This document shows, one piece after another, positions 1 to 64,000 of a DNA stretch of 64,000 nt. The DNA lies in assembly GCA_010015585.1 (NCBI GenBank), contig ML975171.1; one strand, given 5' to 3'. The stretch is from Eremomyces bilateralis CBS 781.70 (taxonomy: Eukaryota). Made by a program: the position numbers and the translations under genes. The notes beneath the pieces were generated by a model, which was not told where the DNA came from, made no database searches, and was given only the letters and a program-made list of their open reading frames with translations. The stretch's first letter is position 1, and each line of letters opens with the position of its first letter.

Positions 1-240
1 ACGTCGACGCTAGGTTGGCCATGCTGCTCAGCGTGGAAGAATGCTCTGCGCCAAGTATCCTTGAGCATATCTCTAACTCCTCCGCTTGCAGCTCTTCGGC
101 CTCCTTCCATCGGCCTTGATTCCTGTACGTCGACGCCAGGTTGGCCATGTTGGTCAGTGTGTCTGGATGCTCTGCGCCAAGCTCCTTCTTTTCCATCTCG
201 AGAACCTGGGAATAAGCGACCTCTGCCTCTCTCCATCGTC
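1..240 (-). repeat. 126-bp (42-aa) TPR tandem repeat array of the left NLR (partial)
   Basis: ATGCTCTGCGCCAAG recurs at 41 and 167 (period 126). Confidence 0.9.
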
Positions 241-2305
241 CGTCGGCGTCGAGGCACGTTCCATATCTCCATTGGAGATCTATCCTCTTCTTCAAATCCT
301 TCTGAACGAGGTCAGACTGTAGTACAACGCGCACGTGCGGCAGGTATGCCCTCCATATACTCCTGTTGGAGTGGGTATTGTCGGGGAAAATTTCCTCTAG
401 TCGCACGACTGCTTTCTCTGTCCACTGGACCAGTTGATCGTTCTCCTGAAGCCAGTTCCGAGTAGCTATATACACTAACCGATGAAGATCGACCGTATGA
501 CCTGCTGGACGTTTACTAATAAATGAATACGCGTAAAGCGTCCCGATAGCGTCTACCTCCTTCTTGCGAGATAGGCCGGGTGGAAAAAGACTCTGTGGGA
601 TATCTTTTGGCTCAATACATGCCATTAAAGACAAGTAGTCTGCTGCCAAAGAATCGTGCTGCTGAATTCGCTCGAACGATATTAGCCATGTTGTGGCTAC
701 TGGGTTCTTGATATTGCGGTATCTGCCGTCATCTTCAAAGTCTTCGCTCAGAAGTTCAATCATAGACTCATCCTGCTCATCAAGTAAGGAAAGATAGTCC
801 GCGATCGAGGTGCCGTTCGCATTGATATACGCTGCCGCCTGAACAATGGCGAGCGGGAGGTAAGTTAGCTGTATGAGTAAGGAATCAGTATCTGTTTGGC
901 AGGCAGCTACATCGTGTCCGATCAAGCATTTCTGTAATAGCTCTGAAGCCACCTCTGCGTTCATTTCCTGTACTTCTACCAAGTTCTGAGACGCCAGCTT
1001 GGTAGCAGCCTTCCTATCTCGCGTAGTAAAGAGGATACTTCCTCGCCTGCTCTTTGGAAGGTAGTCGAGGAGACGGAATGATTGTCTCTCAGCTGGTTTT
1101 CCCATCCACATATCCAAGTCGTCGGCGTTGTCAAACACCAGGAGCCACTGGCCCGCGCTTTCGTTACTGAGGTAGTTCTGAACTAGACGTTTCACGTCTG
1201 CTCCTTGCTCGTCTTTTCCAGGTATATCCAACTCTTCGGCGACTGCCGAGTACGCCTGAAGAAGGGTTTCGGGATCGGTTGCGGGAATCCAAAATACTGA
1301 GCAGTCCCTCTGTTTCTCCATGGTCCGATAGACCGTCTCAATCGCTAATTGTGTCTTCCCTACGCCTCCAAGCCCTGTAATTGCGACCTTTACGGTTTGG
1401 CCATGTCGAAAAAGTAGTTTTTCAATTCTAGAGAGTTCGGATTCGCGACCGGTGAAGCGAAGATTGCGCTCAAAGGGAATAGTACGTGCTAGCTTTTCGT
1501 CTAAACAATGGAACACATTAGCAAATGGAGATACAACATGAATAACAAAGACCTCACATGACCGCGATTTATGCTCAGAGTCCTTGATCTCTCGTCGCAA
1601 CCTTCTCATTGCATTCTCTTGCCCTTCGCCATATATAAGTGGCAAGAAAATGCCGAAAATTCCGAGGAGACAGTATGCCATGTCCTCCTCTTCGGTCGTT
1701 TGTCGCTTCTCGACCCATCGAAACCTCTCCTCAACGCTGAAGTCATGGAGAGGACGACGTTGGAGTGCCTCTATGGCGATTCCTGTTTCCTCGCAGATAT
1801 GTCGTTCAAGTGACTTTCTATCACCTAATCGGACGTGATCTCGGGAATAGAATTCGACTATTTTCGGCGCGAGAAGCTCTTGGAGTGTCCATCCTCGTCT
1901 AAACCATCGGTTATTGCGCAAAGACGACTCCCACTCGATATGTGCAGCCTGCCTATCCTGCGTGCGCACTGAAACGTCTAAGAGATAGACGTAGCATCGC
2001 GCTGCATTCTGGTACCAGCGAAACATAGAGTTTATCGCCTTCGTAAGTTCGTTGGGATCTGACTTGTCGATGCAGCATGTATCCACCCAGAAATAGGATA
2101 GACCGTCGGATTTGGCTTGACCCCCGCAGAATACCAGCTTGTGGTATCCAGCCTTATTCTTTCCAACACCGCCCACAACGTCCTTGAATGTGACTTCATC
2201 GCTGTCGCTTCCCCATGTATGAGAAAGTATGGCATAAGGAGGGATCGTGGTTCCGAAGGTCTCCAGGGTGAACCCGCCGTTGCCGTTGAGCTTTAAGAGG
2301 CGCAT
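1..2305 (-). CDS. NLR-like protein, HET - NB-ARC - TPR architecture (3' end runs off the window)
   Basis: Manual translation from ATG 2305: MRLLKLNGNGGFTLETFGTTIPPYAILSHTWG...FWVDTCCIDKSDPNELTKAINSMFRWYQNA (HET domain), IPFERNLRFTGRE, Walker A GLGGVGKT, Walker B LLVFDNADD, then 42-aa TPR units (LGAEHPDTLTNMANLASTYRNQGRWKEAEEL). Absent from the ORF track, consistent with no stop before the window edge. Candidate in-frame intron at 1501-1557. Confidence 0.93.
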   Translation of the reverse strand, partial: MRLLKLNGNGGFTLETFGTTIPPYAILSHTWGSDSDEVTFKDVVGGVGKNKAGYHKLVFCGGQAKSDGLSYFWVDTCCIDKSDPNELTKAINSMFRWYQNAARCYVYLLDVSVRTQDRQAAHIEWESSLRNNRWFRRGWTLQELLAPKIVEFYSRDHVRLGDRKSLERHICEETGIAIEALQRRPLHDFSVEERFRWVEKRQTTEEEDMAYCLLGIFGIFLPLIYGEGQENAMRRLRREIKDSEHKSRSCEVFVIHVVSPFANVFHCLDEKLARTIPFERNLRFTGRESELSRIEKLLFRHGQTVKVAITGLGGVGKTQLAIETVYRTMEKQRDCSVFWIPATDPETLLQAYSAVAEELDIPGKDEQGADVKRLVQNYLSNESAGQWLLVFDNADDLDMWMGKPAERQSFRLLDYLPKSRRGSILFTTRDRKAATKLASQNLVEVQEMNAEVASELLQKCLIGHDVAACQTDTDSLLIQLTYLPLAIVQAAAYINANGTSIADYLSLLDEQDESMIELLSEDFEDDGRYRNIKNPVATTWLISFERIQQHDSLAADYLSLMACIEPKDIPQSLFPPGLSRKKEVDAIGTLYAYSFISKRPAGHTVDLHRLVYIATRNWLQENDQLVQWTEKAVVRLEEIFPDNTHSNRSIWRAYLPHVRVVLQSDLVQKDLKKRIDLQWRYGTCLDADGRWREAEVAYSQVLEMEKKELGAEHPDTLTNMANLASTYRNQGRWKEAEELQAEELEICSRILGAEHSSTLSSMANLAST

Positions 2306-2611
2306 CGTTGGCCGTAGTAATCGACAGAGATTGTCATTATCGAGGAATCGTGACTGCTAGTCTGGGATATTCGAACAGCAGATTAGCAGGGTCGTAGACG
2401 CATCAAGACGAACCGCGACGATGTGAGGGGCTGACGGCTGACTTTTGTTCAAGATCATCTTAGATGGGGGTCATCGAAAAGCACGGATGTGCGGTGGTCA
2501 TTCAAATTCATATATCGACACAGTAATTATGAAAATACCTTCCAGGTTCCTGCTCTAGTCCCATCTAATTACTGTTCCTTCACACAGGGACACTCCACCC
2601 CACCCATAGAA

Positions 2612-2731
2612 TTATAAGAATTACAATATGTGTGGAGACTCTGAGTTGGGTTTGAAGTCAAAGTAATTACCCCGGATTCGTCCAAGCACAGCGGGTGTCC
2701 GATCAGTCCATCATGCAGTGGGGAAGGTTCG
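2612..2731 (+). repeat. Copy 1 of a ~110-bp dispersed repeat
   Basis: TTATAAGAATTACAATATG...CTGAG...TTTGAAGTCAAAGTA...GATTCGTCCAAGCACAGCGGGTGT...CCATCATGCAG...GGAAGGTT aligns with 2929-3035 (reverse) and 8662-8770. Confidence 0.85.
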
Positions 2732-2928
2732 TTGAATTTTCAAGAGTTCAAGACCAAGACCGACATCCACGATGTGCTAGCCATCCAGTCTAGCAAATAC
2801 TCCCGAATTCTGGGTCTTAAGGATGATGACTGCGGACTGGAGCTATCCATCTCGAGCAGTCTGGGACCTCACTACATCTACAATAGTAAGACAAAGCCCC
2901 ATCTCGCACATTCAAGTAACAAGATCTT

Positions 2929-3035
2929 CGTAACCTCCCCCCTGCGTGATGGAACACTCGCCGTGCTGGGACGAATCCAAGGTACTTTAACTTCAAACCG
3001 ACTCAGAGTCTGCACACACCTTATAATTCTTCTAA
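2929..3035 (-). repeat. Copy 2 (inverted) of the ~110-bp repeat
   Basis: Reverse complement reads TTAGAAGAATTATAAGGTGTGTGCAGACTCTGAGTCGGTTTGAAGTTAAAGTACCTTGGATTCGTCCCAGCACGGCGAGTGTTCCATCACGCAGGGG...GAGGTTACG. Confidence 0.85.
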
Positions 3036-3528
3036 TACTGTAAACTATGTTCTTCAACCAGTTCCCAATGTGCGGGACTATATCTACCTTCAATATTACA
3101 AAAGCCTGGTTACTAGTCGGCTAATTTCCGCAGAGTAATCGGAGTGCACTTGAGACGGCGTGGCAGTATTTTATGCTACAACGCCACTATCATCGTATTT
3201 TCTTTTAAAAAGATCACAAGCGGAACAAACTCATGCCATAGTATCCCGTTATTATGCTATAAATCCTTCGTCTAAAGTGTACGTTGTGTTGGAAACAATC
3301 TTAAATATTTCTACTACGCCGGTCGGTACTTGTGGTCGATCAAACTTCCGCTTTCGGCGATCCGTACAGCCAGGGGACTATGGATAAGTATTTTTATGGT
3401 AAACTAGCGCTGTCGATCTAAATTCTCTAATAGTGACGATGAAGTGAAGGAGTGAAGAGCGATGGTGGCTTAGAATTTAGAAGGTCCAACAACGAGGCTC
3501 CAACATCAACCTGATTAGTGTCTAGTTA

Positions 3529-5390
3529 AGACAGGACCCCCGGTTTGTAACCACCCCACTTTGTAACCAACTAAACCCCCTCAATCTGGAGATGAGACAG
3601 ATCAATAAAATACATCTACCACCACACAATCATGCTGTAACTGTGTCGAAATGCCTCCAGTTAATGAAGAGGCTATAAAGCTCGCGATTCAGGCTTATAT
3701 TAATAAAGAATTTGACTCTATACATAAGTGCGCGGACCAGTACGGTGTTACCTACTCCACGCTCCAAAAGCGCCTCCAAAACGACCGCCAATCGCACCAA
3801 ATTGGTGCTCAAAAGCTCCAGAAGCTGTCTCCTGTACAAGAACGATATCTAGCGGAATGGATAGCCCTGGAAGACCGGGCTTCGAATGCCCCCTCCCACG
3901 GCAGGGTTCGTCAAATGGCAGAAGCAATTGCCCGCGAAAATGGTGACCACACGCCTTGCGGGAAGAACTGGGTGGACGGATTCCTCAAGCGAAATCCCCA
4001 TATAAAAACTATGGTGGGCAAATCAATCGAAGCTTCCCGCGTAAATTGTTCGTCCAAGGAAATCATAGCGGCCTGGTTCAACCTTCTCCAGAGCCTGATC
4101 GACCAGTTTCACATCAAAACGGAGAATATCTGGAATTTCGACGAGCACGGGATTGCGCTTGGGTGCGGCGTAAATGGGCGTGTCTTAGCACCAATACAAG
4201 AGAAAAAGATGGGGAAGAACAGCAGGAAAAAGACCTATATCAAGACTCCGGAGGACCGCGAGTGGGTCTCCGTCATTGAGGCCATTTCAGCCGTTGGCCG
4301 CGCGATCTCTCCGCTCATCATCTTCAAGGGCAAAAACCTCCAATCTACGTGGTTCCCTGCGGATCTCTCGAGCACGAAGGACTGGCATTGGACAGTTTCA
4401 GAGAACGCCTGGACGTCAAACGAAATCGGGCTCAAATGGTTGGAGAAGAAGTTCCTCCCGGAGACCGCACCAAAAGACCGTACGGAATGGCGTCTCCTAA
4501 TTTGCGATGGGCACGGATCGCACGCGACGGTCGAGTTCATGAAGAAGTGTAAGGATAATAAGGTAATTGTCCTATATCTCCCTCCCCATTGCTCCCATCT
4601 GCTTCAGCCCCTAGATGTCGCTTGTTTTTCGGCCCTGAAGAGTAAATATCGCAAGGAATTAACCCAATTGAGCTCCCTCGACGACTCTGCCCCAGTTAAG
4701 AAGCATAATTTTATAAACATTTATAATAAATCCCGCATTGAAGCTTTGATAAACCATAATATCCGCGCTGGGTTCAGAGGCACCGGAATCTGCCCATTCA
4801 ACCCACACAAAGTATTAAATAGCACCCAATTAAACGAGAACCATACTATACAACGTCATGTGACCCCAGAGCCCATATATGATTATATATTTAATACACC
4901 CAAAGGCCCAAAAGACGTGTATACGGGGAAAAAGTTTGAGGACATGTCTGGACGGGATTTCAGGGGTTTACAGGGGAAATTGGCCAAGGCACTCTCAAAG
5001 AAGAACGTCGAAATCGCAGCACTGAAAGCGCAAGTTGCAAAGCTCGAAAAATCACTGGAAGACATAGGCGGATTGTCTAAGAAAAGGAAAAGAGTCCAAG
5101 TCGACCAAAATGAGCGATTTGCGACGATTGATCAGATTGTTGCTGCGCAAGAAGAAGCAAGACAAGCGGAGCTGAAGGAGGCGAAGAAGAAGCCCAAATT
5201 TGACGCGCAAAAAATTTCGGACGAGCTGCAAAAAGCAGAATTCGAATCACTTTGCTCACAGTTTCAGATATAATATATAAATTTCAATATTGGTGGAGTT
5301 ATTATACAGAATCTATAGTCCTCTGTTGTTGGTGTTGCTGCGTGTGAAGTGGTTACAAATCGGGGTGGTTACAAACCGGGGGTCCTGTCT
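3529..5390 (+). mobile_element. Full-length Tc1/mariner-superfamily Fot1/pogo-like DNA transposon, 1,862 bp
   Basis: 41-bp TIRs AGACAGGACCCCCGGTTTGTAACCACCCC..TTTGTAACCA at 3529-3569 and 5350-5390 (39/41 identical). TA duplication at 3527-3528 and 5391-5392. Internal transposase ORF. Confidence 0.96.
3651..5273 (+). CDS. Fot1/pogo-type DDE transposase (HTH + CENP-B-like HTH + DDE_1)
   Basis: 540-aa uninterrupted ORF with A..YGV.YSTL HTH, GKNWVDGFLKRNP, and catalytic motifs WNFDEHG / ICDGHGSH / QPLDV. Confidence 0.95.
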   Translation: MPPVNEEAIKLAIQAYINKEFDSIHKCADQYGVTYSTLQKRLQNDRQSHQIGAQKLQKLSPVQERYLAEWIALEDRASNAPSHGRVRQMAEAIARENGDHTPCGKNWVDGFLKRNPHIKTMVGKSIEASRVNCSSKEIIAAWFNLLQSLIDQFHIKTENIWNFDEHGIALGCGVNGRVLAPIQEKKMGKNSRKKTYIKTPEDREWVSVIEAISAVGRAISPLIIFKGKNLQSTWFPADLSSTKDWHWTVSENAWTSNEIGLKWLEKKFLPETAPKDRTEWRLLICDGHGSHATVEFMKKCKDNKVIVLYLPPHCSHLLQPLDVACFSALKSKYRKELTQLSSLDDSAPVKKHNFINIYNKSRIEALINHNIRAGFRGTGICPFNPHKVLNSTQLNENHTIQRHVTPEPIYDYIFNTPKGPKDVYTGKKFEDMSGRDFRGLQGKLAKALSKKNVEIAALKAQVAKLEKSLEDIGGLSKKRKRVQVDQNERFATIDQIVAAQEEARQAELKEAKKKPKFDAQKISDELQKAEFESLCSQFQI

Positions 5391-5625
5391 TACCTAACTA
5401 TTTGCTATAACTAACTACGGCTCTACTCTAACGCCGCCTTGGCTAGGCGCGGCTCTGCTACTCCGCCTCCCTTGCTGCCAGTCGTCAGCCCATATATACC
5501 CCAATCCATCCCAACTTCGAGTGCTTGTAAAGGCATCTCTGCGATGAATTGGTTCGATTGCCATCGGGTTCATGGCTCAAATCATCCTCTCGTGAGGCCC
5601 ACGCCTTCTTAAATCCAGTGTAACA

Positions 5626-8496
5626 ATGCGCCTTTTACAACTCGACGATTACCCCAGCTTCAGCCTGGCCGAGTTTGCCGAAGATGAGGTTCCTCGCTAT
5701 GCCATACTCTCGCACACTTGGGGACATGACGGCGATGAAGTCACGTACAAAGACATCACAGATGGCACTGGAAGTGGCAAGGCTGGCTACGACAAGCTCC
5801 ACTTCTGCGCAGTCCAAGCCAAGACTGACGGGCTGGGCTACTGCTGGATAGACACCTGTTGTATCGACAAGACAAATGCCGCCGAGCTTACCGAAAGTAT
5901 CAACTCCATGTTTCGATGGTACCAGAATGCCATCAAATGCTATGTTTTCCTTACGGATGTCTCGGCTTCTATGAGCGAAGATGACAGAGACTCCCAGCTA
6001 CGGAATAGTCGGTGGTTCACTCGAGGCTGGACGATACAAGAGCTCATTGCTCCCCGATGCGTCGAATTTTTCTCGCAAAAGCGCGAGCTGCTTGGAGACA
6101 GAAAGTCGCTAGAAAAGCAGATTCACCAAGTTGCTGGCATTTCCATTCACGCGCTTCGAGGGGAGCCGCTGTCTCACTTTACTATCGATGAGCGCATGTT
6201 ATGGGCGGCAAACAGAATAACCAAGCGACCCGAAGACAAAGTTTACTCTCTGCTTGGAGTTTTCGATATTCATATGGAAGCTATTTACGGCGAGGGCGAG
6301 CATCACGCATTTCGGCGGCTCCTTAGGGAGCTCGAGAGATATTCGGAAAACCACCAGTTAAGCGAGTTGTTTCGGGATCAACTACTAGTATCCTCCGCCA
6401 GACAGCCAAAAACACCCCTAGAAAATCCGACATGGGTTGTGCCGTTTGAGCGGAACTCTCGCTTCACTGGCCGTGAGCCTGAGCTGGCTCGGCTCGAAGA
6501 AATGCTGTTCAGCAAGCATCGTACCGCGAAGCTTGCGATCACTGGACTTGGAGGTGTAGGAAAGACCCAGCTTGTTATCGAGCTGCTGTACCGCGTCGCC
6601 GACAAGCAAAAGCACTGCTCGGTTATCTGGATTTCCGCAGTCAACATGGAAAGCCTACACCAATCATACTTGGACGCTACTCGGCAGCTTGGCATATCTG
6701 GATTTAAAGACAACAAGGCGGATATAAAGAGACTGGTGCAGGACCATCTGAGCAAAGAAAGTACAGGGCGGTGGCTGCTAGTGTTCGACAATGCCGACGA
6801 CATCTATATGTGGATTGCCAAGGCTGGACCTGGGCTGCAGCAGCCTGGGCAGGGATCGCACCCTTTGATCGACTACCTCCCAAAGAGTAAGCAAGGAGCT
6901 GTTATATTCACGACGCGGGACAGGAAGATAGCAGTCAAGCTCGCGCAACAGGACGTCGTGGACGTTCCGGAGATGGGAGAAGACGCGGCTTCCCAATTAC
7001 TAGGGAAGTGCCTGGTTAATACGGAGCTCGCCAAAAGCGGGAAAGAGACGGGTGCACTCCTTTTACAGCTCACCTACCTTCCGCTAGCCATTGTCCAGGC
7101 AGCGGCGTACATTAATGAGAATGCAATATTACTTACAGACTATCTGTCGCTCCTGGTCGAACAGGAGGAAGAGGTGATTGATCTCCTTAGCGAGGAGTTT
7201 GAAGACGACGGGAGGTATCGCGATATCAAGAATCCGGTAGCCACAACGTGGTTAATCTCGTTTGATCAAATCCGGCGGCGCGATCGGCTGGCGGCCGATT
7301 ACTTGTCGTTTATGGCCTGTGTAGAGCCAAAGGACATTCCACAGTCTCTTCTTCCGCCAGGGGCGTCGCGGAAGAAGGAGGTGGAAGCGATCGGAACACT
7401 TACCGCGTATTCGTTCGTCAATAGGCGGCCGGCCGACGAGTACCTCGATCTCCATCGGCTGGTGCATTTAGCAACGCGGAACTGGTTGCGGAAAGAAGAG
7501 CTGCTTGCGCAATTAACCGAGAAAACTATTATGCGACTAGAAGAAGTTTTCCCCGATGATAACCACGAGAACCGAAGCGTCTGGAGGGCTTACCTACCCC
7601 ATGCGCGCTATATGCTAGGGTCCAATCTTGTGGATAAAGATTGGAAACCCAGGATGGATCTTATGTGGAGGTACGGAATGTGTCTTTACAAAGATGGACG
7701 ATGGAATGAGGCTGAAGAACCGATTAATCAAGTGTTCGATATGGAGAAAAGAGTGCTTGGCGCGGAGCATCCCTCCACGCTGACCAGTATGGCCAACCTG
7801 GCGTCGACGTACAGGAATCAAGGCCGGTGGAAGGAGGCCGAAGAGCTGGAGGTGCAAGTGATGGAGACAAGAAAGAGGGTACTTGGCGCAGAGCATCCAG
7901 ACACGCTGAGCAGCATGGCCAATCTAGCGTCGACGTTTTGGAATCAAGGCCGATGGAAGGAGGCCGAAGAGNNNNNNNNNNNNNNNNNNNNNNNNNNNNN
8001 NNNNNNNNNNNNNNNNNNNNNNNNNNNNNNNNNNNNNNNNNNNNNNNNNNNNNNNNNNNNNNNNNNNNNNNNNNNNNNNNNNNNNNNNNNNNNNNNNNNN
8101 NNNNNNNNNNNNNNNNNNNNNNNNNNNNNNNNNNNNNNNNNNNNNNNNNNNNNNNNNNNNNNNNNNNNNNNNNNNNNNNNNNNCACGCTGACCAGCATGG
8201 CCAACCTGGCGTCGACGTTTTCGAATCAAGGCCGATGGAATGAGGCCGAAGAGTTAGAGGTGCAAGTGATGGAGACGAGAAAGAAGGTGCTTGGCGCAAA
8301 GCATCCAGACACGCTGACCAGCATGAACAATCTTGCCTTCACGTGGAAAGCGCAGGGTCGAGATCCAGAGGCTATCGGTCTAATGACGGAGTGTACACGG
8401 TTTCGAGAACGGGTTATAGGGGCTACCCATCCGCATTTCATTTCTTCCTCGAAAATCTTAGCGGATTGGGGCTTGAATGAGGCGCTCGTAAAATAG
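5626..8496 (+). CDS. NLR-like protein, HET - NB-ARC - TPR architecture (assembly gap in the TPR array)
   Basis: MRLL..YAILSHTWG..WIDTCCIDK..ELTESINSMFRWY..WFTRGWTIQELIAP (HET); VPFERNSRFTGRE; GLGGVGKT; WLLVFDNADD; LPLAIVQAAAYI; LHRLVH; TPR units LGAEHP(S/D)TL(T/S)SMANLAST..NQGRW.EAEEL. N-run at 7972-8183. Confidence 0.95.
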   Translation: MRLLQLDDYPSFSLAEFAEDEVPRYAILSHTWGHDGDEVTYKDITDGTGSGKAGYDKLHFCAVQAKTDGLGYCWIDTCCIDKTNAAELTESINSMFRWYQNAIKCYVFLTDVSASMSEDDRDSQLRNSRWFTRGWTIQELIAPRCVEFFSQKRELLGDRKSLEKQIHQVAGISIHALRGEPLSHFTIDERMLWAANRITKRPEDKVYSLLGVFDIHMEAIYGEGEHHAFRRLLRELERYSENHQLSELFRDQLLVSSARQPKTPLENPTWVVPFERNSRFTGREPELARLEEMLFSKHRTAKLAITGLGGVGKTQLVIELLYRVADKQKHCSVIWISAVNMESLHQSYLDATRQLGISGFKDNKADIKRLVQDHLSKESTGRWLLVFDNADDIYMWIAKAGPGLQQPGQGSHPLIDYLPKSKQGAVIFTTRDRKIAVKLAQQDVVDVPEMGEDAASQLLGKCLVNTELAKSGKETGALLLQLTYLPLAIVQAAAYINENAILLTDYLSLLVEQEEEVIDLLSEEFEDDGRYRDIKNPVATTWLISFDQIRRRDRLAADYLSFMACVEPKDIPQSLLPPGASRKKEVEAIGTLTAYSFVNRRPADEYLDLHRLVHLATRNWLRKEELLAQLTEKTIMRLEEVFPDDNHENRSVWRAYLPHARYMLGSNLVDKDWKPRMDLMWRYGMCLYKDGRWNEAEEPINQVFDMEKRVLGAEHPSTLTSMANLASTYRNQGRWKEAEELEVQVMETRKRVLGAEHPDTLSSMANLASTFWNQGRWKEAEEXXXXXXXXXXXXXXXXXXXXXXXXXXXXXXXXXXXXXXXXXXXXXXXXXXXXXXXXXXXXXXXXXXXXXXXTLTSMANLASTFSNQGRWNEAEELEVQVMETRKKVLGAKHPDTLTSMNNLAFTWKAQGRDPEAIGLMTECTRFRERVIGATHPHFISSSKILADWGLNEALVK
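7696..8350 (+). repeat. 126-bp TPR tandem repeat array of the right NLR
   Basis: CTTGGCGC.GAGCATCC at 7756 and 7882 (period 126), and a further unit after the gap. Confidence 0.9.
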
Positions 8497-8661
8497 AAGA
8501 GAGCAAAGAGCACGAGGAAGATAGCGCTATCGGGTAAAGTACAGTCGCTAAAACCCGAAATATATAGTCAGATGATTACCAGGTCTTCGTGGGGCTTCTA
8601 GAACTTCGTAAGTCTTGACCGTATGCTATATGCATCTCAGAAGCTATGGCAGGAAGTTGTG

Positions 8662-8770
8662 TTATAAGAATTACAATATGCATGGAGCCTCTGAGCTGTT
8701 TGAAGTCAAAGTACCTCGAGTTCGTTCCAGCACGGCGGGTGTTCCATCATGTAGGGGTGGAAGGTTACGT
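8662..8770 (+). repeat. Copy 3 of the ~110-bp repeat
   Basis: TTATAAGAATTACAATATGCATGGAGCCTCTGAGCTGTTTGAAGTCAAAGTACCTCGAGTTCGTTCCAGCACGGCGGGTGTTCCATCATGTAGGGGTGGAAGGTTACGT, about 165 bp after the right NLR stop. Confidence 0.85.
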
Positions 8771-9261
8771 GGTTTTCCCGTTCCAATAAAGACTATCTCT
8801 TGCTGCGCAGGAAGAGAGTTGACGACTCCTTATTGGCCAAGTTTCACTCAGAGGTGGAAAATGTTACGAAGGCGGCGAACCACTTCCGAACCGTAGAATT
8901 GAAGGTAAGCTGGCCGTCGCTGAACAGCATTATCACAGTAATGGAGATCGGCTCTGATCAATGGGACCAAAGAACGATCAGACGGCAGCTTCGCTGCATC
9001 CGGAACTGTGTTCTAGAAGCCATGAAGGAGTCGGGCCGTATGCGACATGAATTGGCGACACAAAGTAGCCGTAATGGTCCAGATGAAGAAAAGGACGAAG
9101 CGTCGCGGAAAGATCATCCAGACATTCAAGCCGATGTCAAGTCGTTCGATCAACTCTTAAAATAGGGGCAGAGTCCATTTCATGAGTACCGCCGACTCCT
9201 CGCGCTCGTCGGGCAGGACAGATATGCTGTTGCCTTAAAACAAGGCGTGTCTTGTCTCTGC

Positions 9262-10543
9262 CTAAAACGATGTCTGAACTTCCAGTAGACACCTTCCGAC
9301 TCCGCCAGCATCTTGTCCAAGATCAAAGTCGACAATTTCCCAAGCGACTCCACCGCCGTGGCCGATCTCCTGTCGAAACTCCTGCACTCCGCCTCCGACT
9401 CCAAAATAGACCTTCTTTGCAGCAATGATTGCTTTGCCCATTGATACTGGGCGCAGGGTATCCATCAGGACTGCAGAAAAGGTTTTTAGAGATGGGATGG
9501 AGTAGATCGTCTCTGACGCGACTACGAATGTGTTTAACTTGGCGGATGCGCCGTTAGTAGGGAAAAGAGACAGGAAAGGTGATGGAGGACACCAAGATCC
9601 CGATATAAGTGTCAAGTGAACTCCCGATTCCGATAGGTTCGCTAGGAACATTTCCTTCAGGGCCTCGGTAACGATGAGGTCTTCCGTCTGCCACTCTTCA
9701 TCTGGATCTGCATCGTTGAGGTTTGCTAGGGGATTCGGCTCACTCTCCGAGAACGGGTGTTCCGTTGCAGGGAGAGTGGAGCAGTATGTGAGGAATAGGT
9801 TTGGAAAAGAACAGGTGCGGAGGACGGAGGCGTTATAGTCGGTCAGGGTGAAGTACATCTGTAATGAGTTCACAAGAGCGTACTGGAACATAAGAAGGGT
9901 CGGGAGTGCCGTGCCACAGCCGAACTATCTGCTAGTTAATACTGAACTTTGCTTCTCACCTTCATACACTCATAAGGGCATTACCTCAATGATGTGATTC
10001 ACACGGCATAAATCGTCCAGATCTTTCCTAGGTCCTCGGTCTAGTAAATACTTGACGAGATCTATTGAACATTCCCAGCTCTTGAAACCGCCTTCGTAGA
10101 CATTTGTGGTGAGGTCCGAGTTGTCGAGCCCTTCGAGCGGCGCATTGGAGTCTCCCACATCTTCTGCCATCAACTGCATTCGGATATCAAACAGTTCTCT
10201 CCTAGGCAGCCGGATCCGGTGGCCCTGTGGAGACTCGATAGTGATGACATTATAAGATAACCTGGATGGGAGGCTCTCGACCTGATGGTGTTTCAGCAAA
10301 TGATTTTCGCTGGTCCAAAGTGTTTCAAGGCATGTAGTAAAAGCAATTGACTTTGCGGTAGAAAAGGTTGCATAAAAAGTTGGAAATACCTACAAGCTCC
10401 CTGATATCATGAGATTTGGGTGGCACCGACGGCTGGACCTCGCCCTCCGCCGTATCTATACTGCTCCCTTCCCCGGGTGTTTGAAGGTCATTTTCGTCGG
10501 CTTCAATATCATCTCCTCCAAATCCGAAGGCAAAGGACGACAT
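9262..10543 (-). CDS. HPM1: Histidine protein methyltransferase (Hpm1/METTL18-like), 3 exons
   Basis: MSSFAFGFGGDDI N-terminus, VYEGGFKSWECSIDL, spliced SAM motif I E|FGCGTALP, DYNASVL, ASETIYS, AAKKVYFGVGGG. Confidence 0.85.
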
Positions 10544-11197
10544 AGAGCAGATGTCCGGTATGGACTCCCAGTTCCCACCAAGGCCTCAACCTCGACGGTC
10601 AAATGCCAGGAATGGGGACTTTACACAAAAAGAGAACGAGATGTCAACTCAGAAATGGAAAGAAAGTACCGTAATACCCAGCTGACTTGCTCAGTTCGTC
10701 TACTCATATGAGAATTACAATATTACTTGGAGCCAACGGGATGTAAAACCTGAACATGGGGCAAAGCTGTGGACCATTTTTAGGTTCCGTTGGTAGGTGT
10801 ACCTCTAGAGTAATTAGTGCCAAACCCTGGGAACGTCACGAACAATTTTGGTCTACACACATTGGGCATTGTGCAACGAAACTGAGGATCTAGCCGTCAT
10901 TTGCTTTTCCCCTAATAGAATACTCAGTAATTATGTGCAATCAGGCTGTTGTGCTGCTGTGGTCCCCGGAGACGACGTCGGAGCCCCACTTAATCCCGAG
11001 AGACAGTCCGTGACAGTGAAGTTGGGGGAAATGGGGATCCGATAATGGGAAAGAAGGAGCTTCGGACAATAAAGATGGAATTAAACCGTAATATAAAATG
11101 ATAGATATCATGATGTTGGAATTAAGCATCCTATTTACAAAATTCCATACAACATCGGACATTATTCCTGAACCTCCTTGATTGCCCTGATATCAAC

Positions 11198-11854
11198 ATG
11201 GCTGGAAACATCACCTTCGACGGTATGTACGGCGCCAAGCCCCCAAGAAGCGCATACTCCTAACATTTCTTAGACTACCTCGGCCTCACCACCGCTCTCT
11301 TCGAATGGGCCGATTCCTACGACTCCAAAGACTGGGCCCGCCTCGCCAAATGCATCGCCCCAACCCTCCGGATCGACTACCGCTCCTTCCTCGACAAGAT
11401 ATGGGATGCGATGCCCGCGGACGAGTTCCTCGCCATGGCATCCGACCCGACCGTCCTCGGCGACCCGACGTTGAAGACCCAGCACTTCATCGGCGGCACG
11501 CGCTGGGAGAAAGTGTCTGAGGACGAGGTCATCGGCTACCATCAGCTGCGCGTCCCGCATCAGAAGTATACTGACGCGACACTGAAGGAGGTGGCGGTGA
11601 AGGGGCATGCGCATTCGACGAATATTCATTGGTATAAGAAGGTCGATGGCGTGTGGAAGTTCGCGGGCCTGAGTCCGGATATTCGATGGTTTGAGTATGA
11701 CTTTGAGAAGGTCTTTGCTGCCGGCCGCGAGGCGCATGGGGAGAAGAAGAATGAGGTCGTGTCGGCTGAGAAGACGGCGGCGGAGGTCGTGGTGAAGGAG
11801 ATTGGGGTGCCCGACCTTGCGAAGCAGGCCAGCGGCATTCCCGGGCAGGGATGA
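11198..11854 (+). CDS. SCD1: Scytalone dehydratase (DHN-melanin pathway)
   Basis: [76 protein letters not shown]; intron 11223-11273. Confidence 0.95.
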
Positions 11855-12205
11855 TTTCGTGACACCTTGGTCGGGGTGACTGGAGACATTCTGGAAGGCC
11901 TCATAGAGTGCAAGCATTGAAGCTAATGAGATCAATTGCCGTGGGCGACCAGATCAGCGCTTTCACTTTCAATATCTCTAAGGAACAGAAGGATATGGTC
12001 TCACAATCATCGAGCTCTCCTAGTTGCAGTAGCATAATATACATTTAAAAATTAAGGTCCAAGCATATATACATACGTTTGCTAAGTAACGCTTCCACCA
12101 ATGAGGTATTCATCGGCCCCAAGATTACGCCGTCCGCTTCCGCTTAAGAGTACTGAACGCCATCTGCCCGCTTCCAATATGATCAAACAAAAACCAAAGC
12201 CATCC

Positions 12206-13429
12206 TCAAGATGGCGTTCTCCAATTCTTGTACAGGCAACTACACAGGTTACCTCCATCGCCTGCACCAATCGACTGTGTTGCACCGTTCTCAATCCTCT
12301 CCCAGTTGTCGTCCCGATAGCAGTTAGGAATGCCCTCGCCTGCAGAAATGACTTCTTCGGCACGAATTGCATAGGGCCACAGATCATGCGCCGGATCTCC
12401 ATTCGTCGCCATCCGGTCATTAGGATAGTCTCTCGCCATCTTCGTGTATAGGAATCCGGTGAACGTAGTTGCGTTAAAGTAGCATGTCGCTCCAACGTTG
12501 TCGCCGGTCAAAGATGCCGTTGGTTTGACCATCTTGTCCGTGGTTACTTGGAAGCGATATCGCTCGGAGTCCTTGCCTTGGTCGAGGAGGGCCAAACGCG
12601 CATTCTGGAAATTCAAAGCAGCCAAAGAGTTGTCGGCACTAGAAATCACCCAATTTCCAGACGACGGTTCCGAGATCGTCCAGTTGAAGGTCGCGAGAGA
12701 TTGTTCGGGTGAAGTGTTGTAGATCGTATATGGGGGGCAGCGCCAGATGTCAGGATTTGAGGTGCAGTTCGTTTGGATCGTGTCTAGGAAGGTGGTCATG
12801 GAATATGTTCCCAGAGGAAAGTCCTTAGGCGGAGGGTTTGCTCCCGAAGTACCGGGTAGAGAAGTAGATGGATTCGAAGTGGACTGGTTTGGGTCTGGTA
12901 CATCTAGGCTGTTGAATGTGAGCGCAGGTTTGCAGTCGGTTGACGGGTAAACGAACCTCGGAGAGCTTCCTCTACTCAGTCCGACGCCTAGTCCGACAGC
13001 CAGAGCTATGATAATCAAGACGATTACCACTATGATGAGCAGGATGCGCTTCCGCCTCCCTCGATCTGAGAATAATCTTTTCCCTCTCAAGGTGGCCATG
13101 GGCCCTCGCTTCTCCTCCGGGACACTTCCCAGCTCGCTCCAGATACTGGTAGTATATAGACCCCTCAAACCACCACCATTTGAAAACGCCTTGTTTTCCA
13201 GGCTCTCCCTCGGCGGCTCCCCAAAGCCAAACGAGCTCCTCATCGGCGTGAAGATCGAGGTTCGATTCGAAAACCTTCCCGAGCTTCTTTTTGACGAGGT
13301 CTCTCCAGCATTAGAGGCACGATTATCCATGATGACAGAGAGGCGCTCCCCGGCTGGAGTAGATATCCGTTTTGCTGGCGATTCATCATCGTTGGGCAGC
13401 GAGAGTTGGACGCGCCCGTTCTCCGTCAT
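12206..13429 (-). CDS. Hypothetical type II single-pass membrane protein with a Cys-containing C-terminal domain
   Basis: 407-aa ORF with basic RRKR followed by the TM segment ILLIIVVIVLIIIALAVGLGVGL, and WRCPPY / CSCLYKNW motifs. Probable short in-frame intron near 12908-12955. Confidence 0.75.
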   Translation of the reverse strand: MTENGRVQLSLPNDDESPAKRISTPAGERLSVIMDNRASNAGETSSKRSSGRFSNRTSIFTPMRSSFGFGEPPRESLENKAFSNGGGLRGLYTTSIWSELGSVPEEKRGPMATLRGKRLFSDRGRRKRILLIIVVIVLIIIALAVGLGVGLSRGSSPRFVYPSTDCKPALTFNSLDVPDPNQSTSNPSTSLPGTSGANPPPKDFPLGTYSMTTFLDTIQTNCTSNPDIWRCPPYTIYNTSPEQSLATFNWTISEPSSGNWVISSADNSLAALNFQNARLALLDQGKDSERYRFQVTTDKMVKPTASLTGDNVGATCYFNATTFTGFLYTKMARDYPNDRMATNGDPAHDLWPYAIRAEEVISAGEGIPNCYRDDNWERIENGATQSIGAGDGGNLCSCLYKNWRTPS

Positions 13430-14318
13430 CTTGATCAGACGGCGGCGATCCTACGCCAAATTAACAGTCGCGAGACGTCGCTCTTGCGAGCATTCGGATT
13501 CGAGTCGGCCTGCGAGGGCGTGAAATGGAAGCTTCCCGCTTCTTGTGAGGGACCAGGACAACAGACAGGGTCGCAACTCGTGTCTTCGTGCCTCGTGGGG
13601 ATCTACGCAAGGGTTCAGGGATGGAAGCTGGTCGGTTCAAGCTGCAAGGAACCAGGCTCGACTGCGTCGCGTTATTCGGCTCTGAACATCGCATAAGTAT
13701 GGAACGAAGATCAATTGACATGCACAATGTAGAGCAAGAGTAGAATAAGGTTGCAAAGACTCAATGTACAACAATGACTCTTCAAGCACGGTGAAGAATT
13801 GAGAAACGGCAGCAATCGGGGCGCGTGCCCTAATGGGACGATGTGAATGAGCACCATTTGTCCGGTGGAGCAAGCAGCCGTCCTGCCAGGCAGCGCCATG
13901 AAAATATTGGACAGGGGCGAGGAGATCTATCCTCTACAAATCACAATTGTCATCAGGGGGTTCCACTTGGGGAGTTGGGGATCGCCATGGCGATCCAGTC
14001 TGAGGCTAGCCAAAGCGCCACGATGTTGTTCTAAGGTGAATCGAGCAATGAAACAAATTAATCATCAAGAATGAAGACAGACCAGTGATCACGTGTTGCT
14101 GCGACTCGTCAACAATTCACGGCCTGGCGCCCTGGCCTAGCAACAAGCTGACATAATGACATGCGATGCTGACCTCCTCGCTGTATTCCGTACCTTCAAG
14201 ATACTGGCATATCAAATCTATAAGGCACAATAATTTGACATCCAAGAAAAGAGCTTAGGAATGAGGCCTTCCCATGTGGCCTAAGTAATAAGACCCAATC
14301 AACCCCGAGGTCTGCAAC

Positions 14319-15528
14319 ATGTCCGACCTCGCCCGCTCCTTTGTGGCATCCAAGCTGGCCTCGCTCCCTCCCGAACCACCATTACCAGAAGACAAGGAGG
14401 AACGCGAAGATGACTCGTCGTCCGCCTCCTCGATGTCCTCAACCGGCACCGTGATCCCCTCCGGATCTCTGAAACCCGCCGCCCCGATCCAATGGTCCGA
14501 CTTCTTCGCCCAGGAGCTCTACCTCGAGCTTGAGAAGGACGGCGAGGTCGCCAAGTTCCACGTCTATCATACGCCGTCCACCGACCCCAGAGCGCCGCTT
14601 GTGGTGCTGCATCACGGCGCCGGGTCGTCAGCCTTGTCGTTCGCGCTGTTCACGCTCGAGCTCCAGAGGCTGCTCCCGAAAGCCGGGATTCTTGCGGTCG
14701 AGGCAAGGGAGCATGGCTCGGTGGTGCACGATGCGAGCGGAGCCGTGCAGAAAGACCTGTCGATTCAGACGTTGAGCGATGATCTGGTCGAGATGATTCA
14801 GTTGACCCAAGCGCGACTCAATTGGCCCACGTTGCCGGAGATATGGCTGGTCGGGCATAGTCTGGGAGGGGCGGTGGTCACGCATACGGCCAAGACCGGG
14901 CAGCTGGGCAACAAGCTCATGGGCTACGCGGTGCTGGATGTGGTCGAGGGGTCGGCGATGGAGACGATCAAGCATATGCAATCCTATCTCTCCTCCCGGC
15001 CGTCGATCTTCCCGACTATTTCGAGTGCGGTGGACTGGCATATCCGGTCGCGAACCCTGCGGAATCCGGAATCGGCACGGGTGTCGGTGCCATCGCTACT
15101 TATGCAAACATCCACGGGGAGGTGGACATGGCGGACGGACCTGACGGGCACGCAGACCTACTGGGAGAACTGGTTTGTCGGGATGAGCAGAAAGTTCTTG
15201 AGCGCTCGAGGGGCGAAATTACTACTGCTTGCCGGAACCGATCGGTTGGATAAGGAGTTGATGATTGGGCAGATGCAAGGTACGTGGATAGCGGTTGTCT
15301 CATTCAGCGTGTCATTGTTCTGGATACTGTATCCTCTGATACGTCAACTGAACCTTCGCAGGCAAATTCCAACTGCAAGTATTCCCCGCTGCCGGTCACT
15401 TCATTCAAGAAGATCTGCCCGAAAAGACCGCAGAGGTCATCGTCGAATTCATCAAACGGAACGACAGGAGTACTCTAGTTTTGCCCCCCAAGGTATCAGA
15501 CCTCCTCGCCCAAGGCAAGAAAGTCTGA
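14319..15528 (+). CDS. PPE1: Protein phosphatase 2A methylesterase 1
   Basis: HHGAGSSALSF, nucleophile GHSLGG, VLDVVEGSA, LLLAGTDRLDKELMIGQMQG|KFQLQVF..GHFIQED; intron ~15280-15361; stop at 15526-15528. Confidence 0.93.
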
Positions 15529-15681
15529 AGGACCCCCTTGTCCTGTTCTTGCTGTCGTATTGGAGCGAGATACCTAGCAGCAAATTGCGCCTATGCGCCC
15601 CCTTCGCTGAGGGTGCTCCCGAGTTCGTGATTTCCACCGGGATCATGGAGTTGCAAACATGCCAATCTTGCATGTGTATCT

Positions 15682-16648
15682 TCATCCCGGAGATCCAACG
15701 CTCAACGTCTCTCCATCCGCAGGTCCTGCATCGCCGCCATCAGCAGGACCCTTGTCCACTTTCCGGGTCCGCTTCCGCTTCTTCTTCTGCCCGGCCTCCT
15801 GGCTTTCCGCGTGGTCTGGAGCACCATTCGATTCTTGGCCCTGGGATTTGTTGCCGGACGGCTCACCTTCCGCTTGTCTAGGCTTGTCTGAGGTATGCGT
15901 CGGCTTCGTTCGCTTCTTGACGCTGAGTGGATTCGGTGCCTTCGGGCCCCTGTGCTTCTTCTTTACTGCTTTCACTTCATCGGGTTGGGAATCGTCCACG
16001 TCCTTTTCTGCGGCATTTGCCTCGTCGTCTATGGCCCGCTTCCGCTTCGCTGGGGACCCGAGAGTGCCTCGCGTCTTCAATCCTTCCAGGAACTTACTCC
16101 GCTCTTGGCCATGGCACTCCTTCACTGTAGCGGCCGACATGTCCTCCAGAATGAGCACACTTCGGTCGATAAAAAGTATTGGGATACCCGGGATCTGGCG
16201 CATCTGTATCCTCACTTCACGCTCCTGGCTGGCAATGATGTACCGGTGTTTGTTCGTCTTGTTATCTTTCGCGTCGACCACGGAGGATAGACACTCGAGG
16301 GTGGAAAGCGGTTCATCCAGCTCATGGTGACCGCAACGTCGTCGCTCGAATGTTTTCGCTTGGTCGATCAACTGGGAGTCCTTGGTCGCATAGAGGTGTC
16401 GCATGGAGCATTGGGTAATCACTAGAATAACGATCAGCATATGACGGTGTGGAGTAACGCATGAACATACTCGGCTTGACTTCTCCTTGCAATGTCCTCG
16501 TGATCGCCGGGAGAATATCCATCTTGCATTTGGCGGCATCTTGCACAAACTCGGCATCGACGATGACCTGGAACGGCTCTCGAAACCCGAAATGCAGCTT
16601 GTAAGAGTGCAATAGCTTGCGGTATGCCTTAGCCCGCTTTAGTCGCAT
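15682..16648 (-). CDS. UTP23: rRNA-processing PIN-domain protein Utp23
   Basis: MRLKRAKAYRKLL..FGFREPFQVIVD, ITQCSMRHLY, FERRRCGH, YIIASQ, C-terminal KGPKAPNPLSVKK-like motif; one intron. Confidence 0.9.
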
Positions 16649-17125
16649 CTTGTTAGATGTAATCAAGGCACCTAAAGCAGCAGAACACAGCTCCGACTTC
16701 CTGTATGAAATTGAAATTCAGCAGTCTGATTATTGATATGTTGCTGGGAAAAGAAAAATGCGGGAACAAGGCTACAAGGCTACAAGGCAGGTTTGGCGTG
16801 CACGAGCCACCCATATCACTATCCATGATCCACGCTAGGCCCAATATGGAATAATGGATGAGCTCATCCCTCATGGAATTTCTAGCCAATGACCAATGTA
16901 GCCATGTAGTTAGTATGATGGTCACTAAGTTAACTAGGAGTACTACTAGTAATGCAGGGTCTTGTCAAGGACTCAAGGTGTGACTTGCGGAGTTGCGGCA
17001 TTACTGATTCCTCTCCTCATCACTACTCTTCACATTAATATTCCTATTACTGACATTGGTTGCATCTGTTACCCGGCTTTGGCCGCTCCAAGCCAATCCG
17101 TGTAACCAGATCATGAGTTGTACCA

Positions 17126-20100
17126 ATGTCAGAATCACCAGTCCATAAACAAGGGGAGGATGGCACTTCCGCAAAGAGCTCCGCAGTCGGTCCTAGCGAT
17201 AATAAGGATTCTACTCCCGAAAGGTCGATACCATCTGGCGGTGCTATATCAGAGTCGAAGCCCGAGCTAGACGAGTTTGGCCTCCCTATTCGACCCAAAA
17301 AACCAAAACCCTCCCCGCCAGATTCCGACGAGGAGGATGCCTTTGAGGATGCTCCCGAAGCCCCCGGGCCGGACGAAGCTGGGAAGGGGCCTGAGACATC
17401 TCTGGACAAGATAGCTGAATCTGCAGCTGTACAGCCACAGGACTCGGAGGATAAGGGGAAGAACAAAGACATGGCCGAACCGGCCGCACAACCAATGAAA
17501 GAACCGGAAACCACGGATGAGGGCAAGAATAGCACCGCACAACCAATGAAGCAGCCGGAAGCAAAGGATGAGATCAAGAAGAATACTGCACAATGCTCAA
17601 GCGATGTGCCAGAAACCAGGCCAGATGGTCCACACAAGCGTAATCTATCCGAGTCCATCCAGATCGAAGTCGACGCCGCTCGAGCCCGGAATAACAGCAT
17701 CGCCAAATCCACCCATTCCAAATCCAACAGCGGCCAATTTGCGTCAGAATGGTCATACCAGCAAATGGTCACTCAAAACCAGAAGCCGGTGAAGGAGGAG
17801 GAGGAGGAGATGGATTGGGCGGAGATGCCAGCGTACGCTCCATTCGACATATACGACGATGATAACAAGCTCATTGCGCGGGAAAAGGAGGATTTGGACG
17901 AGGACGACGACCCCTATACTGGGTTGGGTGGCGCTGGTAGAGGATACACACGTGTGCAGCTGGACGAGGACGCTCAATCGGCCACTAGCATGGATGACAA
18001 CACTGCATACTTATTCAAAGACCAAGGCAAAGGCACAGCTCTGATGGATGAAGATGAAGATGTGAGGGATGCGATGTCACAGCTTCAGGCGACCAAGGAG
18101 CTCTTGACGGAAGGGCAGAAGATCGCGTATGTCAGCCTGGTCCGGTTGGCGATGGTAGACATGATCAAGGAAGTGGCAAGCCTGGAGAGAACGAGGAATT
18201 CGAAGAAGGCGGTGGACAAAGCGCACGACTCGATCACGAAATGGAGCCAGAAGATCAAGGTCCACCTCTATACGCATATGGAGATCACTGCCGAAGAACA
18301 ACTTATGATCGAGCAATTGGCGGAACACGGTGTCCAGCCGGGTGATCTAAGTCCTACGTTGATGCTCAATGCGAGGGTTAAGAACCCGGTCGGTGAAAAT
18401 GTCTCTTCTTCAGCCCGGAACTCGGTGGCCTTGTCCCGTCCCGCTTCCTCGACTACACTAGCTATAGAGGATCAAAGAACTCCTTCATTGGACAAGCTAG
18501 CACTTGAAAACGATCCCCCTACCGTTGGCACAGGTGCCGCTTCTTCGGGCCGAAATTCAACCGCTCTACCCCGTCCCGCCTCTCCGAGCAAGGAAGTCAT
18601 GGAGGTTCAAAGGACTCCTTCACCGGACAAGCTGGCACCAGAAAACACACCCCGACCCAGCGTTGGCTCAGATCGGCCACCATCCTACGATCCGCCACCA
18701 TCCTATGACGAGCATGGCGAAACACTTGAAGAAGCTGTTCGAACTCCCTCACAACTCCCTCAGACCAAGGTCATCGACATCGACATCCGGTGGACTGTCC
18801 TCTGTGACCTTTTCCTGGTTCTCATCTCCGACTCATCCTACGATGCCCGCTCCCGACAGCTGCTTGAAATCGTTGCGTCATACTTAGACGTTCCATGGCA
18901 GGACATCTGTCGCTTCGAGAAGCGGGTTACCGATGCCTTGGAAATGCAGGAGCAGACCGACAAGGAGAACTGGAATGAAGAAGACCACATGTCGAATAGA
19001 GAGAAACTCGCACGAAAACGACGGTATGTCATGATGGGACTGGCGACCGTTGGTGGCGGTCTGGTTATTGGACTATCGGCCGGTCTCCTCGCCCCTGTCA
19101 TCGGCGCTGGACTTGCAGCGGGTTTCACTACGATTGGCGTGGCGGGTACTAGTGGCTTCCTCGCCGGAGCGGGTGGTGCTGCCATTGTTACGACTACTGG
19201 TATCGTTACTGGGGGAAGCATAGGGCTCAGAGCATCAGATAAACGAACGGGGGCAGTGGAGACGTTCGAGTACAGGCCTCTCCACAACAACAAACGAGTC
19301 AATTTGATCGTCACAGTCTCTGGGTGGATGACTGGCAAAGTCGATGACGTTCGTCTTCCATTCAGTACCGTCGACCCGATCATGGGTGATATATACTCAG
19401 TGTTGTGGGAGCCGAAGATGCTGCAGAGTATGGGAGATACCATCAACATCTTAGCAACTGAGGTCAGTACACTACTTGCTCCCCTTAACCGCCTGCTAAA
19501 TTCGATGTAGGCTCTCACTCAGGGCCTCCAACAAGTGTTGGGAGCAACCATCCTCGTTGCTTTGATGTCCGCAATCCAACTGCCTATCATCCTAACGAAG
19601 CTGTCATACCTAATCGACAACCCTTGGACGAATTCCCTCGCACGAGCCGATGCGGCTGGACTCATTTTTGCGGACTCGCTAATCGATCGAAACTTGGGTG
19701 CCCGGCCCATTACTCTGGTTGGCTTCTCTCTCGGGTCCCGTCTGATTTTCACTGCCCTCAAGGAGCTGGCCAAAAAGGGCGCTTTCGGACTCGTGCAGAA
19801 CGTGTACCTCTTCGGATCGCCCGTGGTCGCGAAGAAAGATGAGTATATCAAGGCAAGGTCGGTCGTGACAGGGCGTTTCGTGAATGGTTATGTTGCAGGG
19901 GACTGGATTCTGGGTATGTTTCCGAAACGTTCGGATTTAACCCCTTCTGACCATTTTCGCTATAGGGTATCTCTTCCGCGCGACGGGAGGCGGTATTGCC
20001 CGAGTCGCAGGTTTAGCTCCTGTCGAGATACCTGGAATAGAAAACATTGACGCCGGCCCGTTCGTCAATGGCCACATGGCCTACCGACAGGCCATGCCTC

Positions 20101-20828
20101 GTCTATTGCGAGAAGTGGGCTGGAGTGTCGAAAGCGATGAATTCACCGAAATCGAAGACCCCGACCCCGAGAACCACTCAAAGCGCCAACGAGAGCTGAT
20201 CAATGAAATCGAGGAGGCTCGGAAAGAGCTCGAGAAGAAGCCGGAAAAGAAGCGGTTCGGGCTCTTCAAGTCAAAGAAAATGGCGGAGAAGAAAGAGTGG
20301 GAAGTCTACGATGAGAAGACGAAGCCGGGCGGCGAAGAGAGCAACAGTGGCATTCTGTTCGATGTCGACGCCATCCGGAAGGAGGCTGCTGAATTGGCGG
20401 TCCAGGGCATGCAGGTCAAACAGCTAGAATCCACGCTGCCGCCGATGCAGTTAGATATAGCGGATATCACCCCTCGCGAGCTGGAGTCGACCTTGCCGCC
20501 GATGAAGCTGGACTTACATCCACCGCTCGACAGGACCCAGTCGACGCCCGCAGTCCTCCCCCAGGATTCCAAGAAGATGCCGGCAGATGATGGGCCAGAG
20601 AAGAGCGGTGCAGCGCCGCCTTTGGCGCGCAGTGTGACTCTGGATCCGGCATCGTCGAATGCCGGGGCTGGTTCGGCGAGTCAGGATCATTCACCGTCGA
20701 ATTTGCAGGCTAATGGTTCGCCTAACTCCCGGACGCTGCAGCCGCCTGTTCCTATCGACCTCGGGCATAATGTGTGGGACAACGATGAGTTTGGCGGCGA
20801 GCGAGAAGTCAAAATGACTTTCGAGTAA
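17126..20828 (+). CDS. DUF726 family membrane protein (TMCO4 / yeast Mil1-like)
   Basis: DIRWTVLCDLFLVLISDSSYDARSR, GLATVGGGLVIGLSAGLLAP, WEPKML, IDNPW, RPITLVGFSLG; introns ~19463-19510 and ~19914-19964. Confidence 0.88.
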
Positions 20829-21172
20829 TACACCTCCATTCAGAGGGCTATTGTCCGTTTTTGTTACATCATCTAGGGTGGTGGGTTCACGGCATTGGTT
20901 GGAGTTCCTCTATTATTAGTTTCAGCGACGTTGATTCGGATGACATCCGACGAGCGCCTTACTAGAGTGCTGTGGAGTTCATATGGGGTTCAATTCTCGT
21001 CATCCGAAAGCCATAGGGATGGATGCATGGATGCTTCTACGGAGCGGCTAATGGAGTACCTTGGATTCTAGAATCATCGCGGGAGTCCAACATCGGACTC
21101 CGCAGGTTGCGATGTCGCCATGGGGCATCACTCTTTGTATGGTAGACTCACACGAGCCTCAAATGCGATACA

Positions 21173-22551
21173 TTAAGCTACGATCGCGTTCGCGTCTTGC
21201 TCTCTAGCCTCCTCGTCCGCCGCCCTCGTCGAATCGTGCCCCAATATAAGCCCCAACACGGTCCGTAATTCCTTCAAAAACCTACTCACCTCCGCTTCCG
21301 TGCCCACCGTGATCCTTAAACAGCCCTCACATCCTGCCTCCTTCCCTCTAAACCTCACTACCACGCCTCGGTCCTCCGCCAACCGCTCGTACACCTTCAA
21401 CGCCACCTCATTACTCGGCTTCCCCCCTCTTCCATCGAGCATCTCCACCAATACGAAATTCGCGTTCAACCCCCCTCTGAACCGTCCCACCCCCTCAATT
21501 TTCGGCAACTCCTCCACCATCCGGTTCCTCTGCTTTACGATCATGTCCCTCAGCGCAGTCGACCTCGCGAGGTGCTTCTCCGTCAACGCCGCCCGCGCCA
21601 ACGCGCTCGTCGGCGCCGAGATGTTATACGGTGCCTTGAGACTATTCAGCAGATTCGCGACCTCGGGCGCGCAGAACGCCGCGCCGATGCGGAGGCCCGC
21701 GAGGCCGAACGCCTTGGACATCGTCTGCATGACGACGAGGTTCGGGTGCGTCGGCACCGCGGGCGCGAACGAGCTGCCCGGCGCGGCAAAGTCCACGTAC
21801 GCCTCGTCGACGATCAGCACGCCGTTCCACGATGGGTGCGCGAGGATCGCATCTACCGCGGCTTTCGGGATCACGGTCCCCGTCGGGTTGCCGGGGGAGC
21901 AGAGGTAGACGAGCTTGATGGACGGGTCGGCGGCGAGGGCGGCGCAGATGGCGGGGACGTCCGGGGCGAAGTCGTTGGTGGCTTGGAGTGGGACTTTGAC
22001 GATGGAAACGTCGTTGACACAAGCGCTCACGCTGTACATGCCGTAGGTGGGCGGGCAGGTGAGGATCTTGTCACGGGCGGGGACGCAGAAGCAGCGGATG
22101 AGGTTGTCGATGGCTTCGTCGGAGCCGACGCCGATGAAGAGGTGGTCGGGTCGGAGGGGCGTGGGGGATTGGGATTCGGCATTTCTTAGATCGCAGAGGA
22201 GCTGTTTTAATTCGGTCTGGTGGCTGCAATGGATGTGAATGACTGCGTTAGGTGGAGGGACGGGAGAGGATTACGGATCTGGGTATCGGTTCAGCCCTTG
22301 CAGATCGACTTCGAGTTCAAGGCCGGATGATTGAATCTCCTTTTGTTTTCCAAGCTCTTCAAGTGCCAGTCCGGGCCCATATGCGTTCTCGTTGGCATCT
22401 AATAGGATGTTGGTGCCATCATCTTTGTAGTCGCTGAGTCACGTCAGTTGAGGGCGGAAGATTTTGGATCCGCGGGTTCATACTCTCGCGCACATCTATA
22501 TGGCTGCAAGGCCAGGATATTTGGTCGAGCGCAAGTCTGTAAATCAAACAT
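21173..22551 (-). CDS. HIS5: Histidinol-phosphate aminotransferase
   Basis: MFDLQTCARPNILALQPYRCAR, LLDANENAYGP, LNRYPDP, GVGSDEAID, PPTYGMY, CSPGNPTG, DEAYVDF, TMSKAFGLAGLRIG (PLP lysine); two introns. Confidence 0.95.
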
Positions 22552-22671
22552 TGTTCCGTCTTTCCCTGAACGTCTATAGCTACGGAATATTTTCTGTTGG
22601 ATGAATTGTTCGTCGAGAGCATTTCGATATTCTAATGCCAAGACCTGCCGACTTCGGGCAGCGCTGAGTCG

Positions 22672-22678
22672 GAGTCAT
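22672..22678 (-). promoter_or_regulatory. Candidate Gcn4/CpcA response element
   Basis: GAGTCAT (reverse ATGACTC) about 120 bp upstream of the HIS5 ATG. Short motif that could occur by chance. Confidence 0.4.
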
Positions 22679-23133
22679 CGATTCCACCGCCATATTTGTC
22701 AACAAACCTGGGAATATTATTCCTTCAAACCATTTTAAGAACCCGATAAATCCGATTGGCGTATTGCCACGAGCATAGGAACAATAATTGTTACAATAGA
22801 TCTTCATGGTAACAATGTCATTCTGTCATTGAGTTGACTGTAGCCTGCATATGCCCTATATACAAACAGGAACCCAGATCCGAGACCGTCTCCATCACGT
22901 CGTCTGCGCCATACGCAGTGTAAGACGTCTAAGACCCATCTAATCTCTACAGGGCACGAGTAACCAAGACCCATACAACTCCATCTTTCATACATGACAG
23001 AATGAATACCAAAACAAACACCGCCAGAATGCTCCTCCCACCGGTATCCCGTCCAACCCATCTCCACAAAATGAAAATGCGTAGGCAAACAGACGTCGGC
23101 TTCGTCTCACGTACCCAGACTCCATCGCGTATC

Positions 23134-26100
23134 TCATCGATTGTTGAAGAACCAACTCCCTCGCTTCGCCCCCGATGGATCTTGGCCTTGCAGGCTCGAA
23201 ATGACGGGGATCGGCGCGCTCGCATCGCCGCCGCCACGCAGCGGCTTCGCAATCTTCGAGCCGCTGAAGAACCCGCCCGCGTTCGTCGGCGAGCCGAGGC
23301 CGCGGGTCGAGCCTTGTTTCGCGGCCTCGAGGCGCTCTTTGACTGCGGAGAGTTGCACTTCGAATCTGGGGTCGGGAAGTTAGCACAGTAATTCTGCAAT
23401 GGGGCGGACCGGATGAGAAGCGCAATCGGCACGTACTTATGGTTCGCCGCGGTGAGTTTCTCCTGACTATCCTGCAGCAAGTTTTCCAGGCTATGGATGC
23501 GCTCGGTGCGCGCGATCAGTTTCCGCTCCGCGATGGCGACTTCCTTCTTCAGCGCGCTGTTCTGCTCGATCAGCTGCCGCTGGACGACGGTGAGTTGCTC
23601 GAGGTTGCGTTCGAGGAAGGCCATCTTCTTCTGCTGGGCGCGGTTGTTGGAGGTGCGGAGGACGTTGTTGTATTGCTCGCGGGTTTCGTCGAGGGAGATT
23701 TCGAGCTCGACGACCTAGTGGGATGATGTTAATCACAACGTTCAATCCTCGACATGGAGGGTGTGCTGGAGATGGTCGACTTACCCGTTCGCATCGATTC
23801 TGTAGATCTCTCATCAAGCTCTTCTTCATCGCGTCGAACTCGGTGATCTGCTGTTGGATAGTCTTGCCGTTCACAGCCGATCCGTTCGCCGCGACGGCAA
23901 GTGCGCCCGACTTGATGCGCTCGTGCAAGACCTCCATCTCCGTCTTCATCTTCTGGTTCTCCTCCGCCTTCTTCTGCAGCTCCTCCTTGAGTTCCAGGGC
24001 GATTTCATGCTCGCCATTCTGTCGGTTGTCGTATGCATCCGCCAGGCGAGACTTGATCGCGTCCACGTCCTCGGCGCCGAGCTTGCCCTCAAGGACGTCC
24101 TCATACTCCTTCTGAAGCTTCCCAAGTCGCTCTTCTAGCGCATCGCGTCGAGCAAATTGCGCCTCATCCTGCTCCGAACGCTGTACCACCGAGAGCTCCG
24201 CCTGCCGCACAATGCCTTGCGTCTCCATCAATTTGTGCCGCAAGTCCTGCATCTCCTCCGGCGAGATCGCCTCGCCCGCCACGGCCATCTCCTGGAGCGC
24301 CTCCACCTGCTCGATGACATTCCGTATACTCCGCTCATTGTCGCTGAAGATCTCCCCGCCCAGGTCGAAGCTCGCCATCATCTGCGCCATGCGCTCCGCC
24401 TTCTTCTTCTCCTTTTCGTCGAGCACTGCGGTGGTTTCCTTCGCGTTCATCCGGGCGTCTAGCAGCTGCTGCTTGACTTCGTCGAGTTCGACGGTCAGCT
24501 CGGAGTTGGCTTCTTTGAGGCTGTCCATTGTAATCATGGCCTCCTTGGACTCGAAGTGGATCTTCTCCACCTGCATACGGAGCTCGTTAATCTCGCCGCC
24601 GAGCTTCTCATTGTCTTTCGTGGTGCGGGAGTCGTGCTGTCGGAGCAGCTGGAGCTCCTCTCTCGCTTCCTTCAGGCCCTTTTCTGCGTTCACGAGCGCG
24701 GATTCCTTCTCGGCGAGCTGATCTTGGAGCTCATTCTCCCGGCGGAGGAACTCTTCCCGTTCGTCTTTGTCGAGCGTGATCGGTGTGCCGGCCCTATCCA
24801 GGTCCAGCCTAGAGTCGGGCCTCGATGGCGTCTCGGGACGGGATTCTGTACTCCTGAGCCTCGACGGCGTAACAGGAGGCCTGGTGTCTGGCTTTCTTGC
24901 GGTTGCCATGTCGCGTGTTAACCCAGGTGTCCATCTCTCTCTTGGAACGCTCTCGCCGCTTCTCCACAGCTGCACTTCCGAGTCCAAGTCCTGGATGTAG
25001 GATTCGAAGCTCGTAACCTGGGTTTGCGCCTTTTTGAGAAGGGCTTTGAGTTCGGTGGGACTGAGTTCGGCGTTGACCTTGGCCTTGTTCTTGATTGCCT
25101 TTGCTCTGACGCCAAACCGTAGCGTGCTGACGGTTTCCGCGTCATTGTAGCTACTTGGAGAGCAGTTGATGATGAGGGTCGTCCGGGAGTTACCACCCAA
25201 CGATTCTTGTAGGATACGGGTGAGCTTCGAGTCTCGATAGGGTATGTGTGTGGATTTTCCGTCCGTAAGATTATTAATCACCATGCCCAGGGCGCTCAAA
25301 CTCTTGTTGATCTTCTTGGCTTCTTCCAGCGTCTGTCCGCTGGCACCGGTTTTCCCAACCTTTTCACTCCCAGCAAGATCGACCAGGAACAGCTGCCCAC
25401 TCTTCATCGACCCGGTCTCGACGTTTTTCTGGGTGATGGTAATGACGAAGATGGAATGTGAACGCGACGATTCTTGGTTCATGTTCGTCGCCGCGACCGC
25501 GCGCGCTAGACCGCCCCGTCTCATGACCTCGTAGACCTCCGCGACGCTGGATACGTAGATCTCCAACAGCCCTTTGACATAGACCCCGCGATTCTTCTCC
25601 TCGTGGATGGGTAGGTTGTCGTTATGCGGCTGCAGCAGGTCGCGGATCCGCTCCATGTAAATCTCCATGTAGCTTACCCGGACCGTGTACTCGATGTTCC
25701 CAGGACTGGATAGGATGCTGGCGAAGACCTGTTCCACGATGCGGGGGATCACGCCCTTGCCTTCGTCGTCGTCGATGTCGGAGCCCATCATGGTGTACGA
25801 TTTCCCCGCGCCGGTCTGCCCGTACGCAAACACGGTGCCGTTGTAGCCATTGAGGATGTCGTCGACGGTGGATCGGATGGAGTAATCGAAGATGTCGGAT
25901 TGGCGGCATTTCATGTCGAAGACCCGGTCGAAGGTGAAGGCCCCGGAGGCCTCTTTGGACTACTCATGGTCAGCGTGTCGTAACGTACCTTCTCCTAGGA
26001 AATATGCATACTTGGATACTACATGTGTCGTCGGAGGCGAATTCAACAATCGGTTCTCCTCCTGCAGTCACCTCGATCTTGTTCTGCGGGCGAAACCGCG

Positions 26101-26256
26101 CGACGACTGTATATCGACGCGGTTAGTATGCATATCAGACCCCTTAACTGGAGCCCTCCACGAACCTTTGATGCTGTTGGAGCTCCTGTAGCAAGTGCCA
26201 TTAGCATACTGTAGTCTCCCGTTGACTTGCAAGAGGAACCCGAGAACTTACGCCAT
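23134..26256 (-). CDS. kinA: Conventional kinesin heavy chain (kinesin-1)
   Basis: Spliced start MA|SSNSIK|VVARFRPQN, P-loop AYGQTGAGKS, NQESSRSH, LVDLAGSE, HIPYRDSKLT, coiled-coil stalk, tail IAKPLRGGG and SWFF. Confidence 0.96.
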
Positions 26257-27367
26257 GGTGACCGCGAATCTTCAGGGTCCTTGTATCGCAGGCTGAAGCA
26301 ACAACACACAACTATCCTCCGCTCCCCCTCAACAAATCTGTTTCTGTTCCTTGATGCTGACGGCAAACCCGAATCCAGAACAGCCAGGACACGTAAAGAT
26401 CATGCACGTGGGGTAGCAGTATGCAATTATCCTGTCGTACACCCTCAAAAGCCAGTTACCCGGTTGGTCCGTGGTCGAATGTCGTCGGATGTAAATTGGT
26501 AAATATGTCGATGTCGTCCCGATCTACATCATCCCGCGCACGCAGCGCCGACCATGAAATTGTAGATCTCGTGTATCAGGAGGAGATGGTTTGGGAGCGA
26601 GTGTAAGTTAGTCACCATGAAAACAAGGCATGTCAACTTGTCAAAGTGGAGGTATTCCTTTTGCCAGCAACTAATGTTGACACCCTGGCCGGCAGCTCTG
26701 ACCCGCGCTGAGGGACGTGTTTTGCAAGGGCTGGTGAAACCGTGAAAGGTTGATGGAGGGGTTATGAATATCAATGTGTTGGATTTACCCAGTGGAAGAA
26801 GTAAAATGCCTTTGAACGTGATTCTATTATTCCTAGTGTCTGAAAAATGAAGTGTTATCATTTCTACATAAAGGATCCCATGCTTTTACTTCGTTACTAG
26901 GATTCACCCATTATGGGTAACCGCCTTGTTCATACAGCATTGATGCAAAGGAGATGCAAAGGAAATTAATGTAGTCGCACGTCCACTCATTCATGATCAT
27001 ATATTCATTTCCTAATGGACTGATCCTAGTCTATATGAGCAATTCGAATGGTCATTCCGCCTTTCCATATCATAACCAAAACCCCTATAAGCGAGAAGTA
27101 GTCAAAAGCCCCCCCTTGTCCGGACCTGCCATCCCAAATCACGGACGGAACACCGAGATAAACCAGACGCCATGCTTGCTCTTGCAGAACCAGGGTGCGG
27201 GCAATGGAACGGGGTATGAACGATGGAGCTGATGGTGAAGATCATCCAGACCGAAGAAGACTCGCGGATCGTCCGGACGTCTCCTCGTAACCAAGGGATG
27301 TTCACGTCGGATATCGGGATGATGGATCTATGCATAGTGCGCGCTGCAAACTCGAGGAGGGCGGCGT

Positions 27368-28042
27368 TCAATCCTCCCAACTCTTCTCCACCGTCTCCCG
27401 CACCCGCTTCGTGTACTCCCTCCGATTATCTTTATACAGATTCGACGCCTCGACGTTCGCCGGCGACGACGTATTCGGATCATTCAGTAGACTGCCCATC
27501 ATGCGTTAGCCAGCCCTCTCCATCGTCCGGTCTCTCTCAAAAGGAACCACCCACCTCTGAATACTCGTCAAGATCGCCGCCACATCGTACGTCGGGCTCC
27601 ACCGGTTCTGCAGAATGTCCAAGCACAGCTCCCCTGACGCGTACACGTTCGGGTGGAACATCTGGCTGACGAACTTCACCTGCGGCGGCTTGTTGGGGTA
27701 CTGCTCCTCGAACTGGAGGACCAGCTTGAAGGTGCCGTCTTCAAAGGGCGTGTCGCCGGGGCCGATGATCACGGCGTTCCTAGAGGGCGGTGTCAGTGCT
27801 GTGAGGACGTTGGGGGGGTTGATGGTGGGAGTGGACGGACCAGATCATGACGTTGTCGGAGACGGGGGAGGCGGAGATGCCGGCGGGGGGGTCGGTTTGG
27901 ATACGCTGGAGGAGGGGAGGTTAGCTTTCGATCGGAGAGGATGGGGTGGTGGGACGGAGATATGATGCTCGAGTAAGAAGACATCTTGGAGTCGACGGAC
28001 TTTGAAATCGCGCATCAAGCGACGACGCGCGATGGTAGACAT
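27368..28042 (-). CDS. RAD6: Ubiquitin-conjugating enzyme E2 Rad6/Ubc2
   Basis: [53 protein letters not shown], ..TVEKSWED stop; three introns. Confidence 0.96.
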
Positions 28043-28714
28043 GGTGTCGATGGTACTTGCTGCTGCAGATAAATGAGATAACTGGTGGTTTGCGTCTCGG
28101 GTGGTGAGGGGTTTGAGGTTCGACTAAGGTAGGGGATTGGATGAGATCGACGCGAGGAAGTAGATGGGTGGACGAGGTGTGGATTGATGTTAATAAGTTG
28201 GGTTCACTTATGTCTGGTGATGGGCTGGTGGAGGAGGAGGGAACATGGACTGGAGGTTTCGACGCCGATCTGTAGACGTGACTGGCTGCTGCTCCACCTC
28301 AGCGTCATGCGAGATATTTCCGAATCATGTTATGAATATTTCCTGATTGATATGGGCACTTCATTAATGACGAGAATTTCATGTCTTCGGATTTAACGCA
28401 TTATGGTGTGTGGCAGTTCAAGGTTGACGTAATATGTATCACTGTCGGAGATCCCTTCACATTCTATCTCACTCGGACTCCTATGGAGAAACGAACACCG
28501 ACCATATGAGAGTAGATATATCTCAGTTCATTATCATGCAATAAAGGTACGAACACTGGGGTATGCTAATAACGGTCCGATTCATCCATCCCGATGCCTT
28601 TAATGCTATAGATTGTCAATGACTCCGCGCCCGTCTTCCTGATCCACCCCCAACGCCAGACGATCAAGAGAAGGTGCAGGTCCCAGTCTACCTGCCATCA
28701 TCGCATCCGGACCG

Positions 28715-29980
28715 TCAAATCTCGGGAGCCACGGCCATGTTGTTCGTGGATGCCTGAGTGGATTGCTTCAGGGCAGCCCGGACGGGGCTGAAGTACGGAT
28801 GAGCCATCGCCTCTTTGGCTGTGAGACGTTCCTAAGGTCCGTTAGCGAAACCCAGGACCACTGCAACGGGACGGTCATACCTGATGGTCGTATCTCAGCA
28901 ACTTATCCAGGAAATCAATCGCCTCGTTGCTGACGAATCGCTGGTTCTCCGAGTTGATAAAGCTATGCCAGCTCTTCCGGGGGAACCGGCCCAAGATGTC
29001 GTCGTACTGCGCGTCGAGCTCGATGTCGTAGCGGTCGAGGTAGTCGAACAGCTCGTCCGTCCCGAGCACCTTCGCGATCTTCACCAGCTGGTCCGAATTG
29101 CTGTTGCCGTGGAAAAACGGCTCTTTGCGGAAGATCATGGAGGCGAACATAGCGCCCAGGGACCACATGTCGAGGGAGTAGTCGTACTCCTGGAAGTCGA
29201 CCAGCAGCTCGGGACCTTTGAAATATCGTGAAGCCACGCGGACGTTGTATTCCGTGCCTTGGTGGTAGAACTCGGCCAGACCCCAGTCGATGAGTCGTAG
29301 TTTGCGCTTCTCGTGATCGATCATCACGTTGTGGGGTTTCACGTCGCGATGCATGATGCCTTTGCTATGGCAGTAGTCCAGTGCCTAGGCTCGTCAGCGT
29401 GCCAATCATTCCCCCCCAATCCGCAAAAGCCTACCTTGAGGAGCTCGTTGATATAGTATCGGACATCGTAGTCGGAGAACTTGGGGTAGAGGCTTCGGAA
29501 GTCGGTATTGTTCACGTGCTCGAATATTAGGGACGGAGTTTTGCTCTGGACAAAGAAAATCGAGTCAGCATTGAGGGGACATATCATCCACGTACCATCG
29601 TGGTGCGTGGAACTCACTTGGTTATCCCGCACGACGTCCAGCAAGGCGATGACATTCGGCCCATTCGCCAGGTTCTGCAAGATCTTGATCTCTCGCTTTA
29701 TCTTCTTCTTCTTGACCGGCTTGAGGACCTTGATGACGCATTTCTGGTAGTTGACGACGTTGATGCCCTCGAACACTTCGGAGTACTTTCCACGACCTAG
29801 TCACACGATGATCAGCCTACCCCTCCTTTAAGTTTTCCTGCGACGGAGATGGCGGGACACCGTACCGATCTTGCGCACCACCTCGTAGTTGTCCAGCTGG
29901 CCCCACGAGATGTTCACTGAGTCATAGTCCCAGTACGCGCGGGGCATGTTCGCGTTGATGTCGGCGTAGACCCGCGCCAT
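28715..29980 (-). CDS. CKA1: Casein kinase II catalytic alpha subunit (canonical start; see finding on upstream extension to 30415)
   Basis: [82 protein letters not shown]. Confidence 0.97.
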
Positions 29981-30860
29981 GCTGTGAGCGTGCGGGAAGG
30001 TCTTGTTTACGGTCCGGATGTCGCCCTCAGCCAGCGGCGAGTATTTCGGCACGTATCCAGGTGGGATGACCCGGACTTTGGCCGACGTCGGGTTCGAGGG
30101 GTCGTGGACGGGGGAAAAGGAGAAGTTGAGGTGGAAGGTGGAGGCGATGAGTTGGTGGATGGAGGACAAAGAGGAGAGGGAGGACAAAGAGTAGGAGTGG
30201 ATGTTGAGGCTGGAGGTGACGGAAGAGAATCTTGTGTTGAGTGGGAGAGAGTTGGCGTTGGCGTTGGCGGCGTTGGCGGGGGATGCCTCTGTAGCAGCAG
30301 CAGTAATACTAATGCTGCCGCCGCCGCTGCTCACCACCCACAGCCAAGCGAGCACCGCCATCAGAAACGCCCCGACCACCGCCACTAGTTTGGTGCTGCG
30401 AAGCTGCTTGAGCATATTTCGATTCAGTTGATATGTCGATGATTGTAGATGATGAGACGTGCAGTTGGGCCATCACAACAGCATTGTAAGTGCATTTGAT
30501 TCTATTAAGTCCAGTCCGTTGGTCTGAATTGCCGTGTCTATTGTTTAATGGTACCGTACCGATATTCTTTGTCAGTTGCCATCAGCTGCGTTCTCCTTGG
30601 ACCTGCCATAAAATCCGCCTGCATTCAGTACACTACGTTCACTGAACCGTACATTAAGAGCTAGGACTACTACGGCACTTTACCGTTCAAGAGCTTGGAG
30701 CCAAATGGTATTCGAGGATGAAAAAAAAAGGAGAGTTAGGTTATGGCTGACAGTTAGTGCAGGGAGTCTTCAGGAGCGTCTAGCAAACAAACCCATCCAT
30801 TTCATCAAGACAAATTCGAGTCAGTAATGAAAACGAGAGATAGCAGATCCTCTTTCCAAA

Positions 30861-32107
30861 ATGCCCTATCATGATCTCAATGTCCCGTTCGTGGACGACA
30901 GCGTCGAGTTGTCACGAACAATAGCATTTCTAGCAGAGCGTGAGTCAGCAGCCATTCCGCTCCTCGCTCTATCATGGGAGATCTCCACCCGAGGAGAGAT
31001 ATCAATGGCCAAGTCCATAATCAAATCGTCGAGGATATATTCATGCTAGAAGACCGGCTGATCATTTCCCTCACATAGTGGACTACGACGTCGTCGCCAT
31101 CAACCACACAATATCGGGCCCAATTCCCTTAACAATTGTACGTCCTCCAACCCCCGTCCACTCCCAACTAACCCCCAACAGCCCNNNNNNNNNNNNNNNN
31201 NNNNNNNNNNNNNNNNNNNNNNNNNNNNNNNNNNNNNNNNNNNNNNNNNNNNNNNNNNNNNNNNNNNNNNNNNNNNNNNNNNNNNNNNNNNNNNNNNNNN
31301 NNNNNNNNNNNNNNNNNNNNNNNNNNNNNCGAAAAGTCCCTCACCCTCGCTTGTACCTCCCTCCCCCCTTCCCTCATCTCCCTCGACCTCGCCCACCGCC
31401 TCCCCTTCCACCTCAACTCCAAACACCACACCCTAAACGCTGCCGTCAAGCGCGGCTGCTGCTTCGAGATTGCGTACGCCGCCGCTACCCAACCCCCTTC
31501 CGCCTCCGACGCGCAGAATACCTCCGCCAGCGACGCCCATCGCAATCTCATCTCCAATGCCACCGCGTTGCTGCGCGCCCTGCGCTACCGTGGCATCGTC
31601 ATCAGCTCCGGGGCGCGCACCGCCCTGGCCGCGCGCGCACCAGCCGACGTGATTAATCTGGCCGCGAGTGTATGGGGACTCGGCGCCGAGCGGGCCTATG
31701 AAGCGCTGGTGCGGGAGGCAGGGGAGTATCTGCGGCGGGAGGAGGCGAGGCGGGGGGTGTATCGAGGGACAATTGGGGTGGTGGACGGGGGGGAGCGGCC
31801 GGTGGTGGTGGAGGAGGAGGAGAGTAGGGAGGGGAAGAAGGGGAAGGGGAAGGGGAGGGGGGGGAAGAATGAGAATGGGAAGAGGGAGGTGGAGGCGTTG
31901 GGGGAGGGGGGGGAGGCGTTGTCGAAGCGGGAGTTGAAGAGGCGGAGGAAGGTGGAGATGCAGGTGAAGGCGCAGGCGGACAAGGCGGGGAAGGAAGGGG
32001 AGAGTCAGGAAAAGACATCGAAGAACGGGAAGGATGGCCTAGAGGAGGCGGCGAGGAAGCCAGAGGAGATTCAGGGGAAAGCATCGAAAGACACCGTGAA
32101 AAAGTAG
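30861..32107 (+). CDS. RPP1: RNase P/MRP subunit p30 (Rpp1/Rpp30); gap at 31185-31329
   Basis: MPYHDLNVP, YDVVAINHT, ACTSL..LISLDL, AVKRGCCFEIAY, RNLISNA, RGIVISSGA..RAPADVINLA..WGL. Confidence 0.85.
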
Positions 32108-32562
32108 AAGAAGCCGGCTGGAAAACCTCAGGACGCCACGGCGAGCGCTTCATCAAACATAGATGCAGTCATGCAAAACGGTGGCGATTGAGCTTTGGCT
32201 CTCCTGCCTCTAATGTAAATCAAATCATAGACGTTCAAAAACGATAGCTCGTGTTCCATATGATGGTTGGCGAATACCTGCATATCCGCATTGCTCTATG
32301 AAGTTTTGCCTATATCCCCATACATACACCGCTCGGTATGCCGTGTATATATAAACCCGAACACCCGATCCTCCCATGGTATCAGGTCTTCCGTATCCTT
32401 TCATAAAGTCGTCAATCCCCACCGTCGACAAACACGTCTCGTAACGCGCGTCACGAATCGAAAATGCCTGGCGCACCGAACGCCCACCAGGCTCACATAT
32501 GTACAAGAAGCGAATGCTGTCCCACCCCGCCAATTTCTATCCCATGTCTATATCCACCTCCG

Positions 32563-32996
32563 TCACCGGTACGCACCTACAAACACCCCCATCCCCTCCG
32601 CCGGCGCCGTCATAACCGGTCGCGCATTCTCTCCCACCCGCACCACCGCAGCGGCATCTACGGGCTTCTCGTTTGCGGGTTCGATATCGTCGGGGAGGGT
32701 GAACAGCGGGAACGGGAGAGGGGTGTTGGGGGATTGGGGGTCGGAGGGAAGCGTGAAGGTTGGGGTGACGGGAGGAGGCGGAGGTGGAGGTGGAGGGGGG
32801 TGGAGTTGGGTGTGGAGGGGAATTCGAGTGCGCGCACGGGTGCGGGAGCGGGTGCGGATGTGAGGGATGGTGTTGGTCTGGTGGGGGAGGTTAGTGGCCG
32901 GGTCCAGCGGGTGTCGTAGGATATGAGAGAGAGAGAGAGAGTAAGGAAAAGGACTTGGAAGTAGAGAGTCGTGACGGCGTCGGAAAATCCCGTCAT
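32563..32996 (-). CDS. Possible small Pro-rich hypothetical protein
   Basis: ATG 32996 (MTGFSDAVTTLYFQ), candidate intron with CTAAC branch and CAG acceptor near 32877, then a Pro-rich exon. No recognisable domain. Confidence 0.3.
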
Positions 32997-33175
32997 AGGC
33001 CGTGAGTCGTAGCGATCGTGGAGTCATTAGAGGAGATTGGCAACGTGGAAGATCCGGGGGGTGGCGATGTTGATGAAGGAATGAATGCCTGAGTCGACAT
33101 TCCATGACTCCCAAACCAGGGAGACGCCGATCATAATCCGTCGAAGGAGTCTATTGCCGCAAACACCAGAACGCC

Positions 33176-34703
33176 TCATGAAGACGATCCAGTGCTTTTC
33201 AAATATACGGTTACCATCTGTGTGACGGTCGTCCTCTCCTCTTCGAGCGGGACAACTTCCGTGGGAGGGGGGCCGTAGACAGTCCGAATTTCCGTCTTGG
33301 TGACGATTGCAGGAGCCGAATCGGAACCAGGCTAAACGGAATGAGAAGAGAGAAATTAGGAAAAACAAGGAGACAATGTGATGCTTACCGGAGCCTTAGA
33401 CGGCGACTGCGGTACACTCGCCGGCCGTGTGAACGTCACGAATGTCGTGGCTGTCACAGGGGATGAGCTGTTGCCACTGCTCACACTGCTTCCCACACTG
33501 CTGCTGCTGCTTCTGCTGCTCTGACTGATGCTCTGACTGCTGCTTAACGGCTCACTTGGTGAAAGTCCGATAAACCCGTCATGGGTATCTTGCTGGTAGA
33601 CCTTCAGCGACCGCACCCGCCAGAACGACTCCGTAAACGCGCTCGGATTATCCCGAACAAACGCGTTGCACGAATTCCCCTTCGCTGCGCACGTGGAGTC
33701 GCTCGAGAAGACGTTCCCCGCCCAGTCCCCGCAGAAGGTGGTGTCGAAGACGATCCGCTGCTCCTGGAACGCCTTGGAGAAGTCGCAGCCGCCGTGGAAG
33801 AGGGCGATCGGGCGACCCCATTTCGTTGGGTCCGGGGTGCCGCTGTTGATATCTTCGGGGATGGCGTTGCGCTGAAAGTGCCAGATGCCGATGTAGTCTT
33901 CGGTCCATTCCGTAGCGTAGACTCCGCCGTCGGCGGCGTTGAAGTCGTCGCCGTAGGTGGCTTGGTGATTCTCCGGGGCCCTGATGGAGCAACCTTCGTT
34001 GGCGGATTGGCCTTGGGCTTTGACGTCGCAGTTGGGAGTGTGGATTTGGCCAGTGAAAGCGCGGTTGACAGTGCTGGGATTGATGGTGCAGCCGGGGGCA
34101 GTGTGTAGGGCCATGGAATTGGATTGCTGGGCATTGACGCCTTCGATGATGTCGATCTCTCCGCTGTGTAAAGTCAATAAGTCGGCACACGCATTGTTGT
34201 TCGCATATAGAAAATGAATTACCCGTGAGGCCAGTCCGGTCCCACCATCCAGAACGCAGGCCAAGTTCCGCAGACGCTTCCGGGCATGTGCGATAGATCG
34301 AGGATAACGAGTCCGGAGTTATACGCCTTCTTGCTCGTTATCCGCACGCTTGGCCGTCCATTGGGAGTCTCATTCTCCGTATCGACACCCATATAAATGG
34401 AGTCTGATGAGGTCTTGATCAGTCCGGACCCCTGGGCGGTACCCTTGTCGACATATTGGACTGGGATACCGTCAGTAGTCTGAGGTATGCGAACATCTAT
34501 CCTTGACAGGTGAAATTTGCAGTGGGCAATTAAGGGTTCTGTCCAAGCATGGCGAACTCACCAAATCCATGTGTCGGGTCCCGTGCGGTAAAAAAGTCGA
34601 ACTTGTCAAAAAAGTTCGAGGGGCTGTAGTCGTCTTCCAGTACATAGCCAGCTATGCCGAACTTGGTGAGCGTGAGCCCAAGAAGGAAAGAAGAGAAGAG
34701 CAT
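33176..34703 (-). CDS. Secreted GH16 endo-1,3(4)-beta-glucanase with Ser/Thr-rich tail
   Basis: Signal peptide MLFSSFLLGLTLTKFGIAG, YVLEDDY, DPTHGF, GRPSVRI, CGTWPAFW, catalytic GEIDIIEG, GGVYATEW, DTTFCGDWAG; last exon after intron ~33332-33388. Confidence 0.92.
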
Positions 34704-36755
34704 GATGGCAGTCGTTTCAGGGAGTGTTCTGCTCAAAGGCCTCTCAGAGGATGCGGGAAGGAGAAAGAAGCGAGTGTTCTCCAGAGAAGGTCGCGAGAAT
34801 ATAAAGGAAGGACTCAAAGAAAGGGAGACGCTTTTGATAAGACGCTGGAGTCAAAAATTCACACGCATCCTATTCACAGTGCGGGTGCGGGCGCTATTTA
34901 GAAGTTGAACAATACGGAGTATTGAACATTGCTGCGGGTCAATAAGGACTGGAGCATCAATAGGGAAACACAAGCGCCTATTCAAGGGCATATGTCCGAG
35001 GCAAGCCATAGCGCAAAGGTTAAATGTCACCACCGTGGCAAGCCAAGGGGTCATGTCCTGTTCAGAAACGTGTTCTAGGTCCGATGTTCCAAACATAAGT
35101 CTGTTTCTTGGTCGGAGGGATAGAGGGTGGGACCGTGATAGTGGTCAGGCAAGGCGCGGAGTCGAGGAGGTCGATTTGACCGTTCATCCAGGGATCCCTT
35201 GCTGCCCATGCGTAACCGAAACAAATTCAGGTACGGATGGCGCCTCCGTCCAATCACACGGTGACAGTGCGATGAGAGTGGCTCCAGATGTTGCAGTGCG
35301 TTTCAAAATAATTGTCCTTGGTTCTTGTCTCTCGGCCAAAGGATTGAATCCCAGAAGTCATGGTGAATCATGAGATGTGTTCCCGGGTTTCTCTGACTGC
35401 TCGCCTAGTTCCCTGAACTTCGACCTGACATCTCCGGTTCAACCGAATAGCAGGATGGTGATCTGTCTCCTGCTTCCTCCACGTGGTTATGTTGATATCA
35501 GATATATGATACCTCCCCATTAGGAGTCTTCAGGGTTCAGATCGCTGGCTTGACTCCACATCCCCAACCACGTCTCTAGGCAAAAGACGATTTCGACATA
35601 TTCATCTCTCCGTGCCTCAATCTGCTTTGAAGCGGCTGAGAATGAAGTGTTCGGCCAGTTCAGGAATACAGCAAGTAAGGAGTGGCAGGAACCAGGCCCG
35701 GCAGGGGGATGTGCTGCAGTATCCTGAGTCCTGACAGCTGACGCCTGATCGTCACTCTTGCAGTTCTTGCCTGGGTCTGCGACATACAATCCCATTATTC
35801 CACTGATTCATTTCGTTCCTTCTCGCTGCAAATTGTTTGTTCCACTTCCAGGATTGCTCACACCACTGTGGTGGGAGGATAGATCGCTTTCCTGGTCCCC
35901 TGGCTTCATGTTTCGAGCACTGCGGGGTTATCCCATCCACCTGGCCAGACTCCTGGGGCTCTTTGCTTTTGAGATGTGAATAAGACAGTTTCATTATCTT
36001 AAATTGAGGGAGATGATCGCCATTATAAACGAGTCTGCTCGGGTCTTGTGTGATCAAAGAGAATGAATCCGGTGGCATCGACTGGTAGGAAGATGGATCA
36101 TCACGGTATCAAAGCAAATAGGTGGGAACGACCCTGGCGACTTCCCGATGCGGTAGGTACTGTAGCGGCAATCATCTTCACCCTTGAGAGGGTTCACACT
36201 ATAACGGTATTTGAAATGTCTTATAATGCGTCGTCTTATGAAGTTATGGAGAATATCCGAGCATTCTAATGGCATCTGAGTACTATCTCAAGTGTCCCCA
36301 TAGAACTGATTGCTGGCCCGACAATCCGGCTGCGTTCTTCGGGCGAGCCGAGAAGGACAAGCCGATCATTCTTTACCTCCCTTGTGCGAGGGACCAGTTC
36401 AAGGGGCGGAGTGCGTAGTGACACCACGACGTAGGGCATGAATTTGGGATGGCTGCCATTAGATATCTAGTGTGGTCGATCACCGTGAAGGAGAGACGAG
36501 AGAGTTGGCAGCGAATGGACGACGCCGGCGTGCTTTAAGTAATGGTCATACGATGTTAGTAAATAAGCAATGTCGAATAAAAATCTCAATTTGATCTCAT
36601 AAACAAGTGTAAACAGGCGCAGCCATAAATCGAATTCTTTTGAATGCTCGACCGGATCCAGCGCCTATAATACAAAAGGAAATTCGACTCTTGCGAGGTC
36701 AAGCAAGCCCATAAACTTCAATGGTCTAGACCGGCCGAGATATATACCGAGCCGT

Positions 36756-38232
36756 TTACTTGATGTTCTCCGGGCGGAGAGAGCTGTTATACCGTTAGTG
36801 ATTGACCACCAATTCATCAGAGGCACAATGGCATGAAAGGGAGAAGGAAGAAATAAACTCACCGAACGGCCTTGCCCGCCCTCCAGATCTCCAAATCCTG
36901 GATCTCCTTCATCTCCTTCTCATACAACTCCCGATAATCCGGGCGGCTGTTATAGTCCAGCGATCGCTGCGTCTCGCTACCGTCGGCGACGCGATCATAC
37001 AGCTCGTTGAACACGGGCTTCAGCGCCTCGCGGAACTTCTTGCTCCAATCGATGGCGCCACGGCGCGCGGTGGTCGAGCACGCGGCGTACATGTAGTCCA
37101 TCCCGTTGGCGCCGATGAGCGGGTACAGGCTCTGGGTAGCCTCCTCGACGGTCTCGTTGAAGGCCTCGGAGGGCGAGTGGCCGCGCTCGCGGAGCACCTC
37201 GTACTGGGCGAGGAACATGCCGTGGATGCCGCCCATGAGGCAGCCGCGTTCACCGTACAGGTCAGAGTAGACCTCCTTTTCGAAGGTGGTCTTGTAGAGG
37301 TAGCCGGAGCCGACGGCGACGCCGAGGGCGACGGCTTTCTCTTCGGCCTTGCCGGTGACATCCTGGAAGACGGCAACGGAGGAGTTGATACCGCGGCCCT
37401 CTTTGAAGAGAGTACGCACGGTGCGGCCGGAGCCCTTGGGGGCGACGAGGATGACGTCGATGTCTTTGGGGACTTCGACGGTGGTGAGGTGCTTGAAGAC
37501 GGGGGAGAAGCCGTGGGAGAAGTAGAGGGTCTGGGATGGGTTAGTGGTCATTCAATTGGTTTTATGGGTGTGGAGATGGAAGGATCCAATTGACATACCT
37601 TGCCCTTGGTCAACTGCGGCTTGATGTGCGCCCAGGTCTCCTTCTGGGCGGCGTCGCTCAGCAGATTCATGATGATGGTACCACGGGTGATGGCCTCGTC
37701 AATGTCGAACAGGTTCTTGCCAGGGACCCAGCCGTCTTGCTGAGCCTCCTTCCATGAGGTGCCATCTTTCCGGACGCCGATTATGACATTCAGGCCGTTG
37801 TCGCGCAGGTTGAGACCTTGGCCGTGACCTTGCGAGCCGTAGCCGATGAGAGCGAGGGTGTCGTTCTTGAAGTATTCCTGGAATCTGGATCAGCCTCTTG
37901 GATTGTATGTTTGTAAAGCTCAATGACTTACAAGAAGCTTTTCCCTCGGCCAGTCCTCACGCTCTGTAACAGTCATCAGTAACGAATCCTTTGTACACCG
38001 CCTTTCTCCGGGCTCAATTACCGTAGACCTTCTCCTTGGTTCCGGCGAAGTCAATCGTCTTCACACCTCGCGTCTGCTGGAACGAAAGTGAAGCCGTGCT
38101 CTTCTTCGCGGCAACGCCATTGGCGACCTTCGCAGCCTGGATGGCGGTCACGAAGCTACGTTGCTGAACCGCTGGCTTCGCAAGCTGAGCGGCTTGAGCA
38201 CGCAGAGCTCGGGTAGCGGTGCGCGACGACAT
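36756..38232 (-). CDS. ILV5: Ketol-acid reductoisomerase, mitochondrial
   Basis: Presequence, LIGYGSQGHGQGLNLRD, LLSDAAQ, YFSHGFS, VAPKGSG, SDLYGERGCLMG, ACSTTARRGA, EIWRAGKAVR|SLRPEN. Confidence 0.97.
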
Positions 38233-38982
38233 CTCGGAAGGATGGAGAGGGATTGATGAGAGTGGAGATTTGGAGATTGATGTATTGCAGAAGCAATTGA
38301 GATTTGCGGAGGGTTAAGAGGAGAGGGAGATAGTGATTCCGAAATTCAGCGTAGTCACACACCGCGGGAAGAATTTGTCCTGCACAGTCATTGCCTCATT
38401 GGCGGTCTATTGGCAGCTCGAGCCGAGTCGGACAGTGGAGTTTGCTGCCGGGGGGGCCGAGCTTGGAGCTTGTGCCCTCTGCGTCTCTGCCACTCTCCTG
38501 TTTGCACACTCTTTCTCATACACATTCTTACTCACTCTCTCACAGCCTCCGACATCGGCTCCGTTAATTCCATCACCCAATCAGGTAGTTATAACTTTTA
38601 AGTTATATGGTAAGGTAGCGTACTAGTACTGTTAGCTGTGTGCCTAACTGCCTATGATCATTTTGTATGAAAATTATCTACTTGTGAGTGGTGACTAATT
38701 TGTGGTCTATTGCTATGATAGACATCGTTATGTGAGGAATCGGGGCTGCTGTATACACGCTGTGTCGCTTAGACGATGGTTCTCAGCCCCGTAGAACAAA
38801 ATGAACAACACTGGGCCCTCTCTCCGGCCATTCCTTCGGTTGTCCAACCCTCCTCTGCTTCAATGCCATTCCAACACTCGGCCTCCATATTGGTGGGTAG
38901 GTTCTCCTGGGTAATGAAGTCTAGAGCTGATAGCTCGTCACGAAACAATTCTGTATTTGGGGATGTTGATGTCCTCCCCTCA

Positions 38983-39745
38983 TCACTTCGTGACCTTGTC
39001 GAATCTCTCCTTCCGGACCTGACCACCGGCCATCGACGCCCTGACATTCCGCTTGAACGACTCTCGGTTGGTCTTCAGGTCTTCCGCCGCGTCTTTGTTC
39101 AAGGGATCAGCCGCGTTGGGCTCAAGAAAGAGGAACTGATCACATTCAATTAGCCTCTGTTCATACAACCTGTCCCGCACCCTTCCTCCCCAAGTCTTGC
39201 GCTTGTAAACTACACTCACCTGCAGACCCACGATCACCGCGTTCAAGTTCAACACCGGCTTCCAATCCTCCCGCAGGATGTTCAAGCACACATTCCCCTC
39301 CAGATCGATGTTCGGATGGTAGATCTTCTCGCGACACTTGACCTTGGGCGGATCATGCGGGAAGTTCTGGTTGATCGCGAATGAGAAGCTGAACCGCCCG
39401 CCGACGTACATGCCCTCGTCCGGATCGATCGTGAGGATGAAGTTTAGGATGTCGTCCGGGTCGGGGAAGTCGGTGCGCATCGTGCTGCCTAGGGCGAGTT
39501 CCGAGAGGTCTGGGGCGGCGGGAGGTTAGTTGCTGTCGAAGGCGGATATCGTGGATAGAAAATGCGATAGGATATTGACCTTTCTGGACCCGAAGTTGAG
39601 CGGCGGTGATCTTCTTCTTCTTCGAACCGCCCGCAGCGGCGTTCTCAGCCTGCTGCTGCTTCTGCTTCTGGGGTGGCGGTTAGTGAGATCCAACAACAAA
39701 ATACCCTTTCCTCTCCTCGCTTACCATAGACCAGATCTTCAACAT
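38983..39745 (-). CDS. UBC12: NEDD8-conjugating enzyme Ubc12
   Basis: [65 protein letters not shown]. Confidence 0.95.
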
Positions 39746-40189
39746 CTTGCCTGAATCAGCCTAGAATCGGACTGCTCAGTTCGGGTAAATGGTGGAATCT
39801 AGATATCGCAGGTACGGCCCGGGTGTGAGGGCGTGGCGGGGTCTGCTGGAGTTCCGGAGTTAAGTAAACACTGGCGGGAAGGGATGCGGGTAAGGTTAAA
39901 CTAACTGCTGTATAGGCAAATGCTTGGTGGAGAAAAGAACGGTTTGGAAGAACGAGTCTCCAAGATATGAGTTGCTCACAGCACGATTGTATTGCGCTGG
40001 TTGCTTCGCAATGTTATCATCTGTGAGACTGTGAGTGAGTGAGTGCGGGAGAGATTGGCCCACTGTTACCCGCCGATCTGATTTGTTGACTGGGGTGCGC
40101 CATTGGCGCCTTATCGCCTTATCGCCGTATAAGGTATTGATGCCTTGTTGCCTTGCCACTTTGTCGAATCTGGTCGATGTGGAAGATCG

Positions 40190-40390
40190 AGGGATATCGT
40201 GGGAGGGGATACCAGGGGCAAGGAGTTTCCAGCGAGAGGAGATACCAGGGGATAGGAGGCCAGAGGAGAGGATATATTAGGGGAGAAGGGACATCAGTGA
40301 AGAGGAGATATCACCGGCGAGGAGATACCAGAGGAGAGGAGCCACCAGGGGCGAGAATATAGTACGGGGAGGGGATATCAAGGGGAAGAT
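40190..40390 (+). repeat. Degenerate purine-rich minisatellite (~17-18-bp unit like GAGGAGATACCAGGGGA)
   Basis: GAGGGGATACCAGGGG, GAGGAGATACCAGGGG, GAGGAGATATCACCGG, GAGGAGATACCAGAGG, GAGGGGATATCAAGGG and similar units in tandem. Confidence 0.75.
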
Positions 40391-40619
40391 GAGTCTAGTC
40401 TAGAGTGCGGACCAGAAGATCACCAACCGTGGCATGGTGATGATATGGATGAAGGCATTCGACAGCTTGTCGCCAACCGCGGTATTAAAACATTTCTATA
40501 ATAAACAAGAGGCACTCGCAAGCCGGTCTGTATGTGACTCTCCCTAGATCGTACAGTACCACTCTGGCTTGGGGATGCCAAACTCCACTCCTTTCGCATA
40601 CCCTTTGCTGCGTATCCGA

Positions 40620-42469
40620 TCACCGATCCAACTCCCGATCCGGCACACAGCATTGCTTCCCATTCCCACACTCATCCCCACACTCCAGTAGACACGCATC
40701 CGGCGATGCCCTCAAGCTTGACCGACTAGGCGCCTTGCTCGCCACGCGGCTTCCCTTCCCCTTCGACGACCGCCCCGATCCAATATCGTCGTCCTCTCCG
40801 CAGCTATCCTCCTCGTCCAGATGGCCATCGTGATGCGCCACGCCGTTCTCCTGGCCGAGGTCGGACTCCAGGCAGAACTCTGGCTGGATCGTCGACGAGT
40901 GGATACCGTACGCGTGCAGGCACCGGCGGATGCTCCGCGCGAGCGCCATGTACTGCGCGGAGCCCTCGCCTTTGGAGTCGCAGATGCCGGTTGGGAACGC
41001 GACTTGGACGTGCAGGCTCGCGACCAGCTTGGTGTCGCTCAGCTGCCAGACGTGGAGGTGGTGGCAGGAGCGCACGCCTGGGAGTGTGGTGATGTCTGCT
41101 TTGATGTCGTCGACAGATAGGCCGATGGGGACGGCTTGTAGAAGGATGCGCGACGCGGCTTTGCAAAGGGGGACGGCGGAGCAGAGGATGATGATGGTGA
41201 TGATGAGGGAGATGAGAGGGTCGGAGTAGAAGCGGTAGGGCGATTTGGTGAGCCAGATGATGAGCGCGGAGGCGATGACACCGATGTTGCCGAGTGCGTC
41301 GCCTACGACGTGGAGGAAGACGCCTTTCATATTGAGGTCGCTGTGGGAGTGGGAGTGGGACTTGCCATCGCCTCGGGGTTGAGCGTGGCGGTGGTGTGCA
41401 TGAAGAGCGCCGTCCGACACCGCTCGGGGCCGGTGCTTGCTGTGGCTGGAAGGGTTGGACTGTCTTTTGAGTAAGGGGTCTGCTTCGGTTGGTTCGTCCA
41501 CAACAGCTTGCTCTTCCTCTGTGTCGGTGCCTGACCCCGAGTCGATGTTGTCTAACTTGCTTGCGGCGATGATCTCGTTCCGGAACGAGGCTGGGTGGAC
41601 ATGGATCTCTCCGAGACTGGAATAGCCCCTTGATCGAGATCGGCTGTGCTTTTTGCGATGCTGGAGAGGAGACGTAATCCTGCCCGAAGGTGTTCTGGAA
41701 CCATCGCCTTCCCGCTGTCCGGAGAACCTCCTTCGGGATTGCTTCTGAACTTGGCTCTCTGGAAGGACATCCTCGATATTTCCGGTCGGGTCAGCAATGG
41801 CTTGAGTTTCTGGATCCTCGTCAATCCCCTCGGGATGAGCGTGTCCTTCCTCTGCCGCACCCAGGCCGTCTCCATGTTCGTGATCGTGCCCATGGCCGCC
41901 TGGCCCATGGCTATGTTCGTGGAACAGGAAGAGACCGAGGATATTGGAGGCGAGACCACAGCACCCGACAACGAGAACGAGCTGTGGTTGAGAAACTTCT
42001 TGGGGTTCGACAAATCGTTGAATCGCTTCGAGGAAGATCGATAGACATAGTGCGACCAGGAACACTCCGTTGACCAAGGCCCCTAATGTTTCTGCGCGTT
42101 GCCACTACGTGCGCGTTAGCAACCATCTTGGATGTAGGCTGAATGAGTACTGACGCCATAGGTGTATGTAGTTGACTTAGTCTTCGACGTGGCTACCTTG
42201 ACAGCCCACAGTCCAACACATAATGAGAGCACATCATTTAACTTGGTCCGTGTTAGTTATTGTAGGATAATCGGAGAATCATGATAGCATACCATATGAA
42301 ATGCATCGGCGACAAGCGCAAGAGAATGAACCGAGTATCCTGCACCACCAGTCAGTTTCCATTCCCATGTTCTCCATCGACCCTACATACCAACAGTTAA
42401 TTCCAATAAAAAGAATAGTGTGTCTATGGCCAAGAGGATTTGTATCCTCGTCGATTTGGATAGAGCCAT
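40620..42469 (-). CDS. ZRC1: CDF-family zinc transporter (Zrc1/Cot1-like)
   Basis: MALSKSTRIQILL, HSLALVADAFHM, YTYG|WQRAETLGALVNGVFL, His-rich loop, NMKGVFLHVVGDALGN, HHLHVWQL, GIHSSTIQPE. Confidence 0.92.
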
Positions 42470-43251
42470 GATGGCACCGTTCTGCGCAAAAGCGCAGTGT
42501 CTATGAATCTAGGACCGCGCGATCAGAACTGGTGCTGAAGCTACACTATCTGGGGCCGGAGAGACATTTGGATAATAAATGTAATGAGATGGTTTCTATA
42601 CACTGGGCGCACAGAGCTTTGGATATGAAGTGCCGTTGTGGTATACACAGAATGGTAAATACAATCTATTGTCTGTCAGGAATTAATGTAGTGGCGGGTG
42701 GCGTCATATCGTGGACGGGCAGGCAGGAATGAAACTCGAGATCTGCAAAGCACTAGTAATCACACTTAGACCACAATAGTAAAATATAAGGATTAATTAC
42801 CTGTACAATACACAAGTATCTGCCTTAAATGGTTAGCATGTCTAGGATATAGTACTAATGACCAACCACAGGTGACCAAGCCATCTGACCTCAAGTATGG
42901 AGTACCTTATTGAGGATTCGAGGTTAAGTCCGCTTTGTAGCTGGTCGTTGGTGCTGCATCACTATGTGATCTGAGAATTACTTTGGACAATATAGGAGAT
43001 TTGTACATAACAAATAAATATATGTGAACTTTAAAGCAATCGTGTGTACTCTGTACGATAGGAGCTGAGCTTACATAAGTCTGGACCCTGTTAAGTATCT
43101 ACTCTCCCCTTAACTTCGGACCTCAACGACGTATTTGTAATTCTGTCTACAACCAAGGAACAGCAGGCACTTGAAGTGCCCTTACGATTGTAGTCTCTTG
43201 ACTACAACATCGTAGATACCAGGCCGGTAACTACGCTTTTGGCTGGACAAT

Positions 43252-44480
43252 ATGTTATTTTTCTCAATCTTGCTCCTCCTTGGAGCAAGTATCCTCTCCT
43301 CCGCTGAACATACATCGAATTGGGCCGTCCTTGTTTCGACATCTCGGTTTTGGTTCAACTATAGACATCTTGCCAATGTCTTGTCCTTATATAGGACTGT
43401 CAAGCGACTGGGCATTCCGGATTCCCAGATCATTCTCATGCTTCCAGATGACATGGCTTGCAACCCTCGAAACGTGTTCCCCGGCACTGTTTACAACAAC
43501 GCGGATCGAGCACTGGATCTCTATGGAGACAACATCGAAGTGGATTATAGGGGCTACGAGGTTACGGTAGAGAACTTTATCCGGTTGCTCACAGACCGGT
43601 TTGGCGACGACGTACCGCGAAGCAAAAGGCTGTTGACGGACGATCGGAGCAACATCTTGATCTACATGACCGGGCACGGTGGGAACGAGTTCCTCAAGTT
43701 CCAGGATGCGGAGGAAATCAGTGCGTTTGACCTCGCCGATGCCTTTGCGCAGATGTGGGAGAAGAAGAGGTGAGCATACATCCCAAGATCTTCAAATTCA
43801 TACTCATGGAGGGCAATAGATACCACGAAATGCTATTCATGATCGACACCTGCCAGGCGAACACCATGTACAGCAAATTCTACTCCCCCAACATCATCGC
43901 GACTGGTTCTTCCGAAATCGACGAGTCCTCCTACAGCCACCATGCAGACAACGACGTCGGCGTCGCCGTGATCGATCGATATACCTATTATAATCTCGAA
44001 TTCCTCGAAACGCAGGTCCGCGAGCAAGGAAGCAAGCTTAATCTAGGCGACCTATTCGATTCATACGACGAGGAGCAGATCCACTCGCGCCCAGGGTTCC
44101 GCTACGACTTGTTTGAAGGAGGAGCCGAAGCAGCGCGAGCGCGCAAGGTCATGGACTTTTTTGGCAACGTGCAGAACGTAGAGGTTCAAGGGGAGGCAGA
44201 TGCGGCGTCCTGGAATGCGACGAGCTGGAAAGAGGAACTTCAGGCGCTGCAGAACTTGGTCGAGGAGGCTCAGAAGAGACATAATGCTTCCGCACCCGGA
44301 CCGGAGCATTCAAGAGCCGCCGCAGATGGAGCATCGGTAACCTTCCGGGGTCTTAACCATGGTGTGGCGGCGAAGGTGCAGGTGGAGAATACGTGGAGCA
44401 AACAGGTCATGGGAGCAACGGCGCTCCTAGGCTGTGCTGCGGTGTGGATGCTCGGCTCATACTTCGATACGGCGAAGTGA
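43252..44480 (+). CDS. GPI8: GPI-anchor transamidase catalytic subunit
   Basis: [20 protein letters not shown], catalytic TGHGG and IDTCQA, C-terminal TM; one intron from ~43771. Confidence 0.96.
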
Positions 44481-44984
44481 ATGAGCTGTCTAGCATTGTT
44501 GGAATTAAAAAGAAAGGATTCCAACAACGCTTCAGGATTACAGCCAGCGCCACAACTACATATCTCCAACAGCCCGAGTGTCTCTTTATTGGAAGGCATT
44601 TGCTTGCTCATCGCAGCACTCCGGCGCGGACTTCGATTACGTCTCGGGGGTTAAAGGCTGCCAACCATTAGAGCATTCGGGTAACAGTGAAGAGCCGGCG
44701 CCGCGTGATAGTCCAGATTCTTAGAGCCGAGCGGCCATGTGGATATCAGACAAGCGGCGAATTTGCACACAGAGCAAGTTATCAATGCATCGAGGTGTCC
44801 ATTGATTCCATCTGTGCAAACCTCTATTCAGTTATATTTATCTGGCCGAAATAACGGCGATTGTCAAAACTAAGGACATCATTATATTCTTCGGACTCGT
44901 TCTTACGAAACATCTGTCCACCCTGACCATGGTCTCAATATCTGTTCTTACATTTCATCATTCATAGCCATATCATAATCGCTA

Positions 44985-45977
44985 CTACTGCTCGCCCTCC
45001 TCGCCCTCCTCGTCCTCGCCATCATCGTCGTCAACGTCATCGTAGTCGGCAGCAGCAGCAGCAGGAGCTCCATATGGCCCGGCAAGCTTTGTCAGCACTT
45101 CATACGCACTCGGCCGCTTCTTCAGCTCAACTTCCAGCATGGTCGATATAAGCTGGAGCACATTTTCGAGTCCAGGCATCCCATCCCATCCCAAGATTGA
45201 ATAAAGCGCGCCCTGAATGCTGCCATTTCCAACCCCGTCCGCATACCTATAACTGTTGCCTTGTCCATATCTTGTGACCCGCCTCAGCATCGTCCCGGAG
45301 CCACCACTACGAGACTTCTCGTACACCGCGAGAATCTCCAAAAACACATCTCCCAAACAGAAAACGTCCGATTTGCGGTCCCGCGGCTGCATCGCCAGGA
45401 TTTCCGGCGGCGCGTAGACGGGCGTATGGACGCCATACGGAGAATTCGTCACGCTGTTCCCCGACGGCTCGAAGTCGAGGGAAAGCCCGAAGTCCGAGTA
45501 CAGCACTCCACCGTTGTGGACGAGGATGTTTCCTGGCTTGATGTCCCGGTGGCGGATGGACTTGTTATGGATCTCCAGCAGACCCAACGCGAGGTTCATG
45601 AGCATCGTCACCAGCTCATCTCTGGTCATTGTCGATGACGGCTCTCGAAACTTCTGGTTGAGCCAGTCTTTCAGCGATCCGCCGTTCGCAACGGGGTAAA
45701 GTACCACGCAGATCCGGTGGATACTGCCCGTGATCCCCTCATACCAGTCGAAAAGGCGCACAACCCGACTTGCCTCTCTTAGCTTGTGCATGATGTCGAT
45801 CTCACTGGTTGCCTGCTGCCTCCATGTCGAGTATCCTAGTTTGTGGATCGAGTACTCGAAAACCTTCTGCGCAAACTCTTCCCCGGAGACTGTATCGTAG
45901 ACTCGCGCAACCCTTGCCTGCGCGCCCAACCCTAAGAAGTCTCGTTGCTCATAACAACGGGATCCATCATAGACCAT
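44985..45977 (-). CDS. Ser/Thr protein kinase of no recognised core subfamily (N-terminus uncertain)
   Basis: LGLGAQARV, FAQK, EIDIM, HRDIKPGNIL, SDFGLS, YAPPE, SDVFCLG, KRPSA; acidic tail. Confidence 0.85.
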   Translation of the reverse strand: MVYDGSRCYEQRDFLGLGAQARVARVYDTVSGEEFAQKVFEYSIHKLGYSTWRQQATSEIDIMHKLREASRVVRLFDWYEGITGSIHRICVVLYPVANGGSLKDWLNQKFREPSSTMTRDELVTMLMNLALGLLEIHNKSIRHRDIKPGNILVHNGGVLYSDFGLSLDFEPSGNSVTNSPYGVHTPVYAPPEILAMQPRDRKSDVFCLGDVFLEILAVYEKSRSGGSGTMLRRVTRYGQGNSYRYADGVGNGSIQGALYSILGWDGMPGLENVLQLISTMLEVELKKRPSAYEVLTKLAGPYGAPAAAAADYDDVDDDDGEDEEGEEGEQ

Positions 45978-46933
45978 GTGATCAGGCCGCAGAATGTATC
46001 GTTTGCCAGTGGTTTCCCCTTTGCCCGTCAGGATCAGGGGGCTTTGTTGACCAGAGTGATAAACAATGGATTGTTGCCTTTATACGGTGTCCATTCTCGA
46101 TCCCATATCACCGACTCTGCGATCTCAGTAATATCCATGACTGCGTCCTCTTTTGCTGTGGGTTCCACGCTTCAATACCGGTGCGGACACGACAAATGAG
46201 TTGGAGAATGTGAAAGGGTTGAACACGATAAGTGAGTTGGAGAATGCGAAAGGCTTTGAAACAAGAAGAGACATTGTGTTTATTCCGTACCTATAAAACA
46301 TATAGAAACTCAATCCGACAAGGCTACCTCCAAAGCTACTACTGCGCTGGCATCTGTACACGTAGCAATGAAGCGCTTCACCCGCTTGGTAATATGGGGA
46401 GACATGAAGGCGGTTACCGAAAACAGACTTGGGAACCGGTGAGGAAACAGGACAAGACTTTGATTGGATAGCTAAACACTATCTAGGGTGTGTAAAAGGC
46501 AGACATAAGGCTATGTAGGCGTGGAAAAGGCAGTCAAAAGGCCATGTAAGGTACTAAGCTGTGATATGCAAGTTAACTGTTTGCGTCCCGAAGCAGTATT
46601 GGGCTCAAGGGCTTTGAAGCCCGGCAAATGTCACTCTGCAGGCGAGATGGCCCTGCAAGGCTACTTCAGCACTGGGCACGTCGCGGCACTGGAATCCACA
46701 CGGAAGCCATGGTTGATTCAAGTCGAGTTCCGATTTATAAGTTGGTATTTGATATACAAGTGGTCTTTCGTGCATCATAACGCCCAACCGAGATGCAACC
46801 CGGCAACAGTGCCTTCGCAATGATAGTGAACAAATGAAATACGCTTTCATGAACGCGGGTTACGTCTAGAAACCAAATGACTGACGGCCGCCAGCGAGGG
46901 ACGGCGATAGCGAACGCGATCGACCATCCTCCG

Positions 46934-49528
46934 CTATGACGAGCCCGCCTGGGCCACGACGGGAGGCGGAGGCGGCGGCGCTCCACCGTCCCCACCCACC
47001 GGTTGCGGCGGTTTGGGACCGCCGAACCCAGGAACGACGATGTCGGGCAGCTTGATCGGAGCGTTTTCGCCCATCTTCATCTTCCCTGGAAGTTTCTCGC
47101 CCCTGACGACCTTCTCCATCTCATCCTTGTCCAGATACTCGTACTCGACCAGCGCATCGGCGAGAAGGTCCAACTCCTTTCGCTTCGCGAGGAGGAGTTT
47201 GGTGGCGCGGTCTTTCCCGTCCTCAAGGATCTTGTGGACTTCGTCCCAGATCTTCTGGCGGGTTTCGGATGAGAGTCGGTTGTACTCGGAGTGGAGATCG
47301 ATGTTTCCGAAGGCGTCAGACATGCCCATTTGAGTGACCATGGCATAGGCAATGGACGTGGCTTTTTGCAAGTCAGATGAGGCGCCAGATGTGACGTTGT
47401 CGTTTCCGTACACGAGCTCTTCCGCAACCTTGCCGCCCATGCATACGTCAATGGTAGCGAGATATTCCTTCTTGGCCATGGAGACACGGTCCATTTCCGG
47501 TAGCTGGTACGTGATCCCCAGGGCGTGTCCGCGAGGCATGATGGTGGCTTTGTACAACGGATCGGCAGCAGCGGTAAACATAGCGACTAGGGCATGGCCG
47601 CCCTCATGATATGCCGTCATGATCTTGTCCTTCTGTTGAATAACCGCGCTGCGCCGCTCCGCACCCATGAGAACCTTATCTTTAGCCCATTCGAAGTCAA
47701 TCATGGCCACTTGCTTGGCCTTACGCTTGCTCGCGTGCACGGCAGCCTGATTCACGACGTTCTCAAGCTCCGCACCGGAAAACCCAGGAGTCGCTCGCGC
47801 CAAGACCGATGCGTCCACGTCGGTGGAGATCTGGACGTTGCGCATGTGGTGGGTCAAGATGCCCAACCGACCCCTGACATCGGGGAGGGGAACCACGACA
47901 TGGCGGTCGAATCGTCCGGGTCGAGTCAAAGCCTTATCCAGCGACTCGGGAAAGTTGGTCGCACCGATGATAATGACGCCGGCGTCCTGATCGAATCCAT
48001 CTAACTCGGTGAGTAGTTGGTTTAGCGTCTGTTTCACATAGGCGGCGTCTCTTTCGTTTCGCTTGCCTCCGATGGCATCCAACTCGTCTATGAATACAAT
48101 CGCGGGTGCCTTGGTCCGAGCAGCAGTGAAAAGCTCACGAACGCGCTTGGCACCGACACCGACATAGACTTCATCGAACTCGGAGCCAGACATGTAGAAG
48201 AACGGGACTCCCGCCTCACCTGCAACGGCACGAGCGAGGAGCGTTTTGCCGGTACCAGGAGGGCCAACGAGCAAAACACCTTTAGGAAGCTTGCCGCCAA
48301 GTGCGCTGAACTTATCGGGTGATTTCAGGAATTCAACCAGCTCTAGTAGTTCATCCTTCGCTTCTTCGCATCCATGAACATCGCTGAACCGGGTGGTCTG
48401 AAGTTCGGGTCGTGCTTCGGCATGCTGCTGACCGCTAACCCTCCGCAGCATCCCCGTCCCTTCAAGCAGCAGATTGAGAACTACCATTGTGATCCATACG
48501 CCGAACCCAAAAGTCAGGAGAAACCTGAATAGTTTGAAGACGGTAGACCACATGGATTCATCAACGACGACATGAAGAGGGCTAGTCTTGGCGCCTGAGC
48601 CACCTCTGGCACTGACGGTCCCTCCAGCTGCACGAACACGACCAGCAACCGCCTGGCCAACAGCTTGGAGTTGCTCTTGGGAAAGTGCGCCGCCGTTACC
48701 TGCAGCATCTCTCCCTGCAACTTCACCGGGTCCGAGCTCGGCTGCTCCCAATCGCTCCAAAGAACGCGTGTACAATGCCTCGCATGCAGGATTGGCGGCA
48801 AAGCGTCCAGTCTGGTATCGGTGAGCGACTATGTCCGGACGGTTTGCCCGGAGGCAGGCGGAGTAGAAGGCATTTTGCGCCGTTGCGCTTTGGGGGTTGT
48901 TGTTCGCAGTTTGTTCGAGGTGCGAGAGAACCGATGACGAATTCGAGTTATTATTGGAGCCTCCAAACAGTCCCCGACGTTGTTGTTCGAAGACATTTCC
49001 ATATCCCCCGACCTTCCGCAGACCGAATGGACCGAATGTTGTCGATGTAGAGTGATTTCTTCGGACAGATGAGAGATTTCGAACTTGGGGGTTAGTCAAG
49101 TGGAATCGATTGCGCGGTACTGCTGACACCAGAGATTGCCAGGTCAAAGGAGAAAGACCAGTCGGGACTGTTTTCAATGCCGCGATATTCGGTTGAGTTA
49201 GAAACTCGGGTAGCGGGACGGTCACCCCTTCTGAGGCATGCTTGGTAACAGCATCATGACCTAGCTGCCGCTCAGAGTGCAATCCCCTTGTGTCTTGCTT
49301 TTGAACGATTCGTGTTCGGGGCCGCGAGTTCGTAGTCGGTCTTTGACCGGATGTTCGCCACGGGGTTGAGAGGATGGTTAACAACGACGGCAAGGCTTCA
49401 ACTCCCGCCGAGAATGCGCTCTGAGTTAAAGAATTAGCGGCTGCTCTCTGAGGAGACACTTTTATAACGCGCAACAATGGTGATGATCCAATGCTTACCG
49501 CTGCCAGAAGATTGGCCTGTAAAGCCAT
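46934..49528 (-). CDS. YME1: Mitochondrial i-AAA metalloprotease
   Basis: [31 protein letters not shown], zinc motif HEGGH, GASSD; likely in-frame intron near the 5' end. Confidence 0.95.
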
Positions 49529-51405
49529 CCCCACTAGAAAGCGAAGTTCGAGGGGACTCCCAGTCGGGGCTACTGGTCAACAAGCGCCAAATGAAGGGAA
49601 TAAAGAAATGAAGAGATTAATGTGACGAAAAGCATGCCATAACTGTTCGACCAAGGATCAACCAATTCTCGTGCGGGACTCTGAATGCGGCGTAAAGATG
49701 ATGATGACCACGACATTCGCGCGACTTCGCAACATGCGAATGTGGACTTTCGAACATCACGTGCATGGACTGTGCTACACGTGACCTGGACCAACAATCG
49801 AGAATGTTCCACCACTGTTCCGTGCAATGGAGTTACGTCCAGGGGAAGACGAGATGTCGATGTCTTACCTTGGCAAAATACCTTAGGCATCAACCATGTT
49901 TGAATGTCAGGTGACAGATCCATGTCTAGTCAAGTTCATCTTCAGTTCAATGTTCCATTACTCACCTCTCACTGTGATGATTGATGCATTGATCCTGATC
50001 CGATCAAAATATGAATTCGGGAAAATAAGGTTAGTTCTGGATGGTACTTTTAACATTTAACTTTCTGGACATCGAAACATAATTGTATCAATAATCAAGC
50101 ACCTCAACTCCTCCCCAGTCCCCACTGTAGTACTCTTCCTGGAGTTTCACCCCACGCCTCTTCTAGCGAAACCAAGAATAGATATCACAGGTGCTTCCAC
50201 CCGAAGTCCCGATTCCCGAACAGAACAAATACGTACTGTGCGAGTGTGGCTATTATTCCCGATCATCGTACATAGTAGAGCTTAACAGCTCGAGGTCATG
50301 ACTGAGGCAATCCCAATTTCCTTGACAGTTCACACTTCACAACAATCCAGGCTCAGCCCCGCAAGTCAACTCATATGCTCCTCAGGGGCTCACCGAGATT
50401 TCCGAGCATGGGATGATGTGCTGGAATGGGGCAAGCCCTTGTATGTAACCTTTACCCGTCTGTCTGTCTCAACACTTAAGACTGAGTCAAATGTCAATAA
50501 GCAACGGATTTTTTTAGTTCTTTCAGCCGTTCTTGAGCGCTGCAATTCGGACTCCGGAGCAGGTGATATTTAGCCCCTCGTGTTAACAGAATCGCGGCTT
50601 GTCAAGGAACGGTACCACTGAGAGCTTCCGTCACATACTACCTATGAACCTCAAGTAAATGAGCCTGGCCCTCGGTTTAACTGCCATCCACCCGGAAATA
50701 ACAATTCGGATCAGAGCATTTTCGTTGTCTTCTCGAGTCTTGCAAAAGTCTAGATTCCGGCGCCCGTCGGGTATCACAACCACGCGCATGCACAGAGCCG
50801 CTTCACGATCCCAAGGTTCGGTTTTGGTTTGGTGACCCCATGGACTCATGCTAAGAAAAGCCATGAGGGACCGGGGGATCCCCACTGATAGTCGTGTAGC
50901 CCCGGCTAGGCCCTACAAAAGCAAAGGCAAGCGTGGTTGATAGCACAACAGACCAATGTAAATCCGAGCATTCCGCTTCGAGGCCAATCAGGCTCACGAA
51001 CTCGGACAGCGGCCCCGGCTCATTATTCCCAATTCGGTTTGGTCCTGGCAGCCTAAGTGCCTGGATACGAGCTCAGAGGATGGTTTTCAAGGGTTGCCAT
51101 TGACAACACCCTTGACCATCTTCCCATTTTCTCGCATAGGCGGCGTAGCTGAACTGCACCCGGTTTCGTGGCGCGTTTTAGTGAAGAAAGAAGAGATTGT
51201 GAGCGACTCGGCGCATCCATTGCGTGCGGCTTGCTTTTGAAGGATGGCTTGGTACGAGCGCTCGTTGACCGGAGGTTGATCTCCTCTCCGGCAATTCTCA
51301 TCTTCTCCAACCCTTCTTGCTCGACGCGGTTCTTTCGTTGCGTCTCTTTCTATTGTCTAGCCAGTCGTTCCAAATCTCGTTTGTTTGAGTCGAAATTAAG
51401 TCACG

Positions 51406-52599
51406 ATGTCGCAAACCTACCGAATGTTTGCAGCGGCGCTGCTACCGCTGCTGGCCATGGCCGCAGCAGAAGCTGTGCCGGACCCGATGGTCACCACTGC
51501 TCCGCAGTTGGAGGGAAGGCAGAACGATCAGACAGTCGTCGGATATGTTAACACGCACGGAACCTGTATGATCATTTGAAATGTATCGGCGCCTTAAGAA
51601 CCATTTGCTAATAGTAGTCTCCAGTCTCTCCTATGTTCTGCCCTACCGGCAGGACATGGTCGCAAATGGGGACATACGGACGCTGCTGCACAACCACGGC
51701 GCGGAATTGTGAGATGCCAACGGGTTGCCTTTCAACGTCACTTCTTCTCGGCGAATCAGATACTACGATAACATGGTATGCATTTCCTTACCACCCCTCT
51801 ACAATATCTATCTAACCTGTCTTGCAGCACATCTACTGATGCTCCGGTATGCATTGCCGACCTTGTCTACGACGACTTCAGCGATGCCACACCGGTGGTT
51901 TGGGCTGGCTGCGATATGCCCCGCTCCGCCGTTACTTTATACCGAACCAATCCTGGTGCTAGTAGCTCGTCGACGACGCGTGACACGACAACCTCAGATT
52001 CCTCCACCTCGGGCCAGACCACCAGCTCATCAAGCACATCAAGCCGCCTTACCCCTACCCTTCTCCCTAGCGACGGTGACAATGGCGGCGATGGTACCGG
52101 TGTCGTCAAAAAGAAGAAGGGCGGCAACGGATGGATCGCGGGCGCCGTTATTGGACCCATTGCCGGCCTTGCGCTTATCGGTGCCCTGATCTTCTACCTC
52201 CTCCGCAAGAAGAAGTCCCCACCACCAGCTGCCGCTGCCGCTGCCGCTGCCCAGCAGCAACCACTGAACATGCCTCCTCCAGATATGTCGCACCAGTACC
52301 CCGGCCACATGTCCATGGTTGGCTCCCCGCCTCCGCAATATCAAACAGGCTTCGACCCGTCCAAGGGTCCTGTCGCTGGTGCAGTTCCCGTTGGCGCCCC
52401 GATGGACTCCTCGCAGCAGTACGCGTATCCCCAGGGACAACCTGGTCAATATCCTCCCCAGCAAGGCCAAGAATATAAGGGATACTATCCACCTCAAGGA
52501 CAGCCACAGGTGGCGGGCGTGCCACACCCAGGACCGCCGCAGTCTCCGCAACCACAAGCGCCGCCGCAGCAGCAGGCTCCGGCGGCCGAACTGCAGTAA
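51406..52599 (+). CDS. Type I membrane protein: signal peptide, Cys-rich ectodomain, Ser/Thr stalk, TM, Pro/Gln-rich tail
   Basis: MSQTYRMFAAALLPLLAMAAAEA; exons ~51406-51565, ~51625-51775, ~51828-52599; TM WIAGAVIGPIAGLALIGALIFYLL followed by RKKK; ends AELQ. Confidence 0.8.
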
Positions 52600-52937
52600 A
52601 CCTTGTCAGCGGTCAGGCGTGCGGTGGTGTCACAAGTGACAAGTAGTCGGACCTAGGTCCGGTCGATAGGTGTTTTCGGCTGGTTGGTATCAATTTGCAA
52701 GCGTCTTGCACGTGGAGCCCTTCATTTCAAAATCACATTTATGATTCTCATATCGTGTATTAATTCAGGGATGGAATTGGATCTGCATCGGGGTCGATCG
52801 GGGGAAATTGGGGAATTCCATATATGCGCCATGGTTTTTCTAACACTGGATCCCATACAATAGCATTCGTTAACTCTCGACCGATGTTACTTTTCTGATA
52901 CTCTACAATAGACAATGCAGCCTTGAGCGACTTTTTC

Positions 52938-54587
52938 TTATGCAGGAGGCAAGAACGCCCCATATAATCCCGCCTGTACGCCTGCGTAGATGATCATCCA
53001 CATCACAATCGCTTTTGGCGGCACCACCATCCTCCAAGTTGTGAACGGCACCATCAATGTGAGCTGCCATCGGCCCTGAACGGCCAAAGCAACAGCCATA
53101 TACCACAACGGATATCCGCTGCAAAGCCGCAGAACAATTTGCACATGGTAGGACATGATGGCTGTGACCGCGAGCAGGAGCTGCGGAATGGCAAGGCGCG
53201 CTAGCACCATCTTCTGTATCTCTTGTCCTTCGTCATCATCTTTCCTCGCCTTCTTCACTCCATCAGAGGCACCTCCTGACCTCGATTCCTTCCCAATCTT
53301 CTCACGAGAAATGGGCGATCGCTCAAACACAAGCTCCCCCCTTATCGCCGCCATACTACTTTGAATCAATAGACACAGCGCTGGCGCTACCATGACGAAC
53401 AGCGGCAAGTTCGGGACCGTCCAGTAATGCAGGAACCCCACGTCCCAGTACGTCGACTGGACAAAGGCATATATGCTTGGGGGGAAGCTCTTGCACCACG
53501 GCCGGGGTTCGCGAACTGCGGAGGACGCACCGCAAAACTGCTGCCACGCGAGATATTGCGGGTATGAGAATGTAAGGAGGACGAGAAGGCCCGACGGGAT
53601 GATGAGTGATGCTCGAAGGAGCGGGTGGGTTGGTGCGCGAGTGGCGAATAGGGGCGGAGAAGTAAAGAATTGCTGGGTGGCGGAGAGGATACGGCGGAAG
53701 AATGGGAGGCGGGCTAGGGGGTGAGAGAGGGTGGAGAGAAGGTCGAGGAGGTAGATCGCCCCGCTGAAGAGGCCATTGCTGCGGGGGAGAACGGCAAGGG
53801 ACAGCAAGATGGCGGAGGGGAGCAGCCAAAGGTGTCTAAGAGGAGACGGAGATGTGAATAAAGCCTTGTTGCTGTGGTAGAGGGACTGGAGATAGAAGTA
53901 GAGAGACGTGAAGTGTAAAAAGGAGAATAGTGATTCGCCGTAGGGGGCAGTTAAAAAGACACCAGCCGGGGAAAGGACGTGGAGCGCAGCAGTGGTGAAT
54001 GCAATTGAGTCATCAAAACCTGCGTGGTTTGAAGATCCCGTAATAAACAGCGTGAGGTAGTAGAGGACAAAAACCGATAAGAGGTGGGACGTATTCGTGA
54101 TGATCAAGCCAGACCAGATGTAGTTTAAGATTGATGACGATGCGGGATGGATGCCTGCTTGATTGTTAGCCGGTTCGACACGTGGATTATCAAGCATTAA
54201 CGAGCACATACAATCGGCAACATATCGAATTAACGTCGCAAAGCCCCAACTAAACGCCCATTGCTGCTCGTAGCGGTAACCGTCCCGGGCAATATCGGTG
54301 AAGTACACGGCATCCCAGCGAAGGAACCGGAGCAACCATCTCGATGACAGCGCTAGATGTGGAGACGTTGGTTTGTCGTAGACAGCTTCTGCACAATCTC
54401 TTACGGCCGAACCTCCGCCACCGAAGCCATTGCCCTCTCCTAGTAGATAGACGGAGGACGTGTCATAGCCAGACCATGGGCTGAATAATATAATGCCCAC
54501 TAGACAGGCTTTCCAGACGAGGAAAATGACGAGGAGGGAAAGAAGGGGATGGCGATGAGGCTCAATTCGTTGCCTCCATGTTGACAT
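52938..54587 (-). CDS. GPI18: GPI mannosyltransferase 2 (PIG-V)
   Basis: GYDTSS, LRWDAVYF..IARDGY.YEQQWAF, SPAGVFLTAPYGESLF, RSNG, YAFVQSTYWDVGFL.YWT..NLPLF, C-terminal FLPPA. Confidence 0.93.
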   Translation of the reverse strand: MSTWRQRIEPHRHPLLSLLVIFLVWKACLVGIILFSPWSGYDTSSVYLLGEGNGFGGGGSAVRDCAEAVYDKPTSPHLALSSRWLLRFLRWDAVYFTDIARDGYRYEQQWAFSWGFATLIRYVADCMCSLMLDNPRVEPANNQAGIHPASSSILNYIWSGLIITNTSHLLSVFVLYYLTLFITGSSNHAGFDDSIAFTTAALHVLSPAGVFLTAPYGESLFSFLHFTSLYFYLQSLYHSNKALFTSPSPLRHLWLLPSAILLSLAVLPRSNGLFSGAIYLLDLLSTLSHPLARLPFFRRILSATQQFFTSPPLFATRAPTHPLLRASLIIPSGLLVLLTFSYPQYLAWQQFCGASSAVREPRPWCKSFPPSIYAFVQSTYWDVGFLHYWTVPNLPLFVMVAPALCLLIQSSMAAIRGELVFERSPISREKIGKESRSGGASDGVKKARKDDDEGQEIQKMVLARLAIPQLLLAVTAIMSYHVQIVLRLCSGYPLWYMAVALAVQGRWQLTLMVPFTTWRMVVPPKAIVMWMIIYAGVQAGLYGAFLPPA

Positions 54588-56217
54588 TTGTGCGAATGAT
54601 TTTATATCCTTGACTATCTGTCAGATTGCCGGATATCTTTCAAGACCTCGAAAGCATTCGATGTATCGTCCAACTGTTTGGATTAGATTCGGCCGTCGAT
54701 CTCATGCATGTGATGGATCGGAGGTTCTGAGTTCGCCGTGGCCCCGATGTGCCGATATTCGTCCACGTTTCGGGCCGCTGATAGTCCGATGTTCCCACAC
54801 CATGCCCACTTCCCAGACTAAGAGTGAGGAGAGTGAATCAACTGTTAAGAGACCAGTGATGATTTTTGTGCTTAGAAGAGGCTGACCTTCACGCGGCATT
54901 TGCGGTGGAATTTAGGAATTAGGACGTCTCATTCGCTCAGCCAGTCCCGCATGCTTCCGAGTCTCAGCTCATCACCTGGGCAAATCTAGTTGTGCAACTT
55001 CTCTAATTACCGCAAGCACTGCCAATTTCTGTATAAGATCGACCTATCAGAGCAGCATTCGATCCAAGCGAGCGAATGGAATACCGCCCAAGTCTCAAAT
55101 GTCTCAGCTAAGTCAATACCGAGAAATGCAGGATACGGACATACGGACGTAGGGACGGATGTACGGATGTACGCGTATTAAACTCACCCTGCGTCCGTAC
55201 GAACTGGAACAACTCTCCTCCCCGGGTGAGGAACAGAAACATAAATCCGTAGCAGTTAGGTCATACCGTCTCAGGCTCTCAGCACATACCTCACCAATTT
55301 ATGGAGCATTCGTTGGTCGAGACCTGTTTGACGATTTGAGTTTTGACCGGACACGAAAAGGCCCCAAGACCCAAGTCCTTCACTTTGGTCATCCAATGAC
55401 GGCGGTGATCCTCAACTCGGTCGGGTGGTCGGGAGTCCGAGTGGGGATGTGAGGCGTTTTTGGTTTTTAACATGTCTGCACTTGGCCCCCGGCGTTGCTT
55501 GTGTTTAAGTAGGGCTGATCTGTGAGAGCCAAGATGCCCATGTCATGCTCACTACTTTTCGAGTTCAACGTGAGGTCAGAATCCAGATGGTATTCGAATC
55601 AAAGAGGTTGGAGAGGTGATGATAGTTGAAACGCCTTGAGTCGCTTTCTCCGTCACTGCTACACTGGTGGAGTCCACCCTTCCTGCTGATCTCACTACTT
55701 TATATGCGTTTGATTACGCCCTACACGAGCTTCTTCATCACCCACCACATTCCTCCCAATCTATGACCCTAGCCCATCCGTCGATTCCGGTTGGTGATTG
55801 GCACTACACATCATTCGCGTCACCATCCCACTTAATACTGTTCTGAACGCCCCCCTTGCCTCCAGAGCGTGTCCCCTGGAATTTTGTGACAGGAAACGCC
55901 GCGACATACCGCCCTCGGTTTGCTTTGCGAAAGTCAAGTGAAAGGATTGAGTTTAGATGCTCCATCTCAGGCGACGAAGCTTCCTTCTTTTCTCATCCAA
56001 TACTTGGGATCCCGTTCTCTTTCTATACGATCGTGCCTCTCAGGACTAAATCATCCAAGACCCCGCACTGCATCCATACACCGACTTAACCTCATACGAT
56101 CCTCACGATACGTCCGCCCCCCAGTCGTTCGAGGAGCTACGATGTTCCTCACCGATCATTTTCCGCGGTCCCGGTTTATAGACTAAACCGTGACTGTGAA
56201 TTTACCTTTCCATCACC

Positions 56218-58299
56218 ATGTTCATGTCGCTCCTCACAGCCGACGCTGCTGCCCAACATGGTCACGAATTCTCCCCTACACGGGACCTGAGTCCCGGTGC
56301 GAATCCCTACTTCTATTTACCACAATCCCTTAGTACCCTACCGGCCGCGGGACTCCGCGGCCTGTCGTATAGGAACGGTCCGCGGTCGAGTAACCTTAAG
56401 CCGACAATAAGGTCCAGGTCACAGTCAGTTGTGAAGACCCCGAAGACTATATCGTTTGCAGACGAACTACCTCTACCCATTGAGGTTCGGATTGCAGCAC
56501 AGCAGGAAGGGGACGATGACGTACGAAACCAGTCACCATCATTGAGCAGCGTCGAAACCCCCGTTCAATCAAGAGCAAGTCCAGGGAACGTTGCGGATGC
56601 CTCCTCGAACAATAGCATAAAGTCGTCACGGAAAGGCGGTTCGGAATGCCGTCCCAAACAAACCCTCAATTTCGCCCACCCTCCGCCATTGGGATCCAAG
56701 TACCAAAGGCTCCATATCAAGCCTCGCCTCCTCCTCCAGCTGCAAGAGATCGCCATGAGCGGACGCCCCGAGCCAGCTTTCGAAGTAGTCCCATCCTCCC
56801 GCCTCCCGTTACGCCTCGCCCGGAAGCTCGCCCGTCTGCATCACCATTTCAACACGGCACTTGGGCCAGATGACATGGTCGTCTTTCGGGCTGATGGGCT
56901 GCTGGCCCACCATGACGAAGATAACTGGGATGCCCGCGAACCACTTGGCCTCATCCGTATATCATCCGATGGATATGCGGACGTTTGCTTGAACGACGGG
57001 TCAATATGGCGCGCTTCGCCACGCAATCGTGGGAGGTATGATTTTACCTACATTGACGAGCATGGCGTCCCACGGACGGTACGATGGATCTCAAGACCGG
57101 TGCGCAGAAACCATGCTCGATCCAGCAGTCCGCTTGCAGGTGGTTTGCCCGTCACCGAGGAGCAAAAGTTCATTTTCAGTTCCATTATGCCGGACTCAAG
57201 GCGTCATCCAATCATTGCCACAATGACGCCCACGGGCATGGATATCTTCTCACAGTACAAAGTGCCCGGCTCGCGAGCTCGACAACACGATAAAATGCCA
57301 TTGGAAACGGAGCGCGTGTGCGCAGATCAACGCTCATTTATGGAGCGTACTGCAACTCCAGAGTCATTCCCAATCGAGACCGACGATCTATTGCGTAAGC
57401 TTATCCTCGTTTCAGGAATCTGGGTATGTTTCCAGGAAGAGTGGGCAACAGGGACGCCTTTTCCGTCCGCTTCAACTCAGACTCGGGGAAGGAAACCAAC
57501 GCGGACGTTTTCAACTCCCGTGCCAGCGAACCCTTCCGCCGCGGATCCGCAACCTGTCGAATCCAATACTGTGGCTGTATCGCCAGTGCTTCGACATGAT
57601 CCAGAGCATTCTCGCCCGCCGCTTTGTCTCCAACTACACCATCGTTCCAAAACAAGCAGTATCCCCGTTTCCGAGCTCATCTCTCCAACCCGGGCCTCCT
57701 CACCCCGCTCCATATCTTTGTCTGTTCCTCCCAGCAATCGGGTTGCCTCTTCCCCATTCCGCTCCACACATCGCCACTCATACATGAATCCCACGACACC
57801 CATCTCCAGACCCGTTTCCCCAACAAAAACCACGACTACAACCTACATCGCTTCCGATCGACCCCATCCTCTTACCACACCGACCCATCATACCTCCAGC
57901 ATCAACCCCTTCCACCGCCTCTCGAGCGTCCTCCCCCATCGACGACACTCCGTCTCCGCGCCCAATTCCTCGACCAAGACCCCACAGCCTGCACTACAGG
58001 CCATCTCGCCGACATCAAAGCTGGAGTATGAATCGCCCGATCAGAGCAAGGCTACGGTTGCCGGGGTATTCAGACCCCAAGCGAGGGCGGTTTCGATGAT
58101 CCAGGGGACGGGGGAGGTCGGCAGGCCGTGGGAGGGCTGGCAGGGTGGAGAGACTGGCATACCCATCGGGAATGGCGTGAGCTATGATGAGGGACCAGGG
58201 TTCGAGACGGATCGGGAGGGGGAGAAGAAGAAGCGGTGGGGGAGGTTGAGGAGGGTGATGGGCTTTGGGAAGCTGAGAAAGGGGAAGAAGGATGAGTGA
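56218..58299 (+). CDS. Hypothetical protein, Ser/Pro-rich
   Basis: 693-aa single ORF with structured-looking blocks (FAHPPP..KPRLLLQLQ..RPEPAFEV; FIFSSIMPDSRRHPIIATM; LILVSGIWVCFQEEW). Function not recognised. Confidence 0.8.
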   Translation: MFMSLLTADAAAQHGHEFSPTRDLSPGANPYFYLPQSLSTLPAAGLRGLSYRNGPRSSNLKPTIRSRSQSVVKTPKTISFADELPLPIEVRIAAQQEGDDDVRNQSPSLSSVETPVQSRASPGNVADASSNNSIKSSRKGGSECRPKQTLNFAHPPPLGSKYQRLHIKPRLLLQLQEIAMSGRPEPAFEVVPSSRLPLRLARKLARLHHHFNTALGPDDMVVFRADGLLAHHDEDNWDAREPLGLIRISSDGYADVCLNDGSIWRASPRNRGRYDFTYIDEHGVPRTVRWISRPVRRNHARSSSPLAGGLPVTEEQKFIFSSIMPDSRRHPIIATMTPTGMDIFSQYKVPGSRARQHDKMPLETERVCADQRSFMERTATPESFPIETDDLLRKLILVSGIWVCFQEEWATGTPFPSASTQTRGRKPTRTFSTPVPANPSAADPQPVESNTVAVSPVLRHDPEHSRPPLCLQLHHRSKTSSIPVSELISPTRASSPRSISLSVPPSNRVASSPFRSTHRHSYMNPTTPISRPVSPTKTTTTTYIASDRPHPLTTPTHHTSSINPFHRLSSVLPHRRHSVSAPNSSTKTPQPALQAISPTSKLEYESPDQSKATVAGVFRPQARAVSMIQGTGEVGRPWEGWQGGETGIPIGNGVSYDEGPGFETDREGEKKKRWGRLRRVMGFGKLRKGKKDE

Positions 58300-59134
58300 G
58301 CTCCATGTACTGAGTATGGTTGCACTCGACTGTATAGGTTGTACGATACTATAGTCTTGTGTTGACATTGCATTGCGTCCATCGGTTTTGGTCATGATGG
58401 CGTTTGGCTCATCAACTGCTCCTTGCCCCCATGATAAGGCAGTTGGCCGAGTGTTCCAATGCCTAGACGAACAGGTGCAACGCTCCACTTGTTTGTAGTA
58501 CGGCGATAGGGAAGAATAGCCTATCTATTCTGTGAAATCGCTACTTGCAATGCCTTTATGCTGCCTGTAATTCGCCGTGTTAACTGCAATCTAGCACCAT
58601 CCCCAGAAACGATGTGAGCAAGAATACTTGCCATTCTCGCTTCAGGTTCTGGGAAGCCTATATTCATGATGCTATCCAGAAAGTAATTACGAGCGGAGGA
58701 TGTCGCTACTATATACTCCCATTTTTTCTACATGCACCAACTAGAAAGAGTGGATCGAAGGAGTCTCACATATTAGAGCACCGCCGCTTTCCTGGTCAGT
58801 GTAGTAGAGTGCATACAATTTTGAAGCACATTCAAAAGCCTTCTAGTGGATATCCGGTCCGCACGGAGATATAGGTCGGAAGAGCTGTTGGCTTTTCCTC
58901 GTAGTTAGGCCGCTATGTCGATCCGATATGCTGAATTACTGGCGAGCATGGTCGTCCAGATCTACACAGATGCGTCAAGCAAAGAGTCATTAGGGAAATG
59001 TGCAGATCACACCTCTTTTTCACGCATTTCTACTTCCGTAACCCTTGTTGCCAGGGTCAAATGTCTTAAGAGGGACTGGTAACTATGAGCTATTGAGTCT
59101 ATATAAATTCCGGCAGTCTCTTGCATCTCACAAT

Positions 59135-59589
59135 GGCTGGTGAGATTTTCCCCCCCGTTTTTGAGATTTTCCCCCCTCAGGAGTACCAAAATCACCACAT
59201 TTCAACTTCAACGCCAAACAGCTCAACACCAGCTTCGAAATAATATAATTTTTAAATGCTTAGAAAAATACTAAAGCCTGGGTAACTGAGCCTACTATTT
59301 TAGATCTCTACATACCCCCTGCGTTGTGGTTTAATTTTGTGCTGAAGTTGGTGAGTTGTATGAAAAAACTGCCATAACTTTAATCCTAAATCACGTAACA
59401 CCACAACTTATTAGGATTAAATTTCGGAGTCTAGGAGCAAGAGGGAGTCCTAAAGAACTCTATCTAAGTTTTGAATTTAAAAATAATGTTGAAAGTGTGG
59501 CTATATTGCCTTGTAAATTTCCAAAGCGGCGGTTTTGGTACTTCTGAAGGGGGGAAAATCTCAAAACGGGGGGGAAAATCTCACCAGCC
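59135..59589. mobile_element. Non-autonomous Mutator-like MITE, 455 bp
   Basis: ~60-bp TIRs beginning GGCTGGTGAGATTTTCCCCCCCGTTTT(T)GAGATTTTCCCCCC; perfect 9-bp TSD TCTCACAAT at 59126-59134 and 59590-59598; AT-rich non-coding interior. Confidence 0.92.
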
Positions 59590-62500
59590 TCTCACAATTG
59601 ATACCCCTACATTGGCGCCAAGCACACCAGTATGTCACTGTTTCCACTGATGAAGAGTCGGCACCCAATAATTTGTAGGAACGGCTGTTCAGTAAAATCG
59701 GGATGGGGTTAGTTCCTGGGAGAGAGACAGAAATATCTTCATCTATCATCTTCAAGACGTTCACTGGAGCTATTTTACACATGAAATTATATTCGCCGTG
59801 TTGGCGTGATTATGCCTATTATGGTGGTATATAACAGTAGCGATGTTAGATAGTACTTTTTCGCATCGAATGAATTCAAATCCTCTCGCATGATTCCCAC
59901 CGCCCTCTTAGTTCATGGTCGAGAGTTCGTTTCCGCCTGCAGGCCAGTGTAAGGCGCTACGTGAGGAGGTTCAAGCAATATGCTCTCAGCAAATGGAGGA
60001 AATATTTACATGGTACCTTTATACCGTCTCATCTATATATAATAAGGATTGCTCTACCTATATAAGTGTTAGTAAATCTCGGTTGCATCTCAGTTTCCAT
60101 AAGGGTCTTTTCTCAGTTCATATATTGTTTGATGTCCTCGTGTTGTCACATTACAACTGGTGTTATATCAACTGTGTACCGGGAGTGTTTAGCAAAAGCT
60201 CAAGGTCTCGATACATTTTATGTTCCATGTGAGCCACAGTAAGGGACATAGTAGCTAGTACATAGATAACCACGGCGATTAGCAAAGCCAGCGGCTGGTT
60301 TAACCGTATAGAAGTATGTCCCTGCCAGTGTATAACATCGAATCGCACACATGACACCCTATCTGGAGTTCTAATTTACATTTCTTCATATGTTCGTAGC
60401 GCTGATGATCAGTGCTAATGCCCGGTCAAATATTCATATATGTCTCCAATCCGAACCCAGGTACTAACAGTTAATGGTGCCAATTGAGACTGTTCCCGCT
60501 CTCGCAACATGAATGAAACCCAAGGTGGTATTACTACGTTTGGTGCATTGTGCATGAGGGGTATTGAATATTGATGGGGAAATACAGCGCCGAATGGTGC
60601 ATGATGGATGCAACGTCATTGTACATGTGTAGACACTACCTTCCAGCATCACCCGTACCGTTGCCACAAGGTGCAATCGTCGTGCTATCACCGATGATTT
60701 GTTAGAAAGCAGAGATCGGGACTCGGGAAGTGAGGATGTTAGCTCTGGTGTAGGGGTTTGAGTGCTGGAGGCGAAATGCCTTGAGGGCTGGCGCGAGAAT
60801 TGCCCTCGGAGAAATGACTGCGATAAATTGGTGTATACGATAGAGACAGGATGATTCTACTTCTGTGTTTGATCGTAAGTGTGCCATATTGTTTCGTACC
60901 ATGCACGCAGTCTTGTGTTGTCATCGATCCCGGCCCGGACGTCGTACCAAACTCAAGACTTGCATGAGCCAGTTCAAATGACCTCTTTTGACAGTCGGGT
61001 ATAACGGTACCCGAGTTTCCAATTTCCTTTAATTAGACCGGTTCACGGGTTCTGACATTTTCGCTGAAATCAGAAGCGCGCAAAGTCACCGAGCAGAGGA
61101 AGAAGAGTTAGGGAAGGGCTCGGGTTGATACCCAGCTTGTGACCCCCACGCCGCGGTGCGGGGGCCTGGCTCACGCCTCTCCGGATATTGATTATTGGGC
61201 TAGGACATCATCACAAACGAAATGAGCGACGTGCAGCTGATTTCGATGTAATCCCTGATACTGCGCTGATGATGTACAGGAGAGAGGCTTTAGCTTGGGG
61301 AGGGGGCTTGAAATCCGAATGTGAATGATTATCAGACCACTTGAGAAAACGACGTTTCAACTTCACGATGGACAACTGGAGCACCCTCATTCCTGGCATG
61401 CAACGGCCCGACACAGGTCCTCCTTACCGGTTCGTCCGATGTCACCACATCGGAATTCAGCTCCGGACACATGTACCTGATCTGGATCTTCACCGGGCGC
61501 CGATTCCGCACCGAGTCTGTAACCAGCGGATGAAACGAGACGAGACGAAAACATAACACGAACCGTGATGATTGGCATGGTTGATGTAATGCCGTGTGTC
61601 CTCCATGGCTGGAACCAGGCAAAATCGCGAACCCGTAGCCAAGCTGCTATCCTGGCATAGTGGCATGACATGCTGCAATTCGTGGATACCATCGGAGATG
61701 GGATTCGTTCGGATTTGCTACCTGAACGAATTGTAACTTACAAGTTACAAGCCTGGGACCGATTTCAGGCTTGCAGCGGCTAATTATGGTAGGTGTCGAG
61801 CAGAAATTGTGGTTCAGATACAGATATCGGACCGGCACCGGCCGTCCATCAGGGTCTTCTGAGTTCTAACTCTTCTCATCTCTAACTTAGGTCCGAAGTC
61901 CATAATTACCCAGGGATATGGACGGTGGAACCAAACTGGTGAGTGGAGTAAAGTACGGATATCAAAGTATGACTGGAACGGGAGCGGCTCAGTCACGACA
62001 TTCTAAAGAAAACCCAGAAACCTTCCTCAATTCCCCAGCTGAACTGAACTCCCTTATTCTCTTCGTCTTTTTCCCAGGTACCAACTTCGGATCTTCGTTT
62101 CTACTGCCCCTTCTCCATAGCTAATTGGACTGTCACCTGGACACATTTTGGGTCCCCTCGTATTTCCCGTCAGCTTCGATCCCTTGTCTCTCCAGCACGC
62201 AGCCGACTGCCCAGTCCTGCACGCTGCGAAACCCCTCATTGCTTTACTGTTCAAGGCTTTTTAGGGCGGCTTTCCATTGGTCCCCCCACGCTCTTCCCCG
62301 GATTGTTGCCATCCTGATCAAGTGTTTATTGTTCGATGTGGACGCCGTATCGATGCATTAAAGATTAACATCTGGGGCACCGCAATTCTTTCGCTGTTTC
62401 TGTCGCTGTCGCTCCCATACGGATCCTTCTCAAACCTGTCTTATAATTCCCCCGTCTCGTTTGATTCCTTGTGCTGAGCAAGTTTGACTAAATCGTCCTT

Positions 62501-62920
62501 CACTGCAACCCATCAGCCATTACACAAGCTTCTATCCCCCCCTTTGAGTCAAGTGGACATTTCTTCGTCGGGAATGAATTTCAAAACCAACCTATCCCAT
62601 TGGCCCGTTGGACAAGAACATATTAATCGCTGAGACGCGTGAAGCGCTTTGTATTCGCCGAACTGGGAGCCCGCTTTCCCCTCGTCTTTGATACATTGCT
62701 TTTTTATCGCCCTCGAGATCTCCATCGGCTGGCTGCGTCGCCACCTCATCGGATCAGGGATTGGACTCACCACCCGCTCCGAATCATCTAGCATAAGGCT
62801 AGCCGCATCTTTTCGTGGGGTATCAGTTCTTCTCCAAGCTGCAGAAACAGATCATCACCACACAGACAAGGTCAGAAAGGCTTTGTCGTCATATTTCGTA
62901 GACCGAACAGGGTAGCGAAA

Positions 62921-64000
62921 ATGGCACTTGATGCATCAATCACGCTGATGACGGCCTCTGTTCAGTTCCTGGTTCGTAACCCTGATTTGTTATTCTGCTT
63001 CTCTTGTCATCATGTCGATTCCGGAACCTCCTGCATATTGTTATTCGGATCCTCACCTCATTTTGCTTGGCCCCTGGAAGGCTCTGCATGCAACACATAA
63101 CTACATGCATGATGCTGCGTTGCCTATGCTCCATTGCCTATCTGAGCCCCCCATTCATGGCAAACTCTTCAACGAACACGGTCCACCTTTTATTTTGTCA
63201 TCTCCATCCTGCATCAATCTCACTCATTGTTTTTCACCCGTCATCGTCCTCGAGTTCCATGATCGTGGATAGAAAAGCTTACCAAGATGATCCTCAACCA
63301 GGATACCAGGCTTGCACTGGTCAACATCGCTCCGGAACTATATAGCAATTTCCTCCAGCCTATTCTCCAGCTACTCCTCTACAAGAGTGCCCCCACGCCA
63401 GGCGACGATGCAGGCCATGGAGCAGGAAGATCTCGCTCCGCGCTTTCCTGGGCGTATGAGTACCCGTTTGTTAACATCTCCGTAACGCCAATTGAGTGTT
63501 CGATCGTCTGCTCAAGGGAGCAGGCCAAGGCACTGTTCCACCCCGTCCGAGACGGGTTGCCCGAGTCGCAGAGGAACAAGGTGGAAATCACGGACGAGGA
63601 TTTCGTTGTTATCCAGGTTGGCGGAGAAGGGCTGGAGGCGGGCCAACGGGTGCTCGAACTGACAAGTCCCTTGGCCATGGCTGGAATGTACGTATAGGTC
63701 TGCTCCTGGAGCCAGGGTGCGATGCAGTGGTAAACGGGTTCGCTGACAACTATAGTTCCATCTTTTTCATCACCACGTACTTCTCCGACTACATCCTGGT
63801 TCCAATCCAGTCACGTCAACAAGTAGTCCAGGCGCTTGAAGACCGCGGCTTCACCTTCGAAAACGACTCGTCCTCATACACCCACCCATCCAACCCGAGC
63901 CATATGAGGAACCTCTCCTCGCCGACGTCTTCCAACCCTTCACCTGCCACATCAGTCAATCACCAAGCGCCTCCTGGCACTCCCCCGCCGACCTCCATTA
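62921..64000 (+). CDS. ACT-domain (CASTOR/ACT_7-like) protein, 3' partial
   Basis: MALDASITLMTASVQFL | intron 62972-63301 | DTRLALVNI..FVNISVTPIECSIVC..GQRVLELTSPLAMAGI|SIFFITTYFSDYILVP. Confidence 0.85.

What the first reader, a model, noticed from the sequence alone, without database searches (positions are those of the whole stretch)
1..8496. Head-to-head pair of HET-NB-ARC-TPR NLR genes
Seen: two same-architecture NLRs start at 2305 (-) and 5626 (+) and share one intergenic region, about 1.46 kb once the transposon is removed. Both keep the HET WxDTCCIDK..E motif, Walker A/B and LHRL motifs, so neither looks like a degenerate sensor-only partner. Established: HET is a cell-death effector domain on fungal NLRs, and divergent NLR pairs act as co-regulated units in plants (RPS4/RRS1, RGA4/RGA5). 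Inference: a co-regulated fungal paired-NLR immune or allorecognition module sitting next to core housekeeping genes.
Basis: partly seen in the sequence, partly recalled or inferred. Interest (0 to 1): 0.75.

Follow-up and report, generated by a model that had tools for sequence, protein, structure and literature searches.

The report
Divergent pair of fungal NLR genes
Two complete, transcribed cell-death-receptor-like (HET/NB-ARC/TPR) genes of a dung fungus do lie head to head, but they look like two independent members of a large, transposon-associated gene family that ended up as neighbours, not like a plant-style sensor/helper pair.

Summary
Gene A (2..2305, minus; runs off the window) and gene B (5626..8496, plus) both pass Pfam thresholds for HET, NB-ARC and TPR_10/12. 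They are 59% identical and 3,320 nt apart. Gene B's TPR array contains a 211-N assembly gap.

Run X1, shown to be RNA by spliced contigs, covers gene B without differences. It also covers A's start and shows A's 57-nt intron spliced out. The annotated model of A has a normal C-terminal cap, so neither gene is truncated or silent.

The "co-regulated paired module" reading is not supported:
- A and B fall in two old, well-supported clades, and their synonymous sites are saturated.
- Each has closer relatives on other contigs (A 86%; B a near-identical degenerate copy).
- No other contig in this species or Zopfia carries both types.
- Neither has an extra domain or a degenerate motif.
- 0 of 30 metagenomic relatives with enough flank has a divergent NLR partner.

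Head-to-head, fully tripartite NLR pairs are already catalogued as rare in Sordariales. Verdict: an ordinary NLR mini-cluster and a new member of a known kind. Low to moderate interest.

The parts
2..2305 (-). Gene A: HET/NB-ARC/TPR NLR, start codon at 2305..2303; 749 codons in the window after splicing; continues beyond the window start
   Evidence: ORF; Pfam. The annotated model P0001 (792 aa, contig 365,953) supplies the C-terminal cap.
1501..1557 (-). 57-nt GT..AG intron of gene A, in the HET/NB-ARC linker
   Evidence: One search shows GTGAGG...TTTAG. In one search, run X1 has no depth at 1513 and 1553 while X2 and X3 do. Two X1 contigs ending at 1558 carry 11 further letters equal to 1500..1490. 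The spliced reading ...SRSYEKLAR... matches P0001 and paralogues P0002 and P0008.
2608..3039 (.). MITE-like non-autonomous element with imperfect terminal inverted repeats of about 100 nt, inside the spacer
   Evidence: Searches give arms 2608-2652/2995-3039, 2665-2705/2947-2987 and 2649-2665/2983-2999. Joints in the DNA runs show further copies elsewhere in the genome.
2285..3239 (.). Transcribed part of the spacer, contiguous with gene A's start codon: a long 5' leader of A or a separate non-coding RNA
   Evidence: X1 record 1 is 955 nt with 0 differences. Only 3 ORFs of at least 30 aa lie here, the longest 36 aa. No Rfam family or tRNA was found. Strand and ends cannot be read from contigs.
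3529..5390 (+). pogo/Fot1-like (Tc1/mariner superfamily) DNA transposon with intact 540-aa transposase ORF 3651..5273; TA target-site duplication at 3527-28 and 5391-92
   Evidence: Pfam DDE_1 130.8 bits, HTH_Tnp_Tc5 34.1, HTH_psq 30.5. 47-nt terminal repeat, 94% complementary. Sequence. It is multi-copy: X2 depth is 1,900-4,600 against about 230 in the single-copy flank.
5626..8496 (+). Gene B: HET/NB-ARC/TPR NLR, no intron in 5558..7584, at least 5 TPR units
   Evidence: ORF; Pfam. X1 record 4 covers 5558..7584 (2,027 nt, 0 differences, no joint). The annotated model is P0122.
7973..8183 (.). Assembly gap (211 N) inside gene B's TPR array
   Evidence: Repeat unit of 126 nt, family D1.
8662..8757 (.). 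Solo arm of the same MITE family, 166 nt downstream of gene B's stop codon
   Evidence: D3 (89% to 2612-2648) and I8 (87% to 2939-2998). No second arm was found.

Best explanation
These are two autonomous HET/NB-ARC/TPR NOD-like receptors from two anciently separated subfamilies of one expanded, transposon-associated family in Eremomyces bilateralis. They are neighbours in divergent orientation because NLR genes accumulate in small clusters, not because they form a functional unit.

Inferred from the family rather than shown here: each protein works as a self-contained STAND switch. The 42-residue TPR array holds the protein off and senses a ligand. Nucleotide exchange in the NB-ARC domain drives oligomerisation. 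The clustered N-terminal HET domains then trigger cell death.

The internal TPR units are kept nearly identical at the nucleotide level by family-wide repeat exchange. That explains the assembly gap and the strong TPR similarity between A and B.
For: Domains and motifs are intact in both genes. Both are represented in RNA contigs of X1. I take X1 to be RNA because it alone has GT..AG-type joints at 9924>9985 and 10279>10392, where the DNA runs are colinear. A's intron is spliced out.

Tree of 49 rows:
- A sits in a 6-row clade (SH-aLRT 100) with four same-species paralogues and one Zopfia gene.
- B sits in a separate 14/15-row clade (99/100) with genes of Zopfia, Glonium, Mytilinidion, Trematosphaeria and Lepidopterella.

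A against B: synonymous differences are saturated in HET and NB-ARC (pS 0.75-0.92). A has an intron that B lacks.

Closer relatives lie on other contigs: A-type genes at 86% and 81% on contigs of 559,338, 701,702 and 1,525,390 bp, and a B-type copy on 357,934 bp. Among the genes listed, only the window's contig (365,953 bp) carries both types. In Zopfia the best A-type and B-type genes are on contigs of 2,456,366 and 2,897,695 bp.

0 of 30 metagenomic loci with at least 2.5 kb upstream has a divergent second NLR of this family.

Literature: in Sordariales, 13 of 225 two-NLR clusters are head to head and 19 of 26 of those genes are fully tripartite. The authors conclude there is no convergence with plant pairs (PMC12258605, passages, Table S6).

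TPR homogenisation: at sites where A and B encode the same residue, the codon is identical in 33 of 35 cases in the internal TPR units, against 150 of 364 in the gene body (Fisher p = 3.8e-10). Metagenomic locus L005 is only about 40% identical in its N-terminal part, yet it carries units 91% and 87% identical in nucleotides to B's unit. The exchange, or conservation, is therefore family-wide rather than specific to A and B.
Against: - Adjacency of two members of one family within 3.3 kb is unlikely for randomly placed genes, so some process or selection keeps NLRs together.
- Divergent orientation with a spacer that was about 1 kb before the two insertions is compatible with a shared promoter.
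- Both genes appear in the same RNA sample.
- The non-conservation test rests on contig lengths as proxies for contig identity and on the best 120 hits of each search, not on real synteny.
- No genome of this or a related species could be read.
Confidence: 0.7

Rival explanations
1. A functional NLR pair. A and B are co-regulated from a once-compact bidirectional promoter and act together, for example as a hetero-oligomer or as two receptors guarding one process, as the first reader proposed by analogy with plant RGA4/RGA5 or RRS1/RPS4.
For: Head-to-head orientation. The two genes come from different clades, as plant pairs do according to the introduction of PMC12258605. Both appear in one RNA run. 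Both are intact.
Against: There is no integrated or non-canonical domain in either gene, and P-loop, Walker B and LHRLV are intact in both, so no division into sensor and helper is visible. The arrangement is not seen again at paralogous loci, in Zopfia, or in 30 metagenomic relatives. A 1.86-kb transposon and a MITE now split the spacer without either gene having decayed. B has a near-identical copy elsewhere with no A-type gene listed on that contig.
Confidence: 0.12
2. An allorecognition (het/vic) locus. One or both genes are polymorphic incompatibility determinants, and tight linkage keeps co-adapted alleles together.
For: [quoted passage not shown] B's internal units are 86% identical in residues (36 of 42, my count from the units printed) and 90% in nucleotides. 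High-internal-conservation NLRs are reported to be transposon-associated and under balancing selection in Podospora (PMC13449251, abstract and passages).
Against: No population data exist here. The apparent variants in DNA runs X2 and X3 are explained by the paralogous copy P0123 (1-nt deletion at 5637, 6-nt insertion at 5712, 1.6-fold depth), not by alleles. The TPR arrays are short (about 4 to 6 units).
Confidence: 0.1
3. The pair is a recent accident. Gene B arrived here as a roughly 3.1-kb cassette (about 5544 to 8660) duplicated from the locus that now holds P0123.
For: The X2 and X3 contigs that carry P0123-type variants start at 5544 and stop near 8654. The flanks 2285..3556 and 8690..12000 have 0 differences and single-copy depth. 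The cassette ends lie close to transposon ends (5390 and 8662). P0123's model begins at the equivalent of the upstream ATG at 5546.
Against: The direction of the duplication is unknown. The window copy is the intact, expressed one, while the other copy looks degenerate, which fits the window copy being the source equally well. Contig ends are not proof of duplication boundaries.
Confidence: 0.25

Closest known systems
Head-to-head NLR pairs catalogued in Sordariales (PMC12258605, Table S6)
   Same: Two adjacent, divergently oriented fungal NLR genes, mostly with complete N-terminal/NB/repeat structure and no integrated decoy. Two of the 13 pairs have the same architecture on both sides: Patatin/NB-ARC/TPR twice and amyloid/NB-ARC/TPR twice.
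   Different: None of the 13 is HET/NB-ARC/TPR on both sides; pair 4 has one such gene next to a HeLo-like/NACHT gene. The present pair is in Dothideomycetes (Eremomycetales). Its spacer carries two transposable elements.
Plant paired NLRs (RGA4/RGA5, RRS1/RPS4; names recalled, concept as described in the introduction of PMC12258605)
   Same: Head-to-head arrangement of two diverged NLRs.
   Different: Plant pairs split sensing and signalling, and the sensor usually carries an integrated decoy. Here both genes have the same full architecture, the same effector domain and intact ATPase motifs. No conservation of the pair was found.
Podospora HNWD/NWD family (het-e, het-d, het-r), the high-internal-conservation NLRs (PMC4986451; PMC13449251)
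   Same: HET effector domain on a STAND NTPase with near-identical repeats. Concerted evolution and repeat exchange between family members. Transposon association. Paralogues that decay.
   Different: That family has NACHT + WD40, not NB-ARC + TPR. Its members are dispersed, and incompatibility function is shown genetically there but not here.
Linked NLR/target allorecognition pairs such as plp-1/sec-9 (recalled; het-z/PaPlp1 is mentioned in PMC13449251)
   Same: Two tightly linked genes in which an NLR controls cell death.
   Different: There the partner is a non-NLR target protein, and function depends on allelic mismatch. Here the partner is a second complete NLR.

Membership tests
Fungal HET/NB-ARC/TPR NLR (STAND NTPase) | N-terminal HET domain above the Pfam gathering score, with its three conserved blocks | tested here: met
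   PF06985 scores 48.7 bits (A) and 44.7 bits (B) against a cutoff of 22.5. The blocks YAILSHTWG, W.DTCCIDK and RGWT.QEL are invariant in 11 sequences.
Fungal HET/NB-ARC/TPR NLR (STAND NTPase) | Central NB-ARC NTPase with Walker A, Walker B, TTR, LPLA and MHD-like motifs | tested here: met
   PF00931 scores 42.0 and 34.7 bits against a cutoff of 23.5. GLGGVGKT, VFD.AD, TTR, LPLA and LHRLV are invariant. ATP binding and hydrolysis were not assayed.
Fungal HET/NB-ARC/TPR NLR (STAND NTPase) | C-terminal array of 42-residue TPR units | tested here: met
   TPR_10 and TPR_12 are above cutoff in both genes. 126-nt tandem units. Units listed. Unit number is uncertain in both genes (window edge for A, N gap for B).
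High-internal-conservation (HIC) NLR | Repeats more than 85% identical over at least 100 residues (criterion quoted from PMC4986451) | tested here: inconclusive
   B unit 2 against the post-gap unit: 36 of 42 residues (86%, my count) and 90% nucleotide identity. Only about 2.5 internal units are readable because of the gap, so the 100-residue criterion cannot be checked.
Plant-type sensor/helper NLR pair | Head-to-head adjacent genes sharing a short promoter region | tested here: inconclusive
   Orientation is met. The spacer is 3,320 nt now and about 1,020 nt without the transposon, its TA and the MITE. Promoter sharing is not testable from contigs.
Plant-type sensor/helper NLR pair | One member specialised as sensor, with an integrated decoy or other non-canonical domain, or degenerate ATPase motifs | tested here: not met
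   Pfam finds only HET, NB-ARC/AAA-type and TPR families in both genes. Motifs are intact in both. P0001's C-terminus is an ordinary TPR cap.
Plant-type sensor/helper NLR pair | The pair is conserved as a unit in relatives | tested here: not met
   By contig-length proxy, only 1 of 6 A-clade genes in the tree shares a contig with a B-clade gene. 0 of 30 metagenomic loci with flank show it. Real synteny was not available.
Plant-type sensor/helper NLR pair | Physical and genetic interdependence of the two proteins | not testable with these tools
   Needs co-expression and interaction assays.
Heterokaryon-incompatibility (het/vic) locus | Allelic polymorphism among isolates that controls vegetative incompatibility | not testable with these tools
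   Only one strain's data were found. The X2/X3 variants trace to a paralogue.
pogo/Fot1-like Tc1/mariner transposon (the spacer element) | DDE_1 transposase with CENP-B/Tc5 and psq helix-turn-helix domains, terminal inverted repeats, TA duplication | tested here: met

The most novel reading that the evidence does not exclude
The B-type gene is a mobile NLR cassette. About 3.1 kb of gene with minimal flanks, bounded by transposon ends, has a near-identical second copy in the genome. B-type genes are 82-87% identical in protein across at least four other named genera of Dothideomycetes that I recall belong to several orders, whereas a neighbouring housekeeping protein is only 33-36% identical to its listed orthologues in other Dothideomycete lineages. 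TPR units 91% identical in nucleotides also occur in an unrelated metagenomic NLR. On this reading, HET/NB-ARC/TPR genes, or at least their repeat units, move between loci and perhaps between species. The head-to-head pair would be a landing event that lets two inverted TPR arrays exchange repeats.
Probability: 0.12. Interest if true: 0.7.

Novelty: new member of a known kind. Interest (0 to 1): 0.3.

Why it matters
If the two genes really acted as a unit, this would be the first evidence that fungi evolved paired NLRs, a point the only systematic survey (Sordariales, 2025) argued against. As it stands the locus matters less. It is a clean, transcribed example of an NLR mini-cluster in an under-studied Dothideomycete order. 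It shows transposon insertions in the shared spacer, a decaying duplicate elsewhere and nucleotide-level homogenisation of TPR units. It is useful as a case for how fungal NLR repertoires grow and exchange repeats, and it cautions against reading head-to-head orientation as functional pairing.

Tried and rejected
- Whole-genome search and synteny: no genome is held for this window, and no fungal genome collection is available. The pair's conservation was therefore judged only from contig lengths in the protein tables and from metagenomic loci.
- The look-up of sequencing runs: no RNA holder is listed as such. X1 carried only a guessed RNA label. I treat it as RNA solely because of its spliced contigs.
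- Parts without a listed X1 contig (3240..3527 and 5393..5557) are not used as evidence. Contig ends cannot show transcription starts, and joints at 3286 and 8662 suggest that repeats break the assembly there.
- Depths were not used to compare expression of A and B. Paralogue contigs pile up on gene A at 90% likeness.
- Apparent SNPs of X2 and X3 in gene B were first considered as strain polymorphism. This was rejected in favour of the paralogue P0123.
- A-B-specific gene conversion of TPR units was considered and rejected as specific, because locus L005 from another organism has equally similar units.
- Recent local inverted duplication as the origin of the pair was rejected (59% identity, saturated synonymous sites, separate clades).
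- Rfam, tRNA and small-ORF scans of the spacer found nothing of note.
- The search of earlier findings: three look-ups, nothing returned.
- Complex prediction and structure prediction were not run. I do not claim binding, and paralogous NB-ARC domains would be expected to score by likeness alone.
- The single housekeeping comparator did not list orthologues from Zopfia, Glonium or Mytilinidion, so the cross-order conservation contrast is only a hint.
Full report
WHAT IS THERE

The window starts inside a minus-strand ORF (2..2305, 768 aa, open at the edge). It also contains a plus-strand ORF, 5626..8496, of 956 codons. Both pass the Pfam gathering thresholds for HET, NB-ARC and the 42-residue TPR_10/TPR_12 families. 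They are 59% identical over 775 aligned residues.

In an 11-sequence alignment the following are invariant:
- the three HET blocks (YAILSHTWG, W.DTCCIDK, RGWT.QEL);
- Walker A (GLGGVGKT) and Walker B (VFD.AD);
- TTR, LPLA and the MHD-like LHRLV.

The motif names are my own labels.

THE SPACER

The spacer 2306..5625 is 3,320 nt. It holds a pogo/Fot1-like DNA transposon at 3529..5390:
- 47-nt terminal inverted repeats, 94% complementary;
- TA on both sides;
- an intact 540-aa ORF with DDE_1, HTH_Tnp_Tc5 and HTH_psq domains.

1. The remaining spacer also contains a 432-nt MITE-like element (2608..3039) with imperfect inverted ends of about 100 nt. A solo arm of the same family lies 166 nt behind gene B's stop codon (8662..8757).
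2. Gene B's TPR array contains 211 N (7973..8183). That length does not fit the 126-nt repeat register, so unit number and frame across the gap are unverified.
3. Gene A has a 57-nt GT..AG intron (1501..1557).

ORGANISM AND COMPLETENESS

The protein database lists annotated models on a 365,953-bp contig:
- P0001 (792 aa, no source shown, the tool's convention for a protein the window itself encodes) for gene A;
- P0122 for gene B;
- P0161 for the window's GPI mannosyltransferase.

The last two are named Eremomyces bilateralis CBS 781.70.

P0001 continues beyond the window. It ends in a cap unit (…MNNLSFTWKA…HPHF…) that parallels gene B's last unit (…MNNLAFTWKA…HPHF…). Gene A is therefore not truncated in the genome.

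Both annotated models contain doubtful introns. P0001 removes conserved NB-ARC stretches that all paralogues keep. P0122 removes 15 residues that the RNA contig retains.

TRANSCRIPTION

One search found four runs holding the region. All are kept as assembled contigs. X1 was labelled RNA only as a guess. Laying the runs supports that label:
- X1 alone has a 2,224-nt contig lying on 8307..9924, 9985..10279 and 10392..10702.
- The skipped pieces are 60 and 112 nt, with CT..AC ends (GT..AG on the minus strand).
- The DNA runs X2 and X3 are colinear across that stretch.

For gene B, an X1 contig of 2,027 nt lies on 5558..7584 with no difference and no joint. Gene B is represented in RNA and is intronless there.

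For gene A:
- A 955-nt X1 contig (0 differences) covers 2285..3239, that is the start codon plus 934 nt of spacer including the MITE.
- X1 has no depth at 1513 and 1553, where X2 and X3 do.
- Two X1 contigs ending at 1558 carry 11 more letters that equal 1500..1490. This is the spliced junction.

Paralogue transcripts could contribute within the coding region, but the 2285..3239 contig is locus-specific. Strand, ends and levels cannot be read from contigs, so co-regulation remains untested. The transcribed spacer has no ORF above 36 aa, no Rfam family and no tRNA.

RELATIONSHIP OF A AND B

I built a tree of the HET + NB-ARC part. It has 49 rows: the 2 window genes plus 47 proteins that I picked from the 160 then held. 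I chose named taxa plus the closest unnamed hits. HET-less hits such as P0020 and P0051 were left out.

- Gene A falls in a 6-row clade (SH-aLRT 100) with four same-species paralogues and one Zopfia rhizophila gene.
- Gene B falls in a different clade of 14/15 rows (99/100) with genes of Zopfia, Glonium, Mytilinidion, Trematosphaeria, Lepidopterella and unnamed sources.

Synonymous differences between A and B are saturated in HET and NB-ARC (pS 0.75-0.92). The pair is therefore not a recent inverted duplication. It joins members of two old subfamilies.

Each gene has much closer relatives elsewhere:
- A-type genes at 86%, 86% and 81% on contigs of 559,338, 701,702 and 1,525,390 bp.
- For B, P0123 on a 357,934-bp contig.

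P0123's model starts at the equivalent of an upstream ATG (5546) and lacks HET block 3. Contigs of X2 and X3 carry a 1-nt deletion at 5637, a 6-nt insertion at 5712 and scattered substitutions. Their depth on gene B is 1.6 times that of the flanks. The flanks 2285..3556 and 8690..12000 show no differences. I read this as a second copy of a roughly 3.1-kb segment (about 5544 to 8660) that is nearly identical in nucleotides and degenerate. It is not allelic variation.

IS THE ARRANGEMENT CONSERVED?

Real synteny could not be examined. Two proxies were used.

1. Contig lengths. Among the genes listed, the window's contig is the only one carrying both an A-clade and a B-clade gene, so 1 of 6 A-clade genes in the tree has such a neighbour. 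In Zopfia the best A-type gene (P0005) and the best B-type gene (P0101) are on contigs of 2,456,366 and 2,897,695 bp.
2. Metagenome scan. 596 stretches matched, 573 were confirmed as relatives, and the best 80 were kept. By my count from the table, 30 of the 80 have at least 2.5 kb upstream of the match. None of the 30 has a divergent second HET/NB-ARC gene of this family. Two loci (L018, L071) have a divergent HET-only gene. These relatives are distant (at most 69% identity), so this gives a background rate rather than an orthologue test.

LITERATURE

- A survey of 82 Sordariales genomes looked for exactly this arrangement (PMC12258605; passages, Table S6). 26% of NLRs lie in clusters. 13 of 225 two-NLR clusters are head to head. 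19 of those 26 genes are fully tripartite, and only one carries a non-canonical domain. The authors conclude that fungal NLRs have not converged on the plant type of pair. None of the 13 is HET/NB-ARC/TPR on both sides.
[quoted passage not shown] It reports that most NLR TPR motifs are 42 residues long, that HET NLRs are often associated with highly conserved repeats, and that the family evolves by birth and death.
- PMC13449251 (abstract and passages) reports transposon association, repeat exchange between distinct NLR genes, and introgression for high-internal-conservation NLRs.
- PMC7082219 (passages) places Eremomyces in its own order and lists E. bilateralis among the saprobes sampled on dung.

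I found no paper on these two genes. The only search bearing on that was the species name (13 papers), and I read none of those for NLRs.

REPEATS

At sites where A and B encode the same residue, the codon is identical in:
- 150 of 364 cases in the gene body;
- 14 of 34 in the first, degenerate TPR unit;
- 33 of 35 in the internal TPR units (Fisher p = 3.8e-10).

pS between A's and B's internal units is 0.20, the same as between B's own units (0.21). This is the signature of concerted evolution.

As a control, metagenomic locus L005 is only about 40% identical in its N-terminal part, yet it has units 91% and 87% identical in nucleotides to B's unit. The homogenisation, or conservation, is therefore family-wide and says nothing special about A and B.

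MECHANISM

- Shown: two intact, transcribed tripartite NLR genes; their separate descent; transposon activity in and around them; homogenised repeats.
- Inferred from the family: each protein is an autonomous STAND switch in which TPR-mediated sensing releases NB-ARC-driven oligomerisation and HET-domain cell death.
- Inferred: their adjacency reflects the tendency of NLR genes to cluster, possibly helped by a recent cassette duplication of B, rather than joint function.

I put this at 0.7. The rivals are a true functional pair (0.12), an allorecognition locus (0.10) and, as a non-exclusive statement about origin, recent arrival of B (0.25).

A SIDE OBSERVATION WORTH FOLLOWING

B-clade proteins are 82-87% identical over 660 residues to genes from Zopfia, Glonium, Mytilinidion and Trematosphaeria. 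The window's GPI mannosyltransferase 2 is only 33-36% identical to the named Dothideomycete orthologues listed. That list did not include those same taxa, so the contrast is only a hint of unusual constraint or horizontal spread.

VERDICT

The functional-pair interpretation is not supported, although it is not excluded. This is a new member of a known kind, of low to moderate interest.

Noticed in passing
window 7973..8183: A run of 211 N sits inside gene B's TPR array. Its length does not fit the 126-nt repeat register, so the annotated product (P0122 jumps the gap) and any repeat count for B are unreliable.
   Followed up: partly
window about 5544..8660 (seen through runs X2 and X3, and protein P0123): Gene B with minimal flanks has a second, nearly identical but degenerate copy on another contig (357,934 bp). 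That copy has a 1-nt deletion at 5637 and a 6-nt insertion at 5712, and its model lacks HET block 3. The segment's ends lie next to transposon ends.
   Followed up: partly
window 4551..5392: Run X4, labelled as a different organism, holds only the 3' half of the pogo-like transposon at over 99% identity (1 difference in 432 nt and 2 in 389 nt) at low depth (about 5). This could be horizontal transposon transfer or cross-sample carry-over.
   Followed up: no
window 2310, 3286 and 8662/8698 (joints in DNA runs): DNA contigs join the first bases upstream of an A-type start codon directly to the MITE arm, and join 3286 to 8662 on opposite strands. Copies of the MITE therefore sit right next to other family members elsewhere in the genome.
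   Followed up: no
genes A and B against proteins P0101, P0133, P0139, P0125, P0005; window 52938..54617: B-type NLRs are 82-87% identical, and A-type 81%, to genes of other Dothideomycete genera. The neighbouring GPI mannosyltransferase 2 is only 33-36% identical to its listed orthologues. This is unusually strong conservation for an NLR, or horizontal spread.
   Followed up: partly
L005:12404-12655: A metagenomic NLR whose HET/NB-ARC part is only about 40% identical to A and B carries TPR units 91% and 87% identical in nucleotides to gene B's unit 2. The repeat units are conserved, or exchanged, far beyond the gene bodies.
   Followed up: partly
L018:1489-3216 (-) with 3754-7551 (+); L071:2360-2827 (-) with 2888-5830 (+): In two metagenomic contigs a HET/NB-ARC/TPR gene lies head to head with a gene that has a HET domain and no recognisable NTPase. 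This is a different kind of divergent HET pair.
   Followed up: partly
window 8307..10702 (-): A neighbouring gene convergent to B has two confirmed introns (9925..9984 and 10280..10391), and its product has no Pfam family. Its RNA contig overlaps gene B's last 190 nt and the solo MITE arm.
   Followed up: no
proteins P0001 and P0122 (annotated models of A and B): The public gene models contain doubtful introns. P0001 removes two conserved NB-ARC stretches that are present in all paralogues. P0122 removes 15 residues that the RNA contig 5558..7584 retains.
   Followed up: partly

What the first reader, a model, noticed from the sequence alone, without database searches (positions are those of the whole stretch)
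1..8350. Near-identical TPR units in two inverted paralogs: possible repeat-swapping or inversion cassette
Seen: the HET and NB-ARC regions of the two genes are clearly diverged, yet the TPR DNA is almost the same. The left unit has ATGGCCAACCTGGCGTCGACGTACAGGAATCAAGGCCGATGGAAGGAGGCCGAAGAGCTG and the right has the same string with one substitution (CGG for CGA). Differences cluster at a few codons (TYR/TFW/TFS, TSM/SSM/TNM, EVQVMET/QAEELEI). Established: fungal NLR repeats evolve concertedly with hypervariable positions (Podospora het-d/het-e WD40). Inference: the arrays are inverted repeats about 7.5 kb apart, so a crossover would flip the intervening segment and swap distal TPR sensor arrays between the two HET-NB-ARC heads. 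That would be a shufflon-like way to generate new specificities without losing DNA.
Basis: partly seen in the sequence, partly recalled or inferred. Interest (0 to 1): 0.8.

Follow-up and report, generated by a model that had tools for sequence, protein, structure and literature searches.

The report
Head-to-head fungal NLR pair, shared repeats
Two neighbouring, oppositely oriented fungal immune-receptor-like genes keep their sensor repeats alike by DNA exchange, a known habit of such genes; their tail ends look swapped between them, but nothing shows a working flip switch.

Summary
Window 1-8496 holds two divergently transcribed HET/NB-ARC/TPR NLR genes (A, minus, 2305..2; B, plus, 5626-8496), with an intact pogo-type transposon between them. 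The protein database labels B as Eremomyces bilateralis. Synonymous differences are saturated in the heads (pS 0.74-0.77) and low in the canonical TPR units (pS 0.19; Fisher p 3e-11). "Almost the same" overstates it: whole units are 84% identical, and an 11-codon helix-B block is unrelated. Only about 1.2 units of A and 2.5 of B are visible. B's array has a 212-N gap and A's appears to have one at the window start.

The pattern is the known concerted evolution of highly conserved fungal NLR repeats. It is family-wide: each visible unit is closer to a unit of an unlinked paralog than to the neighbour's, and read depth on the units is tens of times single-copy. I found no recombinase, no specific sites and no contig showing the other orientation.

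The C-terminal caps are reciprocally mismatched with the heads (AU p 0.01 and 0.0002), as a single past crossover between the inverted arrays would produce. Frequent 3'-end replacement in the family and the assembly gaps keep this at about 0.3.

The parts
2..2305 (-). Gene A: a HET / NB-ARC / TPR fungal NLR with an open frame of 768 codons. Its 3' end lies left of the window.
   Evidence: The ORF runs off the window. Pfam: HET 1.3e-12, NB-ARC 8.4e-11, TPR_12 1.4e-19, TPR_10 1.8e-11. The database model P0121 (792 aa, same 365,953-nt contig) continues beyond the window.
149..274 (-). A_U0: the first, degenerate TPR unit of A. It stays with the head.
   Evidence: pS against B_U0 is 0.76 and identity 84/126. 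Its nearest relatives are A-clade paralogs.
23..148 (-). A_U1: the only complete canonical 126-nt (42-aa) unit of A in the window.
   Evidence: 106/126 to B_U1. The first 60 nt match at 59/60; the helix-B block QAEELEICSRI differs. Its nearest protein unit is in unlinked P0108, 36/42.
2..22 (-). A_U2: the first 7 codons only, cut by the window start. An assembly gap probably lies here.
   Evidence: 20/21 to B_U2, sharing the CTA Leu codon. The P0121 model jumps mid-unit exactly here, from MANLAST to VLGAEHPDTLSS.
2608..3039 (.). Two inverted copies (2608-2729 plus strand, 2929-3039 minus strand) of a ~115-nt dispersed repeat, arranged like a foldback or MITE, in the A-side intergenic region.
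   Evidence: blastn self-comparison gives 76-80% identity. Alignment shows 80% mean column identity over 3 copies. No Rfam family matched.
3523..5396 (+). An intact pogo/Fot1-type DNA transposon with 47-nt TIRs, TA at both ends and a 540-aa transposase ORF at 3651-5273.
   Evidence: TIR arms are 3523-3569 and 5350-5396, 94% complementary. Pfam: DDE_1 5.4e-38, HTH_Tnp_Tc5, HTH_psq. The TA flanks are read directly from the sequence. Summed depth is 3-13 times single-copy in runs X2 and X3.
5626..8496 (+). Gene B: a HET / NB-ARC / TPR fungal NLR. The frame is open through the N run.
   Evidence: ORF. Pfam: HET 2.1e-11, NB-ARC 1.5e-8, TPR_10 9e-26. It corresponds to database model P0001, 852 aa, which skips the gap.
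7663..7788 (+). B_U0: the first, degenerate TPR unit of B.
   Evidence: Its nearest relatives are P0002 and the unlinked paralog P0021, not the B-clade orthologs.
7789..7971 (+). B_U1 (7789-7914) and the first 57 nt of B_U2 (7915-7971): canonical units.
   Evidence: TRF finds period 126, 1.8 copies, 85% matches. Unit matrix.
7972..8183 (.). An assembly gap of 212 N inside B's TPR array. The number of units hidden is unknown.
   Evidence: 57+212+13 = 282 nt is not a multiple of 126.
8197..8322 (+). B_Un-1: the last canonical unit of B.
   Evidence: 113/126 to B_U1 and 95/126 to A_U1. It shares the unusual LGAKHPDTLTS tail with the last unit of P0002.
8323..8496 (+). The C-terminal cap unit of B ('type I', ...HPHFISSSKILADW...) plus the stop codon.
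   Evidence: Translation. The cap groups with caps of the A-clade paralogs P0107 and P0108, not with caps of B-clade orthologs.
8659..8769 (+). The third copy of the ~115-nt dispersed repeat, downstream of B.
   Evidence: The read joints at about 8662-8700 fall inside this copy.

Best explanation
The locus is a head-to-head pair of anciently diverged paralogous fungal NLR (STAND) genes. Each has a HET cell-death domain, an NB-ARC switch and a sensor array of kinesin-light-chain-type 42-residue TPR units. The genes are 3.3 kb apart, and an intact pogo-type transposon has inserted between them.

The canonical units of both arrays belong to one genome-wide family of highly conserved repeats. This family is kept alike at the DNA level by recombination (unequal crossing-over and ectopic gene conversion), within arrays and between NLR paralogs, including unlinked ones. 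Meanwhile a few surface positions and a helix-B block vary. That is the concerted evolution already described for fungal NLR repeats. It explains why the TPR DNA is alike while the heads are saturated.

The inverted arrangement is a by-product of gene order, not a dedicated inversion cassette. No programmed or recombinase-driven flipping is indicated.

Shown here: the domain architecture, the dS contrast, the sharing of units with unlinked paralogs, and the mosaic 3' regions. Inferred: the recombination mechanism itself, and the function, taken to be ligand sensing by the TPR array leading to HET-mediated cell death, by analogy with Podospora HET-E/D/R.
For: Architecture:
- Pfam HET, NB-ARC and TPR_10/12 match both genes.
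- The TPR array of paralog P0067 matches kinesin light chain structures (7ai4, E 6.6e-42) and the Podospora 42-residue repeat protein 4y6c (E 1.5e-26).

Homogenisation:
- pS is 0.19 in U1 plus partial U2, against 0.75 over 672 non-TPR codons. Fisher p is 2.6e-11.

Family-wide sharing:
- At least 8 further HET/NB-ARC/TPR proteins labelled with the same species lie on 6 other contigs.
- All 3 complete canonical window units have a closer protein-level unit in an unlinked paralog than in the neighbour gene.
- The A-clade head P0107 carries RWDAAEEL...KLGADHPDTL units typical of the unlinked P0067.
- In Zopfia the A-type and B-type relatives lie on different contigs, yet both carry METFKRVLG units.
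- Summed depth on the TPR bins is 7,939-13,978 in run X2, against 230-265 for single-copy contigs. A loose end at 7956 reads on into a unit variant; by my translation of the listed letters it is the RWDAAEEL type seen in P0067 and P0107.

Mosaicism beyond the arrays:
- B's last ~90 residues before the canonical units are nearest to the unlinked paralog P0021.

Literature, passages read:
- TPR repeats of fungal NLRs show high internal conservation, repeat-number polymorphism and positive selection (PMC4986451).
- Such NLRs exchange repeats between paralogs and collocate with transposons (PMC13449251).
- Repeats with identical nucleotide sequence occur between het-e and nwd6 despite diverged heads (PMC12222747).
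Against: - DNA of the other paralogs could not be obtained. Sharing 'equally well' is therefore shown only at protein level and by contig depth, which the tool warns is not a copy number.
- The consensus unit is also almost identical in protein sequence in another genus: B_U1 matches units of the Zopfia proteins P0100 and P0026 at 40/42. Protein similarity alone therefore cannot show exchange.
- The DNA argument rests on only 49 aligned codons.
- A_U1/B_U1 and A_U2/B_U2 share register-specific synonymous states (CTG in both U1, CTA in both U2). This hints at direct A-B exchange in register, but it is a single site.
- The reciprocal cap mismatch is not predicted by non-reciprocal conversion alone.
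Confidence: 0.72

Rival explanations
1. One historical inversion. A single reciprocal crossover between the two inverted TPR arrays flipped the head-containing segment in an ancestor of this strain. The B-clade head thereby received the distal array and cap that had belonged to the A-clade gene, and vice versa. The swap predates the duplication that gave P0002. This is compatible with the best explanation as an added event.
For: - Head tree (31 rows): A lies in a 6-row A clade (SH-aLRT 100), and B plus P0002 lie inside an 18-row B clade (99).
- Cap tree (25 caps): A's cap falls in an 11-row group (86/82) with 10 caps whose heads are B-clade. B's cap and P0002's group with the caps of the A-clade paralogs P0107 and P0108 (86/98).
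- AU tests reject head-consistent cap groupings: p 0.0104 for A + P0107 + P0108, and p 0.00015 for 11 B-clade heads.
- Cap identities: A's cap matches P0015 at 37/50 and P0097 at 35/50, but B's cap only at 26/50. B's cap matches P0107 at 39/50 and P0108 at 35/50.
- In both genes the switch lies inside the unresolved arrays, where a crossover would be.
- B-head with cap I occurs at two loci (B and P0002), which share the LGAKHPDTLTS last unit. This argues against a scaffolding error.
- A word-limited search found no other protein of this species with a type II cap: 3 hits among 7 candidates.
Against: - 3'-end replacement is common in this family without any known partner. Of 16 B-clade heads with a cap, 10 have type II, 4 have other types (P0008, P0012, P0014, P0016) and 2 have type I. 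Two separate non-reciprocal events are therefore plausible.
- The link between A's head and its cap crosses an apparent assembly gap and a gene-model jump.
- The cap alignment has only 56 columns, the key groups are not starred, and I had read the cap sequences before naming the groups.
- The A/B pairing is not seen in Zopfia, where the two types lie on different contigs.
- Rows left out of the cap tree: P0102 (cap start broken in its model) and the cap-less or frameshifted models P0003, P0004, P0007, P0021, P0034, P0100, P0106 and P0122.
Confidence: 0.3
2. An active flip-flop. The segment between the arrays inverts recurrently, somatically or at meiosis, reassorting the sensor arrays between two heads as a diversity generator.
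For: - The geometry allows in-frame exchange.
- Homologous-recombination inversions that recur are documented in fungi, at the MAT loci of S. sclerotiorum and H. polymorpha (passages read).
- The cap mismatch shows that exchange of the distal ends happened at least once by some route.
- The hidden parts of both arrays could hold longer identical stretches.
Against: - The visible arms are 208 nt at 82%, with at most 38 nt exact. The documented cases use identical 250-bp or >2-kb repeats.
- There is no recombinase or dedicated site.
- The caps have diverged since the swap. B's cap matches P0108's at 35/50, while A's head is 91% identical to P0108's. B's duplicate P0002 keeps the same combination. 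The arrangement has therefore been stable for a long time.
- The 'opposite strands' joints in the reads touch about 3280 and 8662-8700, not the arrays. Their 8662-8700 side lies in a dispersed ~115-nt repeat.
Confidence: 0.05
3. Assembly artefact. The 7,971-nt contig between the two gaps is mis-oriented in the scaffold, or the arrays were mis-assembled from reads of many paralogs. The cap mismatch and part of the unit similarity would then not be real.
For: - Both ends of window 1-7971 end in near-identical inverted TPR sequence next to gaps.
- Short-read assemblies of highly conserved NLR repeats omit or create repeats (PMC12222747, passages read).
- Contigs of all four runs break at the arrays.
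Against: - B-head with a type I cap is found independently in P0002 on another contig.
- A P0002-type contig is visible in run X2, carrying a 6-nt insertion behind 5712 that matches the extra HT in P0002.
- B_Un-1, to the right of the gap, is closer to B_U1 (113/126) than to A_U1 (95/126).
- Units U0 and U1 are contiguous with unique head sequence.
Confidence: 0.1
4. No exchange at all. Purifying selection on a consensus TPR, plus codon preference, keeps the unit DNA alike.
For: The consensus unit is nearly identical in protein sequence across genera, at 40/42.
Against: - Selection on the protein does not hold synonymous sites. pS is 0.19 in the units, against 0.74-0.77 in conserved head domains of the same genes and 0.76 in the neighbouring unit U0.
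- The shared codons include non-preferred-looking ones (AAT, CAA, CGA, GAA). I did not compute codon usage.
Confidence: 0.03

Closest known systems
Podospora anserina HNWD/NWD genes (het-e, het-d, het-r: HET/NACHT/WD40) with highly internally conserved repeats
   Same: - An N-terminal HET domain, a STAND NTPase and 42-residue (126-nt) sensor repeats.
- Repeats alike at DNA level while the heads are diverged.
- Exchange within and between paralogs, and variable surface positions.
Source: passages of PMC4986451, PMC13449251 and PMC12222747.
   Different: - Here the NTPase is NB-ARC, not NACHT, and the repeats are TPR, not WD40.
- No incompatibility phenotype is known.
- The two genes are adjacent and head-to-head.
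Fungal NB-ARC/TPR NLRs with highly conserved 42-residue TPR motifs (Dyrka et al. 2014; Podospora repeat protein, PDB 4y6c/4y6w)
   Same: - The same repeat type: kinesin-light-chain-like TPR_10/TPR_12.
- Arrays of paralog P0067 match 4y6c at E 1.5e-26.
- Repeat-number polymorphism and positive selection on the concave face are reported for such arrays.
   Different: Internal conservation cannot be measured properly here, because both arrays are broken by gaps. Selection on positions was not tested.
Head-to-head NLR pairs: plant sensor/helper pairs, and the rare fungal pairs in Sordariales
   Same: Two NLRs in inverted tandem with a short shared upstream region. In Sordariales, 13 of 225 two-NLR clusters were head-to-head (PMC12258605, passage read).
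   Different: - Both partners here have the same complete tripartite architecture. There is no integrated decoy and no division into sensor and helper.
- The pairing is not seen in Zopfia, where the A-type and B-type relatives lie on different contigs.
Homologous-recombination inversions at fungal MAT loci (S. sclerotiorum 3.6-kb region; Hansenula/Ogataea polymorpha)
   Same: A segment flanked by inverted repeats that lie partly in coding sequence. The inversion changes which gene parts are joined or expressed, and no site-specific recombinase is known.
   Different: - Those repeats are identical 250-bp or >2-kb sequences, and both orientations were observed.
- Here the visible arms are 82% alike with at most 38 nt exact.
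- No second orientation was seen.
Bacterial shufflons and invertons
   Same: Only the idea that inversion reassorts the C-terminal, specificity-determining parts of a protein.
   Different: Those systems need a dedicated tyrosine or serine recombinase and short specific sites. Neither is present here.

Membership tests
Fungal NLR (STAND) of HET / NB-ARC / TPR architecture | N-terminal HET domain | tested here: met
   PF06985 matches A at 1.3e-12 (48.7 bits; cut-off 22.5) and B at 2.1e-11 (44.8 bits).
Fungal NLR (STAND) of HET / NB-ARC / TPR architecture | Central NB-ARC NTPase with a P-loop | tested here: met
   PF00931 matches A at 8.4e-11 and B at 1.5e-8, both above the 23.5-bit cut-off. GLGGVGKTQ and LLVFDNADD are present in both translations.
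Fungal NLR (STAND) of HET / NB-ARC / TPR architecture | C-terminal superstructure-forming repeats | tested here: met
   TPR_10 and TPR_12 score above their cut-offs in both genes. The period is 126 nt.
Highly internally conserved (HIC) NLR repeats, by the Dyrka et al. 2014 criterion | Over 85% amino-acid identity between repeats, over at least 100 residues in total | tested here: inconclusive
   B_U1 matches B_Un-1 at 36/42, or 86%. Only 2 complete units plus 19 residues are visible in B, and 1 complete unit in A, because of the gaps.
Highly internally conserved (HIC) NLR repeats | Repeat DNA homogenised relative to the rest of the gene, and between paralogs | tested here: met
   pS is 0.19 in the units against 0.75 elsewhere, p 2.6e-11.
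Highly internally conserved (HIC) NLR repeats | Repeat-number polymorphism between strains | not testable with these tools
   Only contigs of runs of one species label were available, and they break at the arrays.
Programmed inversion system (shufflon or inverton type) | A dedicated site-specific recombinase encoded at or near the locus | tested here: not met
   21 ORF translations in the window were scanned with Pfam. The only DNA-cutting enzyme is a pogo-type DDE_1 transposase inside its own TIRs.
Programmed inversion system (shufflon or inverton type) | Both orientations present in a population of cells | tested here: inconclusive
   No contig of 4 runs bridges an array. The only strand-changing joints lie at about 3280 and 8662-8700, with the latter side in a dispersed repeat.
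Homologous-recombination flip-flop (fungal MAT type) | Long, near-identical inverted repeats flanking the segment | tested here: inconclusive
   The visible arms are 208 nt at 82%, with a longest exact run of 38 nt. The rest of both arrays is hidden in gaps.
Sensor/helper paired NLRs (plant type) | Head-to-head orientation with a short shared intergenic region | tested here: met
   The start codons are at 2305 (minus strand) and 5626 (plus strand). They are 3,320 nt apart, of which 1,872 nt are the transposon with one TA.
Sensor/helper paired NLRs (plant type) | Functional asymmetry (an integrated decoy or a degenerate partner) and conserved pairing | tested here: not met
   Both genes have the same three domains. 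The Zopfia relatives lie on contigs of different length. No divergent pair was found among the 32 metagenome loci with a HET match.

The most novel reading that the evidence does not exclude
The head-to-head pair is a recombination-driven flip-flop. Crossovers between the two inverted TPR arrays have inverted the ~7.6-kb head segment at least once, swapping the distal sensor arrays and caps between a HET/NB-ARC head of clade A and one of clade B. They still do so at a measurable rate among strains or nuclei. One locus can thus present four head-sensor combinations without loss of DNA.
Probability: 0.08. Interest if true: 0.8.

Novelty: new variant of a known kind. Interest (0 to 1): 0.42.

Why it matters
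Concerted evolution of NLR sensor repeats in fungi is established, so the main observation adds one more example. It comes from a little-studied Dothideomycete and involves TPR rather than WD40 repeats.

The arrangement is less ordinary. Two ancient paralogs sit head-to-head, and their C-terminal caps are reciprocally mismatched with their heads. If a long-read assembly confirms this and dates it to a single inversion, it would be a concrete case of whole sensor arrays being exchanged between NLR heads by a DNA-conserving rearrangement. So far such exchange has been discussed for fungal NLRs only as non-reciprocal repeat exchange. My two literature searches on this point and term searches in three NLR papers found no mention of inversion.

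The locus is also a practical warning. Both arrays are broken by gaps in a short-read assembly, and several gene models of the family read the repeats in a shifted frame.

Tried and rejected
- **Whole genome.** None is held for this window. DNA of the other paralogs, and of the sequence left of the window, was therefore not available.
- **Sequencing runs.** Six were listed and no RNA holder was listed. X1 is only guessed to be RNA, so I say nothing about expression.
- **Laying contigs of X1-X4 on 1-9000 at 85% likeness.** No record bridges either array, so orientation and unit number could not be read. I considered the joints 3280->8700 and 3286->8662 ('opposite strands', side 51-62) and 2310->8698 and 2650->8700 (skips) as possible inversion evidence and rejected them. 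None touches the arrays. All reach 8662-8700, inside a ~115-nt dispersed repeat that also occurs at 2608-2729 and 2929-3039. The reference contig 2285-3556 is intact at single-copy depth. The most likely source is paralogous loci carrying that repeat. The joint 7876->7788, with 37 other letters between, is a variant unit from another array.
- **Metagenome scan with B.** It returned 35 loci, none a close full-length relative. The best were L014 (92% over 109 residues), L032 (87% over 84 residues) and L001 (79% over 284). Only L005 has any DNA likeness to the units, 80-83% over 46-55 nt. No divergent NLR pair occurs in the 32 loci with a HET match; there is one same-strand pair, L026. This is no help for cross-species DNA comparison.
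- **Search with A's cap.** Only 7 candidates shared words, so the absence of other type II caps in the species is weak evidence.
- **Rfam on 1-9500.** Nothing found.
- **Earlier findings of the scan.** Nothing by place, by sequence or by words.
- **Not done.** I did not fold a structure to map variable positions, because the tool returns no coordinates. I did not use contig co-occurrence to test synteny of the flanks in relatives, because it cannot give orientation.

Full report
**What is there**

Window 1-8496 carries two long open frames on opposite strands that point away from each other. Gene A runs on the minus strand from 2305 to 2 and off the window. Gene B runs on the plus strand from 5626 to 8496. 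Both match Pfam HET, NB-ARC and TPR_10/TPR_12 above the curated cut-offs, so both are fungal NLR-type STAND proteins.

Between them lies a 1.87-kb element. It has 47-nt terminal inverted repeats (3523-3569 and 5350-5396, 94% complementary) and TA at both ends (sequence). It holds an intact 540-aa ORF with DDE_1, HTH_Tnp_Tc5 and HTH_psq domains. This is a pogo/Fot1-type transposon.

The rest of the window encodes housekeeping proteins: kinesin, a YME1-type protease, PIG-V, a kinase, a cation-efflux protein and scytalone dehydratase. There is no other NLR.

The protein database holds B's gene model as P0001, labelled HET-domain protein of Eremomyces bilateralis CBS 781.70, on a contig of 365,953 nt. 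A's model is P0121 on the same contig.

**The observation**

None is expected by chance. The arms 1-208 and 7729-7936 are inverted repeats, 82% alike and 7520 nt apart.

I made a codon alignment of the two genes and computed Nei-Gojobori proportions:

| Region | Codons | pS |
|---|---|---|
| HET | 244 | 0.77 |
| NB-ARC | 211 | 0.76 |
| Helical domain | 180 | 0.74 |
| First, degenerate TPR unit U0 | 42 | 0.76 |
| Canonical units U1 + 7 codons of U2 | 49 | 0.19 (6.5 of 33.8 synonymous sites) |

The contrast with the 672 non-TPR codons (344 of 458 sites) gives Fisher p 2.6e-11. No 42-codon window outside the array falls below pS 0.59. The core observation is therefore real: the canonical repeat DNA is homogenised and the heads are saturated.

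**Qualifications**

A_U1 and B_U1 match at 106/126. The first 60 nt match at 59/60, and the last 33 nt differ only at codons 37-38 (my reading of the codons printed). Codons 21-31 (QAEELEICSRI against EVQVMETRKRV) are essentially unrelated; the last 66 nt as a whole match at 47/66.

Very little of either array can be seen. A is cut after one complete canonical unit plus 21 nt. B's array contains 212 N at 7972-8183, whose length does not fit the 126-nt period. A's database model jumps mid-unit exactly at the window start, from MANLAST to VLGAEHPDTLSS. B's model does the same across its N run. A gap therefore most probably lies immediately left of the window.

The window piece 1-7971 is thus a contig flanked by gaps on both sides. 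Both its ends lie in inverted copies of the same repeat. The longest exact match between the arms is 38 nt.

**Is the similarity special to this pair?**

As far as it can be tested, no. The database lists at least eight further HET/NB-ARC/TPR proteins with the same species label, on six other contigs. P0002, P0021 and P0067 came from the search with B; P0106, P0107, P0108 and P0122 are A-type.

At protein level A_U1 is nearest to a unit of unlinked P0108 (36/42), against 31/42 to B_U1. B_U1 matches units of P0002 and P0021 at 39 and 38 of 42. It matches units of the Zopfia rhizophila proteins P0100 and P0026, which lie in other head clades, at 40/42.

P0107, an A-clade head, carries the RWDAAEEL...KLGADHPDTL unit type of unlinked P0067. 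In Zopfia the A-type (P0102) and B-type (P0003) relatives lie on contigs of different length, yet both carry METFKRVLG units. Units thus resemble each other within a genome across unlinked paralogs.

I laid the contigs of four public runs on 1-9000 at 85% likeness. In run X2 the summed depth was 11,186, 13,978 and 7,939 in the three TPR bins, against 230-265 for contigs that match single-copy parts without a difference. Run X3 gave 3,878-7,903 against 178. The tool warns that this is not a copy number. It does show that far more repeat DNA of this type exists in the genome than these two arrays hold. One loose end at 7956 reads on into a unit variant; by my translation of the listed letters it is the RWDAAEEL type of P0067 and P0107.

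The mosaicism extends beyond the arrays. B's last ~90 residues before the canonical units are nearest to the unlinked paralog P0021, not to B's orthologues.

**Comparison with what is known**

This is the regime described for fungal NLRs. In passages of Dyrka et al. 2014 (PMC4986451), 21% of TPR domains of fungal NLRs show high internal conservation, with repeat-number polymorphism and positively selected positions on the concave face. Recombination within loci, and possibly between them, is proposed.

[quoted passage not shown] They also warn that short-read assemblies omit or create such repeats.

The repeat type is the kinesin-light-chain-like 42-residue TPR. The array of paralog P0067 matches KLC1 (7ai4, E 6.6e-42) and the Podospora repeat protein 4y6c (E 1.5e-26).

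Head-to-head NLR pairs are known but rare in fungi: 13 of 225 two-NLR clusters in Sordariales (PMC12258605).

**The inversion idea**

The geometry is correct: a crossover between the arrays would flip about 149-7788 and join each head in frame to the other's distal array. I found nothing that marks a dedicated system.

- There is no recombinase among the 21 ORF translations scanned.
- There are no special sites.
- The visible arms are far poorer substrates than those of documented fungal inversions. Those use identical 250-bp repeats at the S. sclerotiorum MAT locus and >2-kb repeats in H. polymorpha (passages).

The reads could not test orientation, because every contig stops at the arrays. 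Four joints that superficially look like rearrangements do not touch the arrays: 3280->8700 and 3286->8662 on opposite strands, and 2310->8698 and 2650->8700 as skips. All reach a ~115-nt dispersed repeat at 8659-8769. Further copies of that repeat lie at 2608-2729 and, inverted, at 2929-3039. The reference arrangement across 2285-3556 is intact at single-copy depth. I read these joints as coming from paralogous loci that carry that repeat.

The last, degenerate cap unit does not follow the head.

In a tree of the heads (31 proteins, 617 columns), A lies in a six-member A clade (SH-aLRT 100). B, with its 97%-identical duplicate P0002, lies deep inside an 18-member B clade (99).

In a tree of 25 caps (56 columns), A's cap falls in an 11-row group (86/82) with ten caps that belong to B-clade heads of other species. 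B's and P0002's caps group with those of the A-clade paralogs P0107 and P0108 (86/98).

AU tests reject keeping the caps of A, P0107 and P0108 together (p 0.0104). They also reject keeping the caps of eleven B-clade heads together (p 0.00015).

Raw identities agree:

| Cap compared | Matches over 50 positions |
|---|---|
| A vs P0015 | 37 |
| A vs P0097 | 35 |
| A vs B | 26 |
| B vs P0107 | 39 |
| B vs P0108 | 35 |

The mismatch is reciprocal, and in both genes the switch lies inside the unresolved arrays. One crossover between the inverted arrays, that is an inversion, explains it in a single step.

The combination of a B head with a type I cap is unlikely to be a scaffolding error, because P0002 on another contig has it too. 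P0002 also shares the unusual LGAKHPDTLTS last unit. A P0002-type contig, with a 6-nt insertion matching its extra HT, is visible in run X2.

**Why I do not make this the main explanation**

- Cap replacement is frequent in the family. Of 16 B-clade heads with a cap, 10 have type II, 4 have other types and 2 (B and P0002) have type I. Two independent non-reciprocal events are therefore a realistic alternative.
- The link between A's head and its cap crosses the presumed gap and a gene-model jump.
- The cap alignment is short, the key groups are not starred, and I had read the cap sequences before naming the groups. The groups were, however, defined by the head clades.
- Rows left out of the cap tree were P0102 (cap start broken in the model) and the cap-less or frameshifted models P0003, P0004, P0007, P0021, P0034, P0100, P0106 and P0122.
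- The swap is old, if it happened. B's cap is 35/50 to P0108's while A's head is 91% identical to P0108's, and the duplicate P0002 keeps the same combination. This speaks against ongoing flipping.

**Verdict**

Its best explanation is the known, family-wide concerted evolution of highly conserved NLR repeats (confidence 0.72). A single historical inversion that swapped the distal arrays is a plausible added event (about 0.3). An active shufflon-like cassette is unlikely (about 0.05).

A long-read assembly and orientation-specific PCR would settle all three.

Noticed in passing
window 3523-5396: An intact pogo/Fot1-type transposon (47-nt TIRs, TA flanks, 540-aa DDE_1 ORF) sits in the shared upstream region of the two NLR genes. 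Its summed depth in DNA runs X2 and X3 is about 3-13 times single-copy. Run X4, labelled as a different organism, holds pieces of it with 1 difference in 432 nt and 2 in 388 nt at depth ~5, and otherwise covers only multi-copy parts of the stretch. This could be low-level cross-contamination or a shared, possibly transferred, element.
   Followed up: partly
window 2608-2729 (+), 2929-3039 (-), 8659-8769 (+): Three copies of a ~115-nt dispersed repeat, 76-80% alike. Two form an inverted pair 200 nt apart, like a foldback or MITE, upstream of gene A. One lies downstream of gene B. There is no Rfam match. Read joints from other loci end in it.
   Followed up: partly
P0002 (another contig, 357,934 nt) compared with window 5626-8496: Gene B has a near-identical duplicate elsewhere in the genome: the head is 97% identical, with the same cap type, an extra HT after residue 29 and two internal deletions in the model. 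No A-type partner is listed on that contig. In runs X2 and X3 the contigs over B's head differ from the window at 4-12 places per ~0.4-1.3 kb, while X1 shows none. This possibly reflects collapsed paths between the two copies.
   Followed up: partly
window 5626-7660 (B head) compared with P0003, P0004, P0009, P0011: B's HET/NB-ARC head is 79-85% identical in protein to homologues labelled Zopfia, Glonium, Trematosphaeria and Mytilinidion. It is only 57% identical to its neighbour A. This is an unusually well conserved NLR head across distant Dothideomycetes.
   Followed up: no
window 1-465 (+), 7724-8299 (-), 7827-8243 (+); models P0021, P0122, P0003: The TPR unit DNA is open in several frames and on the antisense strand. 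Several database gene models of the family end in a shifted-frame reading of the repeats (...HGQPGVDV.ESRPMEGGRRAG...). This points to frameshifts or assembly errors in the arrays.
   Followed up: no
window 31185-31329: A second assembly gap of 145 N.
   Followed up: no
window 11411-11854 (+): An ORF matching scytalone dehydratase (PF02982, E 1.4e-60), a melanin-pathway enzyme, lies 3 kb downstream of gene B.
   Followed up: no
window 6643-7584: In X1, X2 and X3, a contig of 1.6-1.7 kb lies on B's NB-ARC/helical region with 128 differences and 5 gaps in 942 nt (86%) and stops at 7584. It is probably the unlinked paralog P0021, whose C-terminal half is much closer to B than its HET domain is. 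That would make P0021 itself a mosaic.
   Followed up: partly
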